Assembly (NCBI GenBank): GCA_035315345.1 | Contig: DATFYA010000085.1 | Coordinates: 2,288 to 66,287, forward strand | DNA: 64,000 nucleotides | Source: Candidatus Methylomirabilota bacterium | Lineage (GTDB): Bacteria; Methylomirabilota; Methylomirabilia; Rokubacteriales; CSP1-6 | Direction of reading: 5' to 3' | Shown here: piece by piece, positions 1 through 64,000 of the stretch | Layout: each line of letters begins with the position of its first letter | How positions within the stretch are numbered: position 1 is the stretch's first letter | Made by a program: the position numbers and the translations under genes | The notes under the pieces: model-generated | What the model saw: the letters and a program-made list of their open reading frames with translations, nothing else | What the model was told of the DNA's origin: nothing | The model's database searches: none

Positions 1-483
1 GCGCTGGTCATCCTGCCCCACCGCGAGGCGGTGGGGGAGCTGTTCGAGGCCCGACGCCTGCTCGAGCCCGCTATCGCGGCCCTCGCCGCCCGCCGGGCGA
101 CCCGCGAGGAGATCTCCGAGATGGAGCGGATCCTCGAGGATCAGGCCAAGGAGGTGGCGGGCGGCCGGACCGGCATGCTGCAGGACACCGCGCTCCACGC
201 GGCCATCGCCAACAGCGCCCACAACCGCGCCATCACCCGGATCGTCAACGCGCTGATGGATCTGCTCACCCAGAGCCGGGAGGAGTCACTGCACACGCCG
301 GGCCGCCCGACGCGGTCGCACGAAGACCATCGGCGCATCCTGGCCGCCGTGCAGCAGCGGGACGAGGTGGCGGCCCACCGGGCGATGCTGGATCATCTGA
401 TCGCGGTCGAGACGCTGGTGACCGGGGCCAAGAGCGACGACCGCGACGCCGGGGCGGGGCGGAGACGGAAGGCGCGATCCTGA
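1..483 (+). CDS. GntR/FadR-family transcriptional regulator, C-terminal (FCD-like) part; 5' end lies outside the window
   Basis: ORF runs in from the window edge. Helical C-terminal domain with motifs typical of FadR/GntR effector domains (…ALHAAIANSAHNRAITRIVNAL…). No N-terminal HTH visible because it is upstream of position 1. Confidence 0.45.
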   Translation, partial: ALVILPHREAVGELFEARRLLEPAIAALAARRATREEISEMERILEDQAKEVAGGRTGMLQDTALHAAIANSAHNRAITRIVNALMDLLTQSREESLHTPGRPTRSHEDHRRILAAVQQRDEVAAHRAMLDHLIAVETLVTGAKSDDRDAGAGRRRKARS

Positions 484-547
484 CGCAGCGCTGAGAAATC
501 CCGTGCGGTGGCCGTTCGTAAGTGCCCGTTGCAGCACGATTAAATCG

Positions 548-576
548 TTGACATCCTCGCCTGAGCGCCCTACCAT
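548..576 (+). promoter_or_regulatory. putative sigma70-type promoter for ppdK (TTGACA-17 nt-TACCAT)
   Basis: TTGACA at 548-553, 17-nt spacer, TACCAT at 571-576, about 80 nt upstream of the ppdK start. Seen directly in the sequence. Confidence 0.4.
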
Positions 577-654
577 CACGTATTGACGCAGGCCCTTGAA
601 CGGGCCTGTGTCCTTTTTCTCTGCGACAGGCAGTGTCGCCCAGGGGGTCCTTGG

Positions 655-3429
655 ATGCCGCGGACGAGCAGTCGAAAGAGCACAGGCCGCGCATCCCGCC
701 CGCCCGCTCGCACCCCGAAGTACGTCTACGCGTTCGCCAACGGCCGGGCCGAGGGCTCGAGCGCCATGCGCGACCTGCTGGGCGGCAAGGGCTGCGAGCT
801 GGCCGAGATGACGAACATGGGCGTGCCGGTGCCACCCGGCTTCACCATCAGCACCGAGGCGTGGGCGGACTACAACGCGGCCGGCAAGAAACATCCTGCC
901 GGGCTGTGGGATCAGGTCATGGTCCACCTGTCCCGCCTGCAGACGGCGGCCGGCAACCGCCTCGGCGACCCCACGCGTCCGCTGCTGGTCTCGGTCCGAT
1001 CCGGGGCGCGCGTCTCGATGCCCGGGATGATGGATACGGTCCTCAACCTCGGCCTCAACGACCAGACCGTGCTCGGGCTGGCCCAGCGCACCCGGAACGA
1101 GCGCTTCGCCTGGGACTGCTACCGGCGCTTCATCACGCTGTTCGGCGACGTGGTCCTGTCCATCGACCGTCGCGCCTTCGACACGCTGCTCGACGCGGCC
1201 AAGCAGCGCGCGGGGGCGAAGACCGACGCCGATCTGCCACCCGACGCGCTGAAGAGCCTCGTCGCCGAGTTCAAGAGCGTCGTCCAGCACAAGACCGGGC
1301 GCGCCTTCCCACAGGATCCCCTGGAGCAGCTGCGTCTGGCCATCAACGCGGTGTTCGATTCGTGGTGGGCCAAGAAGGCGGTCGACTACCGGCGCATCCA
1401 CCGGCTGGCGGACGACTGGGGCACCGCGGTGACGGTGATGGCCATGGTCTTCGGCAATCTCGGGCCGACCTCCGGCACCGGGGTGTGCTTCTCGCGCGAT
1501 CCGTCGAGCGGGGAGCGCCGGTTCTTCGGCGAGTTCCTGGTCAACGCCCAGGGCGAGGACGTGGTGGCCGGCATCCGCACCCCTGAGCCGCTCGACGCGC
1601 TCAAGACGCGCATGCCCGCGGTGTATCGCAAGCTCACCGCGATCAAGGACCGGCTCGAGGCCCACTACCGCAACATGCAGGACATCGAGTTCACGGTGCA
1701 GGAGGGTCGGCTCTACATCCTGCAGACGCGCTCGGGCAAGCGCACCGCCGCCGCCGCGGTGCGCATCGCGGTGGAGATGTTCCGGGAGAAGCGCATCGAT
1801 CGCGACACCGCGCTCCTGCGGGTGGAGCCGGCCTCGCTGCACCAGCTGCTCGTGAAGACGGTGGATCCCCAGGCCCGGTACACCGCCATCGCGAGCGGGC
1901 TGCCCGCCACGCCCGCGGCCGCCGTCGGCAAGGTCGTCTTCGACCCCGAGACGGCGGTGGAGATGGCGCTGCGCGAAGAAGCGGTCATCCTGGTGCGCTC
2001 GGAGACCTCGCCCGAGGACGTGGCCGGCATGCACGCCGCCCAGGGCGTCCTCACTTCTCGCGGCGGTCTCACCTCGCACGCGGCGGTGGTGGCGCGGGGC
2101 TGGGGCAAGTGCTGTGTGGTCGGCGCCGGCGACGTGGTGGTGGACGAGGAGAACCACCTCTTCCGGGCCGGGCGCGCGGTCGTCCGGGAGGGGCAGGTCG
2201 TCACCCTCAACGGGGCCACCGGCGAGGTGATCGTGGGGGCGCAGCCCCTGGTCGATCCCAAGCTCTCCGACGAGTTCCGGGAGCTGCTCGGCTGGGCGCA
2301 CGAGCGGGCGACGACCAGCGTGCGCGCGAACGCCGATACCCCGGCCGACGCGGCCAAGGCGCGTGAGTTCGGCGCGGTCGGCATCGGCCTCGTGCGCACC
2401 GAGCACATGTTCTTCGGCGACGAGCGCATTCCGATCGTGCGCGAGATGATCATGGCCGGCGACGTCCAGTCGCGGAAGAAGGCGGTGGACAAGCTCCTAC
2501 CCTTCCAGCGCGAGGACTTCATCGGCATCCTCCGGGCGATGGCTCCGCATCCGGTGACGATCCGGCTGCTGGATCCCCCGTTGCACGAGTTCCTGCCCAA
2601 GTACAAAGAAGTGCTCGAAGAGTACACGCGACTGGACGCGCGCGGCTTCAATCCCGAGCGGCACGCCGAGCTCGGGGCCGTGAAGGCGCGCCTGGAAGCG
2701 CTGCTCGAGGCGAACCCGATGCTCGGCCATCGCGGATGCCGGCTCGGCATCACGTTCCCCGAGATCTACGACATGCAGGTACGGGCGATCATGGAGGCGG
2801 CCTGCGAGGTGGTCGGGGCCGGCCACCGGGTGGAGCCCGAGATCATGATTCCGCTCACCGGCACCGTGGCCGAGATGAAGCTGACTCGCGAGATGACCGA
2901 TCGAGTGGCGCAGCAGGTCATCGCGGAGACCGGCAAGCGCGTGCCCTACTCGGTCGGCACCATGATCGAGGTGCCGCGGGCGGCCCTGATCGCCGACCGC
3001 ATCGCGGAGTACGCCGAGTTCTTCTCGTTCGGCACCAACGACCTGACCCAGATGACGTTCGGGTACAGCCGGGACGACATCGGCAAGTTCCTGCCGTACT
3101 ACCTCGAGAAGAAGCTGCTGCCGAGCGACCCCTTCGCGGTCCTGGACCAGGAGGGCGTCGGCGAGCTGGTTCGCATCGGCATCGAGCGAGGCCGGAAAGC
3201 GGTGCCGGGCCTGAAGGTCGGCATTTGCGGCGAGCACGGCGGGGAGCCCTCGTCGGTGGAGTTCTGCCACCGCGTCGGGATGACCTACGTCTCGTGCTCG
3301 CCCTACATGGTGCCGGTGGCGTGGCTCGCGGCGGCCCAGGCCGAGATCAAGTGGCCGGGCGAGGGGCCGCCGAAGGCGAGCCGTCCGAGTTCGGCGAGGC
3401 GCAGCCGCAGGCGAGCCGAGCGGATATGA
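655..3429 (+). CDS. ppdK: pyruvate, phosphate dikinase
   Basis: About 925 aa. N-terminal …KYVYAFANGRAEGSSAMRDLLGGKGCELAEMTNMGVPVPPGFTIST… and C-terminal PEP-utilising domain (…GICGEHGGEPSSV…) are textbook PPDK. ORF as given starts at 583; ATG at 655 is chosen as the first Met before the conserved KYVYxF block, so the start is uncertain. Confidence 0.9.
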   Translation: MPRTSSRKSTGRASRPPARTPKYVYAFANGRAEGSSAMRDLLGGKGCELAEMTNMGVPVPPGFTISTEAWADYNAAGKKHPAGLWDQVMVHLSRLQTAAGNRLGDPTRPLLVSVRSGARVSMPGMMDTVLNLGLNDQTVLGLAQRTRNERFAWDCYRRFITLFGDVVLSIDRRAFDTLLDAAKQRAGAKTDADLPPDALKSLVAEFKSVVQHKTGRAFPQDPLEQLRLAINAVFDSWWAKKAVDYRRIHRLADDWGTAVTVMAMVFGNLGPTSGTGVCFSRDPSSGERRFFGEFLVNAQGEDVVAGIRTPEPLDALKTRMPAVYRKLTAIKDRLEAHYRNMQDIEFTVQEGRLYILQTRSGKRTAAAAVRIAVEMFREKRIDRDTALLRVEPASLHQLLVKTVDPQARYTAIASGLPATPAAAVGKVVFDPETAVEMALREEAVILVRSETSPEDVAGMHAAQGVLTSRGGLTSHAAVVARGWGKCCVVGAGDVVVDEENHLFRAGRAVVREGQVVTLNGATGEVIVGAQPLVDPKLSDEFRELLGWAHERATTSVRANADTPADAAKAREFGAVGIGLVRTEHMFFGDERIPIVREMIMAGDVQSRKKAVDKLLPFQREDFIGILRAMAPHPVTIRLLDPPLHEFLPKYKEVLEEYTRLDARGFNPERHAELGAVKARLEALLEANPMLGHRGCRLGITFPEIYDMQVRAIMEAACEVVGAGHRVEPEIMIPLTGTVAEMKLTREMTDRVAQQVIAETGKRVPYSVGTMIEVPRAALIADRIAEYAEFFSFGTNDLTQMTFGYSRDDIGKFLPYYLEKKLLPSDPFAVLDQEGVGELVRIGIERGRKAVPGLKVGICGEHGGEPSSVEFCHRVGMTYVSCSPYMVPVAWLAAAQAEIKWPGEGPPKASRPSSARRSRRRAERI

Positions 3430-3469
3430 GAAGAAGTCACGCTTGCAGCACCCAAAGGAGACAGAAGCG

Positions 3470-5224
3470 GTGAAGCTTTCAGGCGCTCAGATCGTGCTCG
3501 AGTGCATCAAGCGAGAGGGCGTGGATCTCATCTTCGGTCTGCCGGGCGGCGCGGTCCTGCCGATCTACGACGCCCTGTACGACTTCGAAGGACTGCGCCA
3601 CGTCCTGGTACGCCAGGAAGCCGCGGCCGGGCACGCCGCGGAAGGCTACGCGCGGACGTCGGGCAAGGTGGGAGTCTGTCTGGTCACCTCCGGACCGGCC
3701 GCGACGAACCTCGTGACCGCCCTGCAGGACGCGCTGATGGACTCGATTCCGATCGTGGCCTTCACCGGCCAGGTGCCGACGCATCTCATCGGCAACGACG
3801 CCTTCCAGGAGGCCGACAACGTCGGCATCACCCGCTCGGCCACCAAGCACAACTTCCTGGTGAAGGACGGCAAGGATCTGGCGCCGATCATCAAGGAGGC
3901 CTTCTATCTGGCCTCCACCGGCCGGCCGGGTCCGGTCCACGTGGATCTGCCCAAGGACATCCTGGTCAAGGAGTGGACCTTCGAGTACCCGGAGCGCGTG
4001 CACCTGCGCTCCTACAACCCGACCTACGAGGGCCATCCCGGGCAGATCAAGAAGGCGGCCCGCTCGATGGTGCGGGCGAAGCGCCCGGTGCTCTACGTGG
4101 GCGGCGGGGCCATCTCCTCGGACGCCGCGCCCGAGCTGCGCGAGCTGGCCGACCTGACCCAGATCCCGGTGACCCAGACCCTGATGGGGCTGGGAGCGTT
4201 CCCGATGGCGGACCCGCTGTCGCTCGACATGCTGGGCATGCACGGGACCTATTACGCGAACATGGCGGTGCACCACGCGGATTGCCTGGTCGCGGTGGCC
4301 GCGCGCTTCGACGACCGGGTGACCGGGAAGGTCGACGCGTTCTCGCCGAACGCGGAGATCATCCACATCGACATCGATCCCTCGTCGATCTCCAAGAACA
4401 TCAAGGTCGACATCCCGATCGTGGGCGACTGCAAGCGGGTCCTGCGCCGGCTGGTGGAGGCGGTGCGCGAGGAGATGAAGGACGGCGTGCCCGCCGCGGT
4501 GGCGGAGGGCCGGCGGCAGTGGGCGACCCAGATCGCGGAGTGGAAGCGCGACTTTCCCCTGCGCTACGACTGGGACGACGACGTCATCAAGCCCCAGTAC
4601 GTGATCCAGGAGCTGTCGAACCTCACCAACGGCGAGGCGCACGTGGTCACCGGGGTCGGCCAGCACCAGATGTGGGCCGCCCAGTACTACCGCTTCAAGC
4701 ACCCGCGGCGCTGGTGCACCTCGGGCGGGCTCGGCACCATGGGCTACGGGCTGCCCACCGCGATGGGCGTGCAGGCCGCGCATCCCGGCAAGCTGGTGGT
4801 GAACATCGACGGCGACGGCTCGTTCTCCATGAACAGCCAGGAGCTGGCCACCTGCTTCACCGAGAACCTGCCGGTCAAGACCGTCATCATCAACAACAGC
4901 GGGCACGGCATGGTGCGCCAGTGGCAGCGCATCATCTACAAGGAGCGCTTCTTCGCCATCGACCTGCCCGGCATTCCGGACTGGGTGAAGCTCGCGGAGG
5001 CCTACGGGTGCGTGGGTATCCGGGTGACCAAGCCGAGCGAGGTGGTGCCCGCGCTGGAGAAGATGCTGAGCACGCCGGCCCCGGTGGTGATGGACGTGTG
5101 CGTGGACAAGGACGAGTGCGTGTTCCCCATGGTGCCTGCCGGCGGCGCCAACAAGGACATGATCCTCGCCCTCCCCACTCGCGAAGTGAAGGAGAAAGCC
5201 GCCAAGTCCCAAACCGGATTTTGA
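3470..5224 (+). CDS. ilvB: acetolactate synthase (acetohydroxy-acid synthase) large subunit
   Basis: ThDP enzyme, …VKLSGAQIVLECIKREGVDLIFGLPGGAVLPIYDAL…GxGxMG… The track start at 3443 is a TTG. GTG at 3470 is preceded by AAAGGAG and is preferred. Confidence 0.9.
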   Translation: MKLSGAQIVLECIKREGVDLIFGLPGGAVLPIYDALYDFEGLRHVLVRQEAAAGHAAEGYARTSGKVGVCLVTSGPAATNLVTALQDALMDSIPIVAFTGQVPTHLIGNDAFQEADNVGITRSATKHNFLVKDGKDLAPIIKEAFYLASTGRPGPVHVDLPKDILVKEWTFEYPERVHLRSYNPTYEGHPGQIKKAARSMVRAKRPVLYVGGGAISSDAAPELRELADLTQIPVTQTLMGLGAFPMADPLSLDMLGMHGTYYANMAVHHADCLVAVAARFDDRVTGKVDAFSPNAEIIHIDIDPSSISKNIKVDIPIVGDCKRVLRRLVEAVREEMKDGVPAAVAEGRRQWATQIAEWKRDFPLRYDWDDDVIKPQYVIQELSNLTNGEAHVVTGVGQHQMWAAQYYRFKHPRRWCTSGGLGTMGYGLPTAMGVQAAHPGKLVVNIDGDGSFSMNSQELATCFTENLPVKTVIINNSGHGMVRQWQRIIYKERFFAIDLPGIPDWVKLAEAYGCVGIRVTKPSEVVPALEKMLSTPAPVVMDVCVDKDECVFPMVPAGGANKDMILALPTREVKEKAAKSQTGF

Positions 5225-5248
5225 GTCGGAGGAGGCCTCGACGACTCC

Positions 5249-5340
5249 GACGAGCGTCCGCCGCCTGGGGGAGTGCGGGGGCCATGTCGGGGCCCCCGCA
5301 TAAGAAAGAGGGGCGGGTCCGGACGTCCGCCCCCAGCGGG
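5249..5340 (-). repeat. REP/BIME-like hairpin repeat (inverted pair) in the ilvB-ilvH spacer; same family as the 45606-45775 copy
   Basis: The reverse complement of 5249-5305 is …CTTATGCGGGGGCCCCGACATGGCCCCCGCACTCCCCCAGGCGGCGGACGCTCGT…, about 90% identical to 45606-45664. A partial direct-orientation copy (CGGACGTCCGCCCCCAG) lies at 5316-5337. Confidence 0.6.
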
Positions 5341-5394
5341 CAGCCCGGCGCGAATGCAGATCGGGCGTGATCTGGCCGGAAAGGACGGGTTGAA

Positions 5395-5985
5395 GTGGCC
5401 GAAGCAGGGAACATCGAAAAGCATACGATTGCGGTTCTGGTCGAGAACAAGTTCGGGGTGCTCTCGCGCGTGGCGGGGCTGTTCTCGGCGCGCGGGTACA
5501 ACATCGAGAGCTTGTCGGTGGGGGAGACGCTGGATCCCTCGGTCTCCCGCATGACCCTCGTGGTGCGCGGCGACGCCTTCATCATCGAGCAGGTCATCAA
5601 GCAGCTGCACAAGCTGATCGACGTCATCAAGGTCACCGATCTGAGCGAGGAGAATCACGTCGAGCGCGAGATGCTCCTGCTGAAGGTCAACGCGGAGCCG
5701 GCCAACCGGGCGGAGATCCTCCGCCTGGGCGACATCTTCCGGGCCAAGGTGGTGGACGTGACCCCCACGACGTACACGCTGGAGGTCACCGGCGAGGAGT
5801 CGAAGATCGAGGGCATCATCGAGCTGCTGCGGCCTTTCGGTATCCAGGAGATCGTCCGGACCGGGAAGGTCGCCATCGCCCGCGGCCCCAAGACCCGCCT
5901 GCGCAAGATCGAGGAGCGGCTGGGCAAGTCGCGCGAATCGCGGCCGGCCAGCGACGATCCCCGAGTGGTCGGATTCGCGGACTGA
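5395..5985 (+). CDS. ilvH: acetolactate synthase small (regulatory) subunit
   Basis: ACT-domain protein, …[36 protein letters not shown]…, immediately downstream of ilvB. GTG start. Confidence 0.9.
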
Positions 5986-6030
5986 TTCTCCGTCACTGAT
6001 CTCAACGCAGCCAAGAAAGGCAAGAGGACC

Positions 6031-7035
6031 ATGCCGGCCAAGATCTTCTACGACCAGGACGCAGACCTCGGTCTGCTGCGCGGCAAGACCGTCGCGATCA
6101 TCGGCTATGGCAGCCAGGGCCACGCCCACGCGCTCAACCTCAAGGACTCCGGCCAGAACGTGGTGGTCGGGCTCTACAAGGGCTCGAAGAGCTGGACGCG
6201 CGCCGAGAAGGACGGCCTCCGGGTGACCACCGTCAACGACGCGGCGGCCGCCGGGGACATCGTGATGATCCTGCTGCCGGATCAGACCCAGCGGCAGGTG
6301 TTCGAGGAGTCGATCAAGGGCGTGCTCACCAAGGGCAAGATGCTGATGTTCGCCCACGGCTTCAACATCCACTTCAACCAGGTGGTGCCGCCGGCGGACG
6401 TGGACGTGTCGATGATCGCCCCCAAGGCGCCCGGCCACGTGATGCGCGATCTGTTCACCCAGGGCCCGGGGGTGCCGGGGCTGGTGGCGGTGAACCAGGA
6501 CGTGTCCGGCAAGGCGCGTGATCTGGCGCTGGCCTACGGCAAGGGCGTCGGCTGCACCCGCGCCGGGGTCATCGAGACCACGTTCAAGGAGGAGACCGAG
6601 ACCGACCTGTTCGGCGAGCAGACGACGCTGTGTGGCGGCGTCTCGCACCTGATCAAGGCGGCCTACGAGACCCTCGTCGAGGCCGGCTATCAGCCCGAGG
6701 TCGCCTACTTCGAGTGCATGCACGAGATGAAGCTGATCGTGGACCTCTTCTACCAGGGCGGGCTCGCCTACATGCGCTATTCGGTGTCGGACACCGCGGA
6801 GTACGGCGACTACACCCGTGGCCCGCGCATCATCGACGACCGCGCGAAGGCCGAGATGAAGAAGATCCTCGCCGAGATCCAGTCCGGCCAGTTCGCCCGC
6901 GAGTGGGTGCTCGAGAACCAGGCCCATCGCGCCGGTTTCCTCGCCATGCGCAAGCGCGACGCGGATCATCCCATCGAGGAAGTGGGCGGCCGCCTCCGCA
7001 AGATGATGGCCTGGATCAAGCCGCCGCGGGAGTGA
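6031..7035 (+). CDS. ilvC: ketol-acid reductoisomerase
   Basis: …[38 protein letters not shown]…, class I KARI, 334 aa. Confidence 0.95.
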
Positions 7036-7682
7036 TTCCGCTCGGCGCGGAGTCGCGGTTGCGGATCCCGGTAGCCTCCGAGGGCTGGCCCTTCATCCTG
7101 CCGCTCGCGATGGCGGCGTGTATCATGGGTTGGATGGGCTGGTGGGCGGCCGCCGCGGTCTTCGGGGTGGCCGCCCTGGCCTGTCTGGGATTCTTCCGCG
7201 ATCCCGATCGCACTCCGCCCGAGGTGCCGGGAGCCGTGCTGGCCCCCGCCGATGGCCGGGTGATGGCGGTGGTCGAGGCCACGGATCCGTGGGTCGGTCA
7301 GGCGGTGCGCGTCTCGATCTTCCTGTCGCCGCTCGACGTGCACGTCAACCGCTCGCCGATCGCGGGCCTGGTGAAGAACGTGGAGTACGCGCCCGGCCGC
7401 TTCGTGGCCGCGTACCGGCCGGAAGCATCCGAGGAGAACGAGCGGTGCACCGTCAGCCTCGAGGGAGAGACGCGGGTCGCGGTGAAGCAGATCGCGGGGG
7501 TGGTGGCGCGCCGGATCGTGTGCCGGGTGCAGCCCGGTGATCCGCTGAGAGCCGGCGAACGGTTCGGCTTGATCCGGTTCGGCTCGCGCACCGATCTGAT
7601 CGTGCCGCGCGGCACGACCGTGAAGGTCGCGGTCGGAGATCGGGTGCGGGGAGGAGAGTCCGTGATGGGAGTGCTCGGATGA
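7032..7682 (+). CDS. psd: phosphatidylserine decarboxylase proenzyme (short, archaeal/type-II-like form)
   Basis: GTG start overlaps the ilvC stop (GTGA). Membrane anchor plus …[17 protein letters not shown]… with the GS(R/T) self-cleavage motif region typical of PSD. Confidence 0.75.
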
Positions 7683-8509
7683 GACGCCGACATGGTAGCG
7701 ACCCCTCCGGCCGCGGTCCGCGGCGACGGAAGTGGCACGAGCTGCGCGCGCAGCCCCGGCGCGGTATCTTCCTGCTGCCGAGCCTGCTGACCACCGGCAA
7801 CCTGTTCTGCGGGTTCCTCGCCCTCGTCCTGGCCTCCCAGTCGCGCTTCGTCGAGGCGGCGATCTCGCTGTTCGTGGCGATGGTGCTGGACACGCTGGAC
7901 GGCAAGGTGGCGCGCCTCACCAACACCACCAGCCAGTTCGGCGTGGAGTTCGACTCGCTCGCCGACGTGGTGTCGTTCGGCGTCGCGCCCGCGTTCATGC
8001 TGTACGTCTTCGCGCTGGCCCCGCTCGGCCGCGCCGCGTGGCTCGCCGCGTTCCTGTTCGCGATCTGCGGCGCTCTGCGTCTGGCCCGCTTCAACGTGCA
8101 CTCCGGCGTGACCGACCGCCGCTACTTCGTCGGGCTGCCGATCCCGGCCGCCGCCGGCATGGTGGCCTCGGTGGTGCTGCTGCTGGGCGACGACGAGATC
8201 CCGCGCTGGCTCGGGGCGGCCATCGCGGTTGGCACCTACGCGGTCTCGATCCTGATGGTGACCACGTTCCGGTACTACTCCTTCAAGGAGATCGACTTCG
8301 CCCGGCGGCGGCCCGCGAGCGTCCTGGTGCTGGTGGTGCTGGGCGTCCTGATCGTGGCCACGCATCCGCAGTGGTTCCTGTTCCTGCTCTTCTCCACGTA
8401 CGTGCTGAGCGGCCCCACGCGGCCCCTGTGGGCCCGGCGCCGCGAGGTGCTGGGCCTCGCCGCCGACCGCGAGACGGGCGAGGGGCACGAGCGCGAGCGG
8501 AGAGCCTGA
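7679..8509 (+). CDS. pssA: CDP-diacylglycerol--serine O-phosphatidyltransferase (CDP-alcohol phosphatidyltransferase family)
   Basis: ATGA overlap with psd. Signature D-x2-DG-x2-AR-x8-G-x3-D-x3-D present (DTLDGKVARLTNTTSQFGVEFDSLAD). Multi-TM. Confidence 0.8.
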   Translation: MRRRHGSDPSGRGPRRRKWHELRAQPRRGIFLLPSLLTTGNLFCGFLALVLASQSRFVEAAISLFVAMVLDTLDGKVARLTNTTSQFGVEFDSLADVVSFGVAPAFMLYVFALAPLGRAAWLAAFLFAICGALRLARFNVHSGVTDRRYFVGLPIPAAAGMVASVVLLLGDDEIPRWLGAAIAVGTYAVSILMVTTFRYYSFKEIDFARRRPASVLVLVVLGVLIVATHPQWFLFLLFSTYVLSGPTRPLWARRREVLGLAADRETGEGHERERRA

Positions 8510-8518
8510 GGAGACGTC

Positions 8519-9613
8519 ATGGCGACGTACAAGATCGCGGTGCTGCCCGGCGACGGGATCGGGCAAGAGGTCACCCCCGAGGCCCAGAAGGTCCTGCAGG
8601 TCGTCGCGAAGGCCACCGGCATCGGCTTCGAGTTCGAGACCGCGTTGATCGGCGGCTCGGCGATCGACGCCACCGGCCACCCGTTGCCGCCGGCCACGCT
8701 GAGCCTCTGCCAGAGCGCGCAGGCGATCCTGTTCGGCGCGGTGGGCGGCCCCAAGTGGGACGGCCTGCCGCAGGAGCACCGCCCGGAGCGCGGGCTGCTC
8801 GGCATTCGCAAGGAGCTGGACCTCTTCGCCAACCTGCGCCCGGCCACGTGCTTCCCGATGCTGGTGGATGCCTCGCCGCTCAAGCGCTCGGTGGTCGAGG
8901 GCACCGACCTCATGGTGATTCGCGAGCTCACCGGCGGCCTCTACTTCGGCGAGCCGCGCGGCCGCGAGGACTTCGCGGACGGCGGGGCCCGGGCGGTGAA
9001 CACCATGGCCTACACCACCCGGGAGATCGAGCGGGTGGCCCGCGCCGCCTTCGACGTGGCCATGAAGCGCAAGAAGCGCCTGGCCTCGGTGGACAAGGCC
9101 AACGTGCTGGTGGTCTCGCAGCTCTGGCGGGAGGTGGTGACGCGGGTGGCGAAGGACTATCCCCAGGTGGCGCTCGAGCACGTGCTCGTCGACAACTGCG
9201 CGATGGCGCTCGTCCACAAGCCCACCCACTTCGACACCATCGTCACCGAGAACACGTTCGGTGACATCCTGTCCGACGAGGCGGCCATCCTGGCCGGCTC
9301 CATGGGCATGCTGCCTTCGGCCAGCCTCGGCGGCAAGGGGGGGCGCATGGGCCTCTACGAGCCCGTCCACGGCACTGCGCCGGACATCGCCGGGCAAGGG
9401 GTGGCCAACCCGATCGCGGCCATCCTGTCGGCCTCCATGCTGTTGCGCTATTCGCTCGAGCGCGGAGCCGACGCGGACCGGGTGGACGCCGCGGTGCTGG
9501 CCGTGCTGGAGCAGGGCCACCGGACGCGTGACATCCACTCCGCGGGCACCAAGCTGGTGGGCACGGCAGAGATGGGCGACCTCATGGCACGACAGGTCGA
9601 GAAGTCATACTGA
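8519..9613 (+). CDS. leuB: 3-isopropylmalate dehydrogenase
   Basis: …[19 protein letters not shown]… and the C-terminal …[13 protein letters not shown]… block. 364 aa. Confidence 0.95.
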
Positions 9614-9642
9614 TCGATCAGCTATTCGGGGGACACTGAGAG

Positions 9643-10647
9643 ATGGCTTCAGGGCTGGTGGTAGGGGTGGTGGGTGTGACCGGCGCGGTCGGGCAGACCA
9701 CGGTGAAGCTCCTCGAGGAGCGCAAGTTCCCGGTGCGCGAGCTGCGCGCCTTCGCCTCGGCCCGGTCGGTCGGCAAGACGGTCACCTTCAAGGGCGAGTC
9801 GATTCGCGTCGAGGCGGCGGGCCCGGACTCGTTCAAGGGCGTGGAGCTGGCGCTCTTCTCCGCCGGGTCCCAGCAGTCGAAGGAGCTGGCCCCGCACGCG
9901 GTGCGGGCGGGGGCGATCGTGATCGACAAGTCGAACGCGTTCCGCATGGATCCCCAGGTTCCCCTGGTGGTGCCCGAGATCAACCCCCACGCGGTCCGGG
10001 GCCATCGCGGCATCCTCGCGTGCCCGAACTGCACGACCATCGTCACCGTGATGCCGCTGAAGCCGCTGCACGACGCCGGCCGCCTGCGCCGGGTGGTGGC
10101 CACCAGCTATCAGGCGGTCTCCGGCGCGGGTGTGAACGGGGTCGAGGAGCTGCGGAGCCAGACCCTGGCCTGGGCCCGCGGCGAGGGGATCACGCCGCGA
10201 TACTTCCAGCACCAGATCGCGTTCAACGTCATCCCGCACATCGACAAGTTCGCGGACAACGGCTACACCGGCGAGGAGATCAAGCTGGTGAACGAGGTGC
10301 GGAAGATCCTCGAGCTGCCGGACCTGCCGATCTCCCCCACCACGGTGCGGGTGCCCGTGTTCACCGCGCACTCGGTCGCGGTCAACGCCGAGACCGAGGC
10401 GCGGCTCGGTCGGGAGCGCGCCCGCGAGGTGCTCGCCGGCTTCCCCGGGCTCAAGCTGTGGGACGAGCCCGCCGACAACCGGTACCCGATGCCGGTCCTC
10501 GTCGAGGGGCAAGACGACTGCTACGTCGGACGGATCCGCGAGGACCTGTCCATGCCCAATGCGCTGAACTTCTGGGTGGTCGGCGATCAGCTCCGGAAGG
10601 GCGCCGCGCTCAACGGCATCCAGATCGCCGAGCTGCTGATCCGCTGA
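9643..10647 (+). CDS. asd: aspartate-semialdehyde dehydrogenase
   Basis: …VGVVGVTGAVGQ… NAD(P)-binding N-terminus, catalytic …CPNCTTI… 334 aa. Confidence 0.95.
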   Translation: MASGLVVGVVGVTGAVGQTTVKLLEERKFPVRELRAFASARSVGKTVTFKGESIRVEAAGPDSFKGVELALFSAGSQQSKELAPHAVRAGAIVIDKSNAFRMDPQVPLVVPEINPHAVRGHRGILACPNCTTIVTVMPLKPLHDAGRLRRVVATSYQAVSGAGVNGVEELRSQTLAWARGEGITPRYFQHQIAFNVIPHIDKFADNGYTGEEIKLVNEVRKILELPDLPISPTTVRVPVFTAHSVAVNAETEARLGRERAREVLAGFPGLKLWDEPADNRYPMPVLVEGQDDCYVGRIREDLSMPNALNFWVVGDQLRKGAALNGIQIAELLIR

Positions 10648-10654
10648 TCGCCCG

Positions 10655-11446
10655 ATGGGCGAGCCCGGGCGCGCCGTCCGGCTCACGCTCGCCTACGAGG
10701 GCACGGACCTCCACGGCTGGCAGATCCAGCCGGGGCGCGACACGGTCCAGGGGCTCGTCATGGGCGCGGCCGCGCGGGTGCTGGGCGAGCCGGTTCGGGT
10801 GACCGGCGCGAGCCGCACCGACGCCGGGGTGCACGCCCTCCGGCAGGTGGCCAGCCTTGCCACGTCGTCTCCGATGGCGCCGGCGGCCCTGCAGCGGGCG
10901 CTCAACGCCCTGCTGCCGCCGGCGGTGCGCGTGGTCGAGGCGGCCGAGGCGCCCGCGGGCTTCGATGCGCGGCGCTGGGCGCGGGGCAAGCGCTACGCCT
11001 ATCTCATCGACCGCAGCGCGCCGGCCGACCCGTTCCGGCGACGCTACGCGTGGCACGTCCCGTTCCCGCTGGACGCGGGGGCGATGGCGGCCGCGGCGCG
11101 CGCCCTCCGGGGCAAGCACGACTTCTCCGCCTTCTGCGCGGCGGCGGGCCGCGATCGGACGCCGGTCTGCACGATCCGGTCGGTGCGCGTGGTGACGCGG
11201 CGTCGGCTGCTCGCGGTGTGCGTCGCCGGCGACAGCTTCCTTCACCACATGGTGCGCAACATCGTCGGCAGCCTGGTCGAGATCGGCCGGGGCGCGCAGG
11301 GTCCCGGCTGGATCGCGGAGCTGCTGCACGGGCGCGACCGCACCCGCGCGGGTCGCACCGCGCCCGCGCACGGCCTCGTGCTCGTGCGCGTGCTCTACGG
11401 CCCCGTGGACAGAGAGCCGCGCCCGAAGCCCCTTCCTTTATACTGA
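10655..11446 (+). CDS. truA: tRNA pseudouridine(38-40) synthase
   Basis: …RLTLAYEGTDLHGWQIQPG…RTDAGVHA… TruA catalytic Asp motif. Confidence 0.9.
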   Translation: MGEPGRAVRLTLAYEGTDLHGWQIQPGRDTVQGLVMGAAARVLGEPVRVTGASRTDAGVHALRQVASLATSSPMAPAALQRALNALLPPAVRVVEAAEAPAGFDARRWARGKRYAYLIDRSAPADPFRRRYAWHVPFPLDAGAMAAAARALRGKHDFSAFCAAAGRDRTPVCTIRSVRVVTRRRLLAVCVAGDSFLHHMVRNIVGSLVEIGRGAQGPGWIAELLHGRDRTRAGRTAPAHGLVLVRVLYGPVDREPRPKPLPLY

Positions 11447-11583
11447 GGCCGCGCAGCCAGCGACATGCGGACCTACTTTCACGTCAAGGCCGGCCGGCTC
11501 CACGAAGTCAAGGAGGCGCTCCTCGTCGACGGGGCGAGGCCGTCGCGCGGGCGCCTGCTGCCCCGCGAAGACGGAGCACCTCG

Positions 11584-12390
11584 GTGAACGAGGTGCTGTT
11601 CGACGTCGCGCTCACCGCCTACATCCTGGCCGCGGCGGCCTCCATCGGCTCGCTGCTGGGCCGGCGCGATCAGCTCGGGTGGATCGCCCTGCTACTGATC
11701 CAGGCGGGCTGGGTGTGCCACACGGTGGCGGTGATCCTCCGCGGCGTCGAGCTGCGGCGGCTGCCGTTCATGACCATCCCCGAGGTGATCTCGCTCGTGA
11801 TCTGGGCAGTGGTGCTCTTCGATCTCTGGGCGGAGCGGCGCGGGCGCGTCCGCGCGCTGTCCGCCTTCGTGCTGCCGGTGGTCCTGGTGCTGGGGCTCGG
11901 CCTGCCGTCCGGGCTTCGCGCGATCGCGTTCGACGCGCCGGTTCGGAGCGGGTGGATCGCGGTCCACGTGGCGCTGATCCTGATCGGCCTGGCCGCGCTG
12001 GTGCTCAACTTCGGCGGCGCGATCATGTACCTGCTCCAGGAGCGGCAGCTCAAGGCCAAGCGGGCCGGCACCGTCTATCGCCGACTGCCCGCGCTCGAGA
12101 CGCTCGATCGACTCACGGTGGCCACCCTGACCGCGGGCTTCCCGTTCCTCACGGTGGGCCTCCTGCTGGGCGTGCTCTCGGCGCGCCGCGCGTGGGGCAG
12201 CGTGATCGCCTTCGATCCGCTCGCCCTGTTCTCGCTCTTCATGTGGATGGTCTACGCGGTGATCCTGGTCGGCCGCGGGTTGGGGCACTGGCGCGGGCGG
12301 CGCGCCGCCTACTTCTCGATCGCCGGCTTCTGCGTGCTGCTCGCCACCCTCGGTGCCGGCGCCTTCCTCACCGGCCGCCACGGATCCTGA
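11584..12390 (+). CDS. hemX: CcsA-like cytochrome c assembly / HemX-like membrane protein
   Basis: Polytopic membrane protein immediately upstream of hemA, as with hemX in hemAXCDBL operons. GTG start chosen. The long upstream part of the 11050 ORF overlaps truA out of frame. Confidence 0.55.
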   Translation: MNEVLFDVALTAYILAAAASIGSLLGRRDQLGWIALLLIQAGWVCHTVAVILRGVELRRLPFMTIPEVISLVIWAVVLFDLWAERRGRVRALSAFVLPVVLVLGLGLPSGLRAIAFDAPVRSGWIAVHVALILIGLAALVLNFGGAIMYLLQERQLKAKRAGTVYRRLPALETLDRLTVATLTAGFPFLTVGLLLGVLSARRAWGSVIAFDPLALFSLFMWMVYAVILVGRGLGHWRGRRAAYFSIAGFCVLLATLGAGAFLTGRHGS

Positions 12391-12394
12391 CCCC

Positions 12395-13696
12395 ATGAGC
12401 GCTCCCGGCATCCTGTTCGTGGCGGGCATGAATCACCGGACCGCGCCGGTGGCCACGCGGGAGCAGCTCGCCCTCGAGGAAGAGAAGATCCGCGAGATCC
12501 TCTCCGACCTCACCGGCCGCGGGCTCCTCGACGAGGTGATGATCCTCTCCACCTGCAACCGGGTGGAGGTCTACGGCGTCGCCGCGGTGCCGGGTGAGGC
12601 GCGCTCGGCTGCGTTCGGGCGCCTCGGGACCCACCGCGGCGTGTCGTGGCGGGATCTGGAGCCGCTGCTCTACACGGTGACCGGCGACGAGGCCGCGCTC
12701 CACGCGTTCCGCGTCGCGGCCAGCCTCGATTCGATGGTGCTGGGCGAGCCCCAGATCCTCGGCCAGGTGAAGGACGCCTTCGCGCTGGCCCAGTCCGCCG
12801 GCACCGCGGGCCCGGTGCTCCACGCGCTCATGAGCCAGGCGTTCAGCGCGGCCAAACGGGTGCGGTCGGAGACGGAGGTCGGCCGGCTCGCCGTCTCGAT
12901 CTCCTACGCGGCGGTGGAGCTGGCTCGCAAGATCTTCGAGGGCCTCGCGGGCAAGGCGGTCCTGCTGGTGGGCGCGGGCGAGATGAGCGAGCTGGCGGCC
13001 CGGCATCTCGTGGAGCACGGCGCGCTGCCGCTCTACGTGACCAACCGGACGTGGAGCCGGGCTCAGGAGCTGGCCCGCGGCCTCGGCGGCATCGCGGTGC
13101 CGTTCGATCAGCTGGAGGCCACGCTCGGCGTGGTGGACATCGTCGTCACGTCCACCGCGGCCCCGGAGCCGATCGTCACCGCGACGCACGCGCGGGCCGC
13201 GCGGCAGGCTCGCCGCGGCCGGCCGCTCTTCTTCATCGATATCGCGGTGCCGCGCAACGTGGAGGCCGCGGTCAATGACGTGGAGAACGTGTTCTGCTAC
13301 GATATCGACGACCTGCGCTCGGTGGTCGAGGCCAACATCAAGGAGCGGCAGCGCGAGGCCCGGCGGGCCGAGTCTCTCCTGGAGCGCGAAGTCGTGAAGT
13401 TCGCGGAGCGGCTGCAGCACCTCGAGGTCGTGCCCACCATCGTGTCGTTGAGACAGAAGCTGGAGGCGATCCGACGCGCGGAGCTGGCCCGGGCGCTTGG
13501 CCGTCTGCCCGCGGCGGACGAGGAGACGCGCCGGGTGATGGAGAGCCTGAGCCAGTCGATCGTCAACAAGGTGCTGCACGCGCCGATGGTCAAGCTCAAG
13601 GACTCCTCCCGCGCCGGCCACGGCCGCCGCTGGACCGAGATGATCTCCGAGCTGTTCGGGCTGCGCGGTCCCGATCGTCCCGCTCCGGGCGAATGA
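12395..13696 (+). CDS. hemA: glutamyl-tRNA reductase
   Basis: …LSTCNRVEVYG… active-site Cys motif, NADPH domain, about 433 aa. Confidence 0.9.
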   Translation: MSAPGILFVAGMNHRTAPVATREQLALEEEKIREILSDLTGRGLLDEVMILSTCNRVEVYGVAAVPGEARSAAFGRLGTHRGVSWRDLEPLLYTVTGDEAALHAFRVAASLDSMVLGEPQILGQVKDAFALAQSAGTAGPVLHALMSQAFSAAKRVRSETEVGRLAVSISYAAVELARKIFEGLAGKAVLLVGAGEMSELAARHLVEHGALPLYVTNRTWSRAQELARGLGGIAVPFDQLEATLGVVDIVVTSTAAPEPIVTATHARAARQARRGRPLFFIDIAVPRNVEAAVNDVENVFCYDIDDLRSVVEANIKERQREARRAESLLEREVVKFAERLQHLEVVPTIVSLRQKLEAIRRAELARALGRLPAADEETRRVMESLSQSIVNKVLHAPMVKLKDSSRAGHGRRWTEMISELFGLRGPDRPAPGE

Positions 13697-14607
13697 TCCT
13701 GCGGCTGGGCACGCGGGGCAGCCGCCTCGCGCTCGTGCAGTGCGAGGAGGTGGCGGCGGCGCTGCGGGTGCGCGGGGTCGAGACCGAGACGGTGGTCATC
13801 CGGACGTCCGGCGATCGCCTCGCCCAGGTCGCCCTCGCCGACTTCGGCGGCAAGGCGCTCTTCGTGAAGGAGATCGAGGAGGCGCTGCTCGCCGGCACCG
13901 TGGACGTGGGCGTGCACAGCCTGAAGGACATGCCCGCCGAATTGCCCGGCGGACTGGCGCTCGCCGCCTTTCCGGCCCGGGAGGACCCGCGGGACGCGCT
14001 ACTGACCCGGACCGCCGGCGGCTGGTCGGCGCTGCCGACGGGCGCCTCGGTCGGCACCTCCAGCCCGCGCCGGCGCGCGATGGTCCTCGCTCGCCGGCCC
14101 GATCTGCGGGCCGACCCGATCCGCGGCAACGTCGAGACCCGGCTCGAGAAGCTCTCGGTGGGGGCCTATGACGGTATCGTCCTGGCCCTGGCCGGGCTGA
14201 GGCGCCTCGGCGTCTCCCCGCCGCATGTCCTGCCGCTCGACCTCGACGAGTTCGTGCCCGCGGTCGGACAGGGCGTGCTCGCCATCGAAGCCCGTGAAGC
14301 CGACCGGGAAGTGCTTGAACTTCTGGGTCGGCTGGACGACACTCGGAGCAGATCGGAGGCCCTGGCGGAGCGCGCCTTCTTGCGTCGCCTCGGCGCCGAT
14401 TGCCACACGCCGGTGGCCGGCCACGCACGCATGGACCGCGATGAGCTGACCGTGACCGGGGTGGTCACGAGCCTGGACGGTGCCACCGTGCTGCGCGGAA
14501 GCGCGCGCGGATCGGCGTCGGGCGCCGAGCGGCTCGGCCAGGTGGTGGCGGAGGCTCTGCTGGCCAAGGGGGCGAGGACGCTGCTCGATGCGCGCGGCAA
14601 CGGATGA
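13693..14607 (+). CDS. hemC: hydroxymethylbilane synthase (porphobilinogen deaminase)
   Basis: …LRLGTRGSRLALVQ… N-terminus and dipyrromethane cofactor Cys region. ATGA overlap with hemA. Confidence 0.9.
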   Translation: MILRLGTRGSRLALVQCEEVAAALRVRGVETETVVIRTSGDRLAQVALADFGGKALFVKEIEEALLAGTVDVGVHSLKDMPAELPGGLALAAFPAREDPRDALLTRTAGGWSALPTGASVGTSSPRRRAMVLARRPDLRADPIRGNVETRLEKLSVGAYDGIVLALAGLRRLGVSPPHVLPLDLDEFVPAVGQGVLAIEAREADREVLELLGRLDDTRSRSEALAERAFLRRLGADCHTPVAGHARMDRDELTVTGVVTSLDGATVLRGSARGSASGAERLGQVVAEALLAKGARTLLDARGNG

Positions 14608-15412
14608 TCAAGTGACGGCCGAGGCGGGGGCACGTAAACCCCTGGCCGGCAAGGTGGTGCTGATCACCCGCGCCAGGGAGCAGGCCTCGGCCTTCGCCCA
14701 GCTCCTGGAGGCAGCCGGCGCGCACGTCCTCCTCGTTCCCACCATCGCGATCGAGCCGCCCGATTCGTGGGGGCCGCTCGACGCCGCGCTTCGGGGCGAC
14801 TTCTCCTGGGTCGTATTCACCAGCGCCAACGGCGTGGCCATGGTACGCGGCCGCGTCGAGGCGACCGGTCACGGCCGTGCCCTGCTGGAGCGCGCCCACC
14901 TCGCCGCCATCGGTCCCGCGACCGCCGCGGCGCTCGCCGACTGGGGGCTGCGCGCGGAGGCCGTCCCCGAGGAGTTCGTCGCCGAGGCTCTCGTCGATCG
15001 GCTCCGCCCGATGATGACGGCCGGCCAGCGCATCCTGCTCCCGCGGGCCGCCGAGACGCGCGACGTGCTGACGCGCGAGCTGGCCGCGCTGGGCGCTGAC
15101 GTGACCGAGGTCGCCGCCTACCGAACCCGCTTCGCGACCGAGCATGCGCCGGCGCTGCGGGAGGCGCTGGCCGGCGGCCGCGTGGACGTGGTCACGTTCA
15201 CCAGCTCGTCCACGGTGCGGAGCTTCTGCGGGCTGTTCGGCGCCGCCGAGCTGCCGCGCCTGCTCGGCGGCGTCACGGTGGCGTGCATCGGTCCCATCAC
15301 GCGGGCCACCGCGGAAGGGCGCGGGCTCGCGACGCAGATCGTGCCCGAGGAGTACACGATACCGGGCCTGGCCCGCGCCATCGTCGCCCACTTCGAGCCA
15401 GCAAGGAGCTAG
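14588..15412 (+). CDS. hemD: uroporphyrinogen-III synthase
   Basis: HemD-fold protein in the hemC/hemB context (…KVVLITRAREQASAFAQLLEAAGAHVLLVPTIAIEP…). Start is ambiguous: ATG 14588 overlaps hemC by 20 nt, GTG 14621 is the alternative. Confidence 0.7.
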   Translation: MRAATDDQVTAEAGARKPLAGKVVLITRAREQASAFAQLLEAAGAHVLLVPTIAIEPPDSWGPLDAALRGDFSWVVFTSANGVAMVRGRVEATGHGRALLERAHLAAIGPATAAALADWGLRAEAVPEEFVAEALVDRLRPMMTAGQRILLPRAAETRDVLTRELAALGADVTEVAAYRTRFATEHAPALREALAGGRVDVVTFTSSSTVRSFCGLFGAAELPRLLGGVTVACIGPITRATAEGRGLATQIVPEEYTIPGLARAIVAHFEPARS

Positions 15413-15415
15413 CGC

Positions 15416-16399
15416 ATGCCGTTCCCCCTCTACCGTCCCCGGCGGCTCCGCGAGTCGCCGCTGCTCCGCTCCATGGTGCGCGAGACCGCCCTGCGCGTCG
15501 ACGACTTCGTCTATCCGCTCTTTGCGGTGCACGGACGAGGGGTCCGCGAGCCGATCAGCTCGATGCCCGGGCAGTGTCGGCTCTCGATCGACGAATTGCT
15601 GAAGGAGTGCAAGGACGCGGCGTCGATGGGCATCCCGGCGGTGCTGCTCTTCGGACTGCCGCGCGACAAGGACCCCCGCGGGACCGAGGCCTACGCCGAG
15701 GACGGCATCATCCAGCAGGCGGTGCGGGCGGTGAAGGACACCATCCCGGACCTGCTCGTGATCACCGACGTGTGCCTGTGCGAGTACACGAGCCACGGCC
15801 ACTGCGGGGTGGTCGAGGACGGGCGGGTGAAGAACGATCCCACCCTCGAGCTGATCGCGCGCACCGCGGTGTCGCACGCCGAGGCGGGGGCCGACATGGT
15901 GGCGCCGTCGGACATGATGGACGGCCGCGTGGCCGCCATCCGCGAGGGACTGGACGAGGCGGGATTCCCCGAGACGCCGATCATGGCCTACTCGGCCAAG
16001 TACGCCTCCGCGTTCTACGGGCCGTTCCGCGAGGCGGCGGACTCCACCCCGCAGTTCGGCGACCGCCGCTCCTATCAGATGGATCCCGCCAACGCGGTCG
16101 AGGCGATGCGCGAGGTCGCGCTCGACGTGGACGAGGGCGCCGACATCGTGATGGTGAAGCCCGCGCTGCCGTATCTCGACATCATCGCGCGCGTGAAGGG
16201 TGAGTTCGGGCTGCCGGTGGCCGCCTATTCGGTCTCGGGCGAGTACGCGATGCTGAAGGCGGCCGGGCAGCTCGGCTGGCTCGACGAGGAGCGCGCGGTG
16301 CTGGAGGCGCTGACCGGCATCCGCCGCGCGGGCGCCGACATCATCATCACCTACTTCGCCAAGGACGCGGCCCGCCTGATCGAGCAGGGCCGCGCGTGA
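15416..16399 (+). CDS. hemB: porphobilinogen synthase (delta-aminolevulinate dehydratase)
   Basis: …[18 protein letters not shown]…, Cys-rich Zn site ([12 protein letters not shown]), active-site Lys region. Confidence 0.95.
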
Positions 16400-16836
16400 G
16401 GATCTCGGCCAAGGGCGAGTACGCCATCAAGGCGATGGTGGATCTCGCCCTGCACGAGGGCCGCGACCTGCAGCCGATCCAGGACATCGCGGCCCGGCAG
16501 GGCATCCCGCAGCGCTACCTGGAGCAGGTGCTGCTGCAGCTCAAGCGCTCCGGCTTCCTCTACGCCCGGCGCGGCTCGGCGGGCGGCTACCGGTTGAGCC
16601 GGCCCGCCGACAGCATCACGGTGGGGGCGGTGCTCCGCGCGGTCGATGGGCCGACGGCCGGCCCCGATGCCTCGCGCCGCAACGGCGGGCCGGCCGGAGA
16701 GGCGGCGGGCCTTGCCGAGTTGTGGCAGGAGATTGCCGACGCGGTGGCCTCGGTGGTGGACCGGACCACCCTGGAGGATCTCCGCCGGCGCGCCGAGGAG
16801 CGTCGCAGCGCGGCGCGGCCGATGTACCACATCTGA
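16396..16836 (+). CDS. Rrf2-family transcriptional regulator (CymR/IscR-like)
   Basis: …[18 protein letters not shown]…[31 protein letters not shown]…. GTGA overlap with hemB. Sits directly upstream of cysK, as CymR does. Confidence 0.8.
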
Positions 16837-16859
16837 ATCCGAGCAGGGGACACAGGACG

Positions 16860-17807
16860 ATGACGACGACGCGGAAGACGGCCGCGCCGACCCGGCCACG
16901 GCTGGCCGGATCGGTGCTGGACCTGGTGGGCGGCACGCCGCTGGTGCGCCTGAACCGCATTCCCAAGCCGGGCGGCGCCGTCGTCCTGGCCAAGATGGAA
17001 TCGCTCAACCCGGGCGGAAGCGTGAAGGACCGCATCGCGCTCTCGATGATCGAGGAGGCGGAGCGGCGCGGGCTGCTCAAGGCCGGGGCCACCATCGTGG
17101 AGCCGACCAGCGGCAACACCGGCATCGGGCTCGCGATGGTCTGCGCGGTGCGCGGCTACCGCCTCATCCTGACCATGCCCGACGACATGAGCGTGGAGCG
17201 GCAGCGCCTCCTCGCGCGCTACGGGGCCGAGATCCATTTGACTCCGGCCATCGAGGGCATGACCGGGGCGGTCTTCGCGGCGCAGGAGATCTGCCGCGAG
17301 CATCCCGACTACTTCATGCCGCTGCAGTTCGAGAATCCCGCGAATCCGGAGGCGCACCGGCGCACCACCGCGCAGGAGATCCTCGACGCGACCGAGGAGC
17401 GCGTGCACGCCTTCGTGGCCGCGGTGGGGACCGGCGGCACGGTGACCGGGGTCGGCGAGGTCCTGAAGGAGCGCGTGCCCGGCGTCCGGGTGGTCGGCGT
17501 CGAGCCGGCGCGCTCGCCGGTGCTCTCCGGAGGGCGCTTCCGGCCGCACGGCATCCAGGGCATCGGCGCGTCCTTCGTGCCCGGCATCCTGAACCGCTCC
17601 GTGCTGGACGACATCATACAGGTGCGCGACGAGGACGCCACGGCCATGGCGCGGCGTCTCGCCCGCGAGGAGGGGCTCCTCGTCGGCATCTCGTCGGGCG
17701 CCAACGTGTTCGCGGCGTGCCAGGTCGCCGAGACGATGGCGGCCGATCACGTCGTGGTCACCGTGCTGTGCGATACTGGCGAGCGCTATCTGAGCGTCAC
17801 CTTCTAG
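16860..17807 (+). CDS. cysK: cysteine synthase (O-acetylserine or O-phosphoserine sulfhydrylase; CysK/CysM type)
   Basis: PLP fold-II, …GGTPLVRLNRI…ESLNPGGSVKDRIALSMI…TSGNTGIGLA…. 315 aa. CysK versus CysM cannot be decided by eye. Confidence 0.9.
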   Translation: MTTTRKTAAPTRPRLAGSVLDLVGGTPLVRLNRIPKPGGAVVLAKMESLNPGGSVKDRIALSMIEEAERRGLLKAGATIVEPTSGNTGIGLAMVCAVRGYRLILTMPDDMSVERQRLLARYGAEIHLTPAIEGMTGAVFAAQEICREHPDYFMPLQFENPANPEAHRRTTAQEILDATEERVHAFVAAVGTGGTVTGVGEVLKERVPGVRVVGVEPARSPVLSGGRFRPHGIQGIGASFVPGILNRSVLDDIIQVRDEDATAMARRLAREEGLLVGISSGANVFAACQVAETMAADHVVVTVLCDTGERYLSVTF

Positions 17808-17818
17808 GAGAGGCGGCC

Positions 17819-18142
17819 ATGAGTGTCCAGGTCTACATCCCGACGCCGTTCCGCCGCGCGACCAGGAACGCGGACCGGGTCTCCGTGGAGGCGCCCGACG
17901 TCAAGGGCCTGCTCGACGAGCTCGAGGACCAGTTCGGCGGGCTGAAGGGTCTGGTGCGCAACGAGCAGGGCGAGGTCCACCACCACGTCAACATCTACGT
18001 CAACAACGAGGCGATCGAGGCGCTCCAGGGACTCGACACCGCGCTAAAGGACGGCGACGAGGTATCGATCATTCCAGCCCTCGCGGGCGGCGGGCCAGCC
18101 CTCGCGGGCGGCGGGCCGGCCCTCGCGGTGGGACGGGGCTGA
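17819..18142 (+). CDS. MoaD/ThiS/CysO-family sulfur-carrier protein with repeated C-terminal extension
   Basis: Beta-grasp carrier, …VNIYVNNEAIEALQGLDTALKDGDEVSIIPALAGG…, followed by GPALAGGGPALAVGRG. AGGAG RBS 8 nt upstream. The 3' end carries a 21-bp tandem duplication. Confidence 0.65.
   Translation: MSVQVYIPTPFRRATRNADRVSVEAPDVKGLLDELEDQFGGLKGLVRNEQGEVHHHVNIYVNNEAIEALQGLDTALKDGDEVSIIPALAGGGPALAGGGPALAVGRG
18081..18139 (+). repeat. 21-bp tandem duplication (about 2.7 copies, GCCCTCGCGGGCGGCGGGCCA-like) forming the 3' end of the CysO-like gene
   Basis: AGCCCTCGCGGGCGGCGGGCC / AGCCCTCGCGGGCGGCGGGCC / GGCCCTCGCGGTGGGACGGGGCTGA read directly from the sequence. It encodes PALAGGG-PALAGGG-PALAVGRG. 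Confidence 0.8.
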
Positions 18143-18152
18143 CCGCGCCCGG

Positions 18153-18614
18153 ATGATCCTCACGTCCGACGAGCTGCAACGGGTGCGCGCTCAGGCGGTG
18201 ACGGAGTACCCGGCGGAGTGCTGCGGCGTTCTCCTGGAGCGGACCTCACCCGAGCCGGACCGGCTCCTGATGCCCTGCCGCAACATCCAGGACGAGCTGC
18301 ACGCCAAGGACCCGGTGCGCCACTCGCGCGATTCCCGCACCGCCTACTTCATCGATCCCAAGGACCTGCTGGCCATCGGCCGGCGCGAGGGGCAGGGCTA
18401 CCGCGTCGCGATCATCTATCACTCCCACATCGACACCGGGGCCTACTTCTCGGCGACCGACCGGCAGAACGCGCTCATCAACGGCGAGCCCGCCTATCCC
18501 GACGCGGTCTACGTCGTGCTGTCGGTGGTGGACCGCCGCGTGGACGACGTGGCCGCGTTCGTCTGGGACAAGTCCGCGCGCGATTTCGCGCCGACCGACT
18601 TCACGCCCTCCTGA
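18153..18614 (+). CDS. JAMM/MPN+ (Mov34) metalloprotease, Mec+/QbsD-like
   Basis: E-x(n)-HSH-x7-S-x2-D zinc motif (…[18 protein letters not shown]…), 153 aa, immediately after the sulfur-carrier gene. Confidence 0.75.
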
Positions 18615-18618
18615 TCGC

Positions 18619-19899
18619 GTGACCGGCTCCGACGATCTCTTCGAGCGCGCCCAGCGCCTCATGCCCGGGGGCGTCAACAGCCCGGTGCGGGCGTTCCGCG
18701 GCGTGGGCGGGGCCCCGTTCTTCGTGGCCCGCGGGGACGGGGCCCGCGTGTTCGACGTCGACGGCCGCTCCTACGTCGACTTTCTCGGCTCGTGGGGGCC
18801 GCTGATCCTCGGGCACGCGGCGCCGGCGGTGGTGGAAGCGCTGACCGAGGCGGTGCGCCGCGGCACCAGCTACGGCGCACCCACGCCGGGCGAGGTGGAG
18901 ATGGCCGATCTCATCGGCCGCGCGGTGCCGAGCATGGAGATGGTGCGGCTGGTCTCGTCGGGCACCGAGGCCGGGATGAGCGCGATCCGGCTCGCCCGCG
19001 GCGCCACCGGGCGCGACTTCATCATCAAGTTCGACGGCTGCTACCACGGCCACGCCGACAGCCTGCTCGTGAAGGCGGGGTCCGGCGGCGCCACCTTCGG
19101 GGTGCCGGACAGTCTCGGCGTGCCGCCCGCGTTGGCCGCGCTCACCCTGACGGTCCCGTTCAACGATCTGGACGCGGTCCGACGCCAGCTCGAGGCGCAT
19201 CCCGAGCAGGTGGCGGCGGTGATCGTGGAGCCGGTGGCCGGCAACATGGGCGTGGTCCCGCCCGCCCCCGGATTCCTCGCCGGCCTGCGCGACCTGACCG
19301 CGCGGCACGGCAGCCTGCTCATCTTCGACGAGGTGATCACCGGGTTCCGGGTCGCGTGGGGCGGCGCGCAGGCCCGTTACGGCGTGCGGCCGGACCTGAC
19401 CTGCCTCGGCAAGATCATCGGCGGGGGACTGCCGGTGGGCGCCTACGGCGGCTCGCGCCGCATCATGGAGCGGGTGTCGCCGCTGGGCGGCGTCTACCAG
19501 GCGGGGACGCTCTCCGGGAACCCGCTCGCGGTGGCGGCCGGCCTCGCCACGCTCCGCGCGCTGCAGACGCCCGGCACGTACGAGCGGCTGGAAGCCCTCG
19601 GCGCGCGTGTCGAGCGCGACGTGGTCGAGGCGGCCCGCGCGGCGGGCGTTCCGGTGACCGTGAATCGCGTCGGCTCGATGCTGACCGTCTTCTTCACCGA
19701 CGGCCCGGTGACCGACTATAGCTCCGCCAAGCGCGCCGACACCACTCGGTACGCGCGCTACTTCCACGCGATGCGAGAGGGCGGCGTGTTCCTGGCGCCC
19801 TCGCAGTTCGAGGCGGCCTTCGTCTCGCTCGCCCATCGCGACGAGGACCTGGCGGAGGCGGCCCGCGCCGGCCGCGAAGCGCTCCAGAAGGTCCGCTAG
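18619..19899 (+). CDS. hemL: glutamate-1-semialdehyde 2,1-aminomutase
   Basis: …[20 protein letters not shown]… class-III aminotransferase with PLP lysine region. GTG start. Confidence 0.95.
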
Positions 19900-19911
19900 C
19901 CTCGCAGAGTA

Positions 19912-19941
19912 TTGACACTTCGTTTTTTCACGTGATAGGGT
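19912..19941 (+). promoter_or_regulatory. putative promoter upstream of the act-like operon (TTGACA -35, weak -10)
   Basis: Perfect TTGACA at 19912-19917. Possible -10 GATAGG/TAGGGT 16-18 nt downstream. Sits in a 170-bp AT-richer spacer. Confidence 0.3.
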
Positions 19942-20069
19942 TCACAAGGCTGGAGCCCGGACACGCGTCGAAGAACCACCGGTCTTCATCCACGGCACGC
20001 CTCAGAGCGGGAGAGCACGTCCAGCGGGGGGCTGCGTCACCTGCCAATGCGAGTTGGGCGGAGGAGTGG

Positions 20070-23000
20070 ATGAGTGTGATGGATCGCCGGTCGTTCTTCA
20101 AGATCGTCGCCACCACCGGCGCCGCGGCGGCGACGGGCGGCTGCGGACCATCGGCAGGAACGCTCCTCCCCTACGTCGTCCCTCCCGACAACATCGTCCC
20201 CGGCGTACCGGCATATTTCTCGACGGTGTGCCGCGAGTGCCCAGCCGGATGCGGCCTCATCGCCAAGAACCGCGACGGCCGCGTGATCAAGCTCGAGGGC
20301 AACCCGGATCATCCGGTGAACACCGGCGCGCTCTGCATCCGCGGTCACGCTGGACTGCAGGCGCTCTACCATCCCGATCGGTTCCGCGGCGCGCTGGCGA
20401 AGGGCCAGCCGGTCGCCTGGGACGACGCCGAGAAGCAGGTGGCCGACAAGATCGCCGCCCTCGCCGGCGGCAAGCAGGGCGGGCGCATCGCGATCGTGAG
20501 CGGGCTCGAGACGGGAAGCCTCGGCCGGCTGATGGACGAGTGGGTGCGGCTGGTGGGCGCGCGTCCGCGTATCTCGTACGAGCCGCTCGCCTACGAGGCG
20601 GTGCGGGCGGCGAACCGCATCACGTTCGGACGGGACGCGATACCGGAGTACGCGATCGGCGAGGCTGCGTACCTGGTGTCCTTCGGCGCCGACTTCCTGG
20701 AGACGTGGCTGTCGCCGGTCGCCTACACCGCCGACTTCTCGCGCATGCACGCGTTCTACCAGGGGCGCACCGGCACCTTCGTGCACGTCGAGCCCCGGGC
20801 GTCGATGACCGCTGCCAACGCGGACGAATGGGTGCGGAACGCGCCGGGCACCGAGGGGCTGCTCGCCCTCGCCATGCTCAAGGTCGTCGTGGACGAAGGG
20901 CTCGCGACGGGCGGCGGCGATCCGAACACGCTGCGCTCGGCGACCCGCTCGGCGGACGTGGACGCGGCCGCGTCGGCCTCCGGCGTGCCCGCCGACACGA
21001 TCCGACGGGTCGCGCGGGACCTGGCGCGCTCGAAGGCGGGCCTCGTCGTCGGTGGCGGGATGGCCGGCGCCGGCTCCAGCAGCACGGACACGCTGGTCGC
21101 GATCAACCTGCTCAACGTGGCGATCGGGGCGGTGGGCCCCCGCGTCCGCTTCGGCTCGGCCTCGGCCTTCGGGCGCGCGAATCCCTATTCCGACATGGTG
21201 GCGCTGACCCAGGCGATGGCGGGCGGGCAGATCGACGTGCTGGTGCTGGTCGACGTCAACCCGGTGTATGCGATGCCTGCGAAGTCGGGCTTCGCCGACG
21301 CGCTCGGCAAGGTGCCGCTGGTCGTGGCCCTCGCGAGCCGATCGAGCGAGACGACGGCGCGCGCCGCGGTGGTGCTGCCGACCCTGCATCCGCTCGAGTC
21401 GTGGGGCGACTATTCGCCGCAGGAGGGCGTGCTCGGGCTCCTGCAGCCCGCGATGGGGCCGGTGCTGATCGAGGGCAAGCCGGTCCAGGCGAAGAACCCC
21501 GGCGACATCCTCTTGAGCGTGGGCCGTCAAGCCCTGCGGCTCGAGGAGGGCAAGGGCCCGCTGCCCTGGCCGACCTTCCGCGATTTCCTCACGGAAGAGT
21601 GGCAGAAGATGGCGCGGGCCCAGGGCAGCGCCGAGCCGTTCCCGGCCTATTGGGAGGCGGCGCTCCGGCGGGGTGGAGTGTGGCGGAACGTCCCGCCGAG
21701 CCCGATGAGCTTGCGGCCGGAGGCCGGTCGGGTTTCGGCCGCGCCCGCGCGGCTGGACGGCAACGGCTCCCACGTGCTCCTCGTGTATCCGTCGAGCCGC
21801 TTCTACGACGGCCGTGGCGCGGACCGGGCATGGCTGCAGGAAGCGCCGGACCCGATGACCCAGGTGAGCTGGGACGCCTGGGTCGAGGTGCCAACCGAGA
21901 CGGCGACCCGGATGGGGATCCGGCGCGGCGACCTGCTCACCCTGACCTCGCCGAACGGCGCGATCGAGCTGCCCGCCTATCCGACCGATCTCGTGCACCC
22001 CGGGGCGGTGGCGGTGCCCATGGGACAGGGGCGCAAGCTGTCGGGTGCCTATGCGGCCGGGACGCCGTCGACGGCGGCCAGCAACCCGCAGCCCAGCACG
22101 TTCCTGAACGTGGGAGCGAATCCCGTCGATCTCCTCGGGTCGACGCCCGATCCCGCGTCGGGTGGTCCCATCTACCTCGGCGTGAAGGTGTCGCTGGCGC
22201 AGACCGGAGGGCGGCGCGCCCTCGCGGTGCCGCAGGCCACGTTCGATCAGGACGAGCGCGAGCTCGCGCAGTACGTGGGCCTCACCGCCGCCCGCGAGCT
22301 GGACCTGCGCGGACGGGCCCCGGCCGACGCCAGTCATCCGAGCATGTATCCGCCGATGAAGTACGCCGAGTACAAGTGGGGCATGACGGTGGACGTGGAC
22401 CGCTGCACCGGCTGCTCGGCGTGCGTGGTCGCCTGTCAGAGCGAGAACAACGTCCCGGTGGTGGGACGCGAGCAGGCGGCCTACGGGCGCATCCAGCACT
22501 GGCTGCGGCTGGAGCGCTGGCAGGAGGGCACCGCCGCGCAGCCGCTCAACATGTTCATGCCGATGTTCTGCCAGCACTGCGAGGTGGCGCCGTGCGAGCC
22601 GGTGTGCCCGGTCTACGCGGCCTACCACACCCGGGAGGGCCTGAACGGGCAGGTCTACAACCGGTGCGTGGGCACGCGGTACTGCGGCAACGCGTGCCCG
22701 TACCACGTCCGGCGCTTCAACTGGTTCAACTACACGTGGCCGGCCCCGCTCGACCAGCAGCTGAATCCGGACGTGACGGTGCGCGAGGCCGGTGTGATGG
22801 AGAAGTGCACGATGTGCCTGCAGCGCATCGTGGCCGCCAAGGCGCAGGCGCGCGATGACGGGCGGGCGGTGCGCGACGGCGACATGCAGACCGCCTGTCA
22901 GCAGACGTGCCCGACCCGCGCGATCACCTTCGGCAACCTGAAGGACGCCAACGCGGAGAGCGCCAAGCTGGCGCGGTCGCCCCGCGGCTACCACGTGCTC

Positions 23001-23096
23001 GGGGAGATCGGGACCCAGCCCAGCGTGACCTATCTCAAGAAGGTCGTGCGCACCGAGCCCGCCGGCGGCCACAAGGCCCCCGGAGGCCACGCGTGA
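20070..23096 (+). CDS. actB: alternative-complex-III-like subunit ActB (Tat-exported molybdopterin-oxidoreductase-like domain fused to a 4x[4Fe-4S] ferredoxin domain)
   Basis: GGAGGAG RBS. Twin-arginine signal MDRRSFFKIVATTGAAAA. N-terminal half molybdopterin-oxidoreductase-like. C-terminal half has CxxCxxCxxxC clusters (CTGCSACVVACQSE…, CQHCEVAPCEPVCP…, CVGTRYCGNACP…). About 1008 aa. Confidence 0.7.
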   Translation: MSVMDRRSFFKIVATTGAAAATGGCGPSAGTLLPYVVPPDNIVPGVPAYFSTVCRECPAGCGLIAKNRDGRVIKLEGNPDHPVNTGALCIRGHAGLQALYHPDRFRGALAKGQPVAWDDAEKQVADKIAALAGGKQGGRIAIVSGLETGSLGRLMDEWVRLVGARPRISYEPLAYEAVRAANRITFGRDAIPEYAIGEAAYLVSFGADFLETWLSPVAYTADFSRMHAFYQGRTGTFVHVEPRASMTAANADEWVRNAPGTEGLLALAMLKVVVDEGLATGGGDPNTLRSATRSADVDAAASASGVPADTIRRVARDLARSKAGLVVGGGMAGAGSSSTDTLVAINLLNVAIGAVGPRVRFGSASAFGRANPYSDMVALTQAMAGGQIDVLVLVDVNPVYAMPAKSGFADALGKVPLVVALASRSSETTARAAVVLPTLHPLESWGDYSPQEGVLGLLQPAMGPVLIEGKPVQAKNPGDILLSVGRQALRLEEGKGPLPWPTFRDFLTEEWQKMARAQGSAEPFPAYWEAALRRGGVWRNVPPSPMSLRPEAGRVSAAPARLDGNGSHVLLVYPSSRFYDGRGADRAWLQEAPDPMTQVSWDAWVEVPTETATRMGIRRGDLLTLTSPNGAIELPAYPTDLVHPGAVAVPMGQGRKLSGAYAAGTPSTAASNPQPSTFLNVGANPVDLLGSTPDPASGGPIYLGVKVSLAQTGGRRALAVPQATFDQDERELAQYVGLTAARELDLRGRAPADASHPSMYPPMKYAEYKWGMTVDVDRCTGCSACVVACQSENNVPVVGREQAAYGRIQHWLRLERWQEGTAAQPLNMFMPMFCQHCEVAPCEPVCPVYAAYHTREGLNGQVYNRCVGTRYCGNACPYHVRRFNWFNYTWPAPLDQQLNPDVTVREAGVMEKCTMCLQRIVAAKAQARDDGRAVRDGDMQTACQQTCPTRAITFGNLKDANAESAKLARSPRGYHVLGEIGTQPSVTYLKKVVRTEPAGGHKAPGGHA

Positions 23097-24445
23097 GCGC
23101 TCCTCCGGCCGGCGCCGCGCAGCCCACGTGGGCCGACGTCAACCACGATGTCGACCGGACGCTGCTGACCGCGGGTAACACCTACTTCGCGTGGATGACG
23201 CTCATCGCGCTCATCCTCGCCGCCGGCGTGGCCGCGTGGGCCTGGCAGATCTGGGTCGGCTTGGGCGCGGCCGGTATCCGGACGCCGCAGATGTGGGCGC
23301 TCTACATCACCAACTTCGTGTTCTGGATCGGTATCGGCCACGCGGGCACGCTGATCTCCGCCATCCTGTATCTCTTCCGGGCGAAGTGGCGCACCTCGAT
23401 CTACCGGGGCGCGGAGGCCATGACCGTCTTCGCGGTCATGACCGCGGGGCTGTTTCCGCTGATCCACGTCGGGCGCATGTGGTTCGCCTACTGGCTCATG
23501 CCCTATCCGAACCAGCGCTACCTCTGGCCGAACTTCAAGTCGCCCCTCATCTGGGACGTGTTCGCGATCTCGACCTATCTGACCATCAGCGTGGTCTTCT
23601 TCATCGTGGGCCTCGTGCCGGACATCGCGGCGATCCGCGACCGGTCCACCGGGCTCAAGCGGAAGGTCTTCGCGGTCTGCGCGCTCGGCTGGGAGGGGAG
23701 CGACTGGCAGTGGCGGCACTACCGTCGCGCCTACGGACTGCTCGCCGCGCTGGCGACCCCCCTCGTGCTCTCCGTGCACAGCGTGGTGTCGTTCGACTTC
23801 GCGATGGCCCTGATCCCCGGCTGGCACTCGAGCCTGTTCGCCCCGTTCTTCGTGGACGGAGCCATCTTCTCGGGCTTCGCCATGGTGCTGATCCTCATCA
23901 TCCCCATGCGCGCCGTGTTCGGCTGGCACGCCTACATCACCGACCGGCATCTGGACGCGATGGCCAAGCTGACCCTGGTCACCAGCCTGGTGCTGACCTA
24001 CTTCTATCTCTGCGAGTCGGGCACCGCGTGGTACAGCGGCGAGGTGTACGAGCGGGCGTCGCTCTTCGCGCGGGCCTTCAAGGCCTACACGTTCACCTTC
24101 TGGCTGCAGTACATCTGCAACTCGCTGATCCCCCTCGTGCTCTTCTGGCGGAAGGCGCGGACCAACCTGGTGATCCTGTACGTGGTGTCGATCTTCGTCC
24201 TCATCGGCATGTGGCTCGAGCGATTCAACATCATCGTCCCCGGTCTGGGCTATGACTTCTATCCGTACACGTGGGGCGTGTACCTGCCGCGCGTCGTGGA
24301 CACCACGATCACGGTGGCCTCCTTCGCGTGGTTCTTCCTGCTGTTCCTGGGCTTCATCCGCGTGATGCCGTCGCTGTCGATCGTGGAGGTCAAGGAAGTC
24401 TTGCCCCATCCGCTCAAGCACGGCGCCCATGGAGGCCATCACTGA
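23093..24445 (+). CDS. actC: NrfD/PsrC-family polytopic membrane subunit (ActC-like quinol-interacting subunit)
   Basis: GTGA overlap with actB. About 10 predicted TM helices, NrfD-like. Confidence 0.7.
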   Translation: MSAPPAGAAQPTWADVNHDVDRTLLTAGNTYFAWMTLIALILAAGVAAWAWQIWVGLGAAGIRTPQMWALYITNFVFWIGIGHAGTLISAILYLFRAKWRTSIYRGAEAMTVFAVMTAGLFPLIHVGRMWFAYWLMPYPNQRYLWPNFKSPLIWDVFAISTYLTISVVFFIVGLVPDIAAIRDRSTGLKRKVFAVCALGWEGSDWQWRHYRRAYGLLAALATPLVLSVHSVVSFDFAMALIPGWHSSLFAPFFVDGAIFSGFAMVLILIIPMRAVFGWHAYITDRHLDAMAKLTLVTSLVLTYFYLCESGTAWYSGEVYERASLFARAFKAYTFTFWLQYICNSLIPLVLFWRKARTNLVILYVVSIFVLIGMWLERFNIIVPGLGYDFYPYTWGVYLPRVVDTTITVASFAWFFLLFLGFIRVMPSLSIVEVKEVLPHPLKHGAHGGHH

Positions 24446-24953
24446 GATGGCGACCGCCAACGTGCTCGGGGTGTTCGCGCACGTCGACACCACGCTCCAG
24501 GCCATCCGGGACCTGCGGGCCAAGGGCTTCGGGGACCTGACCGTCTACACCCCGGTTCCGGTGGAGGAGATCGAGGAGGAGGTGGAGAGTGTCCGCCCCG
24601 TGTCCTCGGTCCGGCTCTTCACGCTGGTCGGCGGCCTCACCGGCACCGCGACCGGCTTCTTCCTGACGATCTGGACCTCGCTGAAGTGGGAGCTGCTCAC
24701 CGGCGGGAAGGCGGTCGTGTCCATCCCGCCCTTCATCATCATCGCCTTCGAGCTGACCATCCTCCTGGGCGGGCTGGCCAGCGCCCTCGCCATCCTGGTC
24801 CTGGGACGCCTGCCGAAGCTGCGGCCGTCGGCCACCTACGATCCGCGCTTCACCCTGGATCGCTTCGGGGTCGCGGTGGCGTGCCCGGCCGACAAGGTGG
24901 ACTCGGTGAGCTCGGTGCTGTCCGGCGCGGGCGCGGAAGAGGTCCGGCGATGA
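24429..24953 (+). CDS. actD: ActD-like small membrane subunit (DUF3341 family)
   Basis: 174 aa, two TM helices, N-terminal …ANVLGVFAHVDTTLQAIRDLRAKGF… resembles DUF3341. Position fits ActD. Confidence 0.55.
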   Translation: MEAITEMATANVLGVFAHVDTTLQAIRDLRAKGFGDLTVYTPVPVEEIEEEVESVRPVSSVRLFTLVGGLTGTATGFFLTIWTSLKWELLTGGKAVVSIPPFIIIAFELTILLGGLASALAILVLGRLPKLRPSATYDPRFTLDRFGVAVACPADKVDSVSSVLSGAGAEEVRR

Positions 24954-25456
24954 TGAAGTGGGTGTTCGTGCTGTCGCTGCTGGTGGTGGGGGCCTTCGGC
25001 GGCTGGCTCGCGCTGAACGTGGTGCACTGGTGGCAGACCGACATGTTCCACACGCAGCGGGTGATGCCCGGCGAGGCGGCCTACTCGATGCCGACCGGCA
25101 GCCTTCCGCGCAACGGCGGCCAGATGTACTACTCGCCGGCGGATCGTGATGCCGCCGCGGCCCGGCGCAATCCGATCGCGGCCACCACCCAGTCGGTGAG
25201 CCGCGGCGGAGAGCTCTTCGCGATCTACTGCACGCCGTGCCACGGGGCCAGCGGCAAGGGTGACGGCCCCGTGTCCACGAAGTTCGTCCCGCCGGCCGAC
25301 CTCACGAACCCGGAGCTGCAGAAGGTCCGCACCGATGGGTACTGGGAGAGCTACCTGAGCGTCGGCGGCGCGGTCATGCCCTCGTACGGCGAGGCCCTGA
25401 CGCCCGACGAGCGGTGGGCGATCGTGAACTACGTGCGAACGCTGGCCAAGAAATGA
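24950..25456 (+). CDS. actE: monohaem c-type cytochrome (ActE-like)
   Basis: Signal/anchor then a single CTPCH haem-binding motif with downstream Met. ATGATGA overlap with actD. Confidence 0.65.
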   Translation: MMKWVFVLSLLVVGAFGGWLALNVVHWWQTDMFHTQRVMPGEAAYSMPTGSLPRNGGQMYYSPADRDAAAARRNPIAATTQSVSRGGELFAIYCTPCHGASGKGDGPVSTKFVPPADLTNPELQKVRTDGYWESYLSVGGAVMPSYGEALTPDERWAIVNYVRTLAKK

Positions 25457-26598
25457 GCGCGAACACGACCGTGTCGGCCGCTCCGGTCCCGCGCGTGCCC
25501 CAGCCGCTGCTGGTCCTGCTGGCCGCCCTCGGGATCGTCGCCTTCCTCTACGGCATCACCCAGGGCCAGCCGCTCCGGACCTGGATGATCTACCTGATCA
25601 ACCTGCTGTTCTGGTCGAGCCTGGCCATCACCGGGCCCGCCATCGCCGGCATGATCCAGGTGACGGAGGGGCGCTGGTCGCCCACCATCAAGCGGATCGC
25701 GCTGACGACCGCCGGCTTCCTGCCGGTGTCGTTCGTGCTCTTCCTCGTGCTGTTCGCGGGGCGGGCGGTCCTGTACCCGTGGGTGAGCCATCCGCTGCCC
25801 AACAAGGCGGCCTGGCTGAACGTGCCGTTCATGTCGCTGCGCATCGGCATCGGCGTGCTGCTGCTGTACTGGGTGGCCATGCGCTACACCAAGGCGGTGT
25901 TCGCGGCCGACCAGGCCGGCATCCCGGCCGAGGTGGGCAACGACCGGCTGATGCGGCTCAGCACCATCATGCTGATCCTGTACGTGGTGGTGCTGTCGCT
26001 CTGGGGCTTCGACCTCATCATGTCGCTCGATCCCATCTGGTACAGCGGCCTGCTCGGCGGCTACTACGTGGTGAGCTCGATGTACACCGGCTTCGGCCTC
26101 GTGACCTACCTCACGCTGCGCTACAACCAGGCGGGCGTGACCGCGGTCGCCCCGAAGGCCATCCAGGACGTCACCAAGCTCACGTTCGCGCTGAGCATCG
26201 TGTGGATGTACTTCTTCTTCTCGCAGTACCTGATCATCTGGTACGGCAACGTGCCGAACGAGACCCGCTTCTTCGTGCTGGGCTTCCTGCAGCAGCCGTG
26301 GGGGCGCCTGGCCTGGGCCATCTTCATCGTCGGCTGGCTGATCCCGTTCTCGTATCTGCTCAAGCGCCTCACCGGGCGGCCTCCCACGCGGCACAAGGTC
26401 CTCACCGTGATCCTCTGGATGGGCTGGATCGCGATCTTCTTCGAGCGGGTGCTCGTCGTCTCGGTGTCCCTCAAGCAGACCGCGATCCCGCACGGCATCA
26501 TCGAGGTCCTGGTCACGCTCGGCTTCTTCGCGCTGTTCATGCTGAGCCGCACCTGGTTCCTCGCTCGCTACAAGCCGGTCCTGAACCTGTCCCGGTAG
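25453..26598 (+). CDS. actF: polytopic membrane subunit (ActF-like, NrfD-related)
   Basis: ATGA overlap with actE. About 10 TM helices. Final gene of the cluster. Confidence 0.55.
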   Translation: MSANTTVSAAPVPRVPQPLLVLLAALGIVAFLYGITQGQPLRTWMIYLINLLFWSSLAITGPAIAGMIQVTEGRWSPTIKRIALTTAGFLPVSFVLFLVLFAGRAVLYPWVSHPLPNKAAWLNVPFMSLRIGIGVLLLYWVAMRYTKAVFAADQAGIPAEVGNDRLMRLSTIMLILYVVVLSLWGFDLIMSLDPIWYSGLLGGYYVVSSMYTGFGLVTYLTLRYNQAGVTAVAPKAIQDVTKLTFALSIVWMYFFFSQYLIIWYGNVPNETRFFVLGFLQQPWGRLAWAIFIVGWLIPFSYLLKRLTGRPPTRHKVLTVILWMGWIAIFFERVLVVSVSLKQTAIPHGIIEVLVTLGFFALFMLSRTWFLARYKPVLNLSR

Positions 26599-26640
26599 GT
26601 CGGGCCGCGGGCGGAGCGGCCGCGCGGTAGAATACGCGGC

Positions 26641-27867
26641 GTGATCTCCGTCGAAGAGGCCCTCGACCGCATTCTCTCCCGCGTGGCGCCGCTGGGCGAC
26701 GAGCGCGTCGCGCTCCCCCAGAGCCTCCACCGCGTGCTCGCCGAGGACATCGACAGTCCGCGCGACATGCCGCCCTGGCCGGCCTCCTCGATGGACGGCT
26801 ACGCGCTTCGCAGCGACGACACCGGCGCGGCCGCCGCCAGGTCTCCCGCCCGCCTGGCGGTGGCCGGGCGCGTGCCGGCGGGCGCCATGGCCGAGCGCCC
26901 GCTCCGGGCCGGCGAGGCCTTCCGGATCTTCACGGGGGCGCCGCTACCCGAGGGCGCGGACTCGGTGATCCCCCAGGAGGACGTCACCGAGGAGGGCGGC
27001 GCGCTGCTGGTGCCCCGCCCCGTGAGCGCCGGCGACTTCGTGCGCCCGCGCGGTGAGGACATGACGCGGGGCGATCGGGTCCTCGAGCGGGGGCGCGTGC
27101 TCAGCGCCGCCGACATCGGCCTGCTCGCCACCGTCGGGCGGGCGCGGGTGAGCGTGATCCGTCGGCCGCGCGTCGGGATCCTGTCCACCGGCGACGAGCT
27201 GGTGGATCTGGGCGGGCGCATCGGTCCCGGTCAGATCCCGAACTCCAACAGCTACTCGCTCGTGGCCCAGGTGCTCGAGGCCTTTGCCGAGCCGGTGAGC
27301 CTCGGCATCGCGGGGGATCGCCTGGAGGATATCGAGGGTCGGCTGCGCTGGGGGCTCGGGTGCGATCTGGTGATGTCCTCCGCCGGCGTCTCGGTCGGCG
27401 AGCACGACTTCGTGAAGGACGCGCTGGCCCGTCTCGGCGCCGAGCAGCATCTCTGGCTGGTGGACATGCGTCCCGGAAAGCCGATCGCGTTCTCCACGAT
27501 CCCGCAGGACGGCAAGGCCGCGCTGGCCCTCTTCGCGCTGCCGGGCAACCCGGTCTCCGCCATGGTGACCTTCGAGCTGTTCGTGCGCCCCGCCCTCCTC
27601 CGCATGGCCGGGCACTCGCGCCTGCAGCGGCCGACCATCACCGCGCACGCGCTCGCCGCGATCAAGAACGGCGACAGCCGCCGCGGCTATCTGCGCGTGA
27701 CCCTCACGCCCGACGGCGACGGCTATGGCGCGCGCCTCACCGGCACGCAGAGCTCGGGCGTCCTCCGCTCGATGGTCGCCGCCGACGGCCTCGCCGTCGT
27801 CCCCGGCCGCACGACGATAGAGCCGGGCCAGCCCGTGAAGGTGATCGTCCTCCGGCAAGGCCTGTAG
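26641..27867 (+). CDS. moeA: molybdopterin molybdenumtransferase
   Basis: …SVEEALDRILSRV…PWPASSMDGYAL… and the GGTG-like motif (…STGDELV…). 408 aa. GTG start. Confidence 0.9.
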   Translation: MISVEEALDRILSRVAPLGDERVALPQSLHRVLAEDIDSPRDMPPWPASSMDGYALRSDDTGAAAARSPARLAVAGRVPAGAMAERPLRAGEAFRIFTGAPLPEGADSVIPQEDVTEEGGALLVPRPVSAGDFVRPRGEDMTRGDRVLERGRVLSAADIGLLATVGRARVSVIRRPRVGILSTGDELVDLGGRIGPGQIPNSNSYSLVAQVLEAFAEPVSLGIAGDRLEDIEGRLRWGLGCDLVMSSAGVSVGEHDFVKDALARLGAEQHLWLVDMRPGKPIAFSTIPQDGKAALALFALPGNPVSAMVTFELFVRPALLRMAGHSRLQRPTITAHALAAIKNGDSRRGYLRVTLTPDGDGYGARLTGTQSSGVLRSMVAADGLAVVPGRTTIEPGQPVKVIVLRQGL

Positions 27868-27900
27868 CACCTCAGCGCGCGGAGCGGGAGGGGCCGGCGG

Positions 27901-28032
27901 CGGGGCGGGGTGGTGGCTCGCGGACCACGAGGCGCGATCTCGTCTCGACGGGGTAGCAGTTCCCATTCTGGGAGGCGAGGCTCCTGGCGATCGTTGGCAG
28001 GAACGGGTCCGTCGAGCCACCACCCCGCCCCG
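27901..28032 (+). mobile_element. MITE-like palindromic element, copy 1 (132 bp; 20-bp perfect terminal inverted repeats CGGGGCGGGGTGGTGGCTCG / CGAGCCACCACCCCGCCCCG)
   Basis: Terminal inverted repeats, subterminal CGGACC/GGTCCG and an internal hairpin TCCCATTCTGGGA, all read directly. No ORF of its own. Confidence 0.6.
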
Positions 28033-28065
28033 CCGCCGGCCCCTCCCGTTCGCCCTTGGGCGGCG

Positions 28066-28135
28066 TCAGGATTTGCGGAGGAACATCCACCAGAGTGTGA
28101 GGCAGGCGCCGGCGCACATCGATTCGAAGGTCAGG
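28066..28135 (-). repeat. duplicated copy (about 90% identity) of the 3' end of yeeE/yedE (last about 23 codons plus stop)
   Basis: 28066-28135 matches 28457-28530 (…AGGCTCCTGACCTTCGAATCGATGTGCGCCGGCGCCTGCCTCACACTCTGGTGGATGTTCCTCCGCAAATCCTGA on the minus strand). It encodes …LLTFESMCAGACLTLWWMFLRKS*. Confidence 0.7.
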
Positions 28136-28148
28136 AGCCTGCCGGCGG

Positions 28149-28228
28149 TGGGGCGGGGAGTGGCTCGCGGACCACGAGGCGCGATCTCGCCTCGACGGGG
28201 GTAGCAGTTCCCATTCTTGGAGGCGAGG
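28149..28228 (+). mobile_element. MITE-like element, copy 2 (left half only, about 80 bp)
   Basis: GGGGCGGGGAGTGGCTCGCGGACCACGAGGCGCGATCTCGCCTCGACGGGGGTAGCAGTTCCCATTCTTGGAGGCGAGG equals the left arm of copy 1. It ends abruptly at the duplicated moeA tail. Confidence 0.55.
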
Positions 28229-28257
28229 TGATCGTCCTCCGGCAGGGTCTGTAACAC
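28229..28257 (+). repeat. duplicated copy of the last 9 codons plus stop of moeA
   Basis: TGATCGTCCTCCGGCAGGGTCTGTAACAC versus moeA 27842-27870 TGATCGTCCTCCGGCAAGGCCTGTAGCAC. Confidence 0.7.
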
Positions 28258-28286
28258 TCCAGCGGGAAGGGCGGGAGGCGGGGCCG

Positions 28287-28419
28287 CGGGGCGGGGTGGT
28301 GGCTCGACGGACCCGTTCCTGCCAGCGATCGCCAGGAACCTCGCCTTCCAGATTGGGAACTGCTACCCGCGAGGAGACGAGATCGCGCCTCGTGGTCCGC
28401 GAGCCACCACCCCGCCCCG
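28287..28419 (-). mobile_element. MITE-like element, copy 3 (133 bp, inverted relative to copy 1, about 90% identity)
   Basis: Same 20-bp terminal inverted repeats. The interior is the reverse complement of copy 1 with a few substitutions. Confidence 0.6.
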
Positions 28420-28456
28420 CGGCCCCGCCTCCCGCCCGTTCTCGCCGGCCGTGCGC

Positions 28457-29467
28457 TCAGGGCTTGCGGAGGAACATCCACCAGAGGGTGAGGCAGGCGC
28501 CCGCGCACATGGAGGCGAAGGTCAGGAGGCTGCCGACGGCGAGCGTCGCGGAGTTGGTGAGGCCCTGGTTGATGTTGCAGCCCTCGGCGACGAGCGCGGC
28601 CGCCCCCATGAGGAGTCCGCCGCCGAAGATCTTCGCGAGACTCGAGGCGGGGGGCCACTTCCAGGCGAACGTGCCGGTGGTCCAGGCCGCGATGAACGCG
28701 CCGACGGGCACGCCGAGGGCCATCAGCATGCTCCAGGTCACGCGGTTCGGGTAGCCGACCATCGGGTAGGTGAGGAGGTGGCCGGTGTTGGCTGCGAACG
28801 TGATGCCCACCGGGTGATCGCCGAGCGCAGATGCCCACCAGCCGACCACGATCATCACGCCCACCGCGGCGCCGGTGGCCGGCCACCGCCACGTGCCGTG
28901 CTCGGGCTCGCGGCGCCCGCGACGGAGCCAGATCGCGCCCAGCACGAGCAGCCCGGCGATCACGATCCACGGGGAGACGCCGGTGACGCCGGGCAGCGTG
29001 ACCGCGCCGCCGTCTCCCAACGAGATGACCGGTCTCTGCAGCATCGTGCGGATCGGCGCGAGGACGCCGATACCCGCGGTGGTGGCGCCGATCGCGAAGC
29101 CCACGAGGACGACCAGTGCGCCGGCCGCGCCCTCGCCGATCCGGTACCAGGCGCTGCCCGGGCAATCGCCCGCCAGGATCATTCCGACCCCGAACAGCGC
29201 GCCGCCCACGATGTTGGAGACCCACCGCAGGGGCCGTAGCGGGATCTCGACCAGCCCGAGCGCCTCGATGATCTGAACGCCGACCATCGCCACCAGCGCG
29301 GCGAGGACATAGGCGCGCAGGATGTTGCCGTCGCGCATGAGGACGGCGTTGGAGAGGGCGCGAGTCAGGCAGAACCCGCCGCGCTGGGTGACATAGCCGA
29401 AGACGAGGCCGACGGACAGCGCCGAGACGAACAGCATCCAGGACAGGTCGTCCATCGCGCCGCTCAT
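28457..29467 (-). CDS. YeeE/YedE-family (DUF395) sulfur-compound transporter, TsuA-like
   Basis: Two-repeat polytopic protein with the conserved Cys motifs (…RGGFCLTR… and …AEGCNINQG…). Start among several in-frame Met (29494, 29467, 29455). Confidence 0.8.
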   Translation of the reverse strand: MSGAMDDLSWMLFVSALSVGLVFGYVTQRGGFCLTRALSNAVLMRDGNILRAYVLAALVAMVGVQIIEALGLVEIPLRPLRWVSNIVGGALFGVGMILAGDCPGSAWYRIGEGAAGALVVLVGFAIGATTAGIGVLAPIRTMLQRPVISLGDGGAVTLPGVTGVSPWIVIAGLLVLGAIWLRRGRREPEHGTWRWPATGAAVGVMIVVGWWASALGDHPVGITFAANTGHLLTYPMVGYPNRVTWSMLMALGVPVGAFIAAWTTGTFAWKWPPASSLAKIFGGGLLMGAAALVAEGCNINQGLTNSATLAVGSLLTFASMCAGACLTLWWMFLRKP

Positions 29468-29544
29468 GCTAACGGAACCGCAAACGGCAGTCAAAGTCTC
29501 GTGAAAATTGACTTTTCGAGAAGCGAGGTGGTACGGTCTGGGCC

Positions 29545-30339
29545 ATGTCGTCCCGCCCCACCGTTCTGGCCTGGCTCGGTATCCTCGCGGTGGCGACAGC
29601 CGGCTGCGGCTCCGCGGAGAAGGCGCGCCGGGAGGCCGAGATGGCCGCGCTCGTCAAGCAGGTGGAGGAGCTGCGCAAGGGCCAGGAGCAGACGAGCAAG
29701 GACGTGGCCCGCCTGGCCGGTGAGCTCAAGGCCCTGGACGCGCAGGCCGCGTTCCTGGTGGGCGAGACGAAGACCTCCGCGCAGGAGCGCGAGCAGATGA
29801 AGGGCGCCGTCCAGCAGCAGGACGAGGCGGTGCGCTCGCTGCGCTCGGCGCTGGAGGAGACCAACCAGAAGGTGGCCGCGCTCAGCGTGCCGCCGCCGGC
29901 CGCGCCCCCTCCGAAGCCGACGGCGCCGTCGGGCGGCCGCGACGTCACCCCCGAGAAGCTGTACGCCCAGGCGATGACGAGCTTTCGCGCGGAGGAACAC
30001 GGGCAGGCGGTGCTCGAGTTCACCGAGCTCATCGACAGGTTTCCCAAGCACGCGCTCGCGGCGAGCTCGCAGTACTGGATCGGCGAGGCCTACTATCGGC
30101 AGCGCGACTTCAACCAGGCGCTGACCGAGTTCCAGAAGGTGCCCGATCTCTATCCCCAGAGCGCGCCCGCGGCCGAGTCGCTGCTGAAGGTCGGCCTGTG
30201 CTACCGCGCGCTCCACGACGTGCCGCGCGCCCGCGAGACGTGGCAGCAAGTGCTCAAGTCGTATCCGAAAAGTGACGCGGCGGCGCAGGCCCGCACGCTC
30301 ATCTCCTCGCTCGGAGCTTCCGGTCGCCCGGCGCGGTGA
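29545..30339 (+). CDS. YbgF/CpoB-like periplasmic lipoprotein (coiled-coil plus TPR)
   Basis: Signal peptide with lipobox (AVATAGC). N-terminal coiled coil. C-terminal TPR block (…SSQYWIGEAYYRQRDFNQALTEFQKV…LLKVGLCYRAL…). Confidence 0.65.
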   Translation: MSSRPTVLAWLGILAVATAGCGSAEKARREAEMAALVKQVEELRKGQEQTSKDVARLAGELKALDAQAAFLVGETKTSAQEREQMKGAVQQQDEAVRSLRSALEETNQKVAALSVPPPAAPPPKPTAPSGGRDVTPEKLYAQAMTSFRAEEHGQAVLEFTELIDRFPKHALAASSQYWIGEAYYRQRDFNQALTEFQKVPDLYPQSAPAAESLLKVGLCYRALHDVPRARETWQQVLKSYPKSDAAAQARTLISSLGASGRPAR

Positions 30340-30354
30340 CCGGCTCCGGCCGTT

Positions 30355-30382
30355 TTGACCCATTCCGGTCGTCCGGTATACT
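30355..30382 (+). promoter_or_regulatory. putative sigma70 promoter for dprA-topA (TTGACC-16 nt-TATACT)
   Basis: TTGACC at 30355-30360 and TATACT at 30377-30382, directly read. Confidence 0.45.
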
Positions 30383-30414
30383 GAACCGCACGTTGCAAAT
30401 TTTCATCCAAAGAC

Positions 30415-31350
30415 GTGAGGACGACGATACACGTGATGCGTGAGGCTCTCCACGACGACACGCTGCGCACGCTCGGGCGCGAGGACGCGGAGTATCCCGC
30501 GCTCCTGCGTCCGGTGCCGACCGCGCCCGCGTCGCTGCACGTGCGCGGTCGTCTCGTCGACGGCGACGCGCTCGCGGTCGCGCTGGTGGGCTCGCGCCGC
30601 GCCACGCCGTACGGGCTCGCGGTGGCCGAGACCATGGCGGCGGACCTCGCCGCGCGCGGCGTGACCGTCGTGAGCGGGCTCGCGCGCGGCGTGGACAGCG
30701 CCGCGCACCGCGGCGCGCTGCGGGTGGGCGGGCGCACCATCGCGGTGCTGGGCTCGGGCGTCGACTCCGTGTATCCGCCGGAGAATCGGCGGCTCGCCGA
30801 CGAGATCGCGCGGCAGGGCGCGCTGCTGTCGCAGTTTCCGTCGGGCACCCCGCCGCTGCCGCAGAACTTCCCCACGCGCAACGCGGTGATCGCGGGGCTG
30901 TCCCTGGCGGTGGTGGTGATCGAAGCGGCCGAGCGCAGCGGCTCGCTCATCACCGCGCGGCTGGCCGCCGAGCTGGGTCGGGAGGTCCTCGCGGTGCCGG
31001 GGCGGGTGACTGCGCCGGAGAGCCGCGGGGCCAACCGGCTGATCCAGGACGGTGCCGCGCTCGCGCTCGGCTGGGAGGACGTGGTCGCGGCCCTTCCCGA
31101 CCGCTGGAAGACCTGCGTTGACACGGCGGCGAGCATGACATCCGCGGCGACCGGGCCGAGCGAGACGGACGACGAGTCGAACCGGGTCATCCTGTCGCTG
31201 CTGGGGGAAGATCCGGTCGACATCGACCGCGTGATCGAGCGGAGCGGGCTCGGCGCGGCGCGGGTCTCGGCGACGCTGCTCGACCTCGAGCTGAGCGGTC
31301 GCGTGCGTCAGATCGAGGGCAAGCGGTTCGTCCGCGCGGTCCTCGGATAG
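30415..31350 (+). CDS. dprA: DNA-processing protein DprA (Smf)
   Basis: Rossmann-like DprA domain (…VVSGLARGVDSAAHRGAL…AVLGSGVDSVYPPENRRL…GTPPLPQNFPTRNAVIAGLS…). Start either 30415 or ATG 30436. Confidence 0.85.
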   Translation: MRTTIHVMREALHDDTLRTLGREDAEYPALLRPVPTAPASLHVRGRLVDGDALAVALVGSRRATPYGLAVAETMAADLAARGVTVVSGLARGVDSAAHRGALRVGGRTIAVLGSGVDSVYPPENRRLADEIARQGALLSQFPSGTPPLPQNFPTRNAVIAGLSLAVVVIEAAERSGSLITARLAAELGREVLAVPGRVTAPESRGANRLIQDGAALALGWEDVVAALPDRWKTCVDTAASMTSAATGPSETDDESNRVILSLLGEDPVDIDRVIERSGLGAARVSATLLDLELSGRVRQIEGKRFVRAVLG

Positions 31351-31358
31351 GAGAAACG

Positions 31359-33611
31359 GTGGCCAAGCGAGGATTGGTGGTGGTGGAGTCGCCCACCAAG
31401 GTCAAGACGATCCAGAAGTATCTGGACGGCAAGTACGTCGTCAAGGCCTCGATGGGACACGTCCGCGATCTGCCCAAATCCAAGCTCGGGGTGGACGAGA
31501 AGAAGGGCTTCAAGCCCGAGTACAAGGTGCTTCCCGCCAAGAAGAAGGTCCTCGACGATCTGAAGAAGGCGGCCGAGAAGGCCGACTCGCTCTACATCGC
31601 GACCGACCCCGACCGGGAAGGCGAGGCCATCGGCTGGCACCTCGCCCACGAGCTCGGCATCAGCAAGTCCAAGACGCACCGGATCATGTTCAACGAGATC
31701 ACGGAGCGCGCGGTGAAGGCCGCCTTCCTGCATCCGGGGAAGATCGACTCCAACAAGGTCAACGCCCAGCAGGCGAGGCGCGTGCTCGACCGGCTGGTCG
31801 GCTACAAGCTGTCGCCCCTGCTGTGGGAGAAGATCCGCCGCGGCCTCTCGGCCGGACGCGTGCAGTCGGTGGCGGTGCGCCTGATCACCGAGCGCGAGCG
31901 CGAGATCGCCGCGTTCGTGCCGGTGGAGTACTGGTCGCTTCACGCCCGGCTCAAGGGCAAGAACCCGCCCGACTTCACCGCCACCCTCAAGGAAGTGGAG
32001 GGCCAGAAGGCCGACCTGCCCAACGAGGCCGCCACCATGGCGGTGATGACCGGGCTGCACGGGGCGGCCTGGACCGTGAAGTCGGTGACCCGCGGCGAGC
32101 GGCGGCGGAATCCGGCGCCGCCCTTCATCACCTCGACGCTCCAGCAGGACGCGAGCCGCAAGCTCCACTTCAGCGCCAAGAAGACGATGATGCTGGCCCA
32201 GCAGCTCTACGAGGGCGTCGAGCTCGGCGAGGAGGGCGCGGTCGGCCTCATCACCTACATGCGCACCGACGCGGTGCGGGTGGCCGCCGAGGCCCAGGAG
32301 GAAGCGCGCCAGTGGGTGACCGGCCGGCTGGGTCGCGAGTACCTGCCCGACGCGCCGCCGGCCTACCGAGCCAAGAAGAGCGCGCAGGAGGCCCACGAGG
32401 CCATCCGTCCGAGCGCGGTGGAGCGCGAGCCCAAGGTAATGGCCCGCTTCCTCAATCGAGACCAGCTGGCGCTCTACCGCCTGATCTGGGAGCGCTTCCT
32501 GGCCAGCCAGATGCTGCCCGCGGTCTACGACACGGTGGCCGCCGACATCCAGGCCGGCGCCTGCCTCTTCCGGGCGCAGGGCTCGACGCTGAAGTTCGCC
32601 GGGTTCACCGCGGTCTACGTCGAATCGCGCGAGGCCACCGACGAGACGCCCGAGGAGGAAGCGGAGGCGGTGGTGCCTCCGCTCACGGTGGGAGAGATCC
32701 TGAAGCTGCTCGCTCTCGACCCCAAGCAGCACTTCACCCAGCCCCCGCCGCGCTACACCGAAGCCTCGCTGGTGAAGGTGCTGGAGGAGCGCGGCATCGG
32801 CCGCCCGTCCACCTACGCGCAGATCCTCGGCACGATCCAGGACCGCGGCTACGTGCGCCGCGAGCGCGGCACGCTCTTCCCGACCGATCTGGGGGTGCAG
32901 GTCACCGATATGCTGGTGCCGCACTTCCCCGAGGTCATGGACGTCGAGTTCACCGCGCAGCTCGAGGAGTCGCTCGACAAGATCGAGGAGGGCGACGCCG
33001 ACTGGGTGGAGACGGTCGAGGCCTTCTACAAGCAGTTCTCGCGCGACCTGAAGGCGGCGGGCAAGAAGATGGAGAACGTCAAGGTCGGGGTGGACGCGGG
33101 GCAGGAGTGCCCGGACTGCGGCAAGCCGCTGCTCGAGAAATGGGGGCGCTTCGGCAAGTTCCTCGCGTGCTCGGCGTATCCCGATTGCAAGTTCACCAAG
33201 GACCTGGGTGGCGGGCGCGAGCGGCCCGCCGACGAGCCCACCGACGAGATCTGCCCGACCTGCAGCCGACCGATGGTGATCAAGCACGGTCGCTTCGGGA
33301 AGTTCATCGCCTGCTCGGGCTATCCCGAATGCAAGACCACCAAGCCGATCACCCTCGGGATCACGTGCCCGCAGCCCAGCTGCGGCGGTCAGCTGGTGGA
33401 GAAGCGGACCCGCAAGGGCAAGACCTTCTATGCCTGCACCAACTACCCCACCTGCACATTCGCGGTCTGGACGCGGCCGGTCCCGGAGCCGTGCCCCAAG
33501 TGTGCGGCGCCGTTCCTGACCGAGCGCATCGCGCGCGGCGGCAAGATCACCCGGCAGTGCATCCGGGAGGAGTGCGGCTACAAGCAGGAAGTGGCTCCCA
33601 CGGTCGCGTGA
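31359..33611 (+). CDS. topA: DNA topoisomerase I
   Basis: TOPRIM N-terminus (…LVVVESPTKVKTIQKYLG…), active-site Tyr region, three C-terminal Cys4 zinc ribbons. Confidence 0.95.
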   Translation: MAKRGLVVVESPTKVKTIQKYLDGKYVVKASMGHVRDLPKSKLGVDEKKGFKPEYKVLPAKKKVLDDLKKAAEKADSLYIATDPDREGEAIGWHLAHELGISKSKTHRIMFNEITERAVKAAFLHPGKIDSNKVNAQQARRVLDRLVGYKLSPLLWEKIRRGLSAGRVQSVAVRLITEREREIAAFVPVEYWSLHARLKGKNPPDFTATLKEVEGQKADLPNEAATMAVMTGLHGAAWTVKSVTRGERRRNPAPPFITSTLQQDASRKLHFSAKKTMMLAQQLYEGVELGEEGAVGLITYMRTDAVRVAAEAQEEARQWVTGRLGREYLPDAPPAYRAKKSAQEAHEAIRPSAVEREPKVMARFLNRDQLALYRLIWERFLASQMLPAVYDTVAADIQAGACLFRAQGSTLKFAGFTAVYVESREATDETPEEEAEAVVPPLTVGEILKLLALDPKQHFTQPPPRYTEASLVKVLEERGIGRPSTYAQILGTIQDRGYVRRERGTLFPTDLGVQVTDMLVPHFPEVMDVEFTAQLEESLDKIEEGDADWVETVEAFYKQFSRDLKAAGKKMENVKVGVDAGQECPDCGKPLLEKWGRFGKFLACSAYPDCKFTKDLGGGRERPADEPTDEICPTCSRPMVIKHGRFGKFIACSGYPECKTTKPITLGITCPQPSCGGQLVEKRTRKGKTFYACTNYPTCTFAVWTRPVPEPCPKCAAPFLTERIARGGKITRQCIREECGYKQEVAPTVA

Positions 33612-33634
33612 GGAGTCGTCCGGATCCGTCGGCC

Positions 33635-34507
33635 ATGGACGCGGCGGTCGGCTCGTTTCTCGAGTACCTGGGCGCCGAGCGCGGCGCCTCGCCTCACACC
33701 CTCCGCAGCTACGCGGCCGACCTGACCGAGTTCACCTCGTTCCTCGCCGCCGAGAGGATCGACGGGCTCGCCGGGGCCGATACCCGCGCGATCCGCGCCT
33801 TCCTCGCGCAGCTGCACCGGCGGCGTCTCGCCAAGGCCACCATCGCGCGCAAGCTGGCCGCGGTGCGCAGCTGCTTCCGTTTCTTCGCCCGGCGCGGTGT
33901 CCTCGAGGTCAATCCGGCGCGGCAGGTGCGGAGTCCCCGGCTCGGACGGCGGTTGCCGTCGGTCCTGCCCAAGGACGAGGCCGCCCAGCTGCTGGACGCC
34001 GCGCCCGAGCCCACCGCGGCCGGGGCGCGGGACCGCGCCCTGCTCGAGCTGCTCTACGCGAGCGGACTGCGCGTGGCCGAGGGCTGCGGCCTCGACCTCG
34101 ACGACGTCGACGGGGCACGCCGCACCGTGCGGGTGCTGGGCAAGGGCGACAAGGAGCGCGTGGTGCCGGTGGGCGAGACCGCGCTGGAGGCCCTGGACGC
34201 CTACCTCGCCATGCGCGGGCGGCAGCGTGGGCCGCTCTTCCTCAACGCGCGGGGCGGACGGCTCACCCCGCGCAGCGCGCATCGCATCGTGAAGCGGCTG
34301 GCCCGGCGGGCCGGCATCACCCAGCGGGTGACGCCGCACACGCTCCGTCACAGCTTCGCCACCCACATGCTGGGCGAGGGCGCCGATCTGCGGCTGATCC
34401 AGGAGCTGCTCGGCCACCGCCGCCTCTCCACGACGCAGCGCTATACCCACGTGAGCCCGGAGCACCTCATGCGGGTGTACGATGCGGCGCATCCCCGAGC
34501 GACCTGA
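33635..34507 (+). CDS. xerC: tyrosine recombinase XerC/XerD family
   Basis: Phage-integrase fold with R…HxxR…Y catalytic residues (…[12 protein letters not shown]…[15 protein letters not shown]…). The ORF's long 5' extension overlaps topA in another frame and is rejected. Confidence 0.85.
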
Positions 34508-34529
34508 CGAGGAGCGTTTGAGCGCCACG

Positions 34530-35092
34530 ATGTCCGAAGACCCCGGGCGGATCCATCCGGCCGGCGCGATCCACGCGACCACCGTGGTCTGCGTGCGCCA
34601 CCGCGGTCGAATCGCGGTGGCCGGCGACGGCCAGGTGACCTTCGGCCAGACCATCATGAAGGCGGGCGCCCGCAAGGTCCGCAAGATGCATCACGACCGT
34701 GTGCTCGCCGGCTTCGCGGGCGCGGCCGCCGACGCCTTCACTCTCTTCGCCCGGTTCGAGGCCAAGCTGGAAGAGCACCGCGGCAACCTGGCCCGGGCCG
34801 CGGTGGAGCTGGCGAAGGAATGGCGGATGGACCGCGTCCTGCGCCGGCTGGAGGCGCTGCTCGCGGTGGCCGACACCGAGTCGACCTTCATCGTGTCCGG
34901 CACCGGCGACGTGATCGAGCCCGACGACGGGCTCGTGGGCATCGGCTCGGGCGGACCCTTCGCCCTCGCGGCGGCGCGGGCCCTCTGCGCCCACTCCACG
35001 CTGGAGGCGCCCGAGATCGCCGAGCAGTCCCTCCGCATCGCGGCGGGCATCTGCGTCTACACCAACGACCAGATCACGGTGCTGACCCTCTG

Positions 35093-35093
<1 letters not shown>
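34530..35093 (+). CDS. hslV: ATP-dependent protease subunit HslV (CodW-like, with N-terminal extension before the TT catalytic dyad)
   Basis: …[31 protein letters not shown]…GSGG… near-identical in pattern to HslV/CodW. First in-frame ATG lies 18 codons upstream of the Thr-Thr. Confidence 0.85.
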
Positions 35094-36454
<1,361 letters not shown>

Positions 36455-36469
36455 AGGACGAGCGCGGCC

Positions 36470-37342
36470 ATGGCGAACCCGGAGCTGATTGAGCGGGCCG
36501 AGGTCCTGATCGAGGCGCTTCCCTACATCCGCGCCTTCCAGGGCAAGACCCTCGTGATCAAGTACGGGGGCGCGGCCATGGAACAGGCCGACCTCAAGGA
36601 GCAGTTCGCCAAGGACGTCCTGCTGCTGCGGCTGGTCGGCATCCGCCCGGTGATCGTGCACGGGGGCGGGCCGCAGATCGGCGCGCTCATGAAGCGGCTC
36701 GGCAAGGAGCCGCGCTTCGTGGGCGGCATGCGCGTCACCGACGAGGAGACGGTCCAGATCGTGGAGATGGTGCTGGTCGGCAAGATCAACAAGGAGATCG
36801 TCGGCCTGATCAACCTCCACGGGGGCCGCGCGGTGGGGCTCTCCGGCAAGGACGCGAGCCTCCTGCGGGCCCACAAGCGCCTGCACCGCATGCCCGACGG
36901 TACCTCGGCCGACATCGGCCTGGTCGGCGAGGTGGAGTCGGTGAATCCCGAGCCCATCCGTCTCCTCGAGGAGAACGGATTCATCCCGGTGATCGCGCCG
37001 ATCGGAGTCGGCGCGGAGGGCGAGACCTACAACATCAACGCGGACCTGGTGGCGGGCGACGTGGCCGCGGCCCTGTTCGCGGAGAAGCTGATCCACCTCA
37101 CCGACGTGACCGGCATCAACGGGGAGGACGGCCGGCTGGTCTCCACGCTGACCAAGCGCGAGGCGGAGCGGCTGATCAAGGCGGGCGTCATCGACGGCGG
37201 CATGCTGCCCAAGGTGGAATCGTCGCTGCGGGCGCTGACCGGGGGAGCCCAGAAGGCCCACATCATCGACGGCCGCGTCCCCCACGCGATCCTCCTCGAG
37301 GTGCTCACCAAGGAAGGAATCGGGACGGAGATAGTTTTGTGA
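36470..37342 (+). CDS. argB: acetylglutamate kinase
   Basis: Amino-acid kinase fold, …KTLVIKYGGAAM…VIVHGGGPQI…. Confidence 0.95.
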   Translation: MANPELIERAEVLIEALPYIRAFQGKTLVIKYGGAAMEQADLKEQFAKDVLLLRLVGIRPVIVHGGGPQIGALMKRLGKEPRFVGGMRVTDEETVQIVEMVLVGKINKEIVGLINLHGGRAVGLSGKDASLLRAHKRLHRMPDGTSADIGLVGEVESVNPEPIRLLEENGFIPVIAPIGVGAEGETYNINADLVAGDVAAALFAEKLIHLTDVTGINGEDGRLVSTLTKREAERLIKAGVIDGGMLPKVESSLRALTGGAQKAHIIDGRVPHAILLEVLTKEGIGTEIVL

Positions 37343-37343
37343 G

Positions 37344-37427
37344 CCGCAGCCGAAGGCGAGGCGAACGCATTTGAAAGAGCAGTTTCCGGTCGCATCGCCG
37401 CAGCGAGGCGAACGCATTTGAAAGAGG
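37344..37427 (+). repeat. imperfect direct repeat (about 31-36 bp x 2, GCCGCAGC(CGAAG)GCGAGGCGAACGCATTTGAAAGAG) in the argB-argD spacer
   Basis: Copies at 37344-37379 and 37397-37427, separated by 17 nt. The second copy supplies the argD Shine-Dalgarno (GAAAGAGGGG). Confidence 0.6.
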
Positions 37428-37438
37428 GGCGAGAGCAC

Positions 37439-38641
37439 ATGACCGATACGAAGACCCTGATCGAGTGGGCGGACAAGCACCTGATGACCACCGCCAAGCG
37501 CAACCCGGTGGTGCTGGTACGCGGCGAAGGCGCGCGAGTCTGGGACAGCGACGGCAAGGAGTATCTCGATTTCACCGGCGGCATCGCGGTGACCGCGCTC
37601 GGCCATTCCCATCCCAAGGTGGTGGGGACCATGCGCGAGCAGGCGGCCACGCTGCTCCACGTGTCGAACCTGTTCTACATCCCGCAGCAGACCCAGCTCG
37701 CCAAGCTGCTCTGCGACCACTCCTTCGCGGATCGGGTGTTCTTCTCCAACTCGGGCGCGGAGGCCAACGAATCCGCGATCAAGCTCGCGCGCAAGTGGGC
37801 CAAGGAGCACGGGGCCAGCGACCGCGGCGACATCATCACGATGCGGGGCGGCTTTCACGGGCGGACCCTCGCCACCGTCACCGCCACCGCCCAGGAGAAG
37901 TACCACCACGGCTTCGAGCCGCTGCCCGGCGGGTTCAAGTACGTGCCCTTCAACGATCTCCGCGCGGTCGAGCGCGCCATCGACAGCCACACCGCCGCGG
38001 TGATGGTCGAGCCCATCCAGGGTGAGGGCGGCGTGAACATCCCGGACGACGGTTACCTGCCGGGCCTCCGCAAGCTCTGCGACGCGGCGGGCATCCTGCT
38101 GGTGCTCGACGAGATCCAGACCGGGATGGGCCGCACCGGGCGCCTGTGGGCCTACGAGCACTCGGGGGTGGAGCCGGACATCATGACGCTGGCCAAGGCC
38201 CTGGCCAACGGCGTCCCCATCGGGGCTACCCTCGCCACCGAGAGCGTGGCCTCTGCGTTCACCCCCGGCACCCATGGCTCGACTTTCGGCGGCAATCCGT
38301 TCGCCACCGCGGTCGGGCTGACCGTCTTCGCCACTCTCATGGAGGAGCGCCTGCCCGAGCGCGCGGCCAGCATGGGCCGTCTCCTGCGGGAGCAGCTGGA
38401 GGCGGTGCGGGCGCGGCACCCGAAGGCGGCGACGGCGGTGCGGGGACGGGGGCTGCTGGTGGGCATGGACCTGGTGCCGCCGGTCGGGGACGTCATCACC
38501 GCCTGCCGTCAGCGGGGCCTCCTGCTGCTGAGCGCGGGCGACAACACGCTGCGGCTCGCGCCCCCGCTGGTGGTGGACGAGGCCTCGATCAAGCGCGGGA
38601 TGGAGATCATCGACCAGGCCCTCGCCGGCTTCGCACGGTGA
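37439..38641 (+). CDS. argD: acetylornithine aminotransferase
   Basis: Class-III PLP aminotransferase (…LDFTGGIAVTALGHSHPKVV…), in the arg context. Confidence 0.9.
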   Translation: MTDTKTLIEWADKHLMTTAKRNPVVLVRGEGARVWDSDGKEYLDFTGGIAVTALGHSHPKVVGTMREQAATLLHVSNLFYIPQQTQLAKLLCDHSFADRVFFSNSGAEANESAIKLARKWAKEHGASDRGDIITMRGGFHGRTLATVTATAQEKYHHGFEPLPGGFKYVPFNDLRAVERAIDSHTAAVMVEPIQGEGGVNIPDDGYLPGLRKLCDAAGILLVLDEIQTGMGRTGRLWAYEHSGVEPDIMTLAKALANGVPIGATLATESVASAFTPGTHGSTFGGNPFATAVGLTVFATLMEERLPERAASMGRLLREQLEAVRARHPKAATAVRGRGLLVGMDLVPPVGDVITACRQRGLLLLSAGDNTLRLAPPLVVDEASIKRGMEIIDQALAGFAR

Positions 38642-39551
38642 AGCACTTCCTGTCGATCCGGGATCTGGCGCGCGAGGACCTGCCGCGCCTCTTCGCGCAG
38701 ATCGCCCTGCTCAAGGCCAAGACGAAGGCGCGCGACCGAGCGACCCCGCTTGCCGGCCGTACCCTCGCCCTGATCTTCGAGAAGCCGTCGCTGCGCACGC
38801 GGGTCACCTTCGAGGTGGCAATGACCCAGCTCGGCGGCGCCGCGGTGTACCTGTCGGCGCAGGAGATCGGGATGGGCACGCGCGAGTCGGTGCCCGACGT
38901 GGCCCGCAACCTCTCGCGCTGGGTCGACGCGGTGGCCGCCCGCGTCTTCGCCCACCGTACGCTCGAGCAGCTCGCCGAGCACGCCTCGATCCCGGTGATC
39001 AGCGGGCTCTCCGACCTCGAGCATCCCTGTCAGGCCCTGGCCGACTTCTTCACGCTGTGGGAGCGCGGGATGGACCTGGCCAAGCTCCGCCTGGCCTGGG
39101 TGGGCGACGGCAACAACGTCTGCAACTCGCTCCTGCTGCTGGGCTCGATGCTCGGCACCACCGCGGTGGTGGCAACCCCGCCCGGCTACGAGCCGGACGC
39201 CCGGGTGCTGGAGACGTGCCGCGAGCTGGGCGGGCGCGTTCGGCTCACCACCGAGGCGCCCGAGGCCATCGAGGACGCCGACGTGATCTACACCGATACC
39301 TGGATCAGCATGGGGCAGGAGGGAGACCGCGAGCAGCGGCTCGAGGCCTTCCAGCGCTATCAGGTCAACGATCGCCTCCTCGGCTTCGCCCCCGGTGATG
39401 CTCTCGTCATGCATTGCCTGCCCGCCCACCGCGGGGAGGAGATCACCGACGCGGTCCTGGACGGCCCGCGCAGCCTGATCCTCGAGCAGGCCGAGAACCG
39501 CCTGCACGCGCAGAAGGCGATCATCCTGAGCCTGCTGGGTGGGGACCAATC

Positions 39552-39555
<4 letters not shown>
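38638..39555 (+). CDS. argF: ornithine carbamoyltransferase
   Basis: STRTR carbamoyl-phosphate motif (…[12 protein letters not shown]…) and HCLPA ornithine motif (…[11 protein letters not shown]…). GTGA overlap with argD. Confidence 0.9.
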
Positions 39556-40760
<1,205 letters not shown>

Positions 40761-40774
40761 ACGGCCGCTCCTCG

Positions 40775-41536
40775 ATGCGGGTGCACGTGGCCCTGAGCCC
40801 GGCCGAGTTCCCCGAGGCGCCGCTGTCGGGGCGGACCGCGCTCGCCATCGACGTGCTGCGCGCGACCTCCGCCGCGGTGGCCGCGTGCGAGGCGGGGTGC
40901 CACCGCCTGGTCGCGGTGGCCGACGCGGAGGCGGCGGAGGCGTTCGCGGCGGCCGACGGCGCCGACACCGTCCGGGCCGGGGAGCGCGGGGGCGAGCCGC
41001 TGACCGGCTTCGATCTGGGCAACTCGCCCGCCGAGTTCACCGCCGAGTCGGTGGGCCGGCGCACCGTGGTGCTGACCACCACGAACGGCACCGCCGCGAT
41101 GCTCGCCGCCTCCGGTGCCGCGGCCGCCGGGCTCGCCGCGCTCACCAACGTCAGCGCGGCGGCCCGCTGGGCTCTCGCCGAAGGCCGGGACGTCTCGATC
41201 CTGTGCGCCGGCGACAGCGGCGCGCTCTCGCTCGAGGACGTGGTGTGCGCGGGCCTCCTGGTGGCGCACCTGTCCGGATCGGGGGTAACCACGCTGTCGG
41301 AGGGCGCGGCGACCGCGCTGGCCCTCGGCCGGTACTACGGGGGGCGGCTCGACCGGCTCGCCGAGGCCTCGCCGTGGGCCCGCCGGCTCGCCCGGCAGGG
41401 CCGCGGCGCCGACGTGGCCGCGTGCCTGCGCGCCGACGTCAGCGACGTGGTGCCGGTATTCGCGGCGGGCGGGTTCGTGCCGCAACGGGTCGCGTCGAGC
41501 GGCCTGGCCGTGGCCCGTCCGGAGGGGGGCTCGTGA
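40775..41536 (+). CDS. 2-phosphosulfolactate phosphatase (ComB) family protein
   Basis: About 253 aa, …LAIDVLRATSA… N-terminal motif typical of the ComB family. Function in bacteria unknown. Confidence 0.55.
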   Translation: MRVHVALSPAEFPEAPLSGRTALAIDVLRATSAAVAACEAGCHRLVAVADAEAAEAFAAADGADTVRAGERGGEPLTGFDLGNSPAEFTAESVGRRTVVLTTTNGTAAMLAASGAAAAGLAALTNVSAAARWALAEGRDVSILCAGDSGALSLEDVVCAGLLVAHLSGSGVTTLSEGAATALALGRYYGGRLDRLAEASPWARRLARQGRGADVAACLRADVSDVVPVFAAGGFVPQRVASSGLAVARPEGGS

Positions 41537-42108
41537 ATCTGCCCATCGCGCTCACCCTGTTCCGCATCGTCCTGGTGCCCCTCATCATGGTGTTCCTGAT
41601 CTCGTCCTCCCGGGTGAGCGTGCTCATCGCCGCGGTGATCTTCGTGGCCGCCTCGCTCACCGACTGGCTGGACGGCCGCATGGCGCGCCGCTGGAACCAG
41701 GTCACCCGCCTCGGGACCCTGCTCGATCCGGTCGCGGACAAGCTGCTGGTGGCCGCCGCGCTGGTGTCGCTGGTCCACGTGGAGATGCTCGCGGCGTGGA
41801 TGGCGGTGGTGATCATCGGCCGCGAGCTGGCGGTCACCGGCCTGCGCGGAGTGGCGCTGTCCATGGGCACGGTGGTGCCCGCCTCCTCCCTCGGGAAGGC
41901 GAAGACGGTGTCGCAGTACGTGGCCATCACGGTGCTGATCCTCGAGAAGGGCGTCTCCCCGGACCTCGAGATCTTCCACCTGATCTCGCGCGGCGTGCTC
42001 TGGATCGCGCTGGCCTTGACCGTGATCTCGGGCGTCGACTACTTCTACCGGTTCTTCCTCCACACCAACCCCAAGGATCTCGTGAAGGACAAGGAACGAT
42101 GGCCCTGA
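41533..42108 (+). CDS. pgsA: CDP-diacylglycerol--glycerol-3-phosphate 3-phosphatidyltransferase
   Basis: GTGA overlap with upstream gene. CDP-alcohol phosphatidyltransferase motif DWLDGRMARR…G…D…D. Confidence 0.85.
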   Translation: MNLPIALTLFRIVLVPLIMVFLISSSRVSVLIAAVIFVAASLTDWLDGRMARRWNQVTRLGTLLDPVADKLLVAAALVSLVHVEMLAAWMAVVIIGRELAVTGLRGVALSMGTVVPASSLGKAKTVSQYVAITVLILEKGVSPDLEIFHLISRGVLWIALALTVISGVDYFYRFFLHTNPKDLVKDKERWP

Positions 42109-42701
42109 CCGTGCTCGGCCTGGTGGCCGCATACCTGATCGGGGCGATCCCGATCGGCTTCCTGGTGGCCCGCGCCGCCGGCGGCACCGATATCCGCCGC
42201 TCGGGGAGCGGCAACATCGGCGCCACCAACGTGCTGCGCACCCTCGGTCGCGGTCCCGCCGTGCTGACGCTGGTCGGCGACATCGTCAAGGGCTACCTGG
42301 CGGTGGCCGCGGCGCGGGCCATCGGCACCGAGGCCTGGTCGGCGGCGGGGGGGGCGGTCGCCGCGGTGGCCGGCAACTGCTGGCCGCTGTTTCTCGCCTT
42401 CCGCGGGGGCAAGGGGATGGCCACCGGCCTGGGCGCCTTCCTTGCGGTGGTGCCCTGGGCGGTGGCCCCGGCCGCGGTGCTGTGGCTGGGGGTGACCTCG
42501 CTCTCGCGATACGTCTCGCTCGCATCGATCCTGAGCTGCTTGAGCCTGCCCCTGGCCGCCGCGCTCCTCGGCTACCCGCGCCACTCGGTGGTGGCGGCGG
42601 CGCTCGTGGCCCTGATCATCACGTGGCGCCATCGCGAGAACATCACCCGCCTGGCCAGCGGCACCGAGCATCGCCTGGGCGACCGCGCGCGCGCCGCGTG
42701 A
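42099..42701 (+). CDS. plsY: glycerol-3-phosphate acyltransferase PlsY
   Basis: …LIGAIPIGFL…GSGNIGATNVLR…. About 200 aa, multi-TM. Confidence 0.85.
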   Translation: MALTVLGLVAAYLIGAIPIGFLVARAAGGTDIRRSGSGNIGATNVLRTLGRGPAVLTLVGDIVKGYLAVAAARAIGTEAWSAAGGAVAAVAGNCWPLFLAFRGGKGMATGLGAFLAVVPWAVAPAAVLWLGVTSLSRYVSLASILSCLSLPLAAALLGYPRHSVVAAALVALIITWRHRENITRLASGTEHRLGDRARAA

Positions 42702-43738
42702 GCATCCCCCGGGGCGATCAGGCCGGGCCGGCGCCGGTGGCCGTGCTCGGCGCCGGAAGCTGGGGCACTGCGCTCGCCATGCATCTGGCACGCGGCGGCG
42801 GCCCGGTGCGTCTCTGGGCGCGCGACCCGGAGCTCGCCGCGTCCATGCGGGCGAACCGCGAGAACTCGCGCTATCTGCCCGGCCTCGTGCTATCCGACGG
42901 CATCCGGGTGAGCGCGGATCCGACGGATGCACTTGCCGATGCTGCGATCGTCCTGCTCGTCGTGCCCTCTCACTTCGTGGACGGCATCCTGGATCGGGTG
43001 GGGTCGGCCATCCCGGCGGAGGCGGTGGTCGTGTCGGCCACGAAGGGCCTCGAGCCCCGCCAGGGTCTGCGCATCTCCGAGCTGGTCGCGCGACGGCTGC
43101 CGGGCCACGCGCTGGCGGTGCTGTCGGGTCCCTCGTTCGCTCGCGAGGTCGCCGAGGGGCGGCCGGCCGCCCTGGTGATCGCCTCCGACGACGAAGCAGT
43201 GGCCGCCGATCTGCAGCGTCGGCTCGCCGGCCCGGCGCTACGCTTGTATACCAACCGCGACGTCATCGGCGTGGAGCTGGCCGGCGCGCTGAAGAACGTG
43301 ATGGCCATCGCCACCGGCCTGGTGGACGGGCTCGAGCTGGGGGAGAACGCGCGGGCCGCCCTGATCACCCGCGGGCTGGCCGAGATCGTCCGGCTCGGGG
43401 CGGCCCGCGGCGCCCAGCCGACCACGTTCGCCGGCCTCGCGGGCCTGGGCGACCTGGTGCTGACCTGCACGGGCTCGCAAAGCCGCAACCACGCGCTGGG
43501 GCGCGCGATCGCGCGGGGGCATTCGCTGCGGGCCGTCGAGGCGGGCACGCCGATGGTGGCCGAGGGCGTGCGCACCGTGTCGTCGGCGCTGCGGATGGCC
43601 CGCGAGGCCGGGATCGCCATGCCGATCTGCGAGGAGGTGGCCGCGGTGCTGTTCGACGGCAAGCCCGTGCCGGACGCGCTGGCGTCGCTGCTGGCCCGCG
43701 AGCCGCGGCCCGAAGAGGAGCGCGCGCGCCATGCCTGA
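42698..43738 (+). CDS. gpsA: NAD(P)H-dependent glycerol-3-phosphate dehydrogenase
   Basis: …VAVLGAGSWGTALA… dinucleotide fold. GTGA overlap with plsY. Confidence 0.9.
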   Translation: MSIPRGDQAGPAPVAVLGAGSWGTALAMHLARGGGPVRLWARDPELAASMRANRENSRYLPGLVLSDGIRVSADPTDALADAAIVLLVVPSHFVDGILDRVGSAIPAEAVVVSATKGLEPRQGLRISELVARRLPGHALAVLSGPSFAREVAEGRPAALVIASDDEAVAADLQRRLAGPALRLYTNRDVIGVELAGALKNVMAIATGLVDGLELGENARAALITRGLAEIVRLGAARGAQPTTFAGLAGLGDLVLTCTGSQSRNHALGRAIARGHSLRAVEAGTPMVAEGVRTVSSALRMAREAGIAMPICEEVAAVLFDGKPVPDALASLLAREPRPEEERARHA

Positions 43739-44744
43739 GCTGCGGCGCGATCCGATCGTCGGCCGCTGGGTGATCATCTCCACCGAGCGCTCCCGTCGGC
43801 CTTCGGACTTTGCGCCGGCTCCGCGGCGACGGAAGGGGGGGCCCTGCGTGTTCTGCGGAGGCCAGGAGCACCGCACGCCCGACGAGGTGTGGGCGCTCCG
43901 CCCCGGGCGCGGGGAGGCCAACACGCCGGGCTGGCTGCTGCGCGTGGTCCCCAACAAGTTCCCCGCGCTGCGCATCGAGGGCGAGCTCGAGCCCTCTGCG
44001 GAGGGCATGTTCGACCGGATGAACGGGATCGGGGCCCACGAGGTGATCGTCGAGTCGCCCGACCACGACGCGGTCATCGAGCAGCTGCCGGTGCCGCACC
44101 TGGCCGAGGTGTTCCGGGCCTATCGCGACCGGATCAACGACCTGGCCAAGGACCCGCGGCTCGAGTACGTGATGGTGTTCAAGAACCACGGCGATCCCGC
44201 CGGGGCCTCACTGGAGCACACCCACTCCCAGCTCATCGCCACGCCGGTGGTCCCGCTGATGGTCGAGGAGGAGCTGGCCGGGGCCCTCCAGCACTTGAAG
44301 CTTCGGCAGCGGTGCATCTGGTGCGACATCATCCGCCAGGAGCGGCAGGCCCGGACGCGGATCGTATTCGAGCACGACGGCTTCGTGGCCCTCGCCCCCT
44401 TCGCCCCCCGCTTCCCGTTCGAGACCTGGGTGCTCCCGGCGGCCCACCGGTCCCGCTACGAGGAGACGCCGGCCGAGGCGCTCACCGGCCTGGCCACCGT
44501 GGTGGCCCGCGTGCTCGGCCGCATGCGGACGTTCCTGGATGACCCGCCGTACAACTTCATGCTCCACAGCGCGCCCCTCCGCCGGCCGGCCCTCGACCAT
44601 TTCCACTGGCACCTCGAGATCATTCCGAAGCTCACGCGGGTCGCGGGTTTCGAATGGGGGACGGGCTTTTTCATCAACCCGACGCCGCCCGAGGAGGCAG
44701 CGAAATACCTGCGCGGAGAGACCCCGCAACCGCCCGTAAGTTGA
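43731..44744 (+). CDS. GalT-family (galactose-1-phosphate uridylyltransferase-like) HIT-superfamily nucleotidyltransferase
   Basis: Zn-binding …CVFCGGQEH… and His-x-His-x-Gln active site (…EHTHSQLIA…). 337 aa. Substrate not inferable. Confidence 0.7.
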   Translation: MPELRRDPIVGRWVIISTERSRRPSDFAPAPRRRKGGPCVFCGGQEHRTPDEVWALRPGRGEANTPGWLLRVVPNKFPALRIEGELEPSAEGMFDRMNGIGAHEVIVESPDHDAVIEQLPVPHLAEVFRAYRDRINDLAKDPRLEYVMVFKNHGDPAGASLEHTHSQLIATPVVPLMVEEELAGALQHLKLRQRCIWCDIIRQERQARTRIVFEHDGFVALAPFAPRFPFETWVLPAAHRSRYEETPAEALTGLATVVARVLGRMRTFLDDPPYNFMLHSAPLRRPALDHFHWHLEIIPKLTRVAGFEWGTGFFINPTPPEEAAKYLRGETPQPPVS

Positions 44745-44769
44745 CACTACGCAAGGCTTTTGTTACAGT
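44741..44769 (+). promoter_or_regulatory. putative promoter of the tRNA cluster (TTGACA-17 nt-TACAGT)
   Basis: TTGACA at 44741-44746 (overlapping the GalT-like stop) and TACAGT at 44764-44769, about 30 nt before tRNA-Gly. Confidence 0.45.
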
Positions 44770-44799
44770 CCGAAGCTGGTTCTGTGACAGGTGAAATTC

Positions 44800-44874
44800 G
44801 CGGGAATAGCTCAGTGGTAGAGCACAACCTTGCCAAGGTTGGGGTCGCGGGTTCGAATCCCGTTTCCCGCTCCA
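44800..44874 (+). tRNA. tRNA-Gly (anticodon GCC)
   Basis: Cloverleaf by eye. Acceptor GCGGGAA/TTCCCGC, anticodon loop TTGCCAA, T-loop GGTTCGAATCC, 3' CCA encoded. Confidence 0.9.
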
Positions 44875-44885
44875 TATGACTGAAG

Positions 44886-44961
44886 GGCGGCGTAGCCAAG
44901 TGGCTAAGGCGGAGGTCTGCAAAACCTCTATTCAGCGGTTCGAATCCGCTCGCCGCCTCCA
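44886..44961 (+). tRNA. tRNA-Cys (anticodon GCA)
   Basis: Acceptor GGCGGCG/CGCCGCC, anticodon loop CTGCAAA, T-loop GGTTCGAATCC, CCA encoded. Confidence 0.9.
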
Positions 44962-44990
44962 ACTTGGCAGGCGGTCCAGCGATCGGATTG

Positions 44991-45078
44991 CCGGGGTGGC
45001 GGAACTGGGAGACGCGGCGGACTTAAAATCCGTTGGTCCGCAAGGGCCGTGGGGGTTCGATTCCCTCCCTCGGCACCA
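44991..45078 (+). tRNA. tRNA-Leu (anticodon UAA), class II with long variable arm
   Basis: Acceptor GCCGGGG/CCTCGGC (one G-U), anticodon loop CTTAAAA, long variable stem-loop, T-loop GGTTCGATTCC, CCA encoded. Confidence 0.85.
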
Positions 45079-45113
45079 GAGGTGAAGCGCACTCAAGCAC
45101 GGAGGCAAACAAG

Positions 45114-45569
45114 GTGGAGACCTTGAAGGTAGTCCGGAAGACCTTCACGATGTTGAGCGAGAAACGGACACAGGTCCTGGACATCACCAAGCAGATCCGG
45201 GACATCGTGCTGGGCGCCGACATCAAGGAGGGCATCATTCTGGTCAACTCCCTCCACACCACCTGCGCCCTGTTCGTGAACGAGTTCCAGGGAGCCCTCG
45301 TCGAGGACCTCAAGACGATGATGGATCGCCTGGTCGCCGACGATGCCGGCTACAAGCACGACGACCCGCGCTTCTCGGACTGCGAGCGGGGCAACGCGTC
45401 CTCCCACCTCCGTGCCGCCCTGCTGGGGAGAAGCGTGGCGGTCGGCATCAGCGGTGGCGAGCTGTCGCTCGGCCGCTTCCAGTCCATCCTCTTCGCCGAG
45501 CTCGACGGGCCGCGGACCCGGAGCATCGACATCCAGATCATGGGCGTCGGGCCAGCGGGGGGGAACTGA
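45114..45569 (+). CDS. YjbQ-family (UPF0047) secondary thiamin-phosphate synthase-like protein
   Basis: …KTFTMLSEKRTQVLDITKQIRDIV…SHLRAALLGRSVAVGISGGELSLGRFQSI… matches the YjbQ fold. GTG start with GGAGG RBS chosen; ATG 45150 is the alternative. Confidence 0.7.
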   Translation: METLKVVRKTFTMLSEKRTQVLDITKQIRDIVLGADIKEGIILVNSLHTTCALFVNEFQGALVEDLKTMMDRLVADDAGYKHDDPRFSDCERGNASSHLRAALLGRSVAVGISGGELSLGRFQSILFAELDGPRTRSIDIQIMGVGPAGGN

Positions 45570-45605
45570 GGGCTTCTGCAGTCAGTCGTTTGAATCTTTA
45601 GGCTC

Positions 45606-45775
45606 TATCTTATGCGGGGGCCCGGAAATGGCCCCCGCACTCCCCCAGTCGGCGGACGTTCGTAGGCCCCCGCACTCCCCCAGTCCGCGGACGTTCGTAG
45701 GCCCCCGCACTCCCCCAGTCCGCGGACGTTCGTAGGTCCCAGCAATCCCCCGGGGCGCGGACTCTTCGCGGCGGT
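45606..45775 (+). repeat. REP-like hairpin (TGCGGGGGCC-7 nt-GGCCCCCGCA) followed by a 35-bp tandem array (3 perfect copies plus 1 degenerate copy)
   Basis: Unit GCCCCCGCACTCCCCCAGTC(G/C)GCGGACGTTCGTAG at 45631-45665, 45666-45700, 45701-45735. Degenerate fourth copy to about 45774. Same family as 5249-5340. Confidence 0.8.
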
Positions 45776-45882
45776 TTCGGTCTGCGGCTTCGGTTTGTGG
45801 TTTTGGCTCCTTCTCCCCGAGCGTCTTCCGCTGGTGCTCCGGCCGGTGGGGGCCGGTTGGGCGTGATAGACTGACGCGCAGT

Positions 45883-47604
45883 ATGTCCTGGAAGCTCAAG
45901 AAGAAGGCCCAGACGCTCGTCGCCTCCGAAGAGGGTGTGATCCACAAGGAATGGGGCGGTCGTGTGTCGATCGCGCTGGTGTACCCGAATACCTATGCGG
46001 TCGGGATGTCCAACCTCGGCTTCCAGACCATCTACGACCATCTGAACGCGCTGCCGCAGGTGGTGTGCGAGCGGGTCTTCTTTCCGGATCCCGAGGATCT
46101 GGACGAGCACGTCCGGACCGGGACGCCCCCGTTCTCGCTGGAGTCGCAGCGTCCCTTGACCGACTTCGACCTCGTGGGCTTCTCCATCACCTACGAGGGT
46201 GACTACATCAACACGGTGCGTCTGCTCCGCATGGCCGGCCTGCCGGTGCGGGCGGCGGACCGGGGGCCCGGCGATCCGGTGGTGATGATGGGCGGGGTCT
46301 GTGCTTTCTCGAACCCGGAGCCCATGGCCGCCTTCATGGACTTCGTGGTGGTCGGGGAGGGGGAGGAGGTCGTCCGCGAGATCGTCGACGCCTGGAGCGC
46401 GAGCGGAGCCGACGGCGACCGCGACGGGCAACGGAGCCGCTTCATCGAGCGCGTGAAGCCGCTGGTCGGAGTGTACGTGCCCGACGCCTACCGGGTCGAC
46501 TACGGTGCGGAGGACCTGATCGCGTCGGTCGAGGCGGTCGAAGCGGGTGTCCCGGCGCTGGTGCTCAAGCGCCGCCTGAAGGACGTCAATCGCTTCGAGA
46601 CCCGCTCGGCGCTCAAGACGCCGCGGGCCGAGTACGGCCACATGGAATTGCTGGAGGTCGGCAAGGGATGCGGCCGTGGCTGCCGGTTCTGCCTCGAGGG
46701 CCAGGTGTACCGGCCGGTGAGGCACCGGAGCCTCGACGCCCTCCGCGAGTCGGTGGCGCGCATCGCGAAGGAGTCCAAGCGCATCGGGCTGGTGGGGGCC
46801 TGCGTCTCCGACTACCCGTGGATCGGGGAGCTGATGAAAGTGCTGGAGGAGAACGGGGTGGAGGTGTCGATCTCCTCGCTCCGCGCCGACAGCCTCACCG
46901 AGGACCTGGTCGCCTCGCTGCAGCGCGGCGGTCACCGGACCCTCACGATGGCGCCGGAGGCGGGCACCGAGCGGCTGCGCGCGGTGGTGCGCAAGGCGAT
47001 CACCGACCAGCAGCTCTACGAGGCCTGCGAGCTGCTGCGGCGGTACGGGATCCCGAATCTCAAGTGCTACTTCATGATCGGGCTCCCCACCGAGACACGC
47101 GAGGACGTGGAGGCGATCCCGGACCTCGCGGCCCGTCTGCTGGAGCGCCTGCAAGTCCTGGGGCCGGACGGCCATCCCTTCGGCAAGCTGACCCTGTCGG
47201 TCTCGTCGTTCGTGCCCAAGCCGTGGACGCCGTTCCAGTGGGCGCCGTTCGACGATCCGCGCGCCCTCGAGGACAAGCTCGACCTGATCAAGCGCGCGGC
47301 GCGCCGGCTCGACACGATCCGGGTGGTGCACGAGAACCCGCGGGAGGCCGCGCTGCAGGCCCTGCTGGCGCGCGGCGATCGGCGGGTGGCCGACTTCATC
47401 GAGCTGGCCGCGGGCCTCGACGGTGACTGGCGGCGCGCGCTCCGGGAATGGGACCGCGACCCGAGCGCGTACACCCGGCGCCCGCGCGCGACGACCGAGA
47501 TCCTGCCGTGGGATCACTTCGACGTCGGGGTCAAGAAGGCCGGCCTCCTGCGCGAGTGGGAGCGAGCCTGTCAGACCGCCGCGCCGGCGGCGGCCTCGGG
47601 ATAG
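45883..47604 (+). CDS. radical SAM protein with N-terminal B12-binding-like domain (TIGR03960-like, uncharacterised family)
   Basis: N-terminal …[28 protein letters not shown]… and radical-SAM cluster CGRGCRFC (Cx3Cx2C variant region …[14 protein letters not shown]…). 573 aa. Confidence 0.65.
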
Positions 47605-47609
47605 CCGCG

Positions 47610-47915
47610 ATGGCGTCCGTGATGGTGGCCAGGGTCGCGGAGGTGCCGCCCGGTCAGGCCCGCGTGGTGCAGGCCGGGGTGAAGACACTCGCGCTGTTCA
47701 ACGTGGATGGCGCCTTCCACGCCATCGACAACGCCTGCCCCCACCGCGGCGGGCCGCTGGGCGACGGCGACCTGGACGGACGGCTCGCCATCTGCCCGTG
47801 GCACGGCTGGCGCTGGGACGTGACCACCGGAGCCAACGCCAACAACCCCGCGGTGAAGATCGCGTGCTTCCCGACCCGGGTCGAGAACGGCGACGTCTAC
47901 GTGGAGCTGCCGTGA
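47610..47915 (+). CDS. Rieske [2Fe-2S] domain protein (NirD/small-ferredoxin type)
   Basis: CPHRGG…CPWHGW cluster-binding boxes. 101 aa. Confidence 0.75.
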
Positions 47916-48925
47916 TCCGCGACACGTTCGATCGGCCCCTGCGCAACCTGCGGCTATCCGTGACGGATCGCTGCAACCTGCGCTGTCAGTACTGCATGCC
48001 GGAGGAGGAGTACGTCTGGCTGCCCCGGGACGACATGCTGAGCTTCGAGGAGATGGGGCAGCTGGTCGACGTCTTCGCCGAGCTGGGCGTGGACAAGGTG
48101 CGCCTCACCGGCGGCGAGCCGCTGCTTCGCCGTGATCTCGACCGCCTCGTGCGCCTGCTCGCGGGCAATCCGCGCCTCCGCGACCTGGCCATGACCACGA
48201 ACGGGGTGCTGCTGGCCGAGCAGGCCGACGCCCTCCGGGCCGCCGGCCTGCAGCGGGTCACGGTGAGCCTCGACACCCTGCGCGAGGATCGCTTCAAGGC
48301 GCTGACCCGTCGCGACACGCACGCGCGCGTGCTCGCGAGCATCGAGGCCGTGTCGGGCTGGCCCGGGCTCAAGCTCGACACGGTGGTCATGCGCGGGATC
48401 AACGACGACGAGCTGGCCGACCTGGTGGAATACGCCGGCCGCGTCTCCGCCGAGGTGCGCTTCATCGAGTACATGGACGTGGGGGGCGCGACCCACTGGA
48501 GCATCCAGCGGGTCGTCTCGCGCGCCGAGATGCTGGCGAGCCTCGGGGCGCGCTACGGGACGATCGTGCCGATCCAGGAGGACTCGTCGGCGCCCGCCGA
48601 CCGCTTCCGCCTGCCGGACGGGCGCGTGTTCGGCATCATCTCGTCCACGACCCAGCCGTTCTGCCGGAGCTGCGATCGCAGCCGGCTCACCGCCGACGGG
48701 CTCTGGTATCTCTGCCTGTACGCGGTGCGGGGGACGGATCTGCGGCAGCCGCTGCGCGCGGGCGCGTCGCGGGAAGACCTCCTGACCCTGATCCGGTCCA
48801 CGTGGCAGGGCCGCCGGGACCGCGGAGCCGAAGCCCGGCTGGCCACGCCGGAGCGCCGTCCGCTGATCCAGATCGGCGAGCTCAAGCGCGATCCGCACCT
48901 GGAGATGCACACGCGGGGAGGCTAG
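47912..48925 (+). CDS. moaA: GTP 3',8-cyclase (molybdenum cofactor biosynthesis protein A)
   Basis: N-terminal CNLRCQYC radical-SAM cluster, C-terminal auxiliary cluster [18 protein letters not shown] (Cx2Cx13C), and C-terminal GG. GTGA overlap with the Rieske gene. Confidence 0.9.
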
Positions 48926-48927
48926 GC

Positions 48928-49632
48928 ATGGCGGACGTACCGGGGGTGGACGTGCGGGAGCGCGGAGCGGGCGGACAGGTCTCCGATCGACGCCTGTTCA
49001 TGCAGCTCCAGGCCTGGAGCGGCTGCGCCGACGGCAAGCCCCTGGTCGCCGCGGTGGAGCGCAGCCGGATCGAGGGCGTGCTCTATCACGACCTGAACGA
49101 CCCGGCCGGCGTGGCGCTCCTCGCCCTGCACGAGGACCCCGCGTTCTTCGCCACCGGGCTCCGCGAGGCGCTGCACGGCGAGCCGTTCGCCTCGCTCCGT
49201 CATCGGCCCGAGCTCACGATGCTCGGTCGCACCTACGCCTCGGGCTTCGAGCCCGACCTGGCCGACTGGCTGCTCGGGCGTCCGCGGCGCACCGTGCTCA
49301 ATCCGGCGTGGCCCTGGGGCATCTGGTATCCCCTGCGCCGGTCCGGCGCCTTCGCCCGGCTCACCCCGCAGGAGCAGGGCGCGATCCTGAAGGAGCACGG
49401 CACGCAGGGGCGGGCCTATGGTGACGCCGACCTCGCGCACGACGTGCGCCTGGCCTGCCACGGCCTCGACACCAACGACAACGACTTCGTGATCGGGCTC
49501 ATCGGCCGGGACCTGCACCCGCTCTCTCATCTCGTGCAGGCCATGCGGCGGACCGCGCAGACGTCTCAGTATCTCCAGAGCCTCGGCCCCTTCTTCGTGG
49601 GGCACGTGCTCTGGCAGAGCGCGCCGCGGTGA
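48928..49632 (+). CDS. chlorite dismutase / HemQ (coproheme decarboxylase) family protein
   Basis: C-terminal half …ILKEHGTQGRAYGD…HGLDTNDNDFVIGLIGRDLHPLSHLVQAMRRTAQTSQYLQSLGPFFVGHVL… fits the Cld-family ferredoxin-like repeat with the proximal His region. Starts 3 nt after the moaA stop. Confidence 0.55.
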   Translation: MADVPGVDVRERGAGGQVSDRRLFMQLQAWSGCADGKPLVAAVERSRIEGVLYHDLNDPAGVALLALHEDPAFFATGLREALHGEPFASLRHRPELTMLGRTYASGFEPDLADWLLGRPRRTVLNPAWPWGIWYPLRRSGAFARLTPQEQGAILKEHGTQGRAYGDADLAHDVRLACHGLDTNDNDFVIGLIGRDLHPLSHLVQAMRRTAQTSQYLQSLGPFFVGHVLWQSAPR

Positions 49633-50027
49633 GCCCGGCGCTCGCTCGTCGCGTCCGTGGCCTGCGCCCGCTCGCGGCGGTCGTCTTGCTGGCCGCGGCG
49701 TGCGGGCTGGCGGGCTGCGCGCCGCTGCCGCCCGCCCGACAGGTGGCCGACATCGGCTTGATCGAGGGGCGCTGGCAGGGCCAGATCAAGTTCGGCTTCG
49801 GCGGCTACCAGCTCTTCTACCCGACGATCTATCCCGACGGACGGCTGGTCGCCTCCTGGGACGGGGTGACGCGGTACGGGCAGGTGACGGTGGGGCCCGG
49901 ACCCACCCGCTTCAGCCTCTACATCTGGAGCGGGAGCCTCGACTACCTGGAGGGCGGTGGTGAGCGGGTGATCCTGATGAAGGAGGACTTCGGCTCCTGG
50001 GACGCGATCGTCCGTCCCCTCAAGTAG
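49629..50027 (+). CDS. hypothetical lipoprotein
   Basis: Signal peptide plus lipobox (LLAAACGLAGC). 132 aa. No recognisable domain. Confidence 0.4.
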   Translation: MSPALARRVRGLRPLAAVVLLAAACGLAGCAPLPPARQVADIGLIEGRWQGQIKFGFGGYQLFYPTIYPDGRLVASWDGVTRYGQVTVGPGPTRFSLYIWSGSLDYLEGGGERVILMKEDFGSWDAIVRPLK

Positions 50028-50517
50028 GGCGGCCGGCCTTCTGCCAGGCGGCCAGGTTGGCCTCGATCTGTCGCGCGTGGATCTCCAGATGCTCGGCGTA
50101 GATCCGCAGCCAGTCCTCGGCGGTATACCGGCCCGAGGCGGTGTGTCGCCCTTCGCGGCGCCAGGCTTCCTCGGGCAGCGTGCGGATCACCAGCGCGGTG
50201 GTGGCGCGGACCGCGCGTACGGTGGCGAGGGCTGGCGGAAGCGGCTGGCCGTGATAGTCGAGCGCCACCGCCCAGACGTTCTCGTCGTAGCCGAGCACCA
50301 GCGGGTCCGGCTCGCACACCACGTAGCGGATGCGCGCGGCGGCGTTGGTCTCGGAATCCGCGCAATGCCAGATCACCTCGTGGGCGGACCACTCGCCGGG
50401 CGCCGGCCGCCACTGCCTCGCCTCGGCGGGCACCGTGGCGATCGCTCGCTCGAGCCGCGCGGGCCCGTCGGCGTATCGCTGGATCAGCTGCGCTCGTTCG
50501 GATCGAGTGAGGGCCAT
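50020..50517 (-). CDS. DinB/YfiT-like (DinB_2 superfamily) four-helix-bundle metalloprotein
   Basis: His triad spacing typical of the DinB_2 fold (…HEVIWHCADSE…, …HLEIHARQ…). 165 aa. Confidence 0.5.
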   Translation of the reverse strand: MALTRSERAQLIQRYADGPARLERAIATVPAEARQWRPAPGEWSAHEVIWHCADSETNAAARIRYVVCEPDPLVLGYDENVWAVALDYHGQPLPPALATVRAVRATTALVIRTLPEEAWRREGRHTASGRYTAEDWLRIYAEHLEIHARQIEANLAAWQKAGRPT

Positions 50518-50519
50518 CG

Positions 50520-51047
50520 GTGATCGCCTCCGTGATCGGTCATCGCGTCCGCTCCCTGGTCGTCGCCGCGGCGGTCCTCGTGACCCTCGTGCCCGCGGCG
50601 GTCGCCCAGGAGGCGCCGCCGGCCGGTCGCGTGGACGCGGCCGGGCTCAAGGCGCTGCTCAACACACTCGGCTATCAGCCCCGGGAGTCGCGCAACGAGG
50701 CCGGCGTGGAGTACGAGATCGTCCTTCGCGCGGCGGACACCCGCGCCATCACCACGCGGGTCACCCTGTCCAAGGACGGTGCGCTGGTGTGGCTGGTGGC
50801 CTGGCTCAAGCGAGTGCCGACGAACCGCACCATCAGCGGCAACGCGGTCCTGGGCATGCTGATCGAGAACGACGCCATCGGCCCGACCCACTTCTCCTAC
50901 AACGAGGGCCGCCGCTGGTTCTTCCTCAACAAGCCGGTCGTCAACGTGGACCTCACCGCCGAGCGGCTGCGCGGCGAGTTCACGCACCTCGGCGCCACGG
51001 TGTCCCGTACCGAGGGCCTGTGGGATCCCGACCGCTGGAAGAAGTGA
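50520..51047 (+). CDS. hypothetical secreted protein (possibly YbjN-like fold)
   Basis: Cleavable signal peptide (…LVTLVPAAVAQE…). 175 aa. Domain call is weak. Confidence 0.35.
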   Translation: MIASVIGHRVRSLVVAAAVLVTLVPAAVAQEAPPAGRVDAAGLKALLNTLGYQPRESRNEAGVEYEIVLRAADTRAITTRVTLSKDGALVWLVAWLKRVPTNRTISGNAVLGMLIENDAIGPTHFSYNEGRRWFFLNKPVVNVDLTAERLRGEFTHLGATVSRTEGLWDPDRWKK

Positions 51048-51054
51048 GCGCGTC

Positions 51055-52503
51055 TCAGGCCAGCGGGGCGGGGAGGTCGGATCGCCCCATGAGGTAGCGG
51101 TCCACGCCGCGGGCCGCGCTCCGGCCATCCGCGATGGCCCACACGATCAGCGACTGGCCCCGCTGCATGTCGCCCGCGGTGAACACCCCGGGCACCGTGG
51201 TCATCCAGTTCTCGTCGCGCTTGACGTTGCCGCGGTCGGTCAGCTCGACGCCCAGCTGCTGCAGCAGGCCCGGCCGCTCGGGCCCGACGAAGCCCATTGC
51301 GAGCAGCACCAGCTCGCAGGGAAGGACGAAGGTGGACCCGGGCACCTCGCGGAACGTCACGCGTCCGCCCTCGCGCACCGTCTCCACCCGCGTCACCTCG
51401 AGCGACTTCACCATGCCTCGCTCGTCACCCAGGAAGCGCGACGTCGAGACCGAATAGACCCGCTCGCCGCCTTCCGCGTGGGCCGAGGAGACGCGGTAGA
51501 TGTTGGGCCACTGCGGCCACGGGTTGTCGGCGGCCCGCTCGTCGGGCGGGCGGGGCAGGATCTCGAGCTGATTGATCCCCAGCGCGGCCTGGCGATGAGC
51601 CGTGCCGAGGCAGTCGGCGCCGGTGTCGCCGCCCCCGATGATGACCACCCGCTTGCCGCGAGCGGTGATGAACTCGCCGTCGGCGATCCGGTCGCCCTCG
51701 CAGCGCCGGTTCTGCAGCGTGAGGTAGTCCATCGCGAAATGGATGCCGCCCAGCTGCCGGCCGGGAATCGGAAGATCGCGCGGGTCGGTGGCCCCGCCGC
51801 AGAGGACCAGGGCGTCGAACTCGCGCCGGAGATCCTCGACCGGCCGGTCCGCCCCGATGTGCGCGTTGGCCACGAAGCGCACGCCCTCGGCTTCCATCTG
51901 GGCGAGCCGGCGGGCCAGGACGCGCTTCTCCATCTTGAACTCGGGGATGCCGTAGCGCAGCAGCCCGCCGATCCGGTCGGCCCGCTCGAAGACGGTGACC
52001 GCGTGGCCCGCCCGCGCCAGCTGCTGGGCGGCGGCAAGCCCCGCGGGGCCGGATCCCACGATCGCCACCGTCTTGCCGGTACGGCGCGCGGCCGGCTCCG
52101 GGACGACCCAGCCCTCCGCGAAGGCTCGGTCGATGATCGACAGCTCGATCCCCTTGATGGTCACCGCGTCGTCGTTGATGCCGAGCACGCAGGAGCCCTC
52201 GCAGGGGGCCGGGCAGAGCGTCCCGGTGAACTCGGGGAAGTTGTTGGTCGCGTGCAGGCGGTCGATGGCCTCGCGCCAGCGGTCGCGGTAGACCAGATCG
52301 TTCCAGTCGGGGATGAGATTGCCGAGCGGACAGCCCTGGTGGCAGAACGGGATGCCGCAGTCCATGCAGCGCGCGCCCTGCTTGCGGAGGGCGTCGGTCG
52401 GCCACGGCAGCATGACCTGCTTCCAGTCGCGGATCCGCTCCTCGACGGGCCGATAGGGCTGCTTGTCCCGCTTGAACTCGATGAAGCCGGTGATCTTGCC
52501 CAT
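51055..52503 (-). CDS. gltD: glutamate synthase (NADPH) small subunit
   Basis: N-terminal 4Fe-4S Cys cluster (CMDCGIPFC…, CPAPCEGSC) plus FAD/NAD(P) Rossmann folds ([14 protein letters not shown]). 482 aa. Confidence 0.9.
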
Positions 52504-52515
52504 TCGCGGGGCGCC

Positions 52516-57108
<4,593 letters not shown>

Positions 57109-57237
57109 CCCGACCGCTTCGCCGGGGTCCCGACTCCGTGTTCCTCGCCTCGACGTCGTCGTCGACCGGCCCGAACTTGTCCCGGAACACTACACGGAGA
57201 ACGACCATTAGCCAAGCACTAAGTAAAAAAACATGAC

Positions 57238-57252
57238 ATTAGCGTTGCTAAT
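57238..57252 (+). promoter_or_regulatory. LysR-type T-N11-A box (ATTAGC-GTT-GCTAAT) in the gltB / LysR divergent spacer
   Basis: Perfect 6-bp inverted repeat with 3-nt centre. An additional ATTAGC half-site lies at 57207-57212. Region is AT-rich relative to the genome. Confidence 0.45.
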
Positions 57253-57270
57253 AGTGGTACGGTCGGGGCC

Positions 57271-58164
57271 GTGAACCTCGAGACGCTGCAGCTCTACTGC
57301 GACGTGGTCCGGCTGCGCAGCATCTCCCGCGGGGCCGCCGCCAATACCGTCTCGCAGTCCGCGGCGAGCCAGGCCATCCAGCAGCTGGAGGCCGAGCTCG
57401 ACGCCGCGCTGCTCGACCGCTCCCGCCGTCCGCTCCTGCCCACCGACCAGGGCCGCGCCTTCTACGACGCCTGCCGGGCGTTGCTCCAGGGATTCGAAAA
57501 GGCGCGGGCCGATCTCGCCGCCTCGCGGGAGCGGGTGGAGGGGACGGTGCGGGTGGCCGCCATCTACTCGGTGGGGCTGCACGACATGAGCCGCCACATG
57601 CAGCCGTTCATGTCCGCGTACCCGCAGGCCCGCGTGCGGCTGGAGTGCCTGCATCCGCACAAGGTGGTCGAGGCGGTCCTGGAGGACGAAGCCGACGTGG
57701 GCATCCTGTCCTACCCGACCGCGTCGCGATCCATCAGCGTGCTGCCCCTCCGCTCCGAGCCGATGGTGCTGGTGGCGCACCCCTCGCACCGCCTGGCTCG
57801 CCGCCGCTCGGTGGCACCCTCGGAGCTGCACGGCGAGAAGTTCGTGGCCTTCGATCGCGATCTGCCCATCCGCCGCGCCATCGACCGGGCGCTCAGGCAG
57901 CAGGAGGTCGCCGTCGACGTGGTGATGCAGTTCGACAACGTCGAGACGATCAAGCAGGCCATCGGCATCAACTCGGGAGTGAGCATCCTGCCCCGGCCCA
58001 CCGTGCTGAAAGAATCCGAGATGCGCACGTTGGCGGTGGTGCCGCTGGGACTCCCCAGCCTGGTGCGGCCGGTCGGCATCATCCATCGACGCGGACGACG
58101 CTTGACGCCGGTGGTCGCCCGCTTCATCGAGCAGCTCCAGCACGCCGGCGACGCGGTGCCGTGA
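57271..58164 (+). CDS. LysR-family transcriptional regulator (GltC-like by position)
   Basis: N-terminal wHTH (…LETLQLYCDVVRLRSISRGAAANTVSQSAASQAIQQLE…) plus LysR substrate-binding domain. Divergent from gltBD. Confidence 0.85.
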   Translation: MNLETLQLYCDVVRLRSISRGAAANTVSQSAASQAIQQLEAELDAALLDRSRRPLLPTDQGRAFYDACRALLQGFEKARADLAASRERVEGTVRVAAIYSVGLHDMSRHMQPFMSAYPQARVRLECLHPHKVVEAVLEDEADVGILSYPTASRSISVLPLRSEPMVLVAHPSHRLARRRSVAPSELHGEKFVAFDRDLPIRRAIDRALRQQEVAVDVVMQFDNVETIKQAIGINSGVSILPRPTVLKESEMRTLAVVPLGLPSLVRPVGIIHRRGRRLTPVVARFIEQLQHAGDAVP

Positions 58165-58251
58165 GGCCCGGCCGCCGCGTCCTGGCCGTGGTACCGTAGT
58201 CCACGTGAGCGGTCCGCGCGTCCACTCCGCGCGCCGCCGAGGAGAGATGAC

Positions 58252-59403
58252 ATGACCCCGCACCCGGCGCCGCCGCCCGACGCTGCCGCGTCCTTGATCA
58301 TCGCGGCCAGCGAGGCCGACTCGAATCTCTACTACGCGTGCCGCTTCCTGGCCCCCGACGCCTTCGTCTACCTGCAGGTCGACGGGCGCCGGATCCTGGT
58401 CATGTCCGACCTCGAGGTCGACCGGGCCCGGGCCCAGGCTCGAGTGGACGAGGTGCTCTCCCTCTCGGAGTGGGACGCCAAGGCGCGCCAGCGCTGGCCC
58501 CAGCCAAAACTGACCGACACGGTCAGCCTGCTGCTCGAGGACTACGGGGTGAAGGCGGTCGAAGTGCCCGGGGACTTTCCGCTCGAGCTGGCCGACCGGC
58601 TTCGCGAGCGGGGCGTCACGGTCACCCCGCGGCCCAGCCCGTTCCTGCCCGAGCGCCTCGTCAAGACTCCGGAGGAGGTCGCGGCGATCGAGGAGACCCA
58701 GCGCCACACCGAAACCGCGCTCGAGGCCGCGCTGCAGGTGCTGCGGGAGAGCGTCATCCGGGGCGACCAGGTGCTCTACAAGGGCCGTCCGCTCACCTCG
58801 GAGGATCTCAAGAAGACGGTGAACGTCTCGCTGATGGAGAACGACTGCATCGCCGAGCACACGATCATCGCCTGCGGCGACCAGGGCGTCGACCCGCACA
58901 ATCAGGGTACCGGACCGATCCGTCCCAACGAGGGCATCATCTTCGACATCTTTCCGCGCTCGTCGACCAGCCGCTACTACGCGGACATGACCCGCACGGT
59001 CGTCAAGGGCAGGGCGTCCGACGAGCTCCGCCGGCTCTACGACGCGGTGCTGGCGAGCCAGCTGCGGGGCATCGAGCTGATCAAGAACGGCGCCTCCGGC
59101 GGGGCCATCCACGCCGAGGTGAACCGGACCCTGGAGTCACGCGGTTACATGACCGGGGTGGTCAACGGGCGCAACCAGGGGTTCTTTCACGGCACGGGTC
59201 ACGGCGTCGGGCTGGACATCCACGAGCTGCCGCGGATCAGCCGGCTCGACTACGAGCTCCGGACCGGCCACGTGGTGACCGTCGAGCCCGGGTTGTACTA
59301 CCCCGGGAAAGGGGCGGTGCGCATCGAGGACATGGTCCTGGTCGAGGCCGCCGGCTGTCGGAACCTCACGCGGTCACCGAAGATGGAGCTGCTCGAGCTC
59401 TAA
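58252..59403 (+). CDS. M24-family metallopeptidase (Xaa-Pro aminopeptidase / prolidase-like)
   Basis: Pita-bread fold metal ligands (…DMTRTV…HGTGHGVGLDIHE…VEPGLY…EDMVLV…). Confidence 0.85.
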   Translation: MTPHPAPPPDAAASLIIAASEADSNLYYACRFLAPDAFVYLQVDGRRILVMSDLEVDRARAQARVDEVLSLSEWDAKARQRWPQPKLTDTVSLLLEDYGVKAVEVPGDFPLELADRLRERGVTVTPRPSPFLPERLVKTPEEVAAIEETQRHTETALEAALQVLRESVIRGDQVLYKGRPLTSEDLKKTVNVSLMENDCIAEHTIIACGDQGVDPHNQGTGPIRPNEGIIFDIFPRSSTSRYYADMTRTVVKGRASDELRRLYDAVLASQLRGIELIKNGASGGAIHAEVNRTLESRGYMTGVVNGRNQGFFHGTGHGVGLDIHELPRISRLDYELRTGHVVTVEPGLYYPGKGAVRIEDMVLVEAAGCRNLTRSPKMELLEL

Positions 59404-59537
59404 GCGATAACCTTGCTTCTATTCAGGCATTTGGGTAGCATGACCTGGGAGTGTCACGCCTCTGATCGCGGGTTTCCGAGCCGTGGATGACCGGAGCCAC
59501 TCCGCCTGGATGCTGACCGCCGAAAGGATATCTAGAG

Positions 59538-61402
59538 ATGAGTGACAGCGTCGCCACGCCGGTTGCGAAGAAGCCTCGCCGCACTCTCACGCGTGCCGTG
59601 ATCCGCTTCGCGGGAGACTCCGGTGATGGCATGCAGGTGACGGGCGAGCAGTTCACGACCGAGGCGGCGTGGGCGGGCAACGACATCTCGACGCTGCCGA
59701 ACTTCCCGGCCGAGATCCGGGCCCCCGCCGGGACGCTGTTCGGAGTGTCGAGCTTCCAGCTCCAGTTCGGCAGCCAGCGCGTGTACACCCCGGGCGACCA
59801 GCTGGACGCGCTGGTGGTCATGAACCCCGCCGCCTTCAAGGTGCACCTGCCCGACCTCAAGCCGGGCGGCCTGCTGATCGTCAACCCGGCCGCCTTCGAC
59901 CAGCGCAACCTCGAGAAGGCGGGCTACGCCACGAGCCCGCTCGAGGATCCCGCGCTCGGCGAGAAGTACCGGCTGCATCAGGTCGACATCGCCGGCCTGA
60001 CCAAGAAGGCGCTCGATGACCTGCCGCTGAACGCGAAAGAGAAGGACCGCTGCAAGAACTTCTTCGCGCTCGGCCTCGTGTCGTGGATCTACACGCGCCC
60101 GCTCGAGCCGACCCTGGATGCGATCCAGAAGCGCTTCGCCAAGCGCCCCGAGTTCGTCGAGGCCAACATCCGCGCGCTCAAGGCCGGCCACGCCTTCGGC
60201 GAGACCGCCGAGATGTTCGCCGAGCACTACGGCGTCGAGCCGGCCGAGATGGCGCCCGGCGTCTACCGCAGCATGACCGGCAACCGGGCGCTGGCCTGGG
60301 GCCTGCTCGCGGCGGCGGAGCGCACCAAGATCCCGGTGATCTTCGGGGCGTATCCGATCACGCCGGCCAGCGACATCCTGCACGAGCTGGCGCTGCACAA
60401 GCGGTTCCGGATCCGCACCTTCCAGGCCGAGGACGAGATCGCGGCGGCCACCGCGGCGATCGGGGCCTCGTTTGGCGGCTGCATCGGCGTGACCGCCTCG
60501 AGCGGTCCCGGCATCGCGCTCAAGGGCGAGGCGATCGGCCTCGCGGTCACCGCGGAGCTGCCGCTGGTGGTCTTCGACATCCAGCGCGGTGGCCCCAGCA
60601 CCGGGCTGCCCACCAAGACCGAGCAGGCCGACCTGATGCAGGCCCTCTATGGTCGCAACAGCGAATCACCAGTCGTGGTGATCGCTCCGGCCACGCCGGG
60701 CGATTGCTTCTACATCGCCTACGAGGCGGTGCGGCTGGCCGTCAAGTACATGGTGCCGGTGATGGTGCTCTCCGACGGATATCTGGCCAACGGCTCGGAG
60801 CCCTGGCTGATCCCGGACCCGAAGAGCTTGCCCGACATCCCGCTCGAGTTCCGGACCGAGCGCGAGGGGTTCTTCCCGTACCTGCGCGATCCGGCGACCC
60901 TGTCGCGGCCGTGGGTGCGTCCGGGGACTCCCGGCCTGGAGCATCGTATCGGCGGCATCGAGAAGCAGGACGTGACCGGCAACATCTCCTACGATCCCGA
61001 GAATCACGACCACATGGTCCGCACCCGCGCCGAGAAGGTGCGGCGGGTGGCCCAGGAGATCGCGCCGCTCTCGATCAACGGCCCCGCCGCCGGCGAGGTG
61101 CTGGTGGTCGGCTGGGGCGGGACCTACGGCGCGATCACCGCGGCGGTCGAGGAGGCGCAGGGCGAGGGCAAGGCGGTGGCCTCGGTCCACCTGCGCTACC
61201 TGAATCCGCTGCCCCCGGATCTCGGCCACATCCTGCGTCAGTATCGTCGGGTGCTGGTGCCCGAGATCAACAGCGGGCAGCTGGTGCGGATCCTGAGAGC
61301 CGAGTACCTGGTCGACGCGGTGGGATTCAACCGGGTGCGCGGCCTGCCGCTCGCGAGCCAGGAGATCTACGAAGCGATCAACCAACTGCTGGAGGCCAAG
61401 CG

Positions 61403-61406
<4 letters not shown>
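59538..61406 (+). CDS. korA: 2-oxoacid:ferredoxin oxidoreductase alpha subunit (fused gamma/alpha; KorA-type)
   Basis: N-terminal gamma-like domain (…IRFAGDSGDGMQVTGEQF…) followed by the alpha domain. 622 aa. Confidence 0.85.
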
Positions 61407-62434
<1,028 letters not shown>

Positions 62435-62462
62435 TCCGGCGCCCCGCCGCCCGCTTGAAGAT

Positions 62463-62498
62463 CACCGGCCCTCTCGACGAGGGCCGGTGGTATTTTCT
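62463..62498 (+). terminator. Rho-independent terminator after korB
   Basis: 11-bp GC stem CACCGGCCCTC / GAGGGCCGGTG, 5-nt loop, followed by GTATTTTCT. Confidence 0.7.
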
Positions 62499-62518
62499 GA
62501 GCCGGTGACATTCCCGCC

Positions 62519-63964
62519 ATGCCCCTGAGTCCCCGGGTCCTCCGCGAGCTGGAAGCCATCCTCGGCTCCCGCGGCCTCGTCCTCTCCCGCGAGGGGTTGC
62601 TCACCTACGAGTGCGACATGCACACGTTCTACAAGGGCGCGCCCGAAGCGGTGGTACTGCCCGAGTCCGCGGAGCAGGTGGCCGCGGTGGTGCGCCTGTG
62701 CCGCCGGGAGCGGGTCCCGGTCGTGCCGCGAGGCTCGGGCACCGGGCTCATCGGCGGCGCGATGGCGTCCGCGGGCGGGGTCATGGTCTCGATGACGCGG
62801 ATGAACCGCATCGTGGAGCTCGACTTCCCGAACCGCTGCGCCACCGTGCAGCCCGGGCTCATCAATCTGTGGCTGAGCCAGGCCACGCGGGAGGGCGGCT
62901 ACTTCTTCGCCCCGGATCCGTCGAGCCAGATGGTGTCCTCCATCGGAGGCAACGCGTCGACCAATGCCGGTGGCCCGCACTGCCTCAAGTACGGCATCAC
63001 CGTCAACCACGTCCTGGGCCTCGAGGTCGTCACGGGGGCGGGGGAGCTGGTGCGGCTGGGCGGCAAGACGCACGAGCGGCCCGGCTACGATCTGACCGGG
63101 GTGATGGTGGGCGCCGAGGGCACGCTCGGACTGATCACCGGAGTGATCGTGCGGCTCACCCACCTGCCGGAATCGGTGAAGACCATCCTCGCGTCGTTCC
63201 CCACCATCGAGGACGCCTCCGAGACGGTCTCCGCGATCATCCGGGCCGGCATCATCCCGGCGGCCCTCGAGATGCTCGACGAGGTCGTGATCCGGGCCAT
63301 CGAGGAGGGGATCCACGCGGGTTATCCGAAGGGAGCCGGCGCGGTGCTGCTCATCGAGCTGGACGGCCCCGCCGCGGAGATCGAGGCGCAGGCGGCGCCG
63401 ATCGAGGCGATCTGTCGAGACCACCTGGCGCTCGAGATCCGGATCGCGCGCAGCGAGGCGGAGCGCGCGCTGCTCTGGAAGGGACGGAAGGAGGCGGCCG
63501 GCGTGTTCGGCCGGCTCACGCCCAACTGGCTGCTCCAGGACGCGGTGGTGCCGCGCTCCCGGCTCCCCGAGATCATGCGCGAGCTGCAGGCGATCGGCGC
63601 GCGACACGGGGTGGTCATCGCCAACGTCTTCCACGCCGGCGACGGCAACCTGCATCCGCTCATCTGCTACGACGACCGGAAGCCCGGCGACCTCGAGCGG
63701 GCCAAGCACGCCAACGAGGACCTGCTGCATGCCTGCCTCCGCCTCGGCGGCAGCGTCACCGGCGAGCACGGGGTGGGCCTCGACAAGTGCGAGAGCCTGC
63801 CGCTGCAGTTCGCGGAGGCCGATCTCAACTTCATGGCTCGGCTGCGTCGCGCGTTCGACCCGGACTCGATCATGAATCCCGGCAAGCTCCTGCCGTCGCA
63901 CCCGGCGTGCGGGGAGGGCTTTCGCCCCGCCGCGCGCCCGCTGCCCACCGGCACCTGGATCTGA
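62519..63964 (+). CDS. glcD: FAD-linked oxidase (glycolate oxidase GlcD / D-lactate dehydrogenase family)
   Basis: FAD-binding PCMH domain (…VVPRGSGTGLIGGA…) and C-terminal oxidase domain (…HAGDGNLHP…). 481 aa. A further GTG-initiated ORF begins at 63967 and is cut off by the window end. Confidence 0.85.
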   Translation: MPLSPRVLRELEAILGSRGLVLSREGLLTYECDMHTFYKGAPEAVVLPESAEQVAAVVRLCRRERVPVVPRGSGTGLIGGAMASAGGVMVSMTRMNRIVELDFPNRCATVQPGLINLWLSQATREGGYFFAPDPSSQMVSSIGGNASTNAGGPHCLKYGITVNHVLGLEVVTGAGELVRLGGKTHERPGYDLTGVMVGAEGTLGLITGVIVRLTHLPESVKTILASFPTIEDASETVSAIIRAGIIPAALEMLDEVVIRAIEEGIHAGYPKGAGAVLLIELDGPAAEIEAQAAPIEAICRDHLALEIRIARSEAERALLWKGRKEAAGVFGRLTPNWLLQDAVVPRSRLPEIMRELQAIGARHGVVIANVFHAGDGNLHPLICYDDRKPGDLERAKHANEDLLHACLRLGGSVTGEHGVGLDKCESLPLQFAEADLNFMARLRRAFDPDSIMNPGKLLPSHPACGEGFRPAARPLPTGTWI

Positions 63965-64000
63965 GCGTGGCCGTCTCCGCCCCGGCGCTGCACCACGCCC

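Follow-up and report, generated by a model that had tools for sequence, protein, structure and literature searches.

Why do genes for cysteine synthesis lie between hemB and hemL, and does this arrangement mean anything beyond one genome? The window, i.e., the whole 64,000-nt stretch of DNA analyzed here, carries a + strand run of ten genes in the order ccsB/hemX-like, hemA, hemC, hemD, hemB, Rrf2, cysK, ThiS-like carrier, JAMM and hemL, with junctions ranging from a 20-nt overlap (hemC/hemD) to a 23-nt gap (Rrf2/cysK). Each component belongs to a known kind. The reading we favor, at a probability of about 0.65, is that of one operon conserved in a lineage, in which a cysteine module was inserted once, in an ancestor, between hemB and hemL, has been kept since and works as proposed below.

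Profile matches agree with the ten + strand ORFs and families named in a first-pass annotation made from the letters of the window. The ccsB/hemX-like gene (11584..12390) is the first in the cluster and encodes a cytochrome c assembly-family membrane protein (PF01578, E 1e-31; TIGR03144, 130 bits, below the cut-off of 188); its start is the same as that of the gene call on the identical contig L001. The glutamyl-tRNA reductase gene hemA (12395..13696; TIGR01035, 462.6 bits vs. cut-off 209.6), called at 433 aa on L001, starts 4 nt past the ccsB stop, with a GTG at 12353 as an alternative start. It overlaps hemC (hydroxymethylbilane synthase, 13693..14607; TIGR00212, 323.9 bits vs. cut-off 164) by the 4 nt of ATGA. 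The uroporphyrinogen-III synthase gene hemD (14588..15412; PF02602, E 4.5e-64) is followed after 3 nt by hemB (porphobilinogen synthase, 15416..16399; NF006762, 520 bits vs. cut-off 297), so the contiguity and tight coupling claimed for the hem genes can be read directly from the junctions, as can the GTGA by which the Rrf2 start overlaps the hemB stop. Rrf2, cysK, carrier and JAMM genes then fill the interval to hemL, with 11 nt between cysK and carrier (GGAGAGG within) and 10 nt between carrier and JAMM. The distance from the JAMM stop to hemL, previously given as 2 nt, is 4 nt (18615-18618). The last gene, hemL (glutamate-1-semialdehyde 2,1-aminomutase, 18619..19899, GTG start), scores 620.6 bits against TIGR00713 (cut-off 527). 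GC is 0.69–0.75 all along the cluster, with no step at the cysteine module.

Co-transcription of the ten genes, as proposed earlier, appears likely from these tight junctions and from the placing of promoter-like sites. The cluster interior has no excess of promoter-like (sigma-70-like) or terminator-like sites. In 71 related loci the lineage-typical extended -10, TGnTAnnnT, brackets the cluster: there are 19 occurrences upstream of ccsB and 45 downstream of hemL, with a single one in hemA and none from hemC to hemL. A conserved site, predicted to be the promoter from which the alternative complex III genes downstream are read (19912..19941, +; TTGACA-N18-TAGGGT with a TGn extended -10), is invariant in five relatives (alignment A2), is the sole site of its kind on the + strand between 10500 and 20100, and sets the 3′ limit of the ten-gene unit. 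No recognizable promoter is present in the 137 nt that precede ccsB in the window. Median gaps in relatives are 13 nt for hemB to Rrf2, -4 for Rrf2 to cysK, 16 for cysK to cysO, and -4 for both cysO to JAMM and JAMM to hemL.

Related genomes show this order again at 84 independent loci, each a contiguous part of one ten-gene order, with the hemB-to-hemL span present in 44 and all ten genes in 21; this places the arrangement beyond chance. The same four genes lie between hemB and hemL in 44 of 44 spanning loci, with ccsB and hemC down to about 50–55% identity, although these loci, like the relatives generally, were retrieved with the JAMM gene as bait, so that lineage members lacking the module would go unseen. 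A hemL-baited genome scan had one other Methylomirabilota species only. The order is kept on contigs with an identical JAMM protein, in relatives with JAMM at 71–78% identity, in 80 loci (JAMM 53–65%, hemC 53–60%, ccsB about 52% identity), and in fused-gene lineages (one labelled Tectomicrobia) and L180. The order and coupling of cysK, carrier and JAMM (gaps of 2–16 nt, -4 nt) are kept in all loci. The arrangement is a trait of Rokubacteria/Methylomirabilota soil bacteria and not of this genome alone. Outside the lineage, the 79 species of other phyla that were compared all lack a hem-embedded module, and 32 have hemB directly upstream of hemL. In three outgroup loci (Latescibacterota, Gemmatimonadetes and related), genes for a cNMP-binding regulator, PALP, JAB and ThiS lie next to aspS, and neither hem genes nor Rrf2 are present. 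The combination, described at first as unusual, is so when compared with other phyla but not within the lineage; gene-order comparison found the insertion in every related locus examined, which makes it an old lineage trait rather than a recent informative event.

The synthase gene (16860..17807, +) encodes a PLP enzyme of the O-acetylserine sulfhydrylase A type (TIGR01139, 434.7 bits vs. cut-off 351). It falls below the cut-off of the cysM model TIGR01138 (314.9 bits vs. 394), matches CysK structures at 353 bits (2egu) and 349 bits (2q3b, M. tuberculosis CysK1), and M. tuberculosis CysM at 173 bits with 41% identity. The position of CysM Arg220 is a Gln and the CysM C-terminal extension is missing. 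By sequence the enzyme is of the CysK type and not the mycobacterial O-phosphoserine CysM. Thus, of the CysM/CysO system of Mycobacterium suggested for this locus, the carrier and peptidase are indeed CysO/Mec-like, but the synthase is not CysM. To our knowledge, the only CysO-dependent synthase with biochemical proof is a CysM-type O-phosphoserine enzyme.

The regulator gene (16396..16836, +, GTG start) belongs to the Rrf2 family (PF02082, 118 bits). The first-pass annotation called it CymR-like, and CymR is the top NCBIfam equivalog with an end-to-end alignment, although at 99.7 bits it stays below the cut-off of 195; the IscR model gives 90 bits. The resemblance extends to composition and tail. 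The protein has no Cys, as is the case in 48 of 49 relatives, and ends in the pentapeptide P-M-Y-H-I (16819..16833, +), which may plug the active site of CysK. The C-termini of 49/49 relatives follow [RS][PAS/T?]-M/T-[YW]-[HY]-I, with terminal Ile without exception, and in an alignment with 4cic, the structure of a T. potens Rrf2 protein, the tail matches its ...GYMYYI. The system most like it is CymR-CysK of B. subtilis and S. aureus, in which the Rrf2 protein also lacks Fe-S ligand cysteines; here the regulator gene adjoins that of a CysK-type enzyme, and M-Y-H-I resembles the Y-M-F-Y-I of S. aureus CymR, which enters the CysK active site via the carboxylate of its terminal Ile with a KD of 25 nM (bioRxiv 10.1101/2024.09.19.614015). 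The present phylum, unlike those hosts, is not Firmicutes, and GC is ~72%. Among Firmicutes, we know of no CymR-type regulator combined with CysO and JAMM.

The carrier gene (17819..18142, +) encodes a ThiS/MoaD-fold precursor, pro-CysO (PF02597). Its beta-grasp core ends in ...IIPALAGG, with Gly90-Gly91 at nt 18086-18091, followed by a tail of 16 residues, GPALAGGGPALAVGRG (nt 18092-18139). The top PDB matches are CysO of A. orientalis (4n6e_B) and of M. tuberculosis (3dwg_C), at E about 2e-13, and both structures stop exactly at the Gly-Gly aligned to carrier residue 91. Among carriers encoded by separate genes, 64 of 65 extend 1–19 residues beyond an invariant IIPALAGG, with hypervariable tails. 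These extensions and the in-frame carrier-JAMM fusions described next are new in this analysis. The carrier is made as a precursor that probably needs trimming by the neighboring JAMM protease, for which there is precedent in QbsE/QbsD and CxnE/CxnF (PMC5925218). That protease, a Mec-like JAMM/MPN+ zinc peptidase (18153..18614, +; PF14464), has an intact motif, E(23)...H-S-H-x7-S-x2-D, kept across the family. Its top PDB match is 2kcq, and homologues are labelled '[CysO sulfur-carrier protein]-S-L-cysteine hydrolase' by JGI. We infer for it both pro-CysO maturation and CysO-cysteine hydrolysis. In-frame ThiS-JAB fusions occur in 14 loci and in at least 45 protein clusters of a public collection. 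An AF2 model of one fusion has two confident domains (CysO TM 0.88–0.91, JAMM1 TM 0.72) joined at LAGG-S with pLDDT <50.

Taken as a working pathway, the favored reading would begin with the single entry of a self-contained cysteine-synthesis module into a hemACDBL-type cluster of the ancestor. JAMM would cut pro-CysO after Gly-Gly, and only afterwards would adenylation and thiocarboxylation by an E1 become possible; in the fusions cleavage might be in cis or in trans. The E1 is likely to be MoeZ-like and encoded away from the cluster. A scan of ORFs in the window gave no E1 (ThiF/MoeB-rhodanese), and none was found within 10 kb in relatives. In mycobacteria the E1, MoeZR, is reported to serve Moco synthesis as well (PMC3227635). 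By analogy, CysO-thiocarboxylate would then attack the CysK aminoacrylate, and after an S-to-N shift the same JAMM peptidase would free cysteine, as Mec of M. tuberculosis does. Rrf2 would act as a cluster-less CymR-like repressor whose ...M-Y-H-I tail docks in the active site of the adjacent-gene CysK; we propose that such a docked complex would therefore sense O-acetylserine, as in Bacillus and Staphylococcus. At this position, the module would share the promoter that drives the tetrapyrrole trunk genes.

Sirohaem is made from uroporphyrinogen III, the hemD product, and assimilatory sulfite reductase uses it as a cofactor; this need in sulfite reduction is one possible reason for the placement. 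It was suggested earlier that cysteine supply is co-regulated with haem or sirohaem demand. Spelled out, a CymR-like/CysK complex would bind at the ccsB promoter or an internal site, and O-acetylserine would gate uroporphyrinogen III, sirohaem and cysteine synthesis. Such gating is plausible, with the regulator gene inside the unit it possibly controls and translationally coupled to hemB, and a conserved block directly upstream of ccsB in a second clade, GCATCGGGAATGTGGTAAACT, could hold a candidate operator overlapping the -10. We nevertheless consider it unlikely: no palindromic Rrf2-type operator was identified, that block is missing at the same place in this window, neither sulfite reductase nor sirohaem synthase is encoded in the 64 kb, and synonymous-site diversity does not drop where either hemB or JAMM ends. 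We treat a functional haem-cysteine link as a hypothesis. Possible, though less probable than the favored reading, is neutral hitch-hiking, whereby the module landed in a coupled housekeeping operon from which excision is costly (overlapping starts and stops), with no cysteine-tetrapyrrole link. This concerns the meaning of the arrangement and leaves the function of the parts untouched. It agrees with the lack of a detected conserved operator or embedded element at the junctions, and with the outgroups, in which the same kind of module runs alone beside aspS and so does not need hem genes. The flanks leuB-asd-truA, alternative complex III and moeA are syntenic across relatives too, so gene order in the lineage is conservative generally. 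However, the arrangement outlasts divergence to about 50% ccsB identity and a change of upstream flank (fdhD/E in L093 and L180), and the order is intact despite REP-like repeats inserted in the hemB-Rrf2 and cysO-JAMM gaps. Such persistence is more easily explained by some selection for co-expression.

Whether the carrier and JAMM serve cysteine at all is a separate matter. They might instead act in molybdopterin synthesis (MoaD-like) or as a ubiquitin/SAMP-like modifier with its protease, cysK being merely adjacent. The best NCBIfam matches point that way, moeA and moaA lie in the window, and synthesis as a precursor or protease fusion resembles ubiquitin, but those matches all fall below cut-off (SAMP1 55.7 bits vs. 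60; archaeal-type MoaD 47.5 vs. 49.5; desampylase 43.9 vs. 130). Among solved structures the two CysO proteins come closest, the cysK-carrier-JAMM order is constant, the PALP-JAB pair is also present in outgroups, and no E2-like, E3-like or moaE gene is adjacent to the module. We regard a role outside cysteine synthesis as highly improbable.

Compared with Mec(Rv1334)-CysO(Rv1335)-CysM(Rv1336) of M. tuberculosis, the favored pathway shares a CysO-related carrier and the clustering of JAMM with a PLP cysteine synthase, with the E1 elsewhere. It differs in its CysK-type synthase, in the tailed or JAMM-fused carrier (CysO there ends at Gly-Gly), and in the order cysK-cysO-JAMM with a CymR-like regulator attached and a hem operon around it. 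The three-gene core is also that of ThiS/MoaD-JAB-cysteine synthase neighborhoods of several phyla, for which coupling of sulfur transfer to cysteine synthesis was predicted (Iyer, Burroughs & Aravind 2006, Table 1 rows 4c, 4d; PMC1779556); those have an E1-rhodanese gene (4c) or ClpS (4d), whereas none is described there with an Rrf2 regulator or within a hem operon. B. subtilis hemAXCDBL likewise has co-directional hemA, hemC, hemD, hemB, hemL and a PF01578-family membrane protein (HemX), but here the HemX-like gene comes ahead of hemA, and hemB and hemL stand four cysteine genes apart. HcyS/HcyD of Wolinella methionine synthesis is another pairing of a pro-sulfur-carrier with a JAMM maturase. 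In QbsE/QbsD (thioquinolobactin) and CxnE/CxnF (chuangxinmycin), residues also follow Gly-Gly beside a JAMM gene, and the JAMM was proposed or shown to expose Gly-Gly (PMC5925218). In contrast to these three pairs, the present module belongs to primary metabolism, is near-universal across its lineage (64/65 carriers), has hypervariable tails including a variable-number repeat, and shows repeated carrier-protease fusion. Eukaryotic ubiquitin precursors (polyubiquitin, ubiquitin-ribosomal protein fusions) are also beta-grasp proteins released by a peptidase from an extension after Gly-Gly, and the JAMM fold is that of Rpn11 and CSN5. Here, by contrast, the beta-grasp protein is fused to its own peptidase, no E2 or E3 is present, and once released it would carry sulfur rather than modify proteins.

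The first-pass annotation had overlooked both the CysK type of the synthase and the extension of the carrier past Gly-Gly. The carrier tail is encoded in part by a 21-nt tandem repeat (18074..18128, +; 2.6 copies, TRF score 103) of PALAGGG units. Repeat copy number differs between strains of this species, with carriers of 100, 107 and 121 aa (1, 2 and 4 units) on contigs with an identical JAMM protein.

The ten genes of the cluster, identified by ORF listing, translation and scans against Pfam and NCBIfam profiles, are closely coupled and all lie on the + strand of the window: a ccsB/hemX-like gene (11584-12390, PF01578), hemA (12395-13696, TIGR01035), hemC (13693-14607, TIGR00212), hemD (14588-15412, PF02602), hemB (15416-16399, NF006762), an Rrf2 regulator gene (16396-16836, PF02082), a cysteine synthase gene, cysK (16860-17807, TIGR01139), a ThiS/MoaD-like carrier gene (17819-18142, PF02597), a JAMM peptidase gene (18153-18614, PF14464) and hemL (18619-19899, TIGR00713). 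This agrees in gene content and order with a first-pass annotation of the same DNA, including the GTGA overlap between the hemB stop and the Rrf2 start, apart from the JAMM-hemL spacing, which is 4 nt and not the 2 nt stated there. The other junctions of the module measure 23 nt (Rrf2-cysK), 11 nt (cysK-carrier) and 10 nt (carrier-JAMM). The cluster departs from the Bacillus-type hemAXCDBL operon, which has the order A-X-C-D-B-L with hemB beside hemL: the window has X-A-C-D-B-(Rrf2-cysK-cysO-JAMM)-L. GC content is ~72% and shows no step across the cluster. The remainder of the window belongs to the core chromosome, with ppdK, ilvBNC, leuB, asd and truA upstream and alternative complex III genes, moeA, dprA, topA, hslVU, arg genes, moaA and gltBD downstream.

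This gene order is conserved deep in the lineage. It is kept in contigs whose JAMM protein is identical to that of the window, in relatives with 71-78% identity in JAMM, including some whose upstream flank is now fdhD/E, in 80 metagenome loci belonging to a second clade (JAMM 53-65%, hemL 68-81%, hemC 53-60% and ccsB ~52% identity), in three loci of lineages in which carrier and JAMM form a single ORF (one labelled Tectomicrobia) and in one further locus, L180. In every one of the 84 mapped loci the genes form an uninterrupted part of the ten-gene order; 44 loci span hemB-hemL and 21 contain all ten genes. These relatives were retrieved with JAMM as bait, a procedure that members of the lineage lacking the module would escape. 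NCBI labels read Methylomirabilota for proteins identical to the JAMM product and Candidatus Rokuibacteriota for its close homologues. A hemL-baited scan with one genome per species was meant as an unbiased sample of the lineage and yielded only one other Methylomirabilota species because its peptide patterns were too specific; it was therefore used as a cross-phylum control. Among 79 species of other phyla (hemL 51-67% identity) none had a cysK, carrier or JAMM homologue at the hemL locus, and hemB lay no more than 300 nt upstream of hemL in 32. The combination is thus unusual outside the lineage, as had been claimed. As for how informative the insertion is, comparison across relatives makes the gene order a lineage trait, the rule inside, but it is absent in the outside phyla sampled.

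More distant JAMM homologues led to three outgroup loci (the L177-L179 set, from Latescibacterota, Gemmatimonadetes and a 3-Mb contig) in which a cNMP-binding regulator, PALP, JAB and ThiS stand beside aspS and rpsT with neither hem genes nor Rrf2 (L177 6490-8462; L178 6480-10608; L179 7051-8908). In these stand-alone modules JAMM overlaps the PALP stop, and that of L178 has large TPR proteins interleaved and a second PALP gene. The simplest reading is one old insertion, with recruitment of Rrf2, in an ancestor of the lineage. Recent horizontal transfer of the module was rejected in view of the even composition and the deep conservation of the arrangement within the lineage.

That the ten genes are one operon, as the first-pass annotation proposed, has good comparative support from promoter motifs and gaps, although a ccsB promoter is not recognisable in the window itself. 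A count of the extended -10 motif TGnTAnnnT over 71 related loci gives 19 occurrences immediately before ccsB (chiefly TGGTAAACT), 45 downstream of hemL, one in hemA and none from hemC through hemL, and the median gaps at the five junctions from hemB to hemL are 13, -4, 16, -4 and -4 nt. The truA-ccsB spacer aligns poorly. The second clade and the fused-gene lineages (L100-L176; e.g. L125, L138, L175) share a conserved block, AATCCGCATCGGGAATGTGGTAAACT, some 30-45 nt upstream of ccsB. The operon promoter (the extended -10 TGGTAAACT) probably lies in this block, perhaps together with a regulator site; the block is missing from the 137-nt spacer of the window (11447-11583). The hemL-actB spacer alignment revealed a TTGACA-N18-TAGGGT promoter with a TGn extension (19912-19941), 12 nt past the hemL stop and upstream of the alternative complex III genes, which is invariant in five relatives, has its -10 part in 45 related loci and is the sole such + strand site in 10.5-20.1 kb. 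A generic promoter and terminator scan of the cluster, too strict for this lineage, overlooked this conserved site, returning no promoter and only two terminator-like sites, both within coding sequence and not above shuffles. Between hemL and the alternative complex III genes the spacer is too short to accommodate a terminator, and transcription may therefore run on from hemL into them.

Two candidates for internal promoters were discarded. A conserved element at the 3′ ends of hemB and JAMM should lower synonymous-site diversity, and no such drop was seen there. The few large gaps in relatives (118-271 nt), those between hemB and Rrf2 among them, consist of tandem REP-like palindromic repeats and were rejected as promoter regions. 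The repeat units, of ~55-65 nt (e.g. GCCGTGGCCGCCACGGCGAAGCGAGCC), differ in sequence between lineages, and the arrays (L120 7845-8115, L127 2726-2932, L131 7970-8151, L172 8029-8294, L123 2217-2334, L093 9883-10000) occupy the hemB-Rrf2 gap, in one case the cysO-JAMM gap. An Rfam scan of the window returned three tRNAs only, with no riboswitch or leader near the cluster.

The precursor and fusion forms of the carrier are a more useful lead than the gene order. The window carrier has the beta-grasp ThiS fold (PF02597, 52 bits against a cut-off of 22.5), and its closest solved relatives are the CysO proteins 4n6e_B and 3dwg_C, both of which end at a Gly-Gly aligned with residues 90-91. The free C-terminal Gly-Gly of CysO is missing from the window carrier, in which 16 residues follow Gly90-Gly91, and it would arise only after proteolytic processing. 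The tail, GPALAGGGPALAVGRG, is encoded by a 21-nt tandem repeat (18074-18128) present in 1, 2 or 4 units in the contigs with an identical JAMM protein (L001 9688-9990, L002 9625-9990 and L003 9667-9990), giving carriers of 100, 107 and 121 aa. Across relatives the end of the core, IIPALAGG, is invariant, and 64 of 65 separate carriers run 1-19 residues past Gly-Gly (median 4) with unrelated sequences, the remaining one ending at Gly-Gly. The carrier is made as a precursor. The contigs that differ in PALAGGG repeat number are otherwise ~99-100% identical; point variants within the repeat give GGG or GGA and ALAGG or ALTGG, and every PALAGGG unit recreates the ALAGG of the predicted cleavage site.

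At 14 loci, which comprise at least six sequence variants, the carrier lacks a stop codon and continues in frame through a linker of 3-6 residues into JAMM. These fusions, ~245-272 aa long, occur in several sub-lineages (L136 1976-2725, L139 18-695, L143 9719-10537, L147 1098-1841, L164 90-827, L168, L170 and L171; proteins P0271-P0317, of which P0306 comes from a MAG labelled Candidatus Tectomicrobia), and ThiS+JAB fusions of 228-278 aa, predicted by independent pipelines, account for at least 45 clusters in a public protein collection, under the names 'hypothetical' or 'proteasome lid subunit RPN8/RPN11 / molybdopterin converting factor small subunit'. When one fusion was modelled with AF2 (pTM 0.61), both domains came out with high confidence and the LAGG-S junction with low confidence; in Foldseek the N-domain matched CysO 4n6e_B and 3dwg_C at TM 0.88-0.91, and the other domain matched Pyrococcus JAMM1 at TM 0.72. 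In one fusion-like protein, P0321, the carrier core is followed by three tandem RPALAGG units, and the N-terminal part of JAMM with the catalytic Glu region is missing; decay or mis-assembly may account for this copy.

The JAMM gene product, a Prok-JAB domain protein (PF14464, 57.9 bits against a cut-off of 25), has an intact E-x(n)-H-x-H-x7-S-x2-D motif with the Glu in YPAECCG, and in two alignments this Glu is nearly invariant and the His, Ser and Asp are invariant or nearly so. JGI labels its homologues CysO-cysteine hydrolase. Because the carrier cannot be adenylated until it is trimmed, and JAMM is encoded beside it or fused to it, the evidence points strongly to JAMM as the carrier maturase, with cleavage deduced from adjacency, fusions and universal tails. 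The same role was earlier proposed for the similar pairs QbsE/QbsD and CxnE/CxnF (PMC5925218), and a 2006 paper had already described the ThiS/MoaD-JAB-cysteine synthase neighbourhood itself (PMC1779556). In the pathway we propose, JAMM would cut pro-CysO after Gly-Gly, an E1 encoded elsewhere would make the CysO-thiocarboxylate, and JAMM would by homology also hydrolyse CysO-Cys, releasing cysteine as Mec does. No ThiF/MoeB-type E1 was found among the scanned ORFs of the window, a few weakly coding stretches lying outside the scan. The tails and fusions predict that Mec-type peptidases are carrier maturases as well as CysO-cysteine hydrolases, and the fusions offer a simple bacterial model for precursor processing of a ubiquitin-fold protein.

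The synthase had been assigned to the mycobacterial CysM type, and here the first-pass annotation is contradicted. The protein passes the CysK equivalog TIGR01139 (434.7 bits against a cut-off of 350.95), falls under the cut-off of the E. coli-type cysM model (TIGR01138, 314.9 against 394) and has CysK enzymes as its top PDB matches at 346-353 bits, including M. tuberculosis CysK1, as compared with 173 bits and 41% identity to M. tuberculosis CysM (3dwg_A, sequence verified). CysM Arg220, which Agren and colleagues reportedly linked to phosphate recognition in 2008, aligns with the Gln of the IQGIG motif, and the synthase ends soon after GERYLS, without the mobile C-terminal extension of CysM. 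Together, the model and structure scores, the missing Arg220 and the missing extension argue at the sequence level for an O-acetylserine-type CysK. It would condense CysO-thiocarboxylate with the aminoacrylate derived from O-acetylserine, and the data suggest that CysK-type enzymes, besides CysM, may use protein thiocarboxylates. The name 'CysM pathway' should not be transferred to the module in annotation.

The Rrf2 protein contains no Cys, like 48 of 49 relatives, which rules out an Fe-S cluster like that of IscR, NsrR or RirA. The cluster ligands of IscR are three Cys and one His, and IscR identity was rejected on the absence of Cys and on a TIGR02010 score of 89.9 against a cut-off of 207.6. 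The best NCBIfam equivalog is CymR (NF047409), aligned over its full length (1-146 to 1-139) at 99.7 bits, under the cut-off of 195. All 49 relatives end in M/T-[YW]-[HY]-I, the aromatic-x-Ile tail of CymR type, with putative binding to CysK, and in alignment with the Rrf2 structure from T. potens the tail pairs with YMYYI. It likewise resembles YMFYI of S. aureus CymR; this pentapeptide enters the CysK active site through the carboxylate of its terminal Ile (KD 25 nM; bioRxiv 10.1101/2024.09.19.614015). By sequence the regulator tail is CymR-like, and at low O-acetylserine it would occupy the CysK active site, giving a DNA-binding repressor complex. It is worth noting that O-acetylserine, the regulator tail and the carrier tail would then compete for a single CysK active site.

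A ten-gene operon would by itself entail co-expression of the hem and cys genes. The further suggestion of the first-pass annotation, that cysteine supply is co-regulated with haem or sirohaem demand, is plausible but unsupported, and the same holds for a selected physiological link between haem and cysteine, which we treat as hypothetical. Such a link could have its reason in a need for sirohaem in sulfite reduction or in the cysteine demand of the c-type cytochromes encoded downstream. An inverted-repeat search of 11.4-20.1 kb for an Rrf2-type operator gave GC-rich imperfect palindromes within genes only, none of them convincing, and we consider real regulatory coupling between sulfur status and the hem genes unlikely. 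Neutral persistence of the module in the hem operon has clearly better odds, though still short of even. A very unlikely reading is that rokubacterial CysO is handled like ubiquitin and, besides carrying sulfur, also conjugated to proteins, with JAMM as both maturase and deconjugase. On this reading CysO is always made as a precursor, whether its extension is a hypervariable tail, a repeat of variable number or its own JAMM, and the conjugation targets could include haem-pathway enzymes of the same operon; if true, bacteria would have here a dual-function system of SAMP/Urm1 type bound up with tetrapyrrole and cysteine metabolism.

Of the original interpretation, the CysO/JAMM pair is upheld, the CysM synthase is not, and the haem link is unsupported. 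All components come from described families and this is no new kind of system. The combination is previously undescribed: Firmicute-style CymR/CysK with actinobacterial-style CysO/JAMM, fixed in the tetrapyrrole trunk operon across Rokubacteria, an uncultured and abundant soil phylum. A literature search gave nothing specific on the arrangement or on CysO in Rokubacteria.

Several neighbouring features of the window were also recorded. The alternative complex III cluster (19932-26598) has no multihaem ActA-like gene in the window's clade, and the fused-gene lineages have a gene for a 196-aa cytochrome c7/c3-like protein ahead of actB (L174 4625-5215, L175 12308-12898, L176 12340-12930). For the long ORF from 19932, the probable start is the Met of a Tat signal (~20070) and not the GTG. 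Downstream of moeA, on the - strand, a YeeE/YedE-type 'sulphur transport' membrane protein (PF04143, 28457-29653) is encoded, syntenic in L001-L003, L092 and L093; near a cysteine module it could be a thiosulfate or sulfur importer. Beside moaA, a chlorite-dismutase-family ORF (48802-49632) with a partial PF06778 match could be the coprohaem decarboxylase HemQ/ChdC, in which case the coproporphyrin-dependent haem branch operates in this organism. Genes for tRNA-Gly(GCC), tRNA-Cys(GCA) and tRNA-Leu(TAA) form a cluster at 44800-45078, preceded by an extended -10-like element, TGTTACAGT, at 44761-44769.

Follow-up and report, generated by a model that had tools for sequence, protein, structure and literature searches.

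Alternative complex III (ACIII) is known structurally from Rhodothermus marinus, Roseiflexus castenholzii, Chloroflexus aurantiacus and Flavobacterium johnsoniae, where it has the composition ActABCDEF[G/H] (PDB 6F0K, 6LOD, 8K9E and 6BTM). The [4Fe-4S] wire of these complexes has been called elusive or a dead end and the B1 domain of ActB is described as cofactor-less (PMC5928083, PMC7439408), while the N-terminal part of ActE lines the haem-1 pocket beside the [3Fe-4S] cluster (PMC7439408). Deletion of actA in F. johnsoniae abolished ACIII-aa3 activity, and ActE was no longer incorporated (PMC8552683); a working ActA-less complex would therefore need re-wiring. The subunit make-up of ACIII varies by lineage, and actAB1B2CDE without actF/G is given for Nitrospirales (PMC12342949, citing Refojo 2013). 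Within the texts covered by our literature search, whose scope did not take in the two Refojo reviews, we found no published ActA-less cluster. The window analysed here, a 64 kb stretch of chromosome from an uncultured soil bacterium of the Rokubacteria/Methylomirabilota, carries an operon that probably encodes just such a complex, a functional five-subunit derivative of ACIII (ActB-C-D-E-F) that dispenses with ActA. A five-haem subunit thought to be essential would thus have been lost from a quinol-oxidising complex that is still conserved.

The act operon occupies positions 20070-26598 of the plus strand as five co-directional genes in the order actB-C-D-E-F, as the first-pass annotation had proposed, and in a PDB search the top solved-structure match of every product was its counterpart ACIII subunit. 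By these comparisons all five genes are orthologues of ACIII subunits. Reading the junctions directly bears out the proposed GTGA/ATGA gene overlaps: actB (20070-23096) and actC (23093-24445) share a GTGA, and an ATGA is common to actD (24429-24953) and actE (24950-25456) and again to actE and actF (25453-26598). The overlap of actC with actD is 17 nt, or else ActD begins at the alternative start 24447.

ActB is a protein of 1008 aa with the Pfam domains Molybdop_Fe4S4, Molybdopterin, Molydop_binding and Fer4, and a Tat motif (RRSFFK) followed by Cys25 as a possible lipobox, in agreement with the earlier description of a Tat-exported fusion of about 1000 aa between a molybdopterin-oxidoreductase-like and a ferredoxin domain. 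Its phmmer matches in the PDB are led by 6f0k_B at 8e-138 and include 6lod_B, 8k9e_B and 6btm_B; the nearest structures to its AF2 model (pLDDT 84.7) are ActB chains (TM 0.76-0.85), with ArrA and PsrA next (about 0.7). The top NCBIfam models for its two halves are QrcB (231 bits, cut-off 440) and QrcC (228 bits, cut-off 400). We rejected the assignment to a conventional PsrA with a separate PsrB, because the large subunit joins B1 and B2 in one protein whose closest similarity is to ActB. The B2 part, a four-cluster ferredoxin domain at about nt 22347-23093, keeps 15 cysteines arranged as 4+4+3+4, the predicted ligands of one [3Fe-4S] and three [4Fe-4S] clusters. The MopB-like B1 domain carries in addition the motif of a fifth cluster, FS0, that is missing from the solved ACIIIs: C54-x2-C57-x3-C61-x27-C89 (nt 20229-20336), a CX2CX3CX27C [4Fe-4S] motif matched by PF04879 at 56 bits. 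Across 40 diverse homologues the four cysteines never vary, and 108 of 137 representatives have them; the FS0 subdomain is conserved like B2 (p-distance 0.155 vs 0.176, against 0.27 for B1 overall). What truly sets this ActB apart from those of known structure is its retention of FS0, which the first-pass annotation missed.

The remaining subunits are as they had been named. ActC is an NrfD-like quinol-binding membrane subunit (PF03916 at 2e-23; 6f0k_C at 1.7e-126) in which alignment shows conservation of the quinol-site residues His139, Ser164 and Asp169 (numbered as in R. marinus). The two-helix subunit ActD matches PF11821 (ActD) at 8e-43, and among solved structures 8k9e_D at 6e-13 and 6f0k_D at 6e-11. 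ActE is a membrane-anchored monohaem cytochrome c (PF00034 and PF13442; 6f0k_E at 8e-17) whose single CxxCH, CTPCH, spans residues 94-98 (nt 25229-25243) and whose Met ligand lies in AVMPSY; the CxxCH and MPSY are retained in 15 of 15 aligned loci. The polytopic ActF, a second NrfD-like membrane subunit, has no Pfam hit; its best PDB match is 6f0k_F at 8e-23, followed by 8k9e_F, 6btm_F and 6lod_F, and tblastn identifies it as a paralogue of ActC (22-24% identity).

The TTGACA promoter noted ahead of the operon is present on the plus strand at 19912-19945, with its -35 element at 19912-19917 and, after an 18-nt spacer, an extended -10 (TG-A-TAGGGT, 19933-19941) that is overlapped by a palindrome, GTGA-N6-TCAC (19932-19945). 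A consensus scanner passed it over, as the -10 matches the consensus at just three of six positions. The element is invariant across 9 aligned loci, and its 16-mer CGTGATAGGGTTCACA recurs exactly in 21. It is followed by a leader of about 120 nt with a conserved stem-loop on the same strand at 19948-19991, formed by GGCTGGAGCCCGG, a variable loop and CCGGTCTTCATCC. RNAalifold on 12 loci gave 11 pairs with invariant stems, a variable loop and zero covariation, so the stem-loop stands as a predicted structure; the leader matched no Rfam family.

In relatives, actA usually lies between this same promoter and actB. A pentahaem ORF stands directly upstream of actB in nine loci, and ActA-containing loci have a homologous TTGAC-N17/18-GTGATA(T/A)GGTTC element upstream of actA. 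Here a class-III aminotransferase gene, probably hemL, precedes the promoter, at the place where a check for actA had been called for, and a scan of all 64 kb in six frames found one CxxCH only, that of actE, so the multihaem ActA reported as missing is indeed absent from the window. We rejected a contig-edge artefact, since the promoter that precedes actA in sister-clade loci precedes actB here, an arrangement that marks the absence as a lineage-specific deletion. Among the 48 loci with enough flank, ActA is absent from 12 of 12 at 66% or greater ActB identity and present in 2 of 2 at 55-60% and 34 of 34 below 50%. The ActA-less loci are also monophyletic in a neighbour-joining tree of ActB, built with no bootstrap, and together these patterns indicate a single loss of the pentahaem actA at the base of the clade, which left the promoter directly before actB.

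It is possible, though unlikely, that ActA is made from an unlinked gene and joins ActBCDEF, in which case the complex would be a canonical quinol:cytochrome c ACIII with an unusual gene order only. Gene order in the family is not fixed, as 6-8 metagenome loci carry a 4-haem ActA-like gene downstream of actF rather than upstream of actB; the dependence of ActE incorporation on ActA in F. johnsoniae (PMC8552683) also favours such a gene, and inspection for actA covered 64 kb of the source genome and 10 kb either side of relatives' loci. Within those limits, however, no ORF with at least four haem motifs was found in the fetched flanks of the clade's 12 fully flanked loci, and on a 5.49-Mb contig of the same layout (ERZ28493348 ctg4075649) none of the genes called within +/-10 kb is multihaem. 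In the other lineages sampled actA lies inside the cluster in all 36 flanked loci. A genome scan that hit 24 ActA-less genomes found no second ActB-type locus in them, which is weak evidence because its patterns fit close relatives only. That the operon is a decaying remnant, its function lost with actA, is very improbable: ActA was essential in the sole genetic test available (PMC8552683), but the conservation data already contradict decay. More than 25 independent assemblies at 66-92% ActB identity carry the five ORFs intact, all cofactor ligands are conserved, and promoter and leader are invariant. Nei-Gojobori estimates of dN/dS (GC3 about 0.9) place actB-F, including the monohaem actE, under purifying selection, at 0.26, 0.19, 0.20, 0.28 and 0.35 for actB to actF; this range of 0.19-0.35 matches the ActA-containing sister clade, whose values are 0.29, 0.18, 0.25, 0.29 and 0.70.

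The other reading to be weighed concerns molybdenum. The next gene downstream is, as annotated, of the moeA family (26641-27867, plus strand, GTG start), with MoeA_N, MoCF_biosynth and MoeA_C domains and NCBIfam scores of 354.6 (Glp) and 352.8 (MoeA), each below cut-off; it begins 42 nt after actF and lies outside the complex. Its adjacency had raised the idea that B1 binds Mo/W-bisPGD, or a ligand-free pterin as in arsenite oxidase, in a Psr/Arr-like quinol-linked periplasmic oxidoreductase of unspecified substrate served by moeA. In keeping with this, FS0 is strongly conserved together with the Arg behind its fourth Cys (LCIRG), the EPR...TAANADEW...PGTE segments of ActB resemble DPR...PG(T/Q)D of ArrA, and B1 retains the whole MopB fold. 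Arsenite oxidase, moreover, has Ala at the Mo-ligand position. We nevertheless consider a pterin-binding B1 improbable. Ala174 of ActB aligns with the Mo ligand Cys193 of ArrA, most of the clade has Gly there, and across 137 representatives the column varies among A/G/S/N/D/Q/H; a cysteine inventory found no Cys in B1 outside FS0 and no in-frame TGA, which leaves B1 without any candidate Cys/Sec molybdenum ligand. The ArrA substrate residues are not conserved in the alignment, and the T...AD motif is retained in the cofactor-less R. marinus ActB too. PF00384 scores 28 bits, within the 0-39 bits of FS0-less, cofactor-less-type ActBs, while some relatives reach 81-86; models of true Mo-enzymes align only over the first 280-370 residues with scores far under their cut-offs, and the best NCBIfam model is the cofactor-less QrcB. 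The moeA linkage is itself confined to Rokubacteria (0 of 34 loci elsewhere), and a -10-like box of its own, TAGAAT (26628-26633, plus strand), 7 nt ahead of the GTG, keeps a fixed distance in 21 of 21 loci examined, including those with actF-moeA gaps of 120-1580 nt. The genes surrounding the act operon are housekeeping genes. Judged by its sequence context, moeA is a housekeeping neighbour with its own transcription and is unrelated to the complex, and B1 is most likely molybdenum-free.

In a functional ActA-less complex, quinol would be oxidised at the conserved ActC site and its electrons would enter the [3Fe-4S] cluster of ActB. Because the haem wire of ActA is gone, they would then have to reach ActE, the only haem left, and pass onward to a periplasmic acceptor or oxidase. 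Two routes can be proposed, of which we slightly favour the one where ActE fills the vacated ActA position beside the [3Fe-4S] cluster. Alternatively, the [4Fe-4S] wire, lengthened by FS0, may carry electrons through B1. The B1/B2 rate ratio (1.65 vs 1.70) shows relative constraint on B1 unchanged after the loss of ActA, with no sign that B1 became more important. Proton translocation by ActC and ActF is presumed, as in ACIII.

The operon resembles the solved ACIIIs in its gene order from B to F, a fused, exported ActB whose B2 holds one [3Fe-4S] and three [4Fe-4S] clusters, the quinol site of ActC, ActD, a monohaem ActE and a second NrfD-like ActF. Unlike them, it lacks the pentahaem ActA that is their main electron wire, and its B1 holds a complete FS0 motif where all four solved ActBs are cysteine-free; its ActE has an N-terminal helix and no lipobox cysteine, and no oxidase genes lie downstream. 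Nqo3/NuoG of complex I likewise has a MopB-derived domain that lost molybdenum and kept an FS0-equivalent [4Fe-4S] cluster, N7. ActB matches the NCBIfam NuoG models weakly, and the resemblance is by analogy only, as Nqo3/NuoG is cytoplasmic and belongs to NADH dehydrogenase, and its N7 lies off-pathway. The menaquinone reductase QrcABCD of sulfate reducers shares a Mo-free MopB-like subunit (QrcB, which carries no redox cofactor; PMC13059093), together with a four-cluster protein and a subunit like NrfD, but has the multihaem QrcA and lacks ActD, the second membrane subunit and a monohaem ActE. FS0-bearing B1 domains are already known at the sequence level from the ACIII-like actA-B1-B2-C-D-E-F clusters of Fe-oxidising Beta- and Zetaproteobacteria, whose ActB1 shares the CX2CX3CX27C motif; those clusters keep actA and split actB, whereas the Rokubacteria operon has a fused actB and no actA (Kato et al. 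2015, PMC4643136). Finally, in PsrABC and ArrAB of the CISM family five FeS clusters (FS0 and four others), with no haem among them, connect an NrfD-type quinol site to the MopB fold, the electron path with which an ActA-less variant would be left. Their fold is similar to that of ActB (TM about 0.7), but in ActB the Mo ligand is gone, the PGD-binding domain is degenerate and a single chain unites the A and B parts, and the Rokubacteria operon adds the subunits ActD, ActE and ActF.

The five tightly packed genes on the + strand at 20070-26598 of the window (70% G+C overall) encode products that are each closest, among solved structures, to the matching subunit of alternative complex III (ACIII). 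The first, actB, specifies a product of 1008 aa that carries a twin-arginine signal (MSVMDRRSFFK, which includes the RRSFFK motif) and the Pfam domains Molybdop_Fe4S4, Molybdopterin and Molydop_binding, then 4Fe-4S dicluster domains; a search of all solved structures returned 6f0k_B as its nearest match, over the full length (8e-138), followed by 6lod_B, 8k9e_B and 6btm_B. The second gene, actC, encodes an NrfD-family membrane protein (nearest 6f0k_C, 1.7e-126), the third, actD, a PF11821 ActD protein (E 8e-43; nearest 8k9e_D and 6f0k_D), the fourth, actE, a cytochrome c with a single CTPCH plus MPSY (nearest 6f0k_E, 8e-17), and the fifth, actF, a polytopic protein with no Pfam match (nearest 6f0k_F, 8e-23). 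The actB/actC junction is a GTGA and the actD/actE and actE/actF junctions are ATGA, while actC and actD are either joined by a 17-nt overlap or have TGAG-ATG between them. The first-pass annotation had described an ACIII-type operon with this gene architecture, GTGA/ATGA junctions, a TTGACA promoter and an adjoining moeA, and every checkable point of that description proved correct. The quinol site of ACIII has been assigned to ActC His139, Ser164 and Asp169 (R. marinus numbering; PMC8076601, PMC5928083), and all three are identical in the alignment. By these comparisons the operon is homologous to ACIII and is predicted to work like it.

An AlphaFold2 model of ActB built from 40 diverse homologues (pLDDT 84.7, pTM 0.88) is closest to the five PDB ActB chains (TM 0.76-0.85), with ArrA, Nap, Fdh and PsrA ranking after them (TM about 0.55 on query and about 0.7 on target); such a model carries no cofactor or inter-subunit information, and a shallow alignment of 27 sequences at 66-92% identity gave an unusable one (pLDDT 46.6). 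No NCBIfam model reaches its cut-off on ActB, the best being QrcB (231 of 440 bits) and QrcC (228 of 400), and TIGR04519, whose presence in that library is uncertain, is not among the matches to the MopB-like domain (B1). ActB contains exactly 20 cysteines: four in the N-terminal [4Fe-4S] motif of B1 (FS0), 15 in the ferredoxin domain (B2), where a 4+4+3+4 pattern fits one [3Fe-4S] and three [4Fe-4S] clusters, and Cys25 after the signal peptide. Cys25 (20142-20144) directly follows the h-region of the Tat signal (AAATGGC) and is kept in most homologues; given this residue, ActB may be a Tat-exported lipoprotein.

The pentahaem subunit ActA was said to be missing, and this is upheld on a wider sample. 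Scanned in six frames, the 64 kb contain a single CxxCH, in actE, and no pentahaem ActA; hemL lies directly upstream of the act promoter, and 12 of the 12 fully flanked loci of the clade likewise have no ActA. The nearest named homologues come from Methylomirabilota, Rokubacteria and NC10 metagenome-assembled genomes. A scan of one genome per species gave 31 loci, almost all Rokubacteria, with a common synteny of hemB, Rrf2, cysM-like, ThiS, JAB, hemL, the act genes, moeA and, on the opposite strand, a sulphur-transport gene. A 211-219-aa ORF with five CxxCH motifs stands directly 5' of actB in five of these loci whose ActB is 55-58% identical to that of the window (L018, L021, L022, L026 and L030), and an ORF of the same type occupies this position in a deltaproteobacterial locus at 43% identity (L027). 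Where ActB identity is at least 66%, the pentahaem ORF is absent from every locus and the order is hemL, promoter, actB.

Metagenomes were then searched with a profile made from 40 diverse ActBs, and the 80 top-ranking of more than 582 matches were added as loci. Flanks could be compared in 48 loci from the two scans together, those with 0.9 kb or more on the 5' side of actB and 6 kb or more on its 3' side. In the 12 loci at 66% ActB identity or above, no ORF reaches four haem motifs; ActA is upstream in both loci at 55-60%, and among the 34 below 50% it is upstream in 28 and downstream of actF in six. FS0 is present in all three groups, and moeA is adjacent in the first two only. In a neighbour-joining tree of ActB, drawn without support values, all ActA-less loci form one clade, sister to an ActA+ Rokubacteria clade and with ActA+ outgroups, so that a single deletion of actA would most simply account for the ActA-less clade. 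The ActA-less layout recurs on a contig of 5.49 Mb (L112; ERZ28493348 ctg4075649), so it did not arise from misassembly of short contigs. Traces of actA were sought between hemL and actB in ActA-less loci by tblastn and sensitive blastn, which recovered the shared promoter element and nothing else apart from a non-significant match of 13 aa in L011 (E = 4). A serious rival to outright loss, which we consider rather improbable, is that actA is unlinked and lies elsewhere in the genome. Relatives were viewed within 10 kb on either side and the window's own genome within 64 kb, and a homologue search with the L018 ActA listed 120 matches, all of them members of the ActA+ clade at least 76% identical to the query.

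Other arrangements were seen in the scans. Several loci (L044, L045, L050, L069, L071, L074, L075 and L079) have actB-C-D-F followed by a four-haem ActA-like gene, with an ActE-like gene several kb downstream. One contig (L093, 3193-12185) carries two ActB-like matches and two pentahaem ORFs and resembles tandem ACIII-like clusters. Large ORFs of 470-1060 aa with five CxxCH motifs lie 3' of some distant ACIII-like clusters (L065 14971-16389, L106 14510-17329, L110 11248-14421).

The genes that remain are maintained. More than 25 independent assemblies have every one of the five ORFs intact, and pairwise Nei-Gojobori dN/dS values, which are simple estimates at extreme GC3, are 0.26 for actB in the ActA-less clade against 0.29 in the ActA+ clade, 0.19 against 0.18 for actC, 0.20 against 0.25 for actD, 0.28 against 0.29 for actE and 0.35 against 0.70 for actF. 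The CxxCH of ActE and the Met of AVMPSY are kept in every locus. This conservation matters because deletion of actA in F. johnsoniae abolished ACIII-aa3 activity and left ActE no longer incorporated (PMC8552683). Compared with its ActA+ relatives, ActE of the ActA-less clade has a 2-residue deletion just past the haem motif (after residue 103). In this clade B1 of ActB carries two insertions, one at residues 467-472 and the other at about 666-679 (nt 21468-21485 and 22065-22106), the latter a low-confidence loop in the AlphaFold2 model; constraint on B1 before and after the loss of ActA showed no shift.

The promoter also links the two states. TTGACA at 19912-19917 is followed after 18 nt by TG-A-TAGGGT, and TTGAC-N17/18-GTGATA(T/A)GGTTC is found 5' of actA in L018, L021, L022 and L026 and 5' of actB in ActA-less loci. 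Judged by this shared element, the act promoter is homologous in the ActA+ and ActA-less states; a consensus promoter scan of 18500-28500 called nothing, and the assignment rests on conservation. A perfect palindrome, GTGA-N6-TCAC, with CRP/FNR-like half-sites, overlaps the -10 element, and the leader after it contains a stem-loop whose stem, GGCTGGAGCCCGG / CCGGTCTTCATCC, is invariant and whose loop varies; the two features together span 19932-19991. Palindrome and stem are more conserved across the ActA-less clade than coding sequence. The stem-loop has no Rfam match and no covariation, and neither a riboswitch nor any other known RNA element was identified in the leader or elsewhere in the window near the operon, the sole matches at Rfam gathering thresholds being a cluster of three tRNAs at 44800-45075, none near the operon.

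A moeA-family gene begins 42 nt past actF, and this juxtaposition had prompted the question whether ActB binds Mo-bisPGD. The wider comparison lends the idea no support: moeA adjoins the operon in Rokubacteria-type loci alone, whether ActA+ or ActA-less, it is adjacent in none of the 34 loci that are more distant, and the gene has a box of its own in 21 of 21 loci. This -10-like hexamer lies exactly 7 nt 5' of the moeA start codon (26628-26640 in the window) in the variants TAGAAT, TAAAAT, TAAGAT, TACAAT, TAGACT, TACAGT and TAGAGT (window, L002-L008, L014-L016, L018, L020, L022, L023, L025, L028, L029, L031, L034, L036 and L037). The surrounding sequence is variable and G+C-rich with no Shine-Dalgarno, and the spacing is kept even where 120-1580 nt separate actF from moeA. 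The fixed distance, the lack of a Shine-Dalgarno and the variable surroundings suggest that moeA has its own promoter giving a leaderless mRNA. In one lineage (L014, 16512-18093) about 1.5 kb has been inserted between actF and moeA, and the box is kept. The product scores equally as MoeA and as the MoeA-like divisome protein Glp, below cut-off for both. The 64-kb region is one of housekeeping genes (ppdK, ilvBHC, leuB, asd, truA, hemACDB, hemL, dprA, topA, hslV-like, argBDG and gltBD-like, among others), with no molybdoenzyme or oxidase in it, and the act-moeA juxtaposition is probably best explained as lineage-specific synteny.

Between hemB and hemL (16396-18614) lie genes for an Rrf2 regulator, a PALP (CysM-like) enzyme, a ThiS-like protein and a JAB peptidase. 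ThiS and JAB were considered as Moco (MoaD-type) genes and rejected, as they sit with Rrf2 and PALP; together the four make up a CysO/Mec-type cysteine pathway embedded in the hem cluster, an arrangement kept across Rokubacteria loci. On the 5.49-Mb contig, FdhD/NarQ-like, FdhE-like and cytochrome c assembly genes stand just 5' of hemA (L112 1-2231); in the window, truA (10640-11446) lies just before the stretch matching this segment.

The B1 domain bears on whether ActB is a molybdoenzyme at all. Its FS0 motif is C54-x2-C57-x3-C61-x27-C89 (CX2CX3CX27C; PF04879, 56 bits); in alignments the ActBs of R. marinus, Roseiflexus, Chloroflexus and Flavobacterium have no Cys at any of the four positions. 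FS0 is present in every Rokubacteria locus, ActA+ or ActA-less, is invariant among 40 diverse homologues and occurs in 108 of the 137 full-length sequences chosen to represent clusters at 50% identity, and its subdomain matches B2 in its slow rate of evolution, the remainder of B1 changing much faster. The split ActB1 of Fe-oxidisers was already known to have this motif (PMC4643136), and finding it here is therefore not new as such. At the level of sequence, B1 appears not to be cofactor-less, unlike the B1 of the ACIII family criterion.

The proposal that ActB binds Mo-bisPGD fares less well. Residues 90-778 offer no Cys or Sec as a Mo ligand, and B1 has no Cys beyond FS0. The ligand Cys193 of ArrA aligns to Ala174 of ActB with top posterior probability, the ArrA substrate residues are also replaced, and the ligand column, variable among the 137 representatives, is mostly Gly within the clade. 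On sequence alone, B1 might still accommodate a pterin lacking any protein ligand, like that of arsenite oxidase. PF01568 scores 41 bits on ActB and PF00384 (Molybdopterin) 28 bits, where FS0-less ActBs give 0-39 bits and two other FS0-bearing relatives 81-86 bits. Molybdoenzyme models stay below cut-off (PhsA 123 of 694, ArrA 119 of 1600, Fdh-alpha 101 of 666), and their alignments cover only the first 280-370 residues. With no Cys or Sec, Ala174 at the ligand position, a low PF00384 score and these partial alignments, we read B1 as a probable Mo-free MopB fold that retains FS0. Cluster N7 of NuoG is a precedent for such a fold. Public records name these ActBs 'molybdopterin-dependent oxidoreductase' or 'selenocysteine-containing dehydrogenase'; the sequence evidence argues that they are not molybdoenzymes.

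In the solved ACIIIs two wires diverge at the [3Fe-4S] cluster: a haem wire runs via ActA to ActE, and a [4Fe-4S] wire heads towards B1, stops beneath the surface and has been called elusive or a dead end (PMC5928083, PMC7439408). The parts present here are the ActC quinol site, the cysteines for one [3Fe-4S], three [4Fe-4S] and FS0, and the one haem of ActE. Quinol electrons would enter the [3Fe-4S] cluster of ActB and reach ActE and an external acceptor without ActA. ActE might fill the vacated space beside the [3Fe-4S] cluster; the N-terminal part of Roseiflexus ActE already lines the haem-1 pocket (PMC7439408). Alternatively, the five-cluster wire could carry electrons into B1, as in Psr. 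We slightly favour the path through a relocated ActE. That three [4Fe-4S] clusters and FS0 form the physiological electron exit of the ActA-less clade is a tentative and somewhat unlikely proposal. If it were true, a natural actA knockout would reveal a second output (or input) branch of ACIII, a general one since most ActB homologues sampled also carry FS0, ending in a MopB-like domain, possibly at a cofactor or partner-binding site still unrecognised.

In many bacteria ACIII takes the place of the bc1 complex; how it works is not settled. From the solved structures, the ActA/ActE haem wire is taken as the working path, and the role of the [4Fe-4S] wire is unexplained. Here an abundant, uncultured soil lineage appears to have deleted actA yet keeps actB-F, including actE, under normal purifying selection. 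It is a natural experiment that would contradict the ActA dependency seen in F. johnsoniae, the sole genetic result on ActA, and through it the role of the FeS wire and ActE becomes directly testable.

Reported variation in ACIII subunits concerns ActF/ActG and split ActB (PMC12342949, PMC4643136); leaving aside the reviews likeliest to mention them (Refojo 2010, 2013), we found no report of ActA-less clusters. The comparison with Psr/Phs operons that the first-pass annotation had proposed yields one shared feature. ActB has the FS0 cysteines at its N-terminus (C54, C57, C61, C89) like Mo/W-bisPGD enzymes of the Psr/Phs/Arr type, but differs from them in having no Mo-ligand residue, only poorly conserved PGD-binding domains and no family model above cut-off. 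QrcABCD is no closer, with QrcB at 231 of 440, QrcC at 228 of 400 and QrcD at 38 of 570; it has a multihaem QrcA where the window has none, whereas the window has ActD and ActF and Qrc has neither. The likeness is to ACIII, with which the window shares a fused Tat-exported ActB, the ActC quinol site, ActD, a monohaem ActE and a second NrfD-like subunit, ActF, and from which it differs in the missing pentahaem ActA and a B1 with a complete FS0 motif. As an ACIII-type enzyme, the complex is a putative quinol:cytochrome c/HiPIP oxidoreductase.

Follow-up and report, generated by a model that had tools for sequence, protein, structure and literature searches.

In this soil Methylomirabilota bacterium a 589-nt spacer separates the convergent genes moeA and yeeE. 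A hairpin element occurs in it twice at full length and once at half length, pseudo-copies of the two gene ends are interspersed, and the question that this locus raises is what kind of element it holds and how the spacer came to hold it more than once. An earlier note on the window, the 64-kb stretch of DNA analysed here, had described the arrangement, and our analysis located the repeats where it had placed them (Table 1). The opposite orientation of the cores in the two full copies was borne out (A against reverse-complemented C, 93-94% identity), as were the half-length copy between them (B at 28150-28228, 90-97% identity to A) and the distinction between real outer gene ends and decayed inner ones. 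The moeA pseudo-end, whose stop has changed from TAG to TAA, corresponds to the 9 codons that had been claimed, its 29 nt being the last 9 codons plus the stop; the yeeE pseudo-end retains 89% identity to the real one and, when translated, terminates in ...LTFESMCAGACLTLWWMFLRKS. The dimensions, on the other hand, had to be revised. The terminal inverted repeats, taken to be of 20 bp, are arms of 36-39 nt, and counting these in full the unit is of about 170 nt instead of 133 bp; what had been read as a C-rich spacer of about 40 bp is mostly the outer portion of the right arm; the period of the blocks is 387-391 nt and not about 300 bp; and the yeeE pseudo-end comprises 27 codons plus the stop instead of about 23. 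The open reading frames called within the spacer are spurious, as had been suspected, since they are artefacts of translation through the element.

Table 1. Features of the moeA-yeeE region (positions within the window; D and I denote direct and inverted repeats).
Feature	Position	Strand	Details
moeA (molybdopterin molybdotransferase)	26641..27867	+	Pfam MoeA_N, MoCF_biosynth, MoeA_C
Real moeA 3' end, original of the duplicated gene end	27839-27867 (29 nt)	+	Direct repeat D2
Element A, whole	27882-28051		Arms and core
Element A, left arm	27882..27920	.	Pair I5: 39 nt, 97% complementary to 28013-28051; 36 nt perfect
Element A, core	27921..28012	+	92 nt, 'A' orientation, haplotype class I; 97% identity to the L012 core
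Element A, right arm	28013..28051	.	Pair I5
yeeE pseudo-end (last 27 codons and stop)	28066..28148 (83 nt)	-	Direct repeat D1, 89% identity to 28457-28539
Junction J1 (yeeE pseudo-end to B)	28141..28149	.	Microhomology GCCGGCGG, common to the left side of A (27893-27900)
Half copy B (degraded left arm and left core half)	28150..28228	+	Orientation and type as A; D3 and D4, 90% and 97% identity to A
moeA pseudo-end (last 9 codons and stop, TAA)	28226..28254	+	Direct repeat D2
Junction J2	28226-28228		AGG microhomology; junction comparison
Element C, whole	28269-28437		Arms and core
Element C, left arm	28269..28306	.	Pair I4: 38 nt, 100% complementary to 28400-28437
Element C, core	28307..28399	-	93 nt, reverse complement of A, haplotype class II; I1 and I3 at 93-94%; 96% to the L010 and L018 cores
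Element C, right arm	28400..28437	.	Pair I4
yeeE/yedE-family sulfur transporter, longest ORF	28457..29494	-	Pfam Sulf_transp, E 4e-63; stop at 28457

The MoeA product has 408 amino acids and an identical protein is found on 9 public contigs, while the homologues of YeeE in Methylomirabilota metagenome-assembled genomes carry the name YeeE/YedE. Gene callers place the yeeE start at 29455, inside the longest ORF, which extends to 29494. Within about 5 kb lie an ACIII-like cluster, moeA, yeeE, a TPR protein, dprA and topA, and the order moeA-yeeE-TPR-dprA-topA is conserved. A chance origin of the repeats is excluded by their counts, which are far above expectation: the 20-mer CGGGGCGGGGTGGTGGCTCG occurs 4 times in the window against 0.13 expected, and a 28-mer of the core occurs 3 times against 0.00. 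Half copy B was matched by the nhmmer profile of the element at profile positions 16-106 (E 9e-18), and it bears the signature CCCATTCT, otherwise present only in A and in the related locus L012.

The sequence derives from a metagenome, it contains both inverted and direct repeats, and several short contigs stop within the arm, all of which could point to an assembly artefact or to a chimera of two co-occurring strains. We find this barely credible, and the tandem arrangement is real, given that three assemblies concur. Over 11.2 kb a 97.7-kb contig (L001, ERZ27251189) is 99.875% identical to the window with an identical layout, differing by 14 SNPs of which 4 lie in the repeat region, and another contig (L002, ERZ27251197) is 100% identical until it ends at about 28410. 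Junctions J1 and J2, the former defined by comparing its sequence three ways, against both the real yeeE and the left side of A, are found in both contigs and are novel sequence absent from every single-copy allele. The repeated blocks are merely 76-94% alike, so that an assembler working at k=141 meets no long exact repeat to mis-join, and contig breaks at the arm are to be expected where k=31 meets a 38-nt inverted repeat.

Relatives were gathered via MoeA and YeeE homologues and comprise about 10 sampled lineages; a search of genome contigs with one YeeE protein returned one locus, L018. A single element, in a spacer of 193-206 nt, is found in L010, L012, L015, L018, L026, L028 and L042, and in public data the true copies occur only in the orthologous moeA-yeeE spacer of one Methylomirabilota clade, bounded by YeeE identities of at least about 80%, in which the element is normally single-copy. 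Around this state the site has taken many forms. One relative group has an 84-nt spacer with a truncated remnant consisting of the right arm and 14 nt of core, and in L033 an IS110-family insertion is found inside such a remnant; this is an insertion into the remnant and not the element's partner, and a tblastn of the window with the IS110 protein of L033, as one query, gave no match. A 47-nt spacer, that of the P0023 lineage, and a 193-nt spacer stand beside an identical YeeE protein. The P0009 lineage shows a tandem-like arrangement with a MoeA_C fragment (31 aa, Pfam match), which is probably a second, independent duplication, and in L048 the element is replaced by an unrelated perfect palindrome. 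The contigs of the P0009 and P0023 lineages belong to JGI 3300056388 and 3300043331. In relatives devoid of the element the spacer forms no stable hairpin (z +0.4 and +0.9), and the hairpin is dispensable in some relatives.

The earlier note regarded the element as MITE-like, that is, as a non-autonomous transposable element that inserted into the spacer, depended on a mobilising enzyme acting in trans and gave rise to the local duplication. The unit is indeed short and non-coding and ends in inverted repeats (arms of 36-41 nt, core of 92-96 nt), the size of about 170 nt fits, presence is polymorphic beside the identical YeeE protein mentioned above, and the same site in L048 holds a different palindrome; many short-read contigs also break at the arm, although the encounter of k=31 with the inverted repeat explains these breaks. 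The predicted mobile family, however, was not encountered beyond the moeA-yeeE spacer in any of the data searched. An nhmmer search with the element profile against the window and 48 related loci (260 kb) matched A, B and C and otherwise only the same spacer of relatives, and no further copy was found in the 64-kb window either by this profile or by a mismatch search. A scan of a metagenome collection with a 19-mer of the conserved core gave 7 matches, 2 of them true copies, both at moeA/yeeE; in the other 5 the similarity was confined to the 19-mer and they were discarded as chance. Viral contigs gave no match to the core or to the L048 palindrome arm, and six-frame core peptides matched none of 5.8 billion predicted proteins, a weak result as ORFs are rarely called there. 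Target-site duplications are also absent, the flanks of A (GCGCGCG / GCCCTTG) and of C (GCGGGAA / GTTCTCG) being devoid of direct repeats. Nor are there clean empty sites in relatives: the apparently empty ones are ragged deletions that retain parts of the element, as in the 84-nt spacers, and the 47-nt and 193-nt spacers differ by 146 nt, unequal to the 166-nt element (a comparison of coordinates only). Furthermore, lineages as far apart as about 80% YeeE identity have the element in the same syntenic position, and its arms vary by lineage yet stay self-complementary, the opposite of the conserved ends to which a transposase binds. The earlier note had itself named a lack of copies elsewhere as grounds for preferring a local duplication, and by that standard the mobile family fails on the data searched. 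Together, these results make mobilisation as a MITE highly improbable, and the conclusion that the moeA-yeeE element is fixed at its locus is well supported. Integron attC sites, retron msr/msd, dif sites and CRISPR repeats were dropped as candidates, synteny being conserved and there being no adjacent integrase or reverse transcriptase and no array.

How such an element may change in place can be read from its arms and its core. Across the clade the stem is of about 44 bp, usually with 36-41 bp perfect, around a core of 92-96 nt. The arms are 100% complementary over 35-41 nt in element C and in L012, L018, L028 and L042, while their sequences differ by lineage. Out of 44 stem pairs, 22 have changed in both arms and 1 in a single arm. 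The paired fraction of stem cells is 96.7% and falls to 41-55% once the partner is slid; none of 500 shuffles reached the observed values. Many of these swaps are from GC to CG, which implies that there was no route through a wobble intermediate. The orientation of the core differs in each sister pair examined of the moeA/yeeE tree (L012/L018, L026/L028 and L032/L042), and the spacer between the arms is inverted with the arms kept between L026 and L028, between L032 and L042, and between A and C; among assemblies of the same population, in turn, orientation is concordant (L010/L011; L015/L016/L021; L028-L030; the window/L001/L002). Cores share 92-97% identity in comparisons whose 4-fold sites share 64-71%, and conservation of the core within the clade is close to that of coding DNA, yet in L042 it has diverged to the level of 4-fold sites (60%). 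One-nucleotide indels between lineages break every frame, which led us to reject a small protein encoded in the core.

These comparative patterns, read in the light of published mechanisms, suggest that the arms are homogenised and the core flipped by template switching or by recombination between the arms. Template switching between the arms of an inverted repeat homogenises the arms and inverts the spacer between them (PMC8604942), it makes perfect stems and keeps them perfect, with loop inversions and compensatory changes of several bases among its products (PMC8794818), and such mutagenesis at inverted repeats is known from the quasipalindrome hotspots of E. coli (PMC7202029). In the moeA-yeeE spacer the arms would copy each other, either by template switching during replication or by intramolecular arm-to-arm recombination with gene conversion, so that a change in one arm would be mirrored in its partner, and the same process would flip the core. 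A repeat able to form a hairpin or a cruciform may at the same time be a hotspot for deletion, duplication, insertion and replacement. The agent may be template switching, RecA-type recombination or a dedicated enzyme. Two qualifications belong here. Selection on a hairpin RNA read from both strands would also impose Watson-Crick pairing of the two arms, and for this reason the covariation of the stem alone is no proof of a process at the DNA level. In addition, a purely mutational model does not predict the behaviour of the core, conserved like coding DNA and yet diverged to the 4-fold level in L042.

The alternative that the earlier note had raised, a structured RNA locus, stood in part: the long stem covaries strongly, and no compensatory change is seen in the helices predicted within the core. 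Element A folds at -147 kcal/mol on one strand (z -10.7) and at -137 kcal/mol on the other (z -11.3), and this extreme stability on either strand, the covariation of the stem and the conservation of the core above the 4-fold level are what a discrete small RNA that depends on both stem and core would display. Against it, the isolated core shows no advantage in folding over shuffled sequence (z -0.5 and -1.0), a consensus scan for promoters of the sigma-70 type found none in the core, and Rfam 15 gave nothing at gathering score, the best hit, mir-657, being at chance level (26.3 bits against 69, E 0.03). Either orientation works or is tolerated, moreover, and the element has been lost in some lineages; a gene for a structured non-coding RNA is accordingly quite improbable. 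The least certain part of our account concerns function. The likeliest role may be that of a shared 3' hairpin of both convergent transcripts, acting as a terminator devoid of a U-tract, as a protector of 3' ends or as an RNase III site, and we favour it because of the position of the hairpin, which starts 14 nt past the moeA stop and 19 nt past the yeeE stop, and its extreme, strand-symmetric stability. For a terminator the GC-rich hairpin is in place, but the idea is weak: there is no U-tract, the flanks are rich in C and G, a consensus scan detected no terminator-like site at the element, and no stable hairpin forms in the spacers of relatives that are without the element.

Recurrent inversion also invites the idea of a programmed switch, in which a recombinase encoded elsewhere flips the 92-nt core, so that a conserved module passes from the 3' UTR of one gene to that of the other or a promoter inside the core is turned round. 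Both orientations recur among close relatives and are held together by the window strain, and long perfect inverted repeats bound the conserved core, as they bound the segment of an inverton. A dedicated invertase, in contrast, is missing: there is no recombinase among the genes within about 5 kb. The segment has no regulatory payload, given that the core holds neither a promoter of the type searched for nor a conserved ORF; the arms covary, unlike a conserved recombinase site, and assemblies of the same population agree in orientation. A segment of 92 bp is, besides, very short for synapsis by known invertases. We consider such a switch very unlikely. We would give as slim a chance to a related possibility, in which the element would be a functional, orientation-switchable 3'-UTR module whose core is moved by inversion between the moeA and yeeE transcripts. 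If this were true, one sequence, for example an RNA-binding or processing site, would act on molybdenum-cofactor synthesis or on sulfur uptake, and the tandem of A and C would be both states held together. Two observations touch on this module: a core conserved like coding DNA differs in orientation in every sister pair examined, and A and C are intact in the window while B and the pseudo gene ends decay.

The duplication itself is best read against L010, which is 98% identical to the window. Block 2 is orthologous to the single spacer of L010, the moeA pseudo-end resembles the real moeA end of L010, with a TAA stop in both, and the 45 nt 3' of the moeA pseudo-stop are near-identical to L010. 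The window spacer carries exactly 387 nt extra, with microhomology at both new junctions. These data suggest, partly by inference, that a complex tandem duplication of 387 nt arose in the window lineage, and the local tandem duplication or recombination between alleles that the earlier note put forward fits the single-element state of the close relatives. The path would have started at the real moeA end, crossed element A, continued for 83 nt within yeeE, jumped back at the 8-nt microhomology to the left arm of A, from where 79 nt would have been copied as B, and jumped back once more, at the AGG microhomology, to 29 nt before the moeA stop, to proceed through the second element into the real yeeE. 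However, A and C belong to two diverged haplotype classes, each of which is also found single in relatives, and this implies either an old duplication with diverged copies or a block that came from another lineage. Between L012 and L018 overall identity is 94.8%, but the flanks and outer arms agree at no more than about 65-70%. Neither a simple flip of the core nor an inversion of the whole spacer accounts for the difference, since the flanks match as badly in direct as in reverse-complement comparison (0.64-0.69). The divergence of their flanks thus needs deep allelic or paralogous classes, or lateral exchange, beyond simple flipping.

According to one explanation, a tandem of an A-type and a C-type element is ancient, and recombination between the duplicated gene ends later removed one element or the other from the relatives that now have a single copy. 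Deletion between the moeA or the yeeE copies would give exactly the single-copy flanks of class II and class I that are observed, and much of the interleaved pattern of orientation and haplotype would follow without repeated flipping; flanks and arms do form two classes that track orientation, L012 and L018 differ in class, the core of A is 97% identical to that of L012 and the core of C 96% identical to those of L010 and L018, and the P0009 lineage also appears to be tandem. We nevertheless regard an ancient tandem as rather unlikely. The pseudo gene ends are diverged by 10-11% from the real ones, which is below the expectation for neutral DNA so old, the P0009 fragment implies a junction unlike the 29-nt one of the window, true inversions are still needed for L026 and for the L032/L042 pair, and only one tandem locus is known at the DNA level. 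A second explanation, which we judge unlikely, holds that block 1 and B were imported from an L012-like lineage by recombination anchored in moeA and were joined illegitimately to the native L010-like allele. That the genes of the window are 98% identical to those of L010 while the core of A is 97% identical to that of L012, a lineage whose genes are just 70% identical to the window at 4-fold sites, would be accounted for in this manner, as would the microhomology at the junctions, and dprA, a natural-transformation gene, lies two genes off. The yeeE pseudo-end, though, is not notably close to any sampled lineage (about 88-92%), B requires an additional step, and no tract of raised identity indicative of recombination is evident in the coding DNA flanking the element. 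A CGG codon that is specific to the window is present in both the real and the pseudo moeA ends (and is polymorphic in L001), which points to a joint history or to conversion in place.

Taken as a whole, the evidence is best explained by an inverted repeat fixed at its locus, with homogenised arms and a flipping core, which underwent a 387-nt tandem duplication in the window lineage, a reading that we hold to be probable while leaving appreciable room for error. It carries two warnings, namely that strong covariation in a stem need not signify a selected RNA structure and that long terminal repeats need not make a palindromic unit mobile. In annotation, the element accounts for spurious ORFs and for contig breaks at moeA-yeeE in Methylomirabilota metagenomes. 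It would not represent a new class of system unless the core proves to depend on its orientation in function.

Replication events of the FoSTeS/MMBIR type yield complex tandem duplications, templated insertions and microhomology junctions, and have been described mainly for eukaryotic copy-number variants. The duplication in the window resembles them in its two back-jumps at microhomologies of 3-8 nt and in the templated piece of 79 nt (B) between the blocks; it differs in that the event is of only 387 nt and took place at a bacterial palindrome, and in that the blocks are unexpectedly diverged. With bidirectional intrinsic terminators the element shares one GC-rich symmetric hairpin located 14-19 nt past both stops that folds equally on both strands, but its stem of about 44 bp is far longer, a conserved interior of 92 nt takes the place of a short loop, there are no flanking A/U tracts, and the hairpin is missing in some relatives. 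Like an inverton, it is a segment bounded by inverted repeats that occurs in both orientations, and unlike one it lacks an invertase nearby, a promoter within the segment and, among assemblies of the same population, any mixture of orientations; its arms covary. The bacterial MITEs and intergenic palindromes known as Correia/CREE, ERIC/IRU and REP/BIME are likewise palindromic non-coding units, of 100-170 nt, in transcribed 3' intergenic DNA between convergent genes, where they form RNA hairpins. They exist, however, as tens to hundreds of dispersed copies with conserved ends and often with target-site duplications, whereas the moeA-yeeE element is at one locus, has no target-site duplication and has arms that vary with the lineage.

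Parallels are also found among small inversions of non-coding plastid DNA, such as those of the trnH-psbA spacer, in which the loop of a 3' intergenic hairpin flips repeatedly, with homoplasy of its orientation among close relatives and even inside single species; these are organellar, have shorter stems and loops, and come with no described tandem duplication of gene ends (PMC2903610). There is likewise a resemblance to template-switch (quasipalindrome) mutagenesis, in which arms are kept complementary by clustered two-sided changes and the spacer is inverted recurrently and reversibly, with no need of a dedicated enzyme or of any function encoded by the element (PMC8604942; PMC8794818; PMC7202029). 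The cases described there have mostly arms of about 5-20 bp and spacers of a few bases, as against arms of 36-41 bp and a spacer of 92-96 nt here, and the moeA-yeeE structure, which shows the footprint of such a process, persists through clade-level divergence at one bacterial intergenic site. If our reading is true, correction of arm against arm has left 22 mirrored pair changes with almost no intermediates, the interior flips repeatedly, and deletion, duplication, IS insertion and replacement have all been seeded by this one structure at one syntenic site. The locus would then be an unusually clear natural instance of a bacterial inverted repeat in concerted evolution, with arms and spacer far longer than those documented.

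The spacer between the convergent moeA and yeeE genes holds a locus-bound inverted repeat of unusual length that undergoes concerted evolution and whose core flips. The earlier note, made from the sequence alone, had described nested copies and duplicated gene ends here, and a repeat finder gave the same picture. Its dimensions had to be revised: the arms, taken for 20-bp terminal inverted repeats, span 36-39 nt, so that the unit measures ~170 nt rather than 133, and the direct-repeat period is 387-391 nt instead of ~300 bp. Chance is excluded as the source of the repeats: an arm 20-mer with an expectation of 0.13 in the window occurs four times, and a 28-mer from the core with an expectation of 0.00 occurs three times. 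No other inverted repeat of the window is comparable; the next best in the vicinity reach at most 31 nt, at 71-89% complementarity.

Features of the moeA-yeeE region in the window
Feature	Position	Strand	Length or structure	Remarks
moeA	26641-27867	+		Pfam MoeA_N, MoCF_biosynth, MoeA_C
moeA-yeeE spacer	27868-28456		589 nt	
Element A	arms 27882-27920 / 28013-28051		39-nt inverted repeat, 97% complementary; core 92 nt	found by repeat finder
yeeE 3'-end copy (pseudo-end)	28066-28148		83 nt	89% identity to 28457-28539
Half copy B	28150-28228			orientation as A; 90-97% identity to left half of A
moeA 3'-end copy (pseudo-end)	28226-28254		29 nt	TAG changed to TAA
Element C	arms 28269-28306 / 28400-28437		38-nt perfect inverted repeat; core 93 nt	core is reverse complement of A core at 93-94%
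yeeE (YeeE/YedE sulfur transporter)	28457-29494	-		Pfam Sulf_transp

In the window strain the last ~20 nt of moeA and yeeE (27846-27867 and 28457-28478; TCCTCCGGCAAGGCCTGTAG and TCCTCCGCAAGCCCTGA, coding strands) are also mutual inverted repeats, with an alignment score of 12, where the null maximum is 8 and relatives score lower (1-9); this resemblance may simply reflect that both proteins end in LR[QK]xx.

Assembly error does not account for the tandem arrangement. Nine public contigs encode a MoeA protein identical to that of the window. The orthologous locus L001 (ERZ27251189, 97.7 kb) matches the window at 99.875% identity across 11.2 kb and contains the entire tandem layout, with four SNPs within it, and L002 (ERZ27251197) is 100% identical up to its contig end within element C. 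The two window blocks, containing A and C respectively, are just 76-94% alike, leaving a k=141 assembly without a long exact repeat to mis-join, and the sequences of the two novel junctions, J1 and J2, were absent from every single-copy allele compared. Short-k assemblies are systematically broken at this locus by the inverted repeat: several independent k=31 (Logan) contigs encoding the identical MoeA (L003, L005, L006 and L007) end 47 nt past the moeA stop, in the left arm (window ~27914), as would be expected of a 38-nt inverted repeat longer than k. Another contig, L019 (1-142), ends within the element, and its far arm (GGGTCCGCGAGCC) lacks the T bulge found in all other copies, which may be a fold-back artefact of the contig end.

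The YeeE homologues carry the names Methylomirabilota or Rokuibacteriota, and the order moeA / yeeE / TPR protein / dprA / topA is kept throughout the relatives fetched, including progressively more distant ones. Downstream genes in the window encode a TPR/YfiO-like lipoprotein, DprA and TopA; upstream of moeA (21641-26598; L001 1-4958) lies an alternative complex III-like cluster, syntenic across the clade, with genes for a molybdopterin/Fe4S4 oxidoreductase, NrfD, ActD, cytochrome c and a Pfam-less membrane protein of 381-394 aa. One element occupies the spacer in L010 (YeeE 97% identical to that of the window; spacer 206 nt), L012 (89%; 197 nt), L018 (89%; 203 nt), L015 (87%; 198 nt), L026 (84%; 205 nt), L028 (82%; 204 nt) and L042 (81%; 193 nt). 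The P0018 group (L032 and others; 80%) has an 84-nt spacer with only the right arm and 14 nt of core, a remnant homologous to the element (nhmmer E ~1e-6), and the 55-nt spacer of L044 (73%) is unrelated sequence. The window spacer contains exactly one additional block (589 - 202 = 387 nt).

A MITE-like mobile element had been proposed in the earlier note. No further copies were detected in the 64-kb window, either with three mismatches allowed or by an nhmmer profile with filters off, nor outside the moeA-yeeE spacer in 260 kb of related loci, where all nhmmer matches fell within it. A 19-mer shared by every copy (ACCACGAGGCGCGATCTCG) occurred at seven loci in the metagenome collection scan; two are real elements, both adjoining yeeE/moeA, and the other five are the 19-mer alone. 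A scan of viral contigs found no element, and a six-frame peptide query gave no match among 5.8 billion predicted proteins. Thus, neither the window, the related loci, the metagenome 19-mer scan nor the viral contigs gave evidence in favour of a mobile family, and with no other locus in the searched data, no target-site duplication at the element flanks and ragged element-less sites, the proposal is not supported. The alternative offered beside it, a local tandem duplication or recombination between alleles, is supported.

Arm sequence varies by lineage, those of L042 being nearly unrecognisable. The arms are perfectly complementary across 35-41 nt in element C, L012, L018, L028 and L042, show one to three mismatches in element A, L029, L015 and L026, and contain an indel in L010. 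In a nine-sequence alignment, 14 of the 44 pairs of the long helix were invariant, 22 had changed on both sides and one on one side only; 96.7% of stem cells were paired, versus 41-55% with the partner slid by 1-3 columns, and none of 500 shuffles equalled the observed values. Many pairs have been exchanged from GC to CG or UA, changes for which there is no route through a wobble intermediate; wobble states occur in the outermost pairs only. For the full element the folding energy is -147 kcal/mol on the + strand (z -10.7) and -137 kcal/mol on the - strand (z -11.3).

The core alone folds like shuffled sequence (z -0.5 and -1.0), with no compensatory change in its predicted inner helices. Rfam searches returned only noise, no sigma-70-type promoter was found in the core, and one-nucleotide indels between core lineages rule out a conserved ORF. 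Core identity was 96% between C and L018, 92% between C and L028 and 97% between A and L012, against 71%, 64% and 70% at 4-fold sites of the flanking genes of the window and the same relatives; for L042 the values were 59-60% and 59%. In a sliding comparison the element was about as conserved as adjacent coding sequence, and no recombination tract stood out around it; core and arms thus appear to be under constraint within the clade.

On neighbour-joining trees of moeA and yeeE, core orientation differs in every sister pair: L012 (A orientation) and L018 (C), L026 (A) and L028 (C), L032 (A remnant) and L042 (C), and the window (A plus C) and L010 (C). By their flanks and outer arms the elements can be divided into class I (A, L012 and L015; A orientation) and class II (C, L010, L018 and L028; C orientation). 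L012 and L018 are 94.8% identical overall, with flanks and outer arms at 64-69% whether compared directly or as reverse complements; the difference is one of allele-class replacement and not of simple inversion. A true flip is needed for L026, where class II-like flanks enclose an A-oriented core, and likewise for the L032/L042 pair. Orientation was always concordant among same-population assemblies, implying that, as far as consensus sequences show, flipping occurs on an evolutionary timescale and is not rapid phase variation.

The window genes are 98% identical to those of L010 (96% at 4-fold sites), and block 2 (moeA pseudo-end, flank and element C) closely resembles the single spacer of L010, the moeA end being TAA in both and the downstream flank nearly identical. 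The additional 387 nt, block 1 plus B, carry a class I element with a core nearest to L012. At J1 the yeeE pseudo-end ...GAGCCTGCCGGCGG is joined to TGGGGCGGGG..., with GCCGGCGG as microhomology with the left flank of A; at J2 the end of B, ...GGCGAGG, is joined to TGATCGTCC..., with AGG microhomology to moeA ...GTGAAGG followed by TGATCG. In the simplest mechanical description, two backward template jumps would yield a tandem duplication with a 79-nt templated insertion. Although in-situ duplication predicts similar blocks, those of the window are dissimilar, so that either the duplication is old and one copy was lost reciprocally in relatives, or block 1 is an import from a lineage of class I, or the duplicated copies were remodelled afterwards. 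There is some evidence of continuing exchange between the copies, since the real (27855) and pseudo moeA ends have in common a window-specific CGG codon (CGC in L001, as in all relatives), which may be gene conversion at 27855, and since four of the 14 window-L001 SNPs (27855, 28090, 28190 and 28523) fall within the 761-nt rearranged region (binomial p = 0.012).

The moeA-yeeE site is a hotspot of structural change. In addition to flips and the window duplication, relatives have a truncated element remnant, within which L033 (2500-3975), L037 and L041 carry an IS110-family transposase gene (PF01548/PF02371, 408 aa), inserted immediately after GGGTCGGGTGACCC; L032 and L034-L036 encode a YeeE identical to that of these sister contigs, without the insertion, and tblastn found no homologue of the transposase in the window. 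In the P0023 lineage an identical YeeE lies beside a 193-nt spacer with the element (L042 2500-2692) or a 47-nt spacer (a JGI 3300043331 contig, from its coordinates), a presence/absence polymorphism whose difference of 146 nt does not equal the 166-nt element. In P0009 contigs (JGI 3300056388 and 3300043331) a 31-aa gene was called that matches MoeA_C weakly and lies between yeeE and full-length moeA, in a spacer of ~525 nt; this is probably a second, independent tandem duplication with a different junction, its moeA fragment being longer than the 29 nt of the window. In L048 (2501-2585; YeeE 87% identical) an unrelated perfect 84-nt palindrome of lower GC content has taken the place of the entire spacer. 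With arms of at least 27 nt (GGGGTCAGGTCTTGAATTGCGACATTT) and a folding energy of -57 kcal/mol (z -9.7), it overlaps the stop codons of the two genes and alters both C-termini (MoeA ...ILLR, YeeE ...LRKGVRS), and no second copy was found in related loci, the window or viral contigs.

Perfect arms with mirrored changes, repeated inversion of the spacer between them and local rearrangements form a footprint for which DNA-polymerase template switching between the arms is a published cause and would be the candidate here. Template switching homogenises inverted-repeat arms and reversibly inverts the spacer (PMC8604942), and it is described as creating perfect stems, keeping them intact and producing multi-base compensatory changes as well as loop inversions (PMC8794818). 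An identical footprint would result from intramolecular recombination with gene conversion, and selection for RNA hairpin folding on both convergent transcripts would likewise favour strict Watson-Crick arms. As to function, the position and symmetry of the element suggest a 3' hairpin shared by both genes; against this, the hairpin has no U-tract, and in element-less spacers stable structure is absent (z +0.4 and +0.9), which implies that it is dispensable. Our confidence is high as to what the element is, moderate as to its evolutionary mechanism and low as to its function.

In summary, this locus offers a natural bacterial example of such an inverted repeat and a caution both for MITE calling and for RNA covariation. 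Its flipping core finds a natural parallel in the hairpin inversions of the plastid trnH-psbA spacer (PMC2903610).

Follow-up and report, generated by a model that had tools for sequence, protein, structure and literature searches.

The closest described systems are the REPs, whose described superfamilies are defined by an unpaired tag, either GTAG (GTGG) or CGTC (PMC2817692, PMC3733652). Intragenic copies of REPs are known above all from genes for DNA synthesis and repair (PMC3733652), a passage in PMC3479197 mentions the recruitment of IHF, and REP325 of E. coli acts as a partial terminator and an mRNA stabiliser (bioRxiv 10.64898/2026.03.23.713779). Our analysis concerns a hairpin followed by a tandem array, which are probably one locally amplified copy of a family of non-autonomous mobile palindromic DNA elements in Rokubacteria/Methylomirabilota.

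The Rokubacteria/Methylomirabilota live in soil, where they are abundant; they are uncultured and their genomes are large. We found no repeat family described for them in the literature or in Rfam: our literature search recovered neither the core sequences of the element nor any paper linking Rokubacteria with REPs. With Rfam at gathering thresholds only three tRNAs pass in the window, i.e. the whole 64-kb stretch of DNA that was analysed, and with E-values up to 10 the best match on the region is Yfr1 (18 bits against a threshold of 38, E = 0.46). The element apparently represents a family of small palindromic repeats that has not been described before, with copies dispersed over the genomes of Rokubacteria (Methylomirabilota) from soil.

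Two copies of the element in the window

The features of the two copies are as follows.

45578-45589, plus strand: left-edge motif, a degenerate left-hand copy of GCGGACAnnCGT that reads GCAGTCAGTCGT (2 mismatches)
45589-45612, plus strand: left module of copy 1, of the 'b' type, TTTGAATCTTTAGGCTCTATCTTA; pyrimidine-rich, varies between subfamilies
45613-45639, plus strand: core hairpin of copy 1, 27 nt, with the perfect 10-bp stem TGCGGGGGCC/GGCCCCCGCA and the 7-nt loop CGGAAAT
45640-45648, plus strand: conserved 3' tail CTCCCCCAG, the first 7 nt of which belong to the constant core
45652-45663, plus strand: right-hand motif GCGGACGTTCGT (family consensus GCGGACAnnCGT)
45631-45665, 45666-45700 and 45701-45735, plus strand: three perfect 35-nt half-units, head-to-tail, each comprising 3' arm, tail and GCGGAC motif
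45736-45771, plus strand: decayed fourth unit, GTCCCAGCAATCCCCCGGGGCGCGGACTCTTCGCGG
5246-5334, minus strand: complete copy 2, inverted, of the 'c' type, found as a profile match, with its hairpin at 5274-5300
5265-5273, minus strand: tail of copy 2, which reads CTGGGGGAG on the plus strand
5250-5261: GCGGAC motif of copy 2, as the reverse complement
5310-5333: second hairpin, in the left module of copy 2, with a 7-bp stem (GGGGCGG-GTCCGGACGT-CCGCCCC)

The hairpin pattern has two matches within the window against 0.05 expected from shuffles, and the hairpin of copy 1 has a folding energy of -22.1 kcal/mol as RNA (z = -3.2). A profile built from ~130 copies matches the window at 45579-45663 (E = 2e-21) and at 5246-5334 (E = 2e-18), and detects no third copy in it. 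The motif GCAGTCAGTCGT at 45578-45589 can be taken to mark the approximate left boundary of copy 1, as the profile match begins at 45579. On the other side, the initial 9 nt of the first 35-nt unit are part of the 3' arm of the hairpin, and the GCGGACGTTCGT motif recurs in every unit (45687-45698 and 45722-45733). Tandem Repeats Finder reports the array at 45630-45762 with a period of 35, 3.8 copies, 92% matches and a score of 217, which makes it the strongest array in the window by a wide margin. The fourth unit is present as a less decayed allele, GCCCTCGCACTCCTCCGGGGCGCGGAGTCTTCGCGG, in other assemblies.

Upstream of copy 1 are the genes for tRNA-Gly, -Cys and -Leu (44800-45078) and a UPF0047/YjbQ gene that ends at 45569; a B12-type radical-SAM gene starts beyond the array, at 45883. 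The orthologous spacers of L113 and L050 carry an element with the same 'b' left module in the same orientation as the window, and that of L022 carries it inverted, so that the element in the spacer between yjbQ and the radical-SAM gene has opposite orientations in different species. In independent assemblies from different samples that encode an identical radical-SAM protein, the array varies between 1, 2 and 3 perfect units, in 35-nt steps. It is a genuine copy-number polymorphism within one population and not an assembly artefact.

Copy 2 lies between ilvB (3443-5224) and ilvN (5395-5985), inside the operon, and is opposite in orientation to copy 1 on one replichore. Its match to the 35-nt unit covers 5248-5282 on the minus strand. 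The element between ilvB and ilvN is also present in the ortholog L089, and it is single in some population variants and duplicated as a whole 97-nt unit in others.

The first-pass annotation of this DNA had described several of these features from the letters alone: a perfect 10-bp-stem hairpin with a CGGAAAT loop, a 35-bp tandem array of three perfect copies and one degenerate copy (45631-45771), their location between the tRNA-Gly/Cys/Leu-yjbQ block and a radical-SAM gene, and an inverted hairpin plus unit near 5249-5305, which belongs to the longer copy 2. These descriptions hold. It also considered that the array might collapse to a single unit in the raw reads and that the motif might be confined to two loci; the variation among independent assemblies shows that the tandem copy number is real, and the dispersed family that it proposed does exist, as described below.

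Distribution, anatomy and tandem arrays of the family

The loci of the family come from scans of public genome and metagenome collections, the metagenome contigs being without taxonomy. The scans gave at least 261 loci with at least 276 perfect hairpins, and the genome scan found the element in at least about 23 assemblies, which are Rokubacteria-like MAGs. There are several matches per contig of 0.5-0.9 Mb among the matches listed, and the density is about one copy per tens of kb, with two in the 64-kb window. Two matches on viral contigs, both without the hairpin, are due to chance, and the archaeal matches near CoaBC genes, with their apparent link to a 400-aa protein, were rejected as chance matches beside a housekeeping gene. 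The element makes a ready lineage marker, its arrays are variable-number markers at the strain level, and its presence accounts for contig breaks and spurious ORF calls in Rokubacteria assemblies. As a separate observation, matches to it revealed that the record names of several public MAGs (Nitrosotalea, Acidoferrum and others) conflict with the sequence.

The constant core of the element is 34 nt long and asymmetric: a 27-nt hairpin, with a loop of the form C-N-G-A-M-A-T, followed by CTCCCCC. It sits between variable left and right modules in a whole element of ~85-95 nt. The left module is pyrimidine-rich and occurs in at least four types across the family, and the right tail mostly carries one or more GCGGACAnnCGT motifs. 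The information content is 1.7-2.0 bits at most stem and loop positions in copies that were unselected on these bases, and 0.6-0.7 bits at the variable loop positions 2 and 5. The first scan did not rely on the 5' arm or the loop to ascertain copies, yet any two copies share 91-94% identity in them; the identity of the adjoining spacer DNA at orthologous sites is only ~35%. The hairpin is flanked by ...TCAKC or TTGAA on its 5' side and by CTCCCCC on its 3' side (GGGGGAG on the opposite strand). In 138 copies from loci fetched by the hairpin alone, CTCCCCC follows the hairpin in ~95%, and the next two bases vary, AG accounting for 51%. Of 131 copies, 111 have a GCGGACAnnCGT-type motif at +37/+38, often with further repeats of it downstream, and ~40 have a GCGGAC-type motif at -35/-36 from the hairpin. 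We dismissed a mini-ORF, MKSLKK*, that the commonest left module has on its reverse strand, and likewise the ATG in the hairpin loop, as the start codon is not conserved; the 'b' module moreover has an in-frame stop.

About a fifth of the sites, among the matches listed, have direct tandems, in which the repeating unit is the whole element (period 71-97) or a half-unit (period 35-54), and the layout of the window, a hairpin plus half-units with periods of 35-54 nt, was observed at about a dozen other loci. The half-units lie on the 3' side of the hairpin in 40 cases versus 4, those 4 being decayed hairpins or at a contig edge, and this one-sidedness is not predicted by simple symmetric slippage. 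Inverted doublets occur at only 2 of ~250 sites among the matches listed, namely L204 and L181. The array had been judged not to be a CRISPR, and rightly so: its units abut without unique spacers and are identical throughout, and the arrays elsewhere have identical 'spacers'.

Placement, mobility and competing explanations

The copies are found in short spacers 3' of housekeeping genes, 10-40 nt past the stop codons. Among the matches listed, 80 classified sites fall into 72 co-directional, 7 convergent and 1 divergent gene spacers, compared with 72% co-directional, 13% convergent and 14.5% divergent in the background (p ~1e-4 for the depletion of divergent spacers); counted per independent site group, the numbers are 37, 4 and 1, respectively. 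Relative to transcription, 47 copies are antisense and 25 are sense (65% and 35%), and relative to GC skew there is a moderate bias of 108 versus 71 (p = 0.006).

A minority of the copies, ~10%, lie in frame inside genes, neither window copy being among them. In sister species the MutL linker holds the element in one orientation or the other. In-frame copies also occur in PolA, in an ABC transporter, where they lie in the linker joining the membrane domain to the ATPase domain, and in an MFS transporter, where they lie in its central loop. The peptide GSAGA(I/M)SGPP... had been called spurious, which is right for the window locus; the same frame is, however, part of the real MutL in related genomes. 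MutL and PolA, with in-frame copies that face either way in sister species, provide a clean natural case of proteins that tolerate a mobile palindrome within them.

Filled and empty orthologous sites are seen in L007/L051 versus L059 and in L005/L027/L072/L054 versus L021. Among the matches listed, 14 of the 25 site groups common to different species have the element in opposite orientations, the yjbQ-radical-SAM spacer of the window being one of the 14. The left modules of flipped copies at shared sites have a similarity of 0.51, against 0.38 in random pairs, which hints that local inversion or re-insertion may be at work rather than ordinary transposition. On the other hand, L083 and L120 have different junctions, which would favour independent insertion events over in-place inversion. 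The element has no terminal inverted repeats, its end motifs GCGGAC being direct and not inverted, and flanking direct repeats of at least 8 bp are not enriched (52% versus 48% in the control); the insertion in L083 is flanked by one 9-bp direct repeat, TGATTCCCG. The empty site L052 already has a GCGGAC motif, which could thus belong to the element or to its target, and the spacers of the filled and empty pairs are too diverged to set the exact ends of the element.

We searched ~1.8 Mb flanking ~270 copies for a mobilising enzyme, and neither phmmer with E. coli RayT nor the HUH/YxxNP motif revealed a RAYT-like gene or another Y1 transposase in it. A profile of 120 RayT homologues had no match in these flanks either; it gained little reach, since the database search gave enterobacterial relatives only, which are distant from this phylum. 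RAYTs usually occur in one copy per genome, and because of this and of the enterobacterial profile the negative result is a weak one. The genes between pairs of same-orientation copies 1 kb apart (L057 and L103) were considered as transposases and rejected, as they encode LigB and ETF.

We propose, as a probable explanation, that the core is recognised as DNA, likely in the form of a single-strand hairpin that has been extruded, by an enzyme that acts in trans. REP/RAYT and IS200/IS605 offer an analogy by which the enzyme may be an HUH tyrosine transposase, although none was found in the ~1.8 Mb of flanks. The enzyme would copy or move the element to permissive places, i.e. short spacers downstream of genes, including those within operons, and flexible protein linkers. 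After insertion, the segment of 3' arm and tail or the whole element would expand and contract in tandem, presumably by slippage or unequal recombination, leading to the copy-number polymorphism at 45631-45771. Recognition at the DNA rather than the RNA level is suggested by the conservation of the asymmetric loop and tail though the element lies in both orientations. Since the stem is a perfect palindrome, a stable RNA hairpin (-22 kcal/mol) forms in either orientation, and side effects on mRNA stability or read-through are plausible, as for E. coli REPs, but they are unnecessary for explaining the data. One observation puts a reading of the element as purely selfish under strain: the core is nearly invariant at old shared sites, beyond what such a reading predicts, and this requires either a host-level function or else rapid turnover or gene conversion.

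A host-level function could lie in the RNA. The GC-rich hairpin in 3' untranslated or intercistronic RNA might block 3' exonucleases and/or attenuate read-through, as some E. coli REPs do, and the spread and conservation of the element would then reflect selection for this role. The position of the copies just past stop codons, the avoidance of divergent spacers, the equal stability of the RNA hairpin either way round, the retention of the core at shared sites where the spacers diverge, and the precedent of REP325 all agree with this idea, which we nevertheless consider unlikely as the main explanation. On one strand CUCCCCC comes next after the hairpin, and on the other AUAAGA or GAUGAAG, in place of the U-tract of an intrinsic terminator, and a scan found 0 terminator-like sites in 44700-46000; the RNA polymerase of mycobacteria, another high-GC lineage, requires the U-tract for intrinsic termination (PMC3993855). 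Copies also lie within the ilvBN operon and the reading frames of mutL and polA, where termination would be harmful, so the terminator role raised by the first-pass annotation is unlikely. An RNA signal does not explain the invariant asymmetric loop and CTCCCCC tail when 35% of the copies are transcribed sense and 65% antisense, and the presence/absence differences and orientation flips would still demand a mobility mechanism.

Alternatively, the core may be a site that a lineage-specific DNA protein of the host (a nucleoid-associated, topological or recombination factor, for example) binds or recognises and that host-level selection keeps constant, with GCGGACAnnCGT as a second protein site. 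E. coli BIMEs, which bind IHF and gyrase, are a precedent for this. In its favour, the stem, loop and tail are invariant across at least about 23 assemblies whatever the orientation, the GCGGAC motif has its precise position at +37/+38 and downstream reiterations, and the orientation is moderately biased with respect to GC skew. We hold it to be quite unlikely: no candidate protein was identified, the in-frame copies and the strain-level variation in copy number look tolerated rather than selected, and the arrival of copies at new sites is left unexplained. We also speculate, with strong doubts, that the 34-nt core is the substrate of a dedicated DNA-processing system acting in place, and not a passive REP-like parasite. 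The enzyme would nick in or beside the loop, like rolling-circle Rep/HUH proteins, and then re-synthesise, re-insert or invert the segment locally. This speculation draws on the opposite orientations at more than half of the shared sites with related modules flanking the flipped copies, on the constancy of the core at old shared sites, and on the half-unit arrays, which always start at the junction of loop and 3' arm and always grow tail-ward. If true, it would mean a domesticated, lineage-wide remodelling of intergenic spacers and protein linkers.

Neisseria DUS often occur as inverted pairs downstream of genes, and our element likewise has a 10-mer, conserved between species, that is paired in inverted orientation 3' of genes. 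A DNA uptake signal is very improbable all the same, and we rejected this model because solitary arms are not over-represented (27 observed versus ~45 expected by composition in 1.8 Mb, with hairpins and half-units excluded); the density of the copies is also low for it, and the conserved unit is the 34-nt asymmetric core and not a 10-12-mer. The view of the array as a local oddity or as an artefact of assembly, i.e. a unique hairpin with its slippage products and no family, has practically no probability, given the hundreds of copies elsewhere, the arrays of 1-3 units in independent assemblies from different samples and the similar arrays at other loci.

Comparison with known systems

The element shares much with the GTAG REPs of Enterobacteria and Pseudomonas (Nunvar 2010, PMC2817692; Di Nocera 2013, PMC3733652). 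Like these REPs, it is a short GC-rich palindrome with many copies, which are mostly extragenic and occasionally intragenic, lie mainly in co-directional or convergent spacers 3' of coding regions and within operons, and are polymorphic between relatives. The general description of a REP applies as well: a palindromic stem-loop of 20-40 nt (here 27 nt with a 10-bp stem and a 7-nt loop), many dispersed and mostly extragenic copies, and placement 3' of ORFs in co-directional or convergent spacers with rare divergent cases. However, compared with the REP tables in PMC2817692 and PMC3733652, the flanks of the element have no GTAG/GTGG or CGTC tag, and the stem is flanked instead by CTCCCCC, or GGGGGAG on the opposite strand. 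The unit is larger than in GTAG REPs, a 34-nt core within ~90 nt with modular flanks, inverted dimers are rare whereas they predominate in REPs, and no RAYT was found in the ~1.8 Mb of flanks. The first-pass annotation's reading of a REP/BIME-type family with RAYT transposases is only partly supported, and the label does not hold as stated: the placement 3' of genes is REP-like, but the tag is missing, inverted pairs are rare, and the search of the flanks gave no RAYT.

The CGTC REPs (Di Nocera 2013, PMC3733652) have a stem of 8-9 bp, close to the 10 bp here; clusters of repeats are rare in both, and both are without an identified dedicated transposase. Unlike them, the element has no CGTC beside the stem and its loop is 7 nt and not 4-5 nt, and head-to-head dimers predominate among the CGTC repeats (PMC3733652) whereas the element forms singletons and direct tandems. 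Local tandem amplification with a copy number that differs between strains is also known from BIME-2 arrays and REPINs with RAYTs, but there the REPs alternate in orientation or are inverted, and here the direct repeats are of the whole element, or of its 3' half alone and then always on the tail side of one hairpin.

Like the Rickettsia palindromic elements (RPE) and intragenic REPs, the element is found in frame in real proteins, in linkers or loops, and its copies in MutL and PolA parallel those of intragenic REPs in replication and repair proteins. It differs from RPE in its sequence family and host phylum, and in occurring in the MutL linker in either orientation across sister species. 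It resembles the ends of IS200/IS605 and their miniature derivatives in a subterminal hairpin that is likely the recognition element and in that neither inverted terminal repeats nor an evident target duplication is present; unlike them, it has no associated tnpA/tnpB, most of its copies are a single hairpin, and its orientation is not strictly tied to the replication strand (108 to 71). The terminal inverted repeats and fixed-length target-site duplications of MITEs are absent, repeats of at least 8 bp having been examined.

In general, the element is REP-like with an anatomy of its own, and there is no sign here of an extraordinary function. It extends REP-like elements to another phylum in a form without the GTAG/CGTC tag, the inverted-dimer layout or a visible RAYT, and such a form bears on how REP-like elements are moved and maintained. 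Our best reading is that of a REP-like, non-autonomous mobile palindromic element.

The window copies and the family they belong to

Two copies of a small palindromic element, with a constant core between variable left and right modules, lie in the window in the following surroundings.

3443-5224: ilvB
5246-5334: copy 2, inverted (hairpin at 5274-5300), within the ilvBNC operon
5395-5985: ilvN
44800-45078: tRNA-Gly, -Cys and -Leu
ending at 45569: UPF0047/YjbQ gene, 3' of the tRNA cluster
45613-45639: copy 1 hairpin, TGCGGGGGCC-CGGAAAT-GGCCCCCGCA, perfect 10-bp stem
45631-45665, 45666-45700 and 45701-45735: three perfect 35-nt units
45736-45771: decayed unit following them
starting at 45883: B12-type radical-SAM gene, 3' of copy 1

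The hairpin with its 35-nt array, its position between the tRNA-Gly/Cys/Leu-yjbQ block and the radical-SAM gene, and the inverted second copy had all been described in the first-pass annotation and are confirmed here. Shuffled sequence would be expected to hold 0.05 matches to the hairpin pattern, and the window holds two; a profile built from ~130 family members picks out these two loci and no others in the 64 kb. The copy 1 hairpin is predicted to fold as RNA at -22.1 kcal/mol. The period-35 array (45630-45762, 3.8 copies) is the window's strongest by Tandem Repeats Finder, with a score of 217. A second clean tandem repeat at 18074-18128 (period 21, 2.6 copies, 97% matches, unit CCAGCCCTCGCGGGCGGCGGG) has no relation to the element.

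The radical-SAM gene is followed by Rieske, MoaA-like and chlorite-dismutase-like genes. An extended -10-like box, TGATAGACT, lies at 45864-45872, ~10 nt 5' of the radical-SAM start codon, and is conserved as GTGGTAGACT in the orthologous loci L113, L050 and L022, suggesting that this operon probably has its own promoter just past the array. Another promoter-like site (44741-44769; TTGACA, 17-nt spacer, TACAGT preceded by TG) is found directly 5' of the tRNA cluster.

We scanned public genomes, one per species, with the 18-mer GCCCCCGCACTCCCCCAG, and metagenomes, whose contigs carry no taxonomy, with the hairpin alone; loci with element sites, or orthologous to them, are labelled L. The genome scan gave at least 120 loci, and the 120 listed hold ~110 true copies with a full hairpin from ~23 assemblies; the metagenome scan gave at least 120 loci with 138 hairpins. 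The 1.8 Mb of DNA around the listed loci (G+C 70.6%) contains at least 276 perfect hairpins, and hence, as had been proposed, the element is a dispersed family rather than a pair of loci. Assembly names among the matches listed are mostly Methylomirabilota or Rokubacteria, and the remainder are soil MAGs otherwise named, with flanking genes 85-93% identical to Rokubacteria MAG genes. SMAG-series soil MAGs named as archaea or other phyla carry many copies on contigs of up to 200 kb, i.e. DATIWG 'Nitrosotalea' (L004, L076, L108, L111), DASQAL 'Acidoferrum', DATHSW 'Deferrimicrobiaceae', DATLFG 'Limnocylindria', DATJIR 'Verrucomicrobiia' and DATMMH 'Dormiibacterota'; their sequences suggest misnamed records or contaminated bins. 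Viral contigs gave nothing except two chance matches, and no Rfam family was matched by the element. Yfr1, a cyanobacterial sRNA built of a hairpin and then a C-rich single strand, hits 45614-45660 weakly (18 bits, threshold 38), probably through a mere likeness of form. No match to the element was found in the searchable literature, and it appears to be new there, with none found described for this phylum.

The constant part reads T-GCGGGGGCC, loop C-N-G-A-M-A-T, GGCCCCCGC-A and then CTCCCCC. Among the copies listed, the 5' arm and loop reach 1.7-2.0 bits at most positions though they lie outside the genome-scan query, with loop positions 2 and 5 variable (0.6-0.7 bits), and CTCCCCC follows the hairpin in ~95% of copies though it lies outside the metagenome-scan query. 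The next two bases vary, AG making up 51% of the metagenome copies listed. The left module, 5' of the core, is pyrimidine-rich, ~25-50 nt long and of at least four types: TTTACTTCTTCAGGCTCTTCAKC (a); TTAAGTCTTTAAGCTCTATTGAA, e.g. at 45589-45612 (b); a second hairpin GGGGCGG...CCGCCCC and then CTCT, e.g. at 5310-5333 (c); and ...CGGGAAGCTTCTCT (d). On the 3' side the motif GCGGACAnnCGT stands at +37/+38 in 111 of 131 copies, commonly with further reiterations, and a weaker copy of it at -35/-36 in ~40 of the 131. One metagenome subfamily (L194, L178, L185, L188, L198, L218, L229, L249) keeps the hairpin and CTCCCCC and has a different right module, in which ..TTTCGCGCCT.. and then another GC hairpin replace the GCGGAC motif.

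Tandem arrays

Direct tandems are found at about one fifth of the sites and are of two kinds: whole elements repeated with a period of 71-97 nt, and one hairpin followed by 1-4 half-units (3' arm, tail and GCGGAC motif) with a period of 35-54 nt. Half-units start at the junction of loop and 3' arm (...TG/GCCCCCGCA) and end at a variable distance past the GCGGAC motif. They lie 3' of the hairpin in 40 cases, the four apparent exceptions being decayed hairpins or a contig edge.

The exact radical-SAM protein of the window is encoded on 16 contigs from different samples. The yjbQ-radical-SAM spacer holds one perfect unit in L124, L128, L129 and L132, two in L125 and L126, and three in L127 and the window, and thus the array copy number reported earlier is a real polymorphism. 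The 35-nt array interrupts assembly: the metagenome contigs L130, L131 and L133 break off within it. Beside identical radical-SAM proteins the stretch from the yjbQ stop to the hairpin has two haplotypes (L125/L129 versus the window), which differ in the stop codon (TGA or TAG) and, by 51 nt, in spacer length. The ilvB-ilvN copy (window 5246-5343 compared) is single, or duplicated as a 97-nt unit in L134, L135 and L137 of the same population; in the more distant relatives L136 and L138 its hairpin is short by one base. Slippage or unequal recombination between repeated segments would be the simplest cause of such expansion and contraction in place, and neither accounts for the strict polarity of the half-units.

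Placement and turnover

Among 80 copies classifiable by a GC3-based gene call, 72 lie in co-directional, seven in convergent and one in divergent spacers, against a background share of 14.5% for the divergent class (depletion p ~1e-4); the pattern is kept when orthologous sites are collapsed (37, 4 and 1, respectively). Copies typically start 10-40 nt past the upstream stop codon. Neighbouring genes are ordinary housekeeping ones, e.g. Liv-type ABC transporters, mutS/mutL, coaBC, ETF/acyl-CoA dehydrogenase and ilvBN. Orientation is antisense to the flanking genes in 47 copies and sense in 25 (p = 0.013), and relative to local GC skew 108 copies lie on the C-rich strand and 71 on the other (p = 0.006). 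These preferences are a bias and not a rule. The two window copies have opposite orientations on one replichore, GC skew being positive over the 1-56 kb that contain both.

About one tenth of the copies form part of long ORFs, in frame and with the coding GC3 pattern kept on both sides; read in six frames, the core has no stop codon. The cases are:

MutL, sense, L015:3244-5043 and L061:5297-7114, also L065 and L088: linker between DNA_mis_repair and MutL_C domains, reading ...SIESGGPEMAPALPQSAD...
MutL, antisense, L056:2665-4467, also L090: same linker, reading ...ADWGSAGAISGPPQM...
PolA, L028:1-1998 (-): between 5'-3' exonuclease and polymerase domains
ABC transporter, L110:2602-4578 (+): membrane/ATPase domain linker; antisense in orthologs L046 and L105
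MFS transporter, L024:45-1604 (-): central loop

Outside the insert, MutL is 86-89% identical between these species. Intragenic REPs have been described in other families, many of them in replication/repair genes (PMC3733652).

Judging from spacers of related species, the element moves, or at least turns over. One spacer is filled in L007 and L051 and empty in L059; another is filled in L005, L027, L072 and L054 and empty in L021. Orientation differs between species at 14 of the 25 sites common to at least two species, including the yjbQ-radical-SAM spacer, where hairpin and then tail face the radical-SAM gene in the window, L113 and L050, and the whole element is inverted in L022, which holds a pair of units with period 36. 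L083 and L120 carry the element in opposite orientations between ureA and ureB, with unlike junctions, which points to independent insertions. The L083 insertion (~2300-2480) is bounded by a 9-bp direct repeat, TGATTCCCG, which restores the upstream stop and the downstream start codon. Around copies in general, flanking direct repeats of at least 8 bp are not enriched. Left modules are more alike in flipped pairs (0.51) than in random pairs (0.38), suggesting that flipped sites may arise by local re-insertion or inversion. Between orthologous copies of the same orientation, identity is 94% over the 5' arm and loop and only ~35% over the surrounding spacer, which suggests that the core is either constrained or continually renewed.

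Nature of the element and known systems

A non-autonomous mobile palindromic element is the reading that best agrees with the data. Its asymmetric, invariant core would be recognised as DNA, because an RNA signal transcribed both ways would not hold loop and tail constant, and the element would persist solely at permissive places. A live minority view is that the core serves host DNA binding, which would account for its constancy at old sites. Several other candidates were rejected. CRISPR is ruled out, as the first-pass annotation had stated, by units that abut without spacers; a DNA uptake signal by the solitary arms (27 against ~45 expected in the 1.8 Mb around listed loci); and a DDE-type MITE because the element has no terminal inverted repeats. 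The element is no canonical terminator, and the suggested terminator role is not supported: there is no U-tract, a terminator scan of 44700-46000 gave no sites, and copies also lie inside an operon and ORFs.

For the mobile element, the suggestion that it is a RAYT substrate was not borne out, no RAYT being found beside the ~270 copies listed when their flanks were searched with an enterobacterial profile. This negative is weak because of that profile and because RAYTs are usually single-copy. By analogy with REP/RAYT, the mobilising enzyme may be an HUH tyrosine transposase (PMC2817692, PMC3479197). At the RNA level the stable hairpin could plausibly have side effects, e.g. mRNA stabilisation or partial attenuation, as for E. 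coli REP325 (bioRxiv 10.64898/2026.03.23.713779).

Four features stand out: a constant core of 34 nt, half-unit arrays that are polar and vary inside a population, the high incidence of opposite orientations where species share a site, and insertion in frame in MutL and PolA. Described REP superfamilies carry a GTAG/CGTC tag, which this element lacks. Nor is the BIME/REPIN layout matched, since inverted doublets occur at only two sites among the loci listed (L204:8820-9010 and L181:640-810); the L204 doublet is a symmetric tail-to-tail pair of ~190 nt and is REPIN-like. Thus the BIME part of the earlier REP/BIME-type label falls, while the dispersed, REP-like kind of the element stands.
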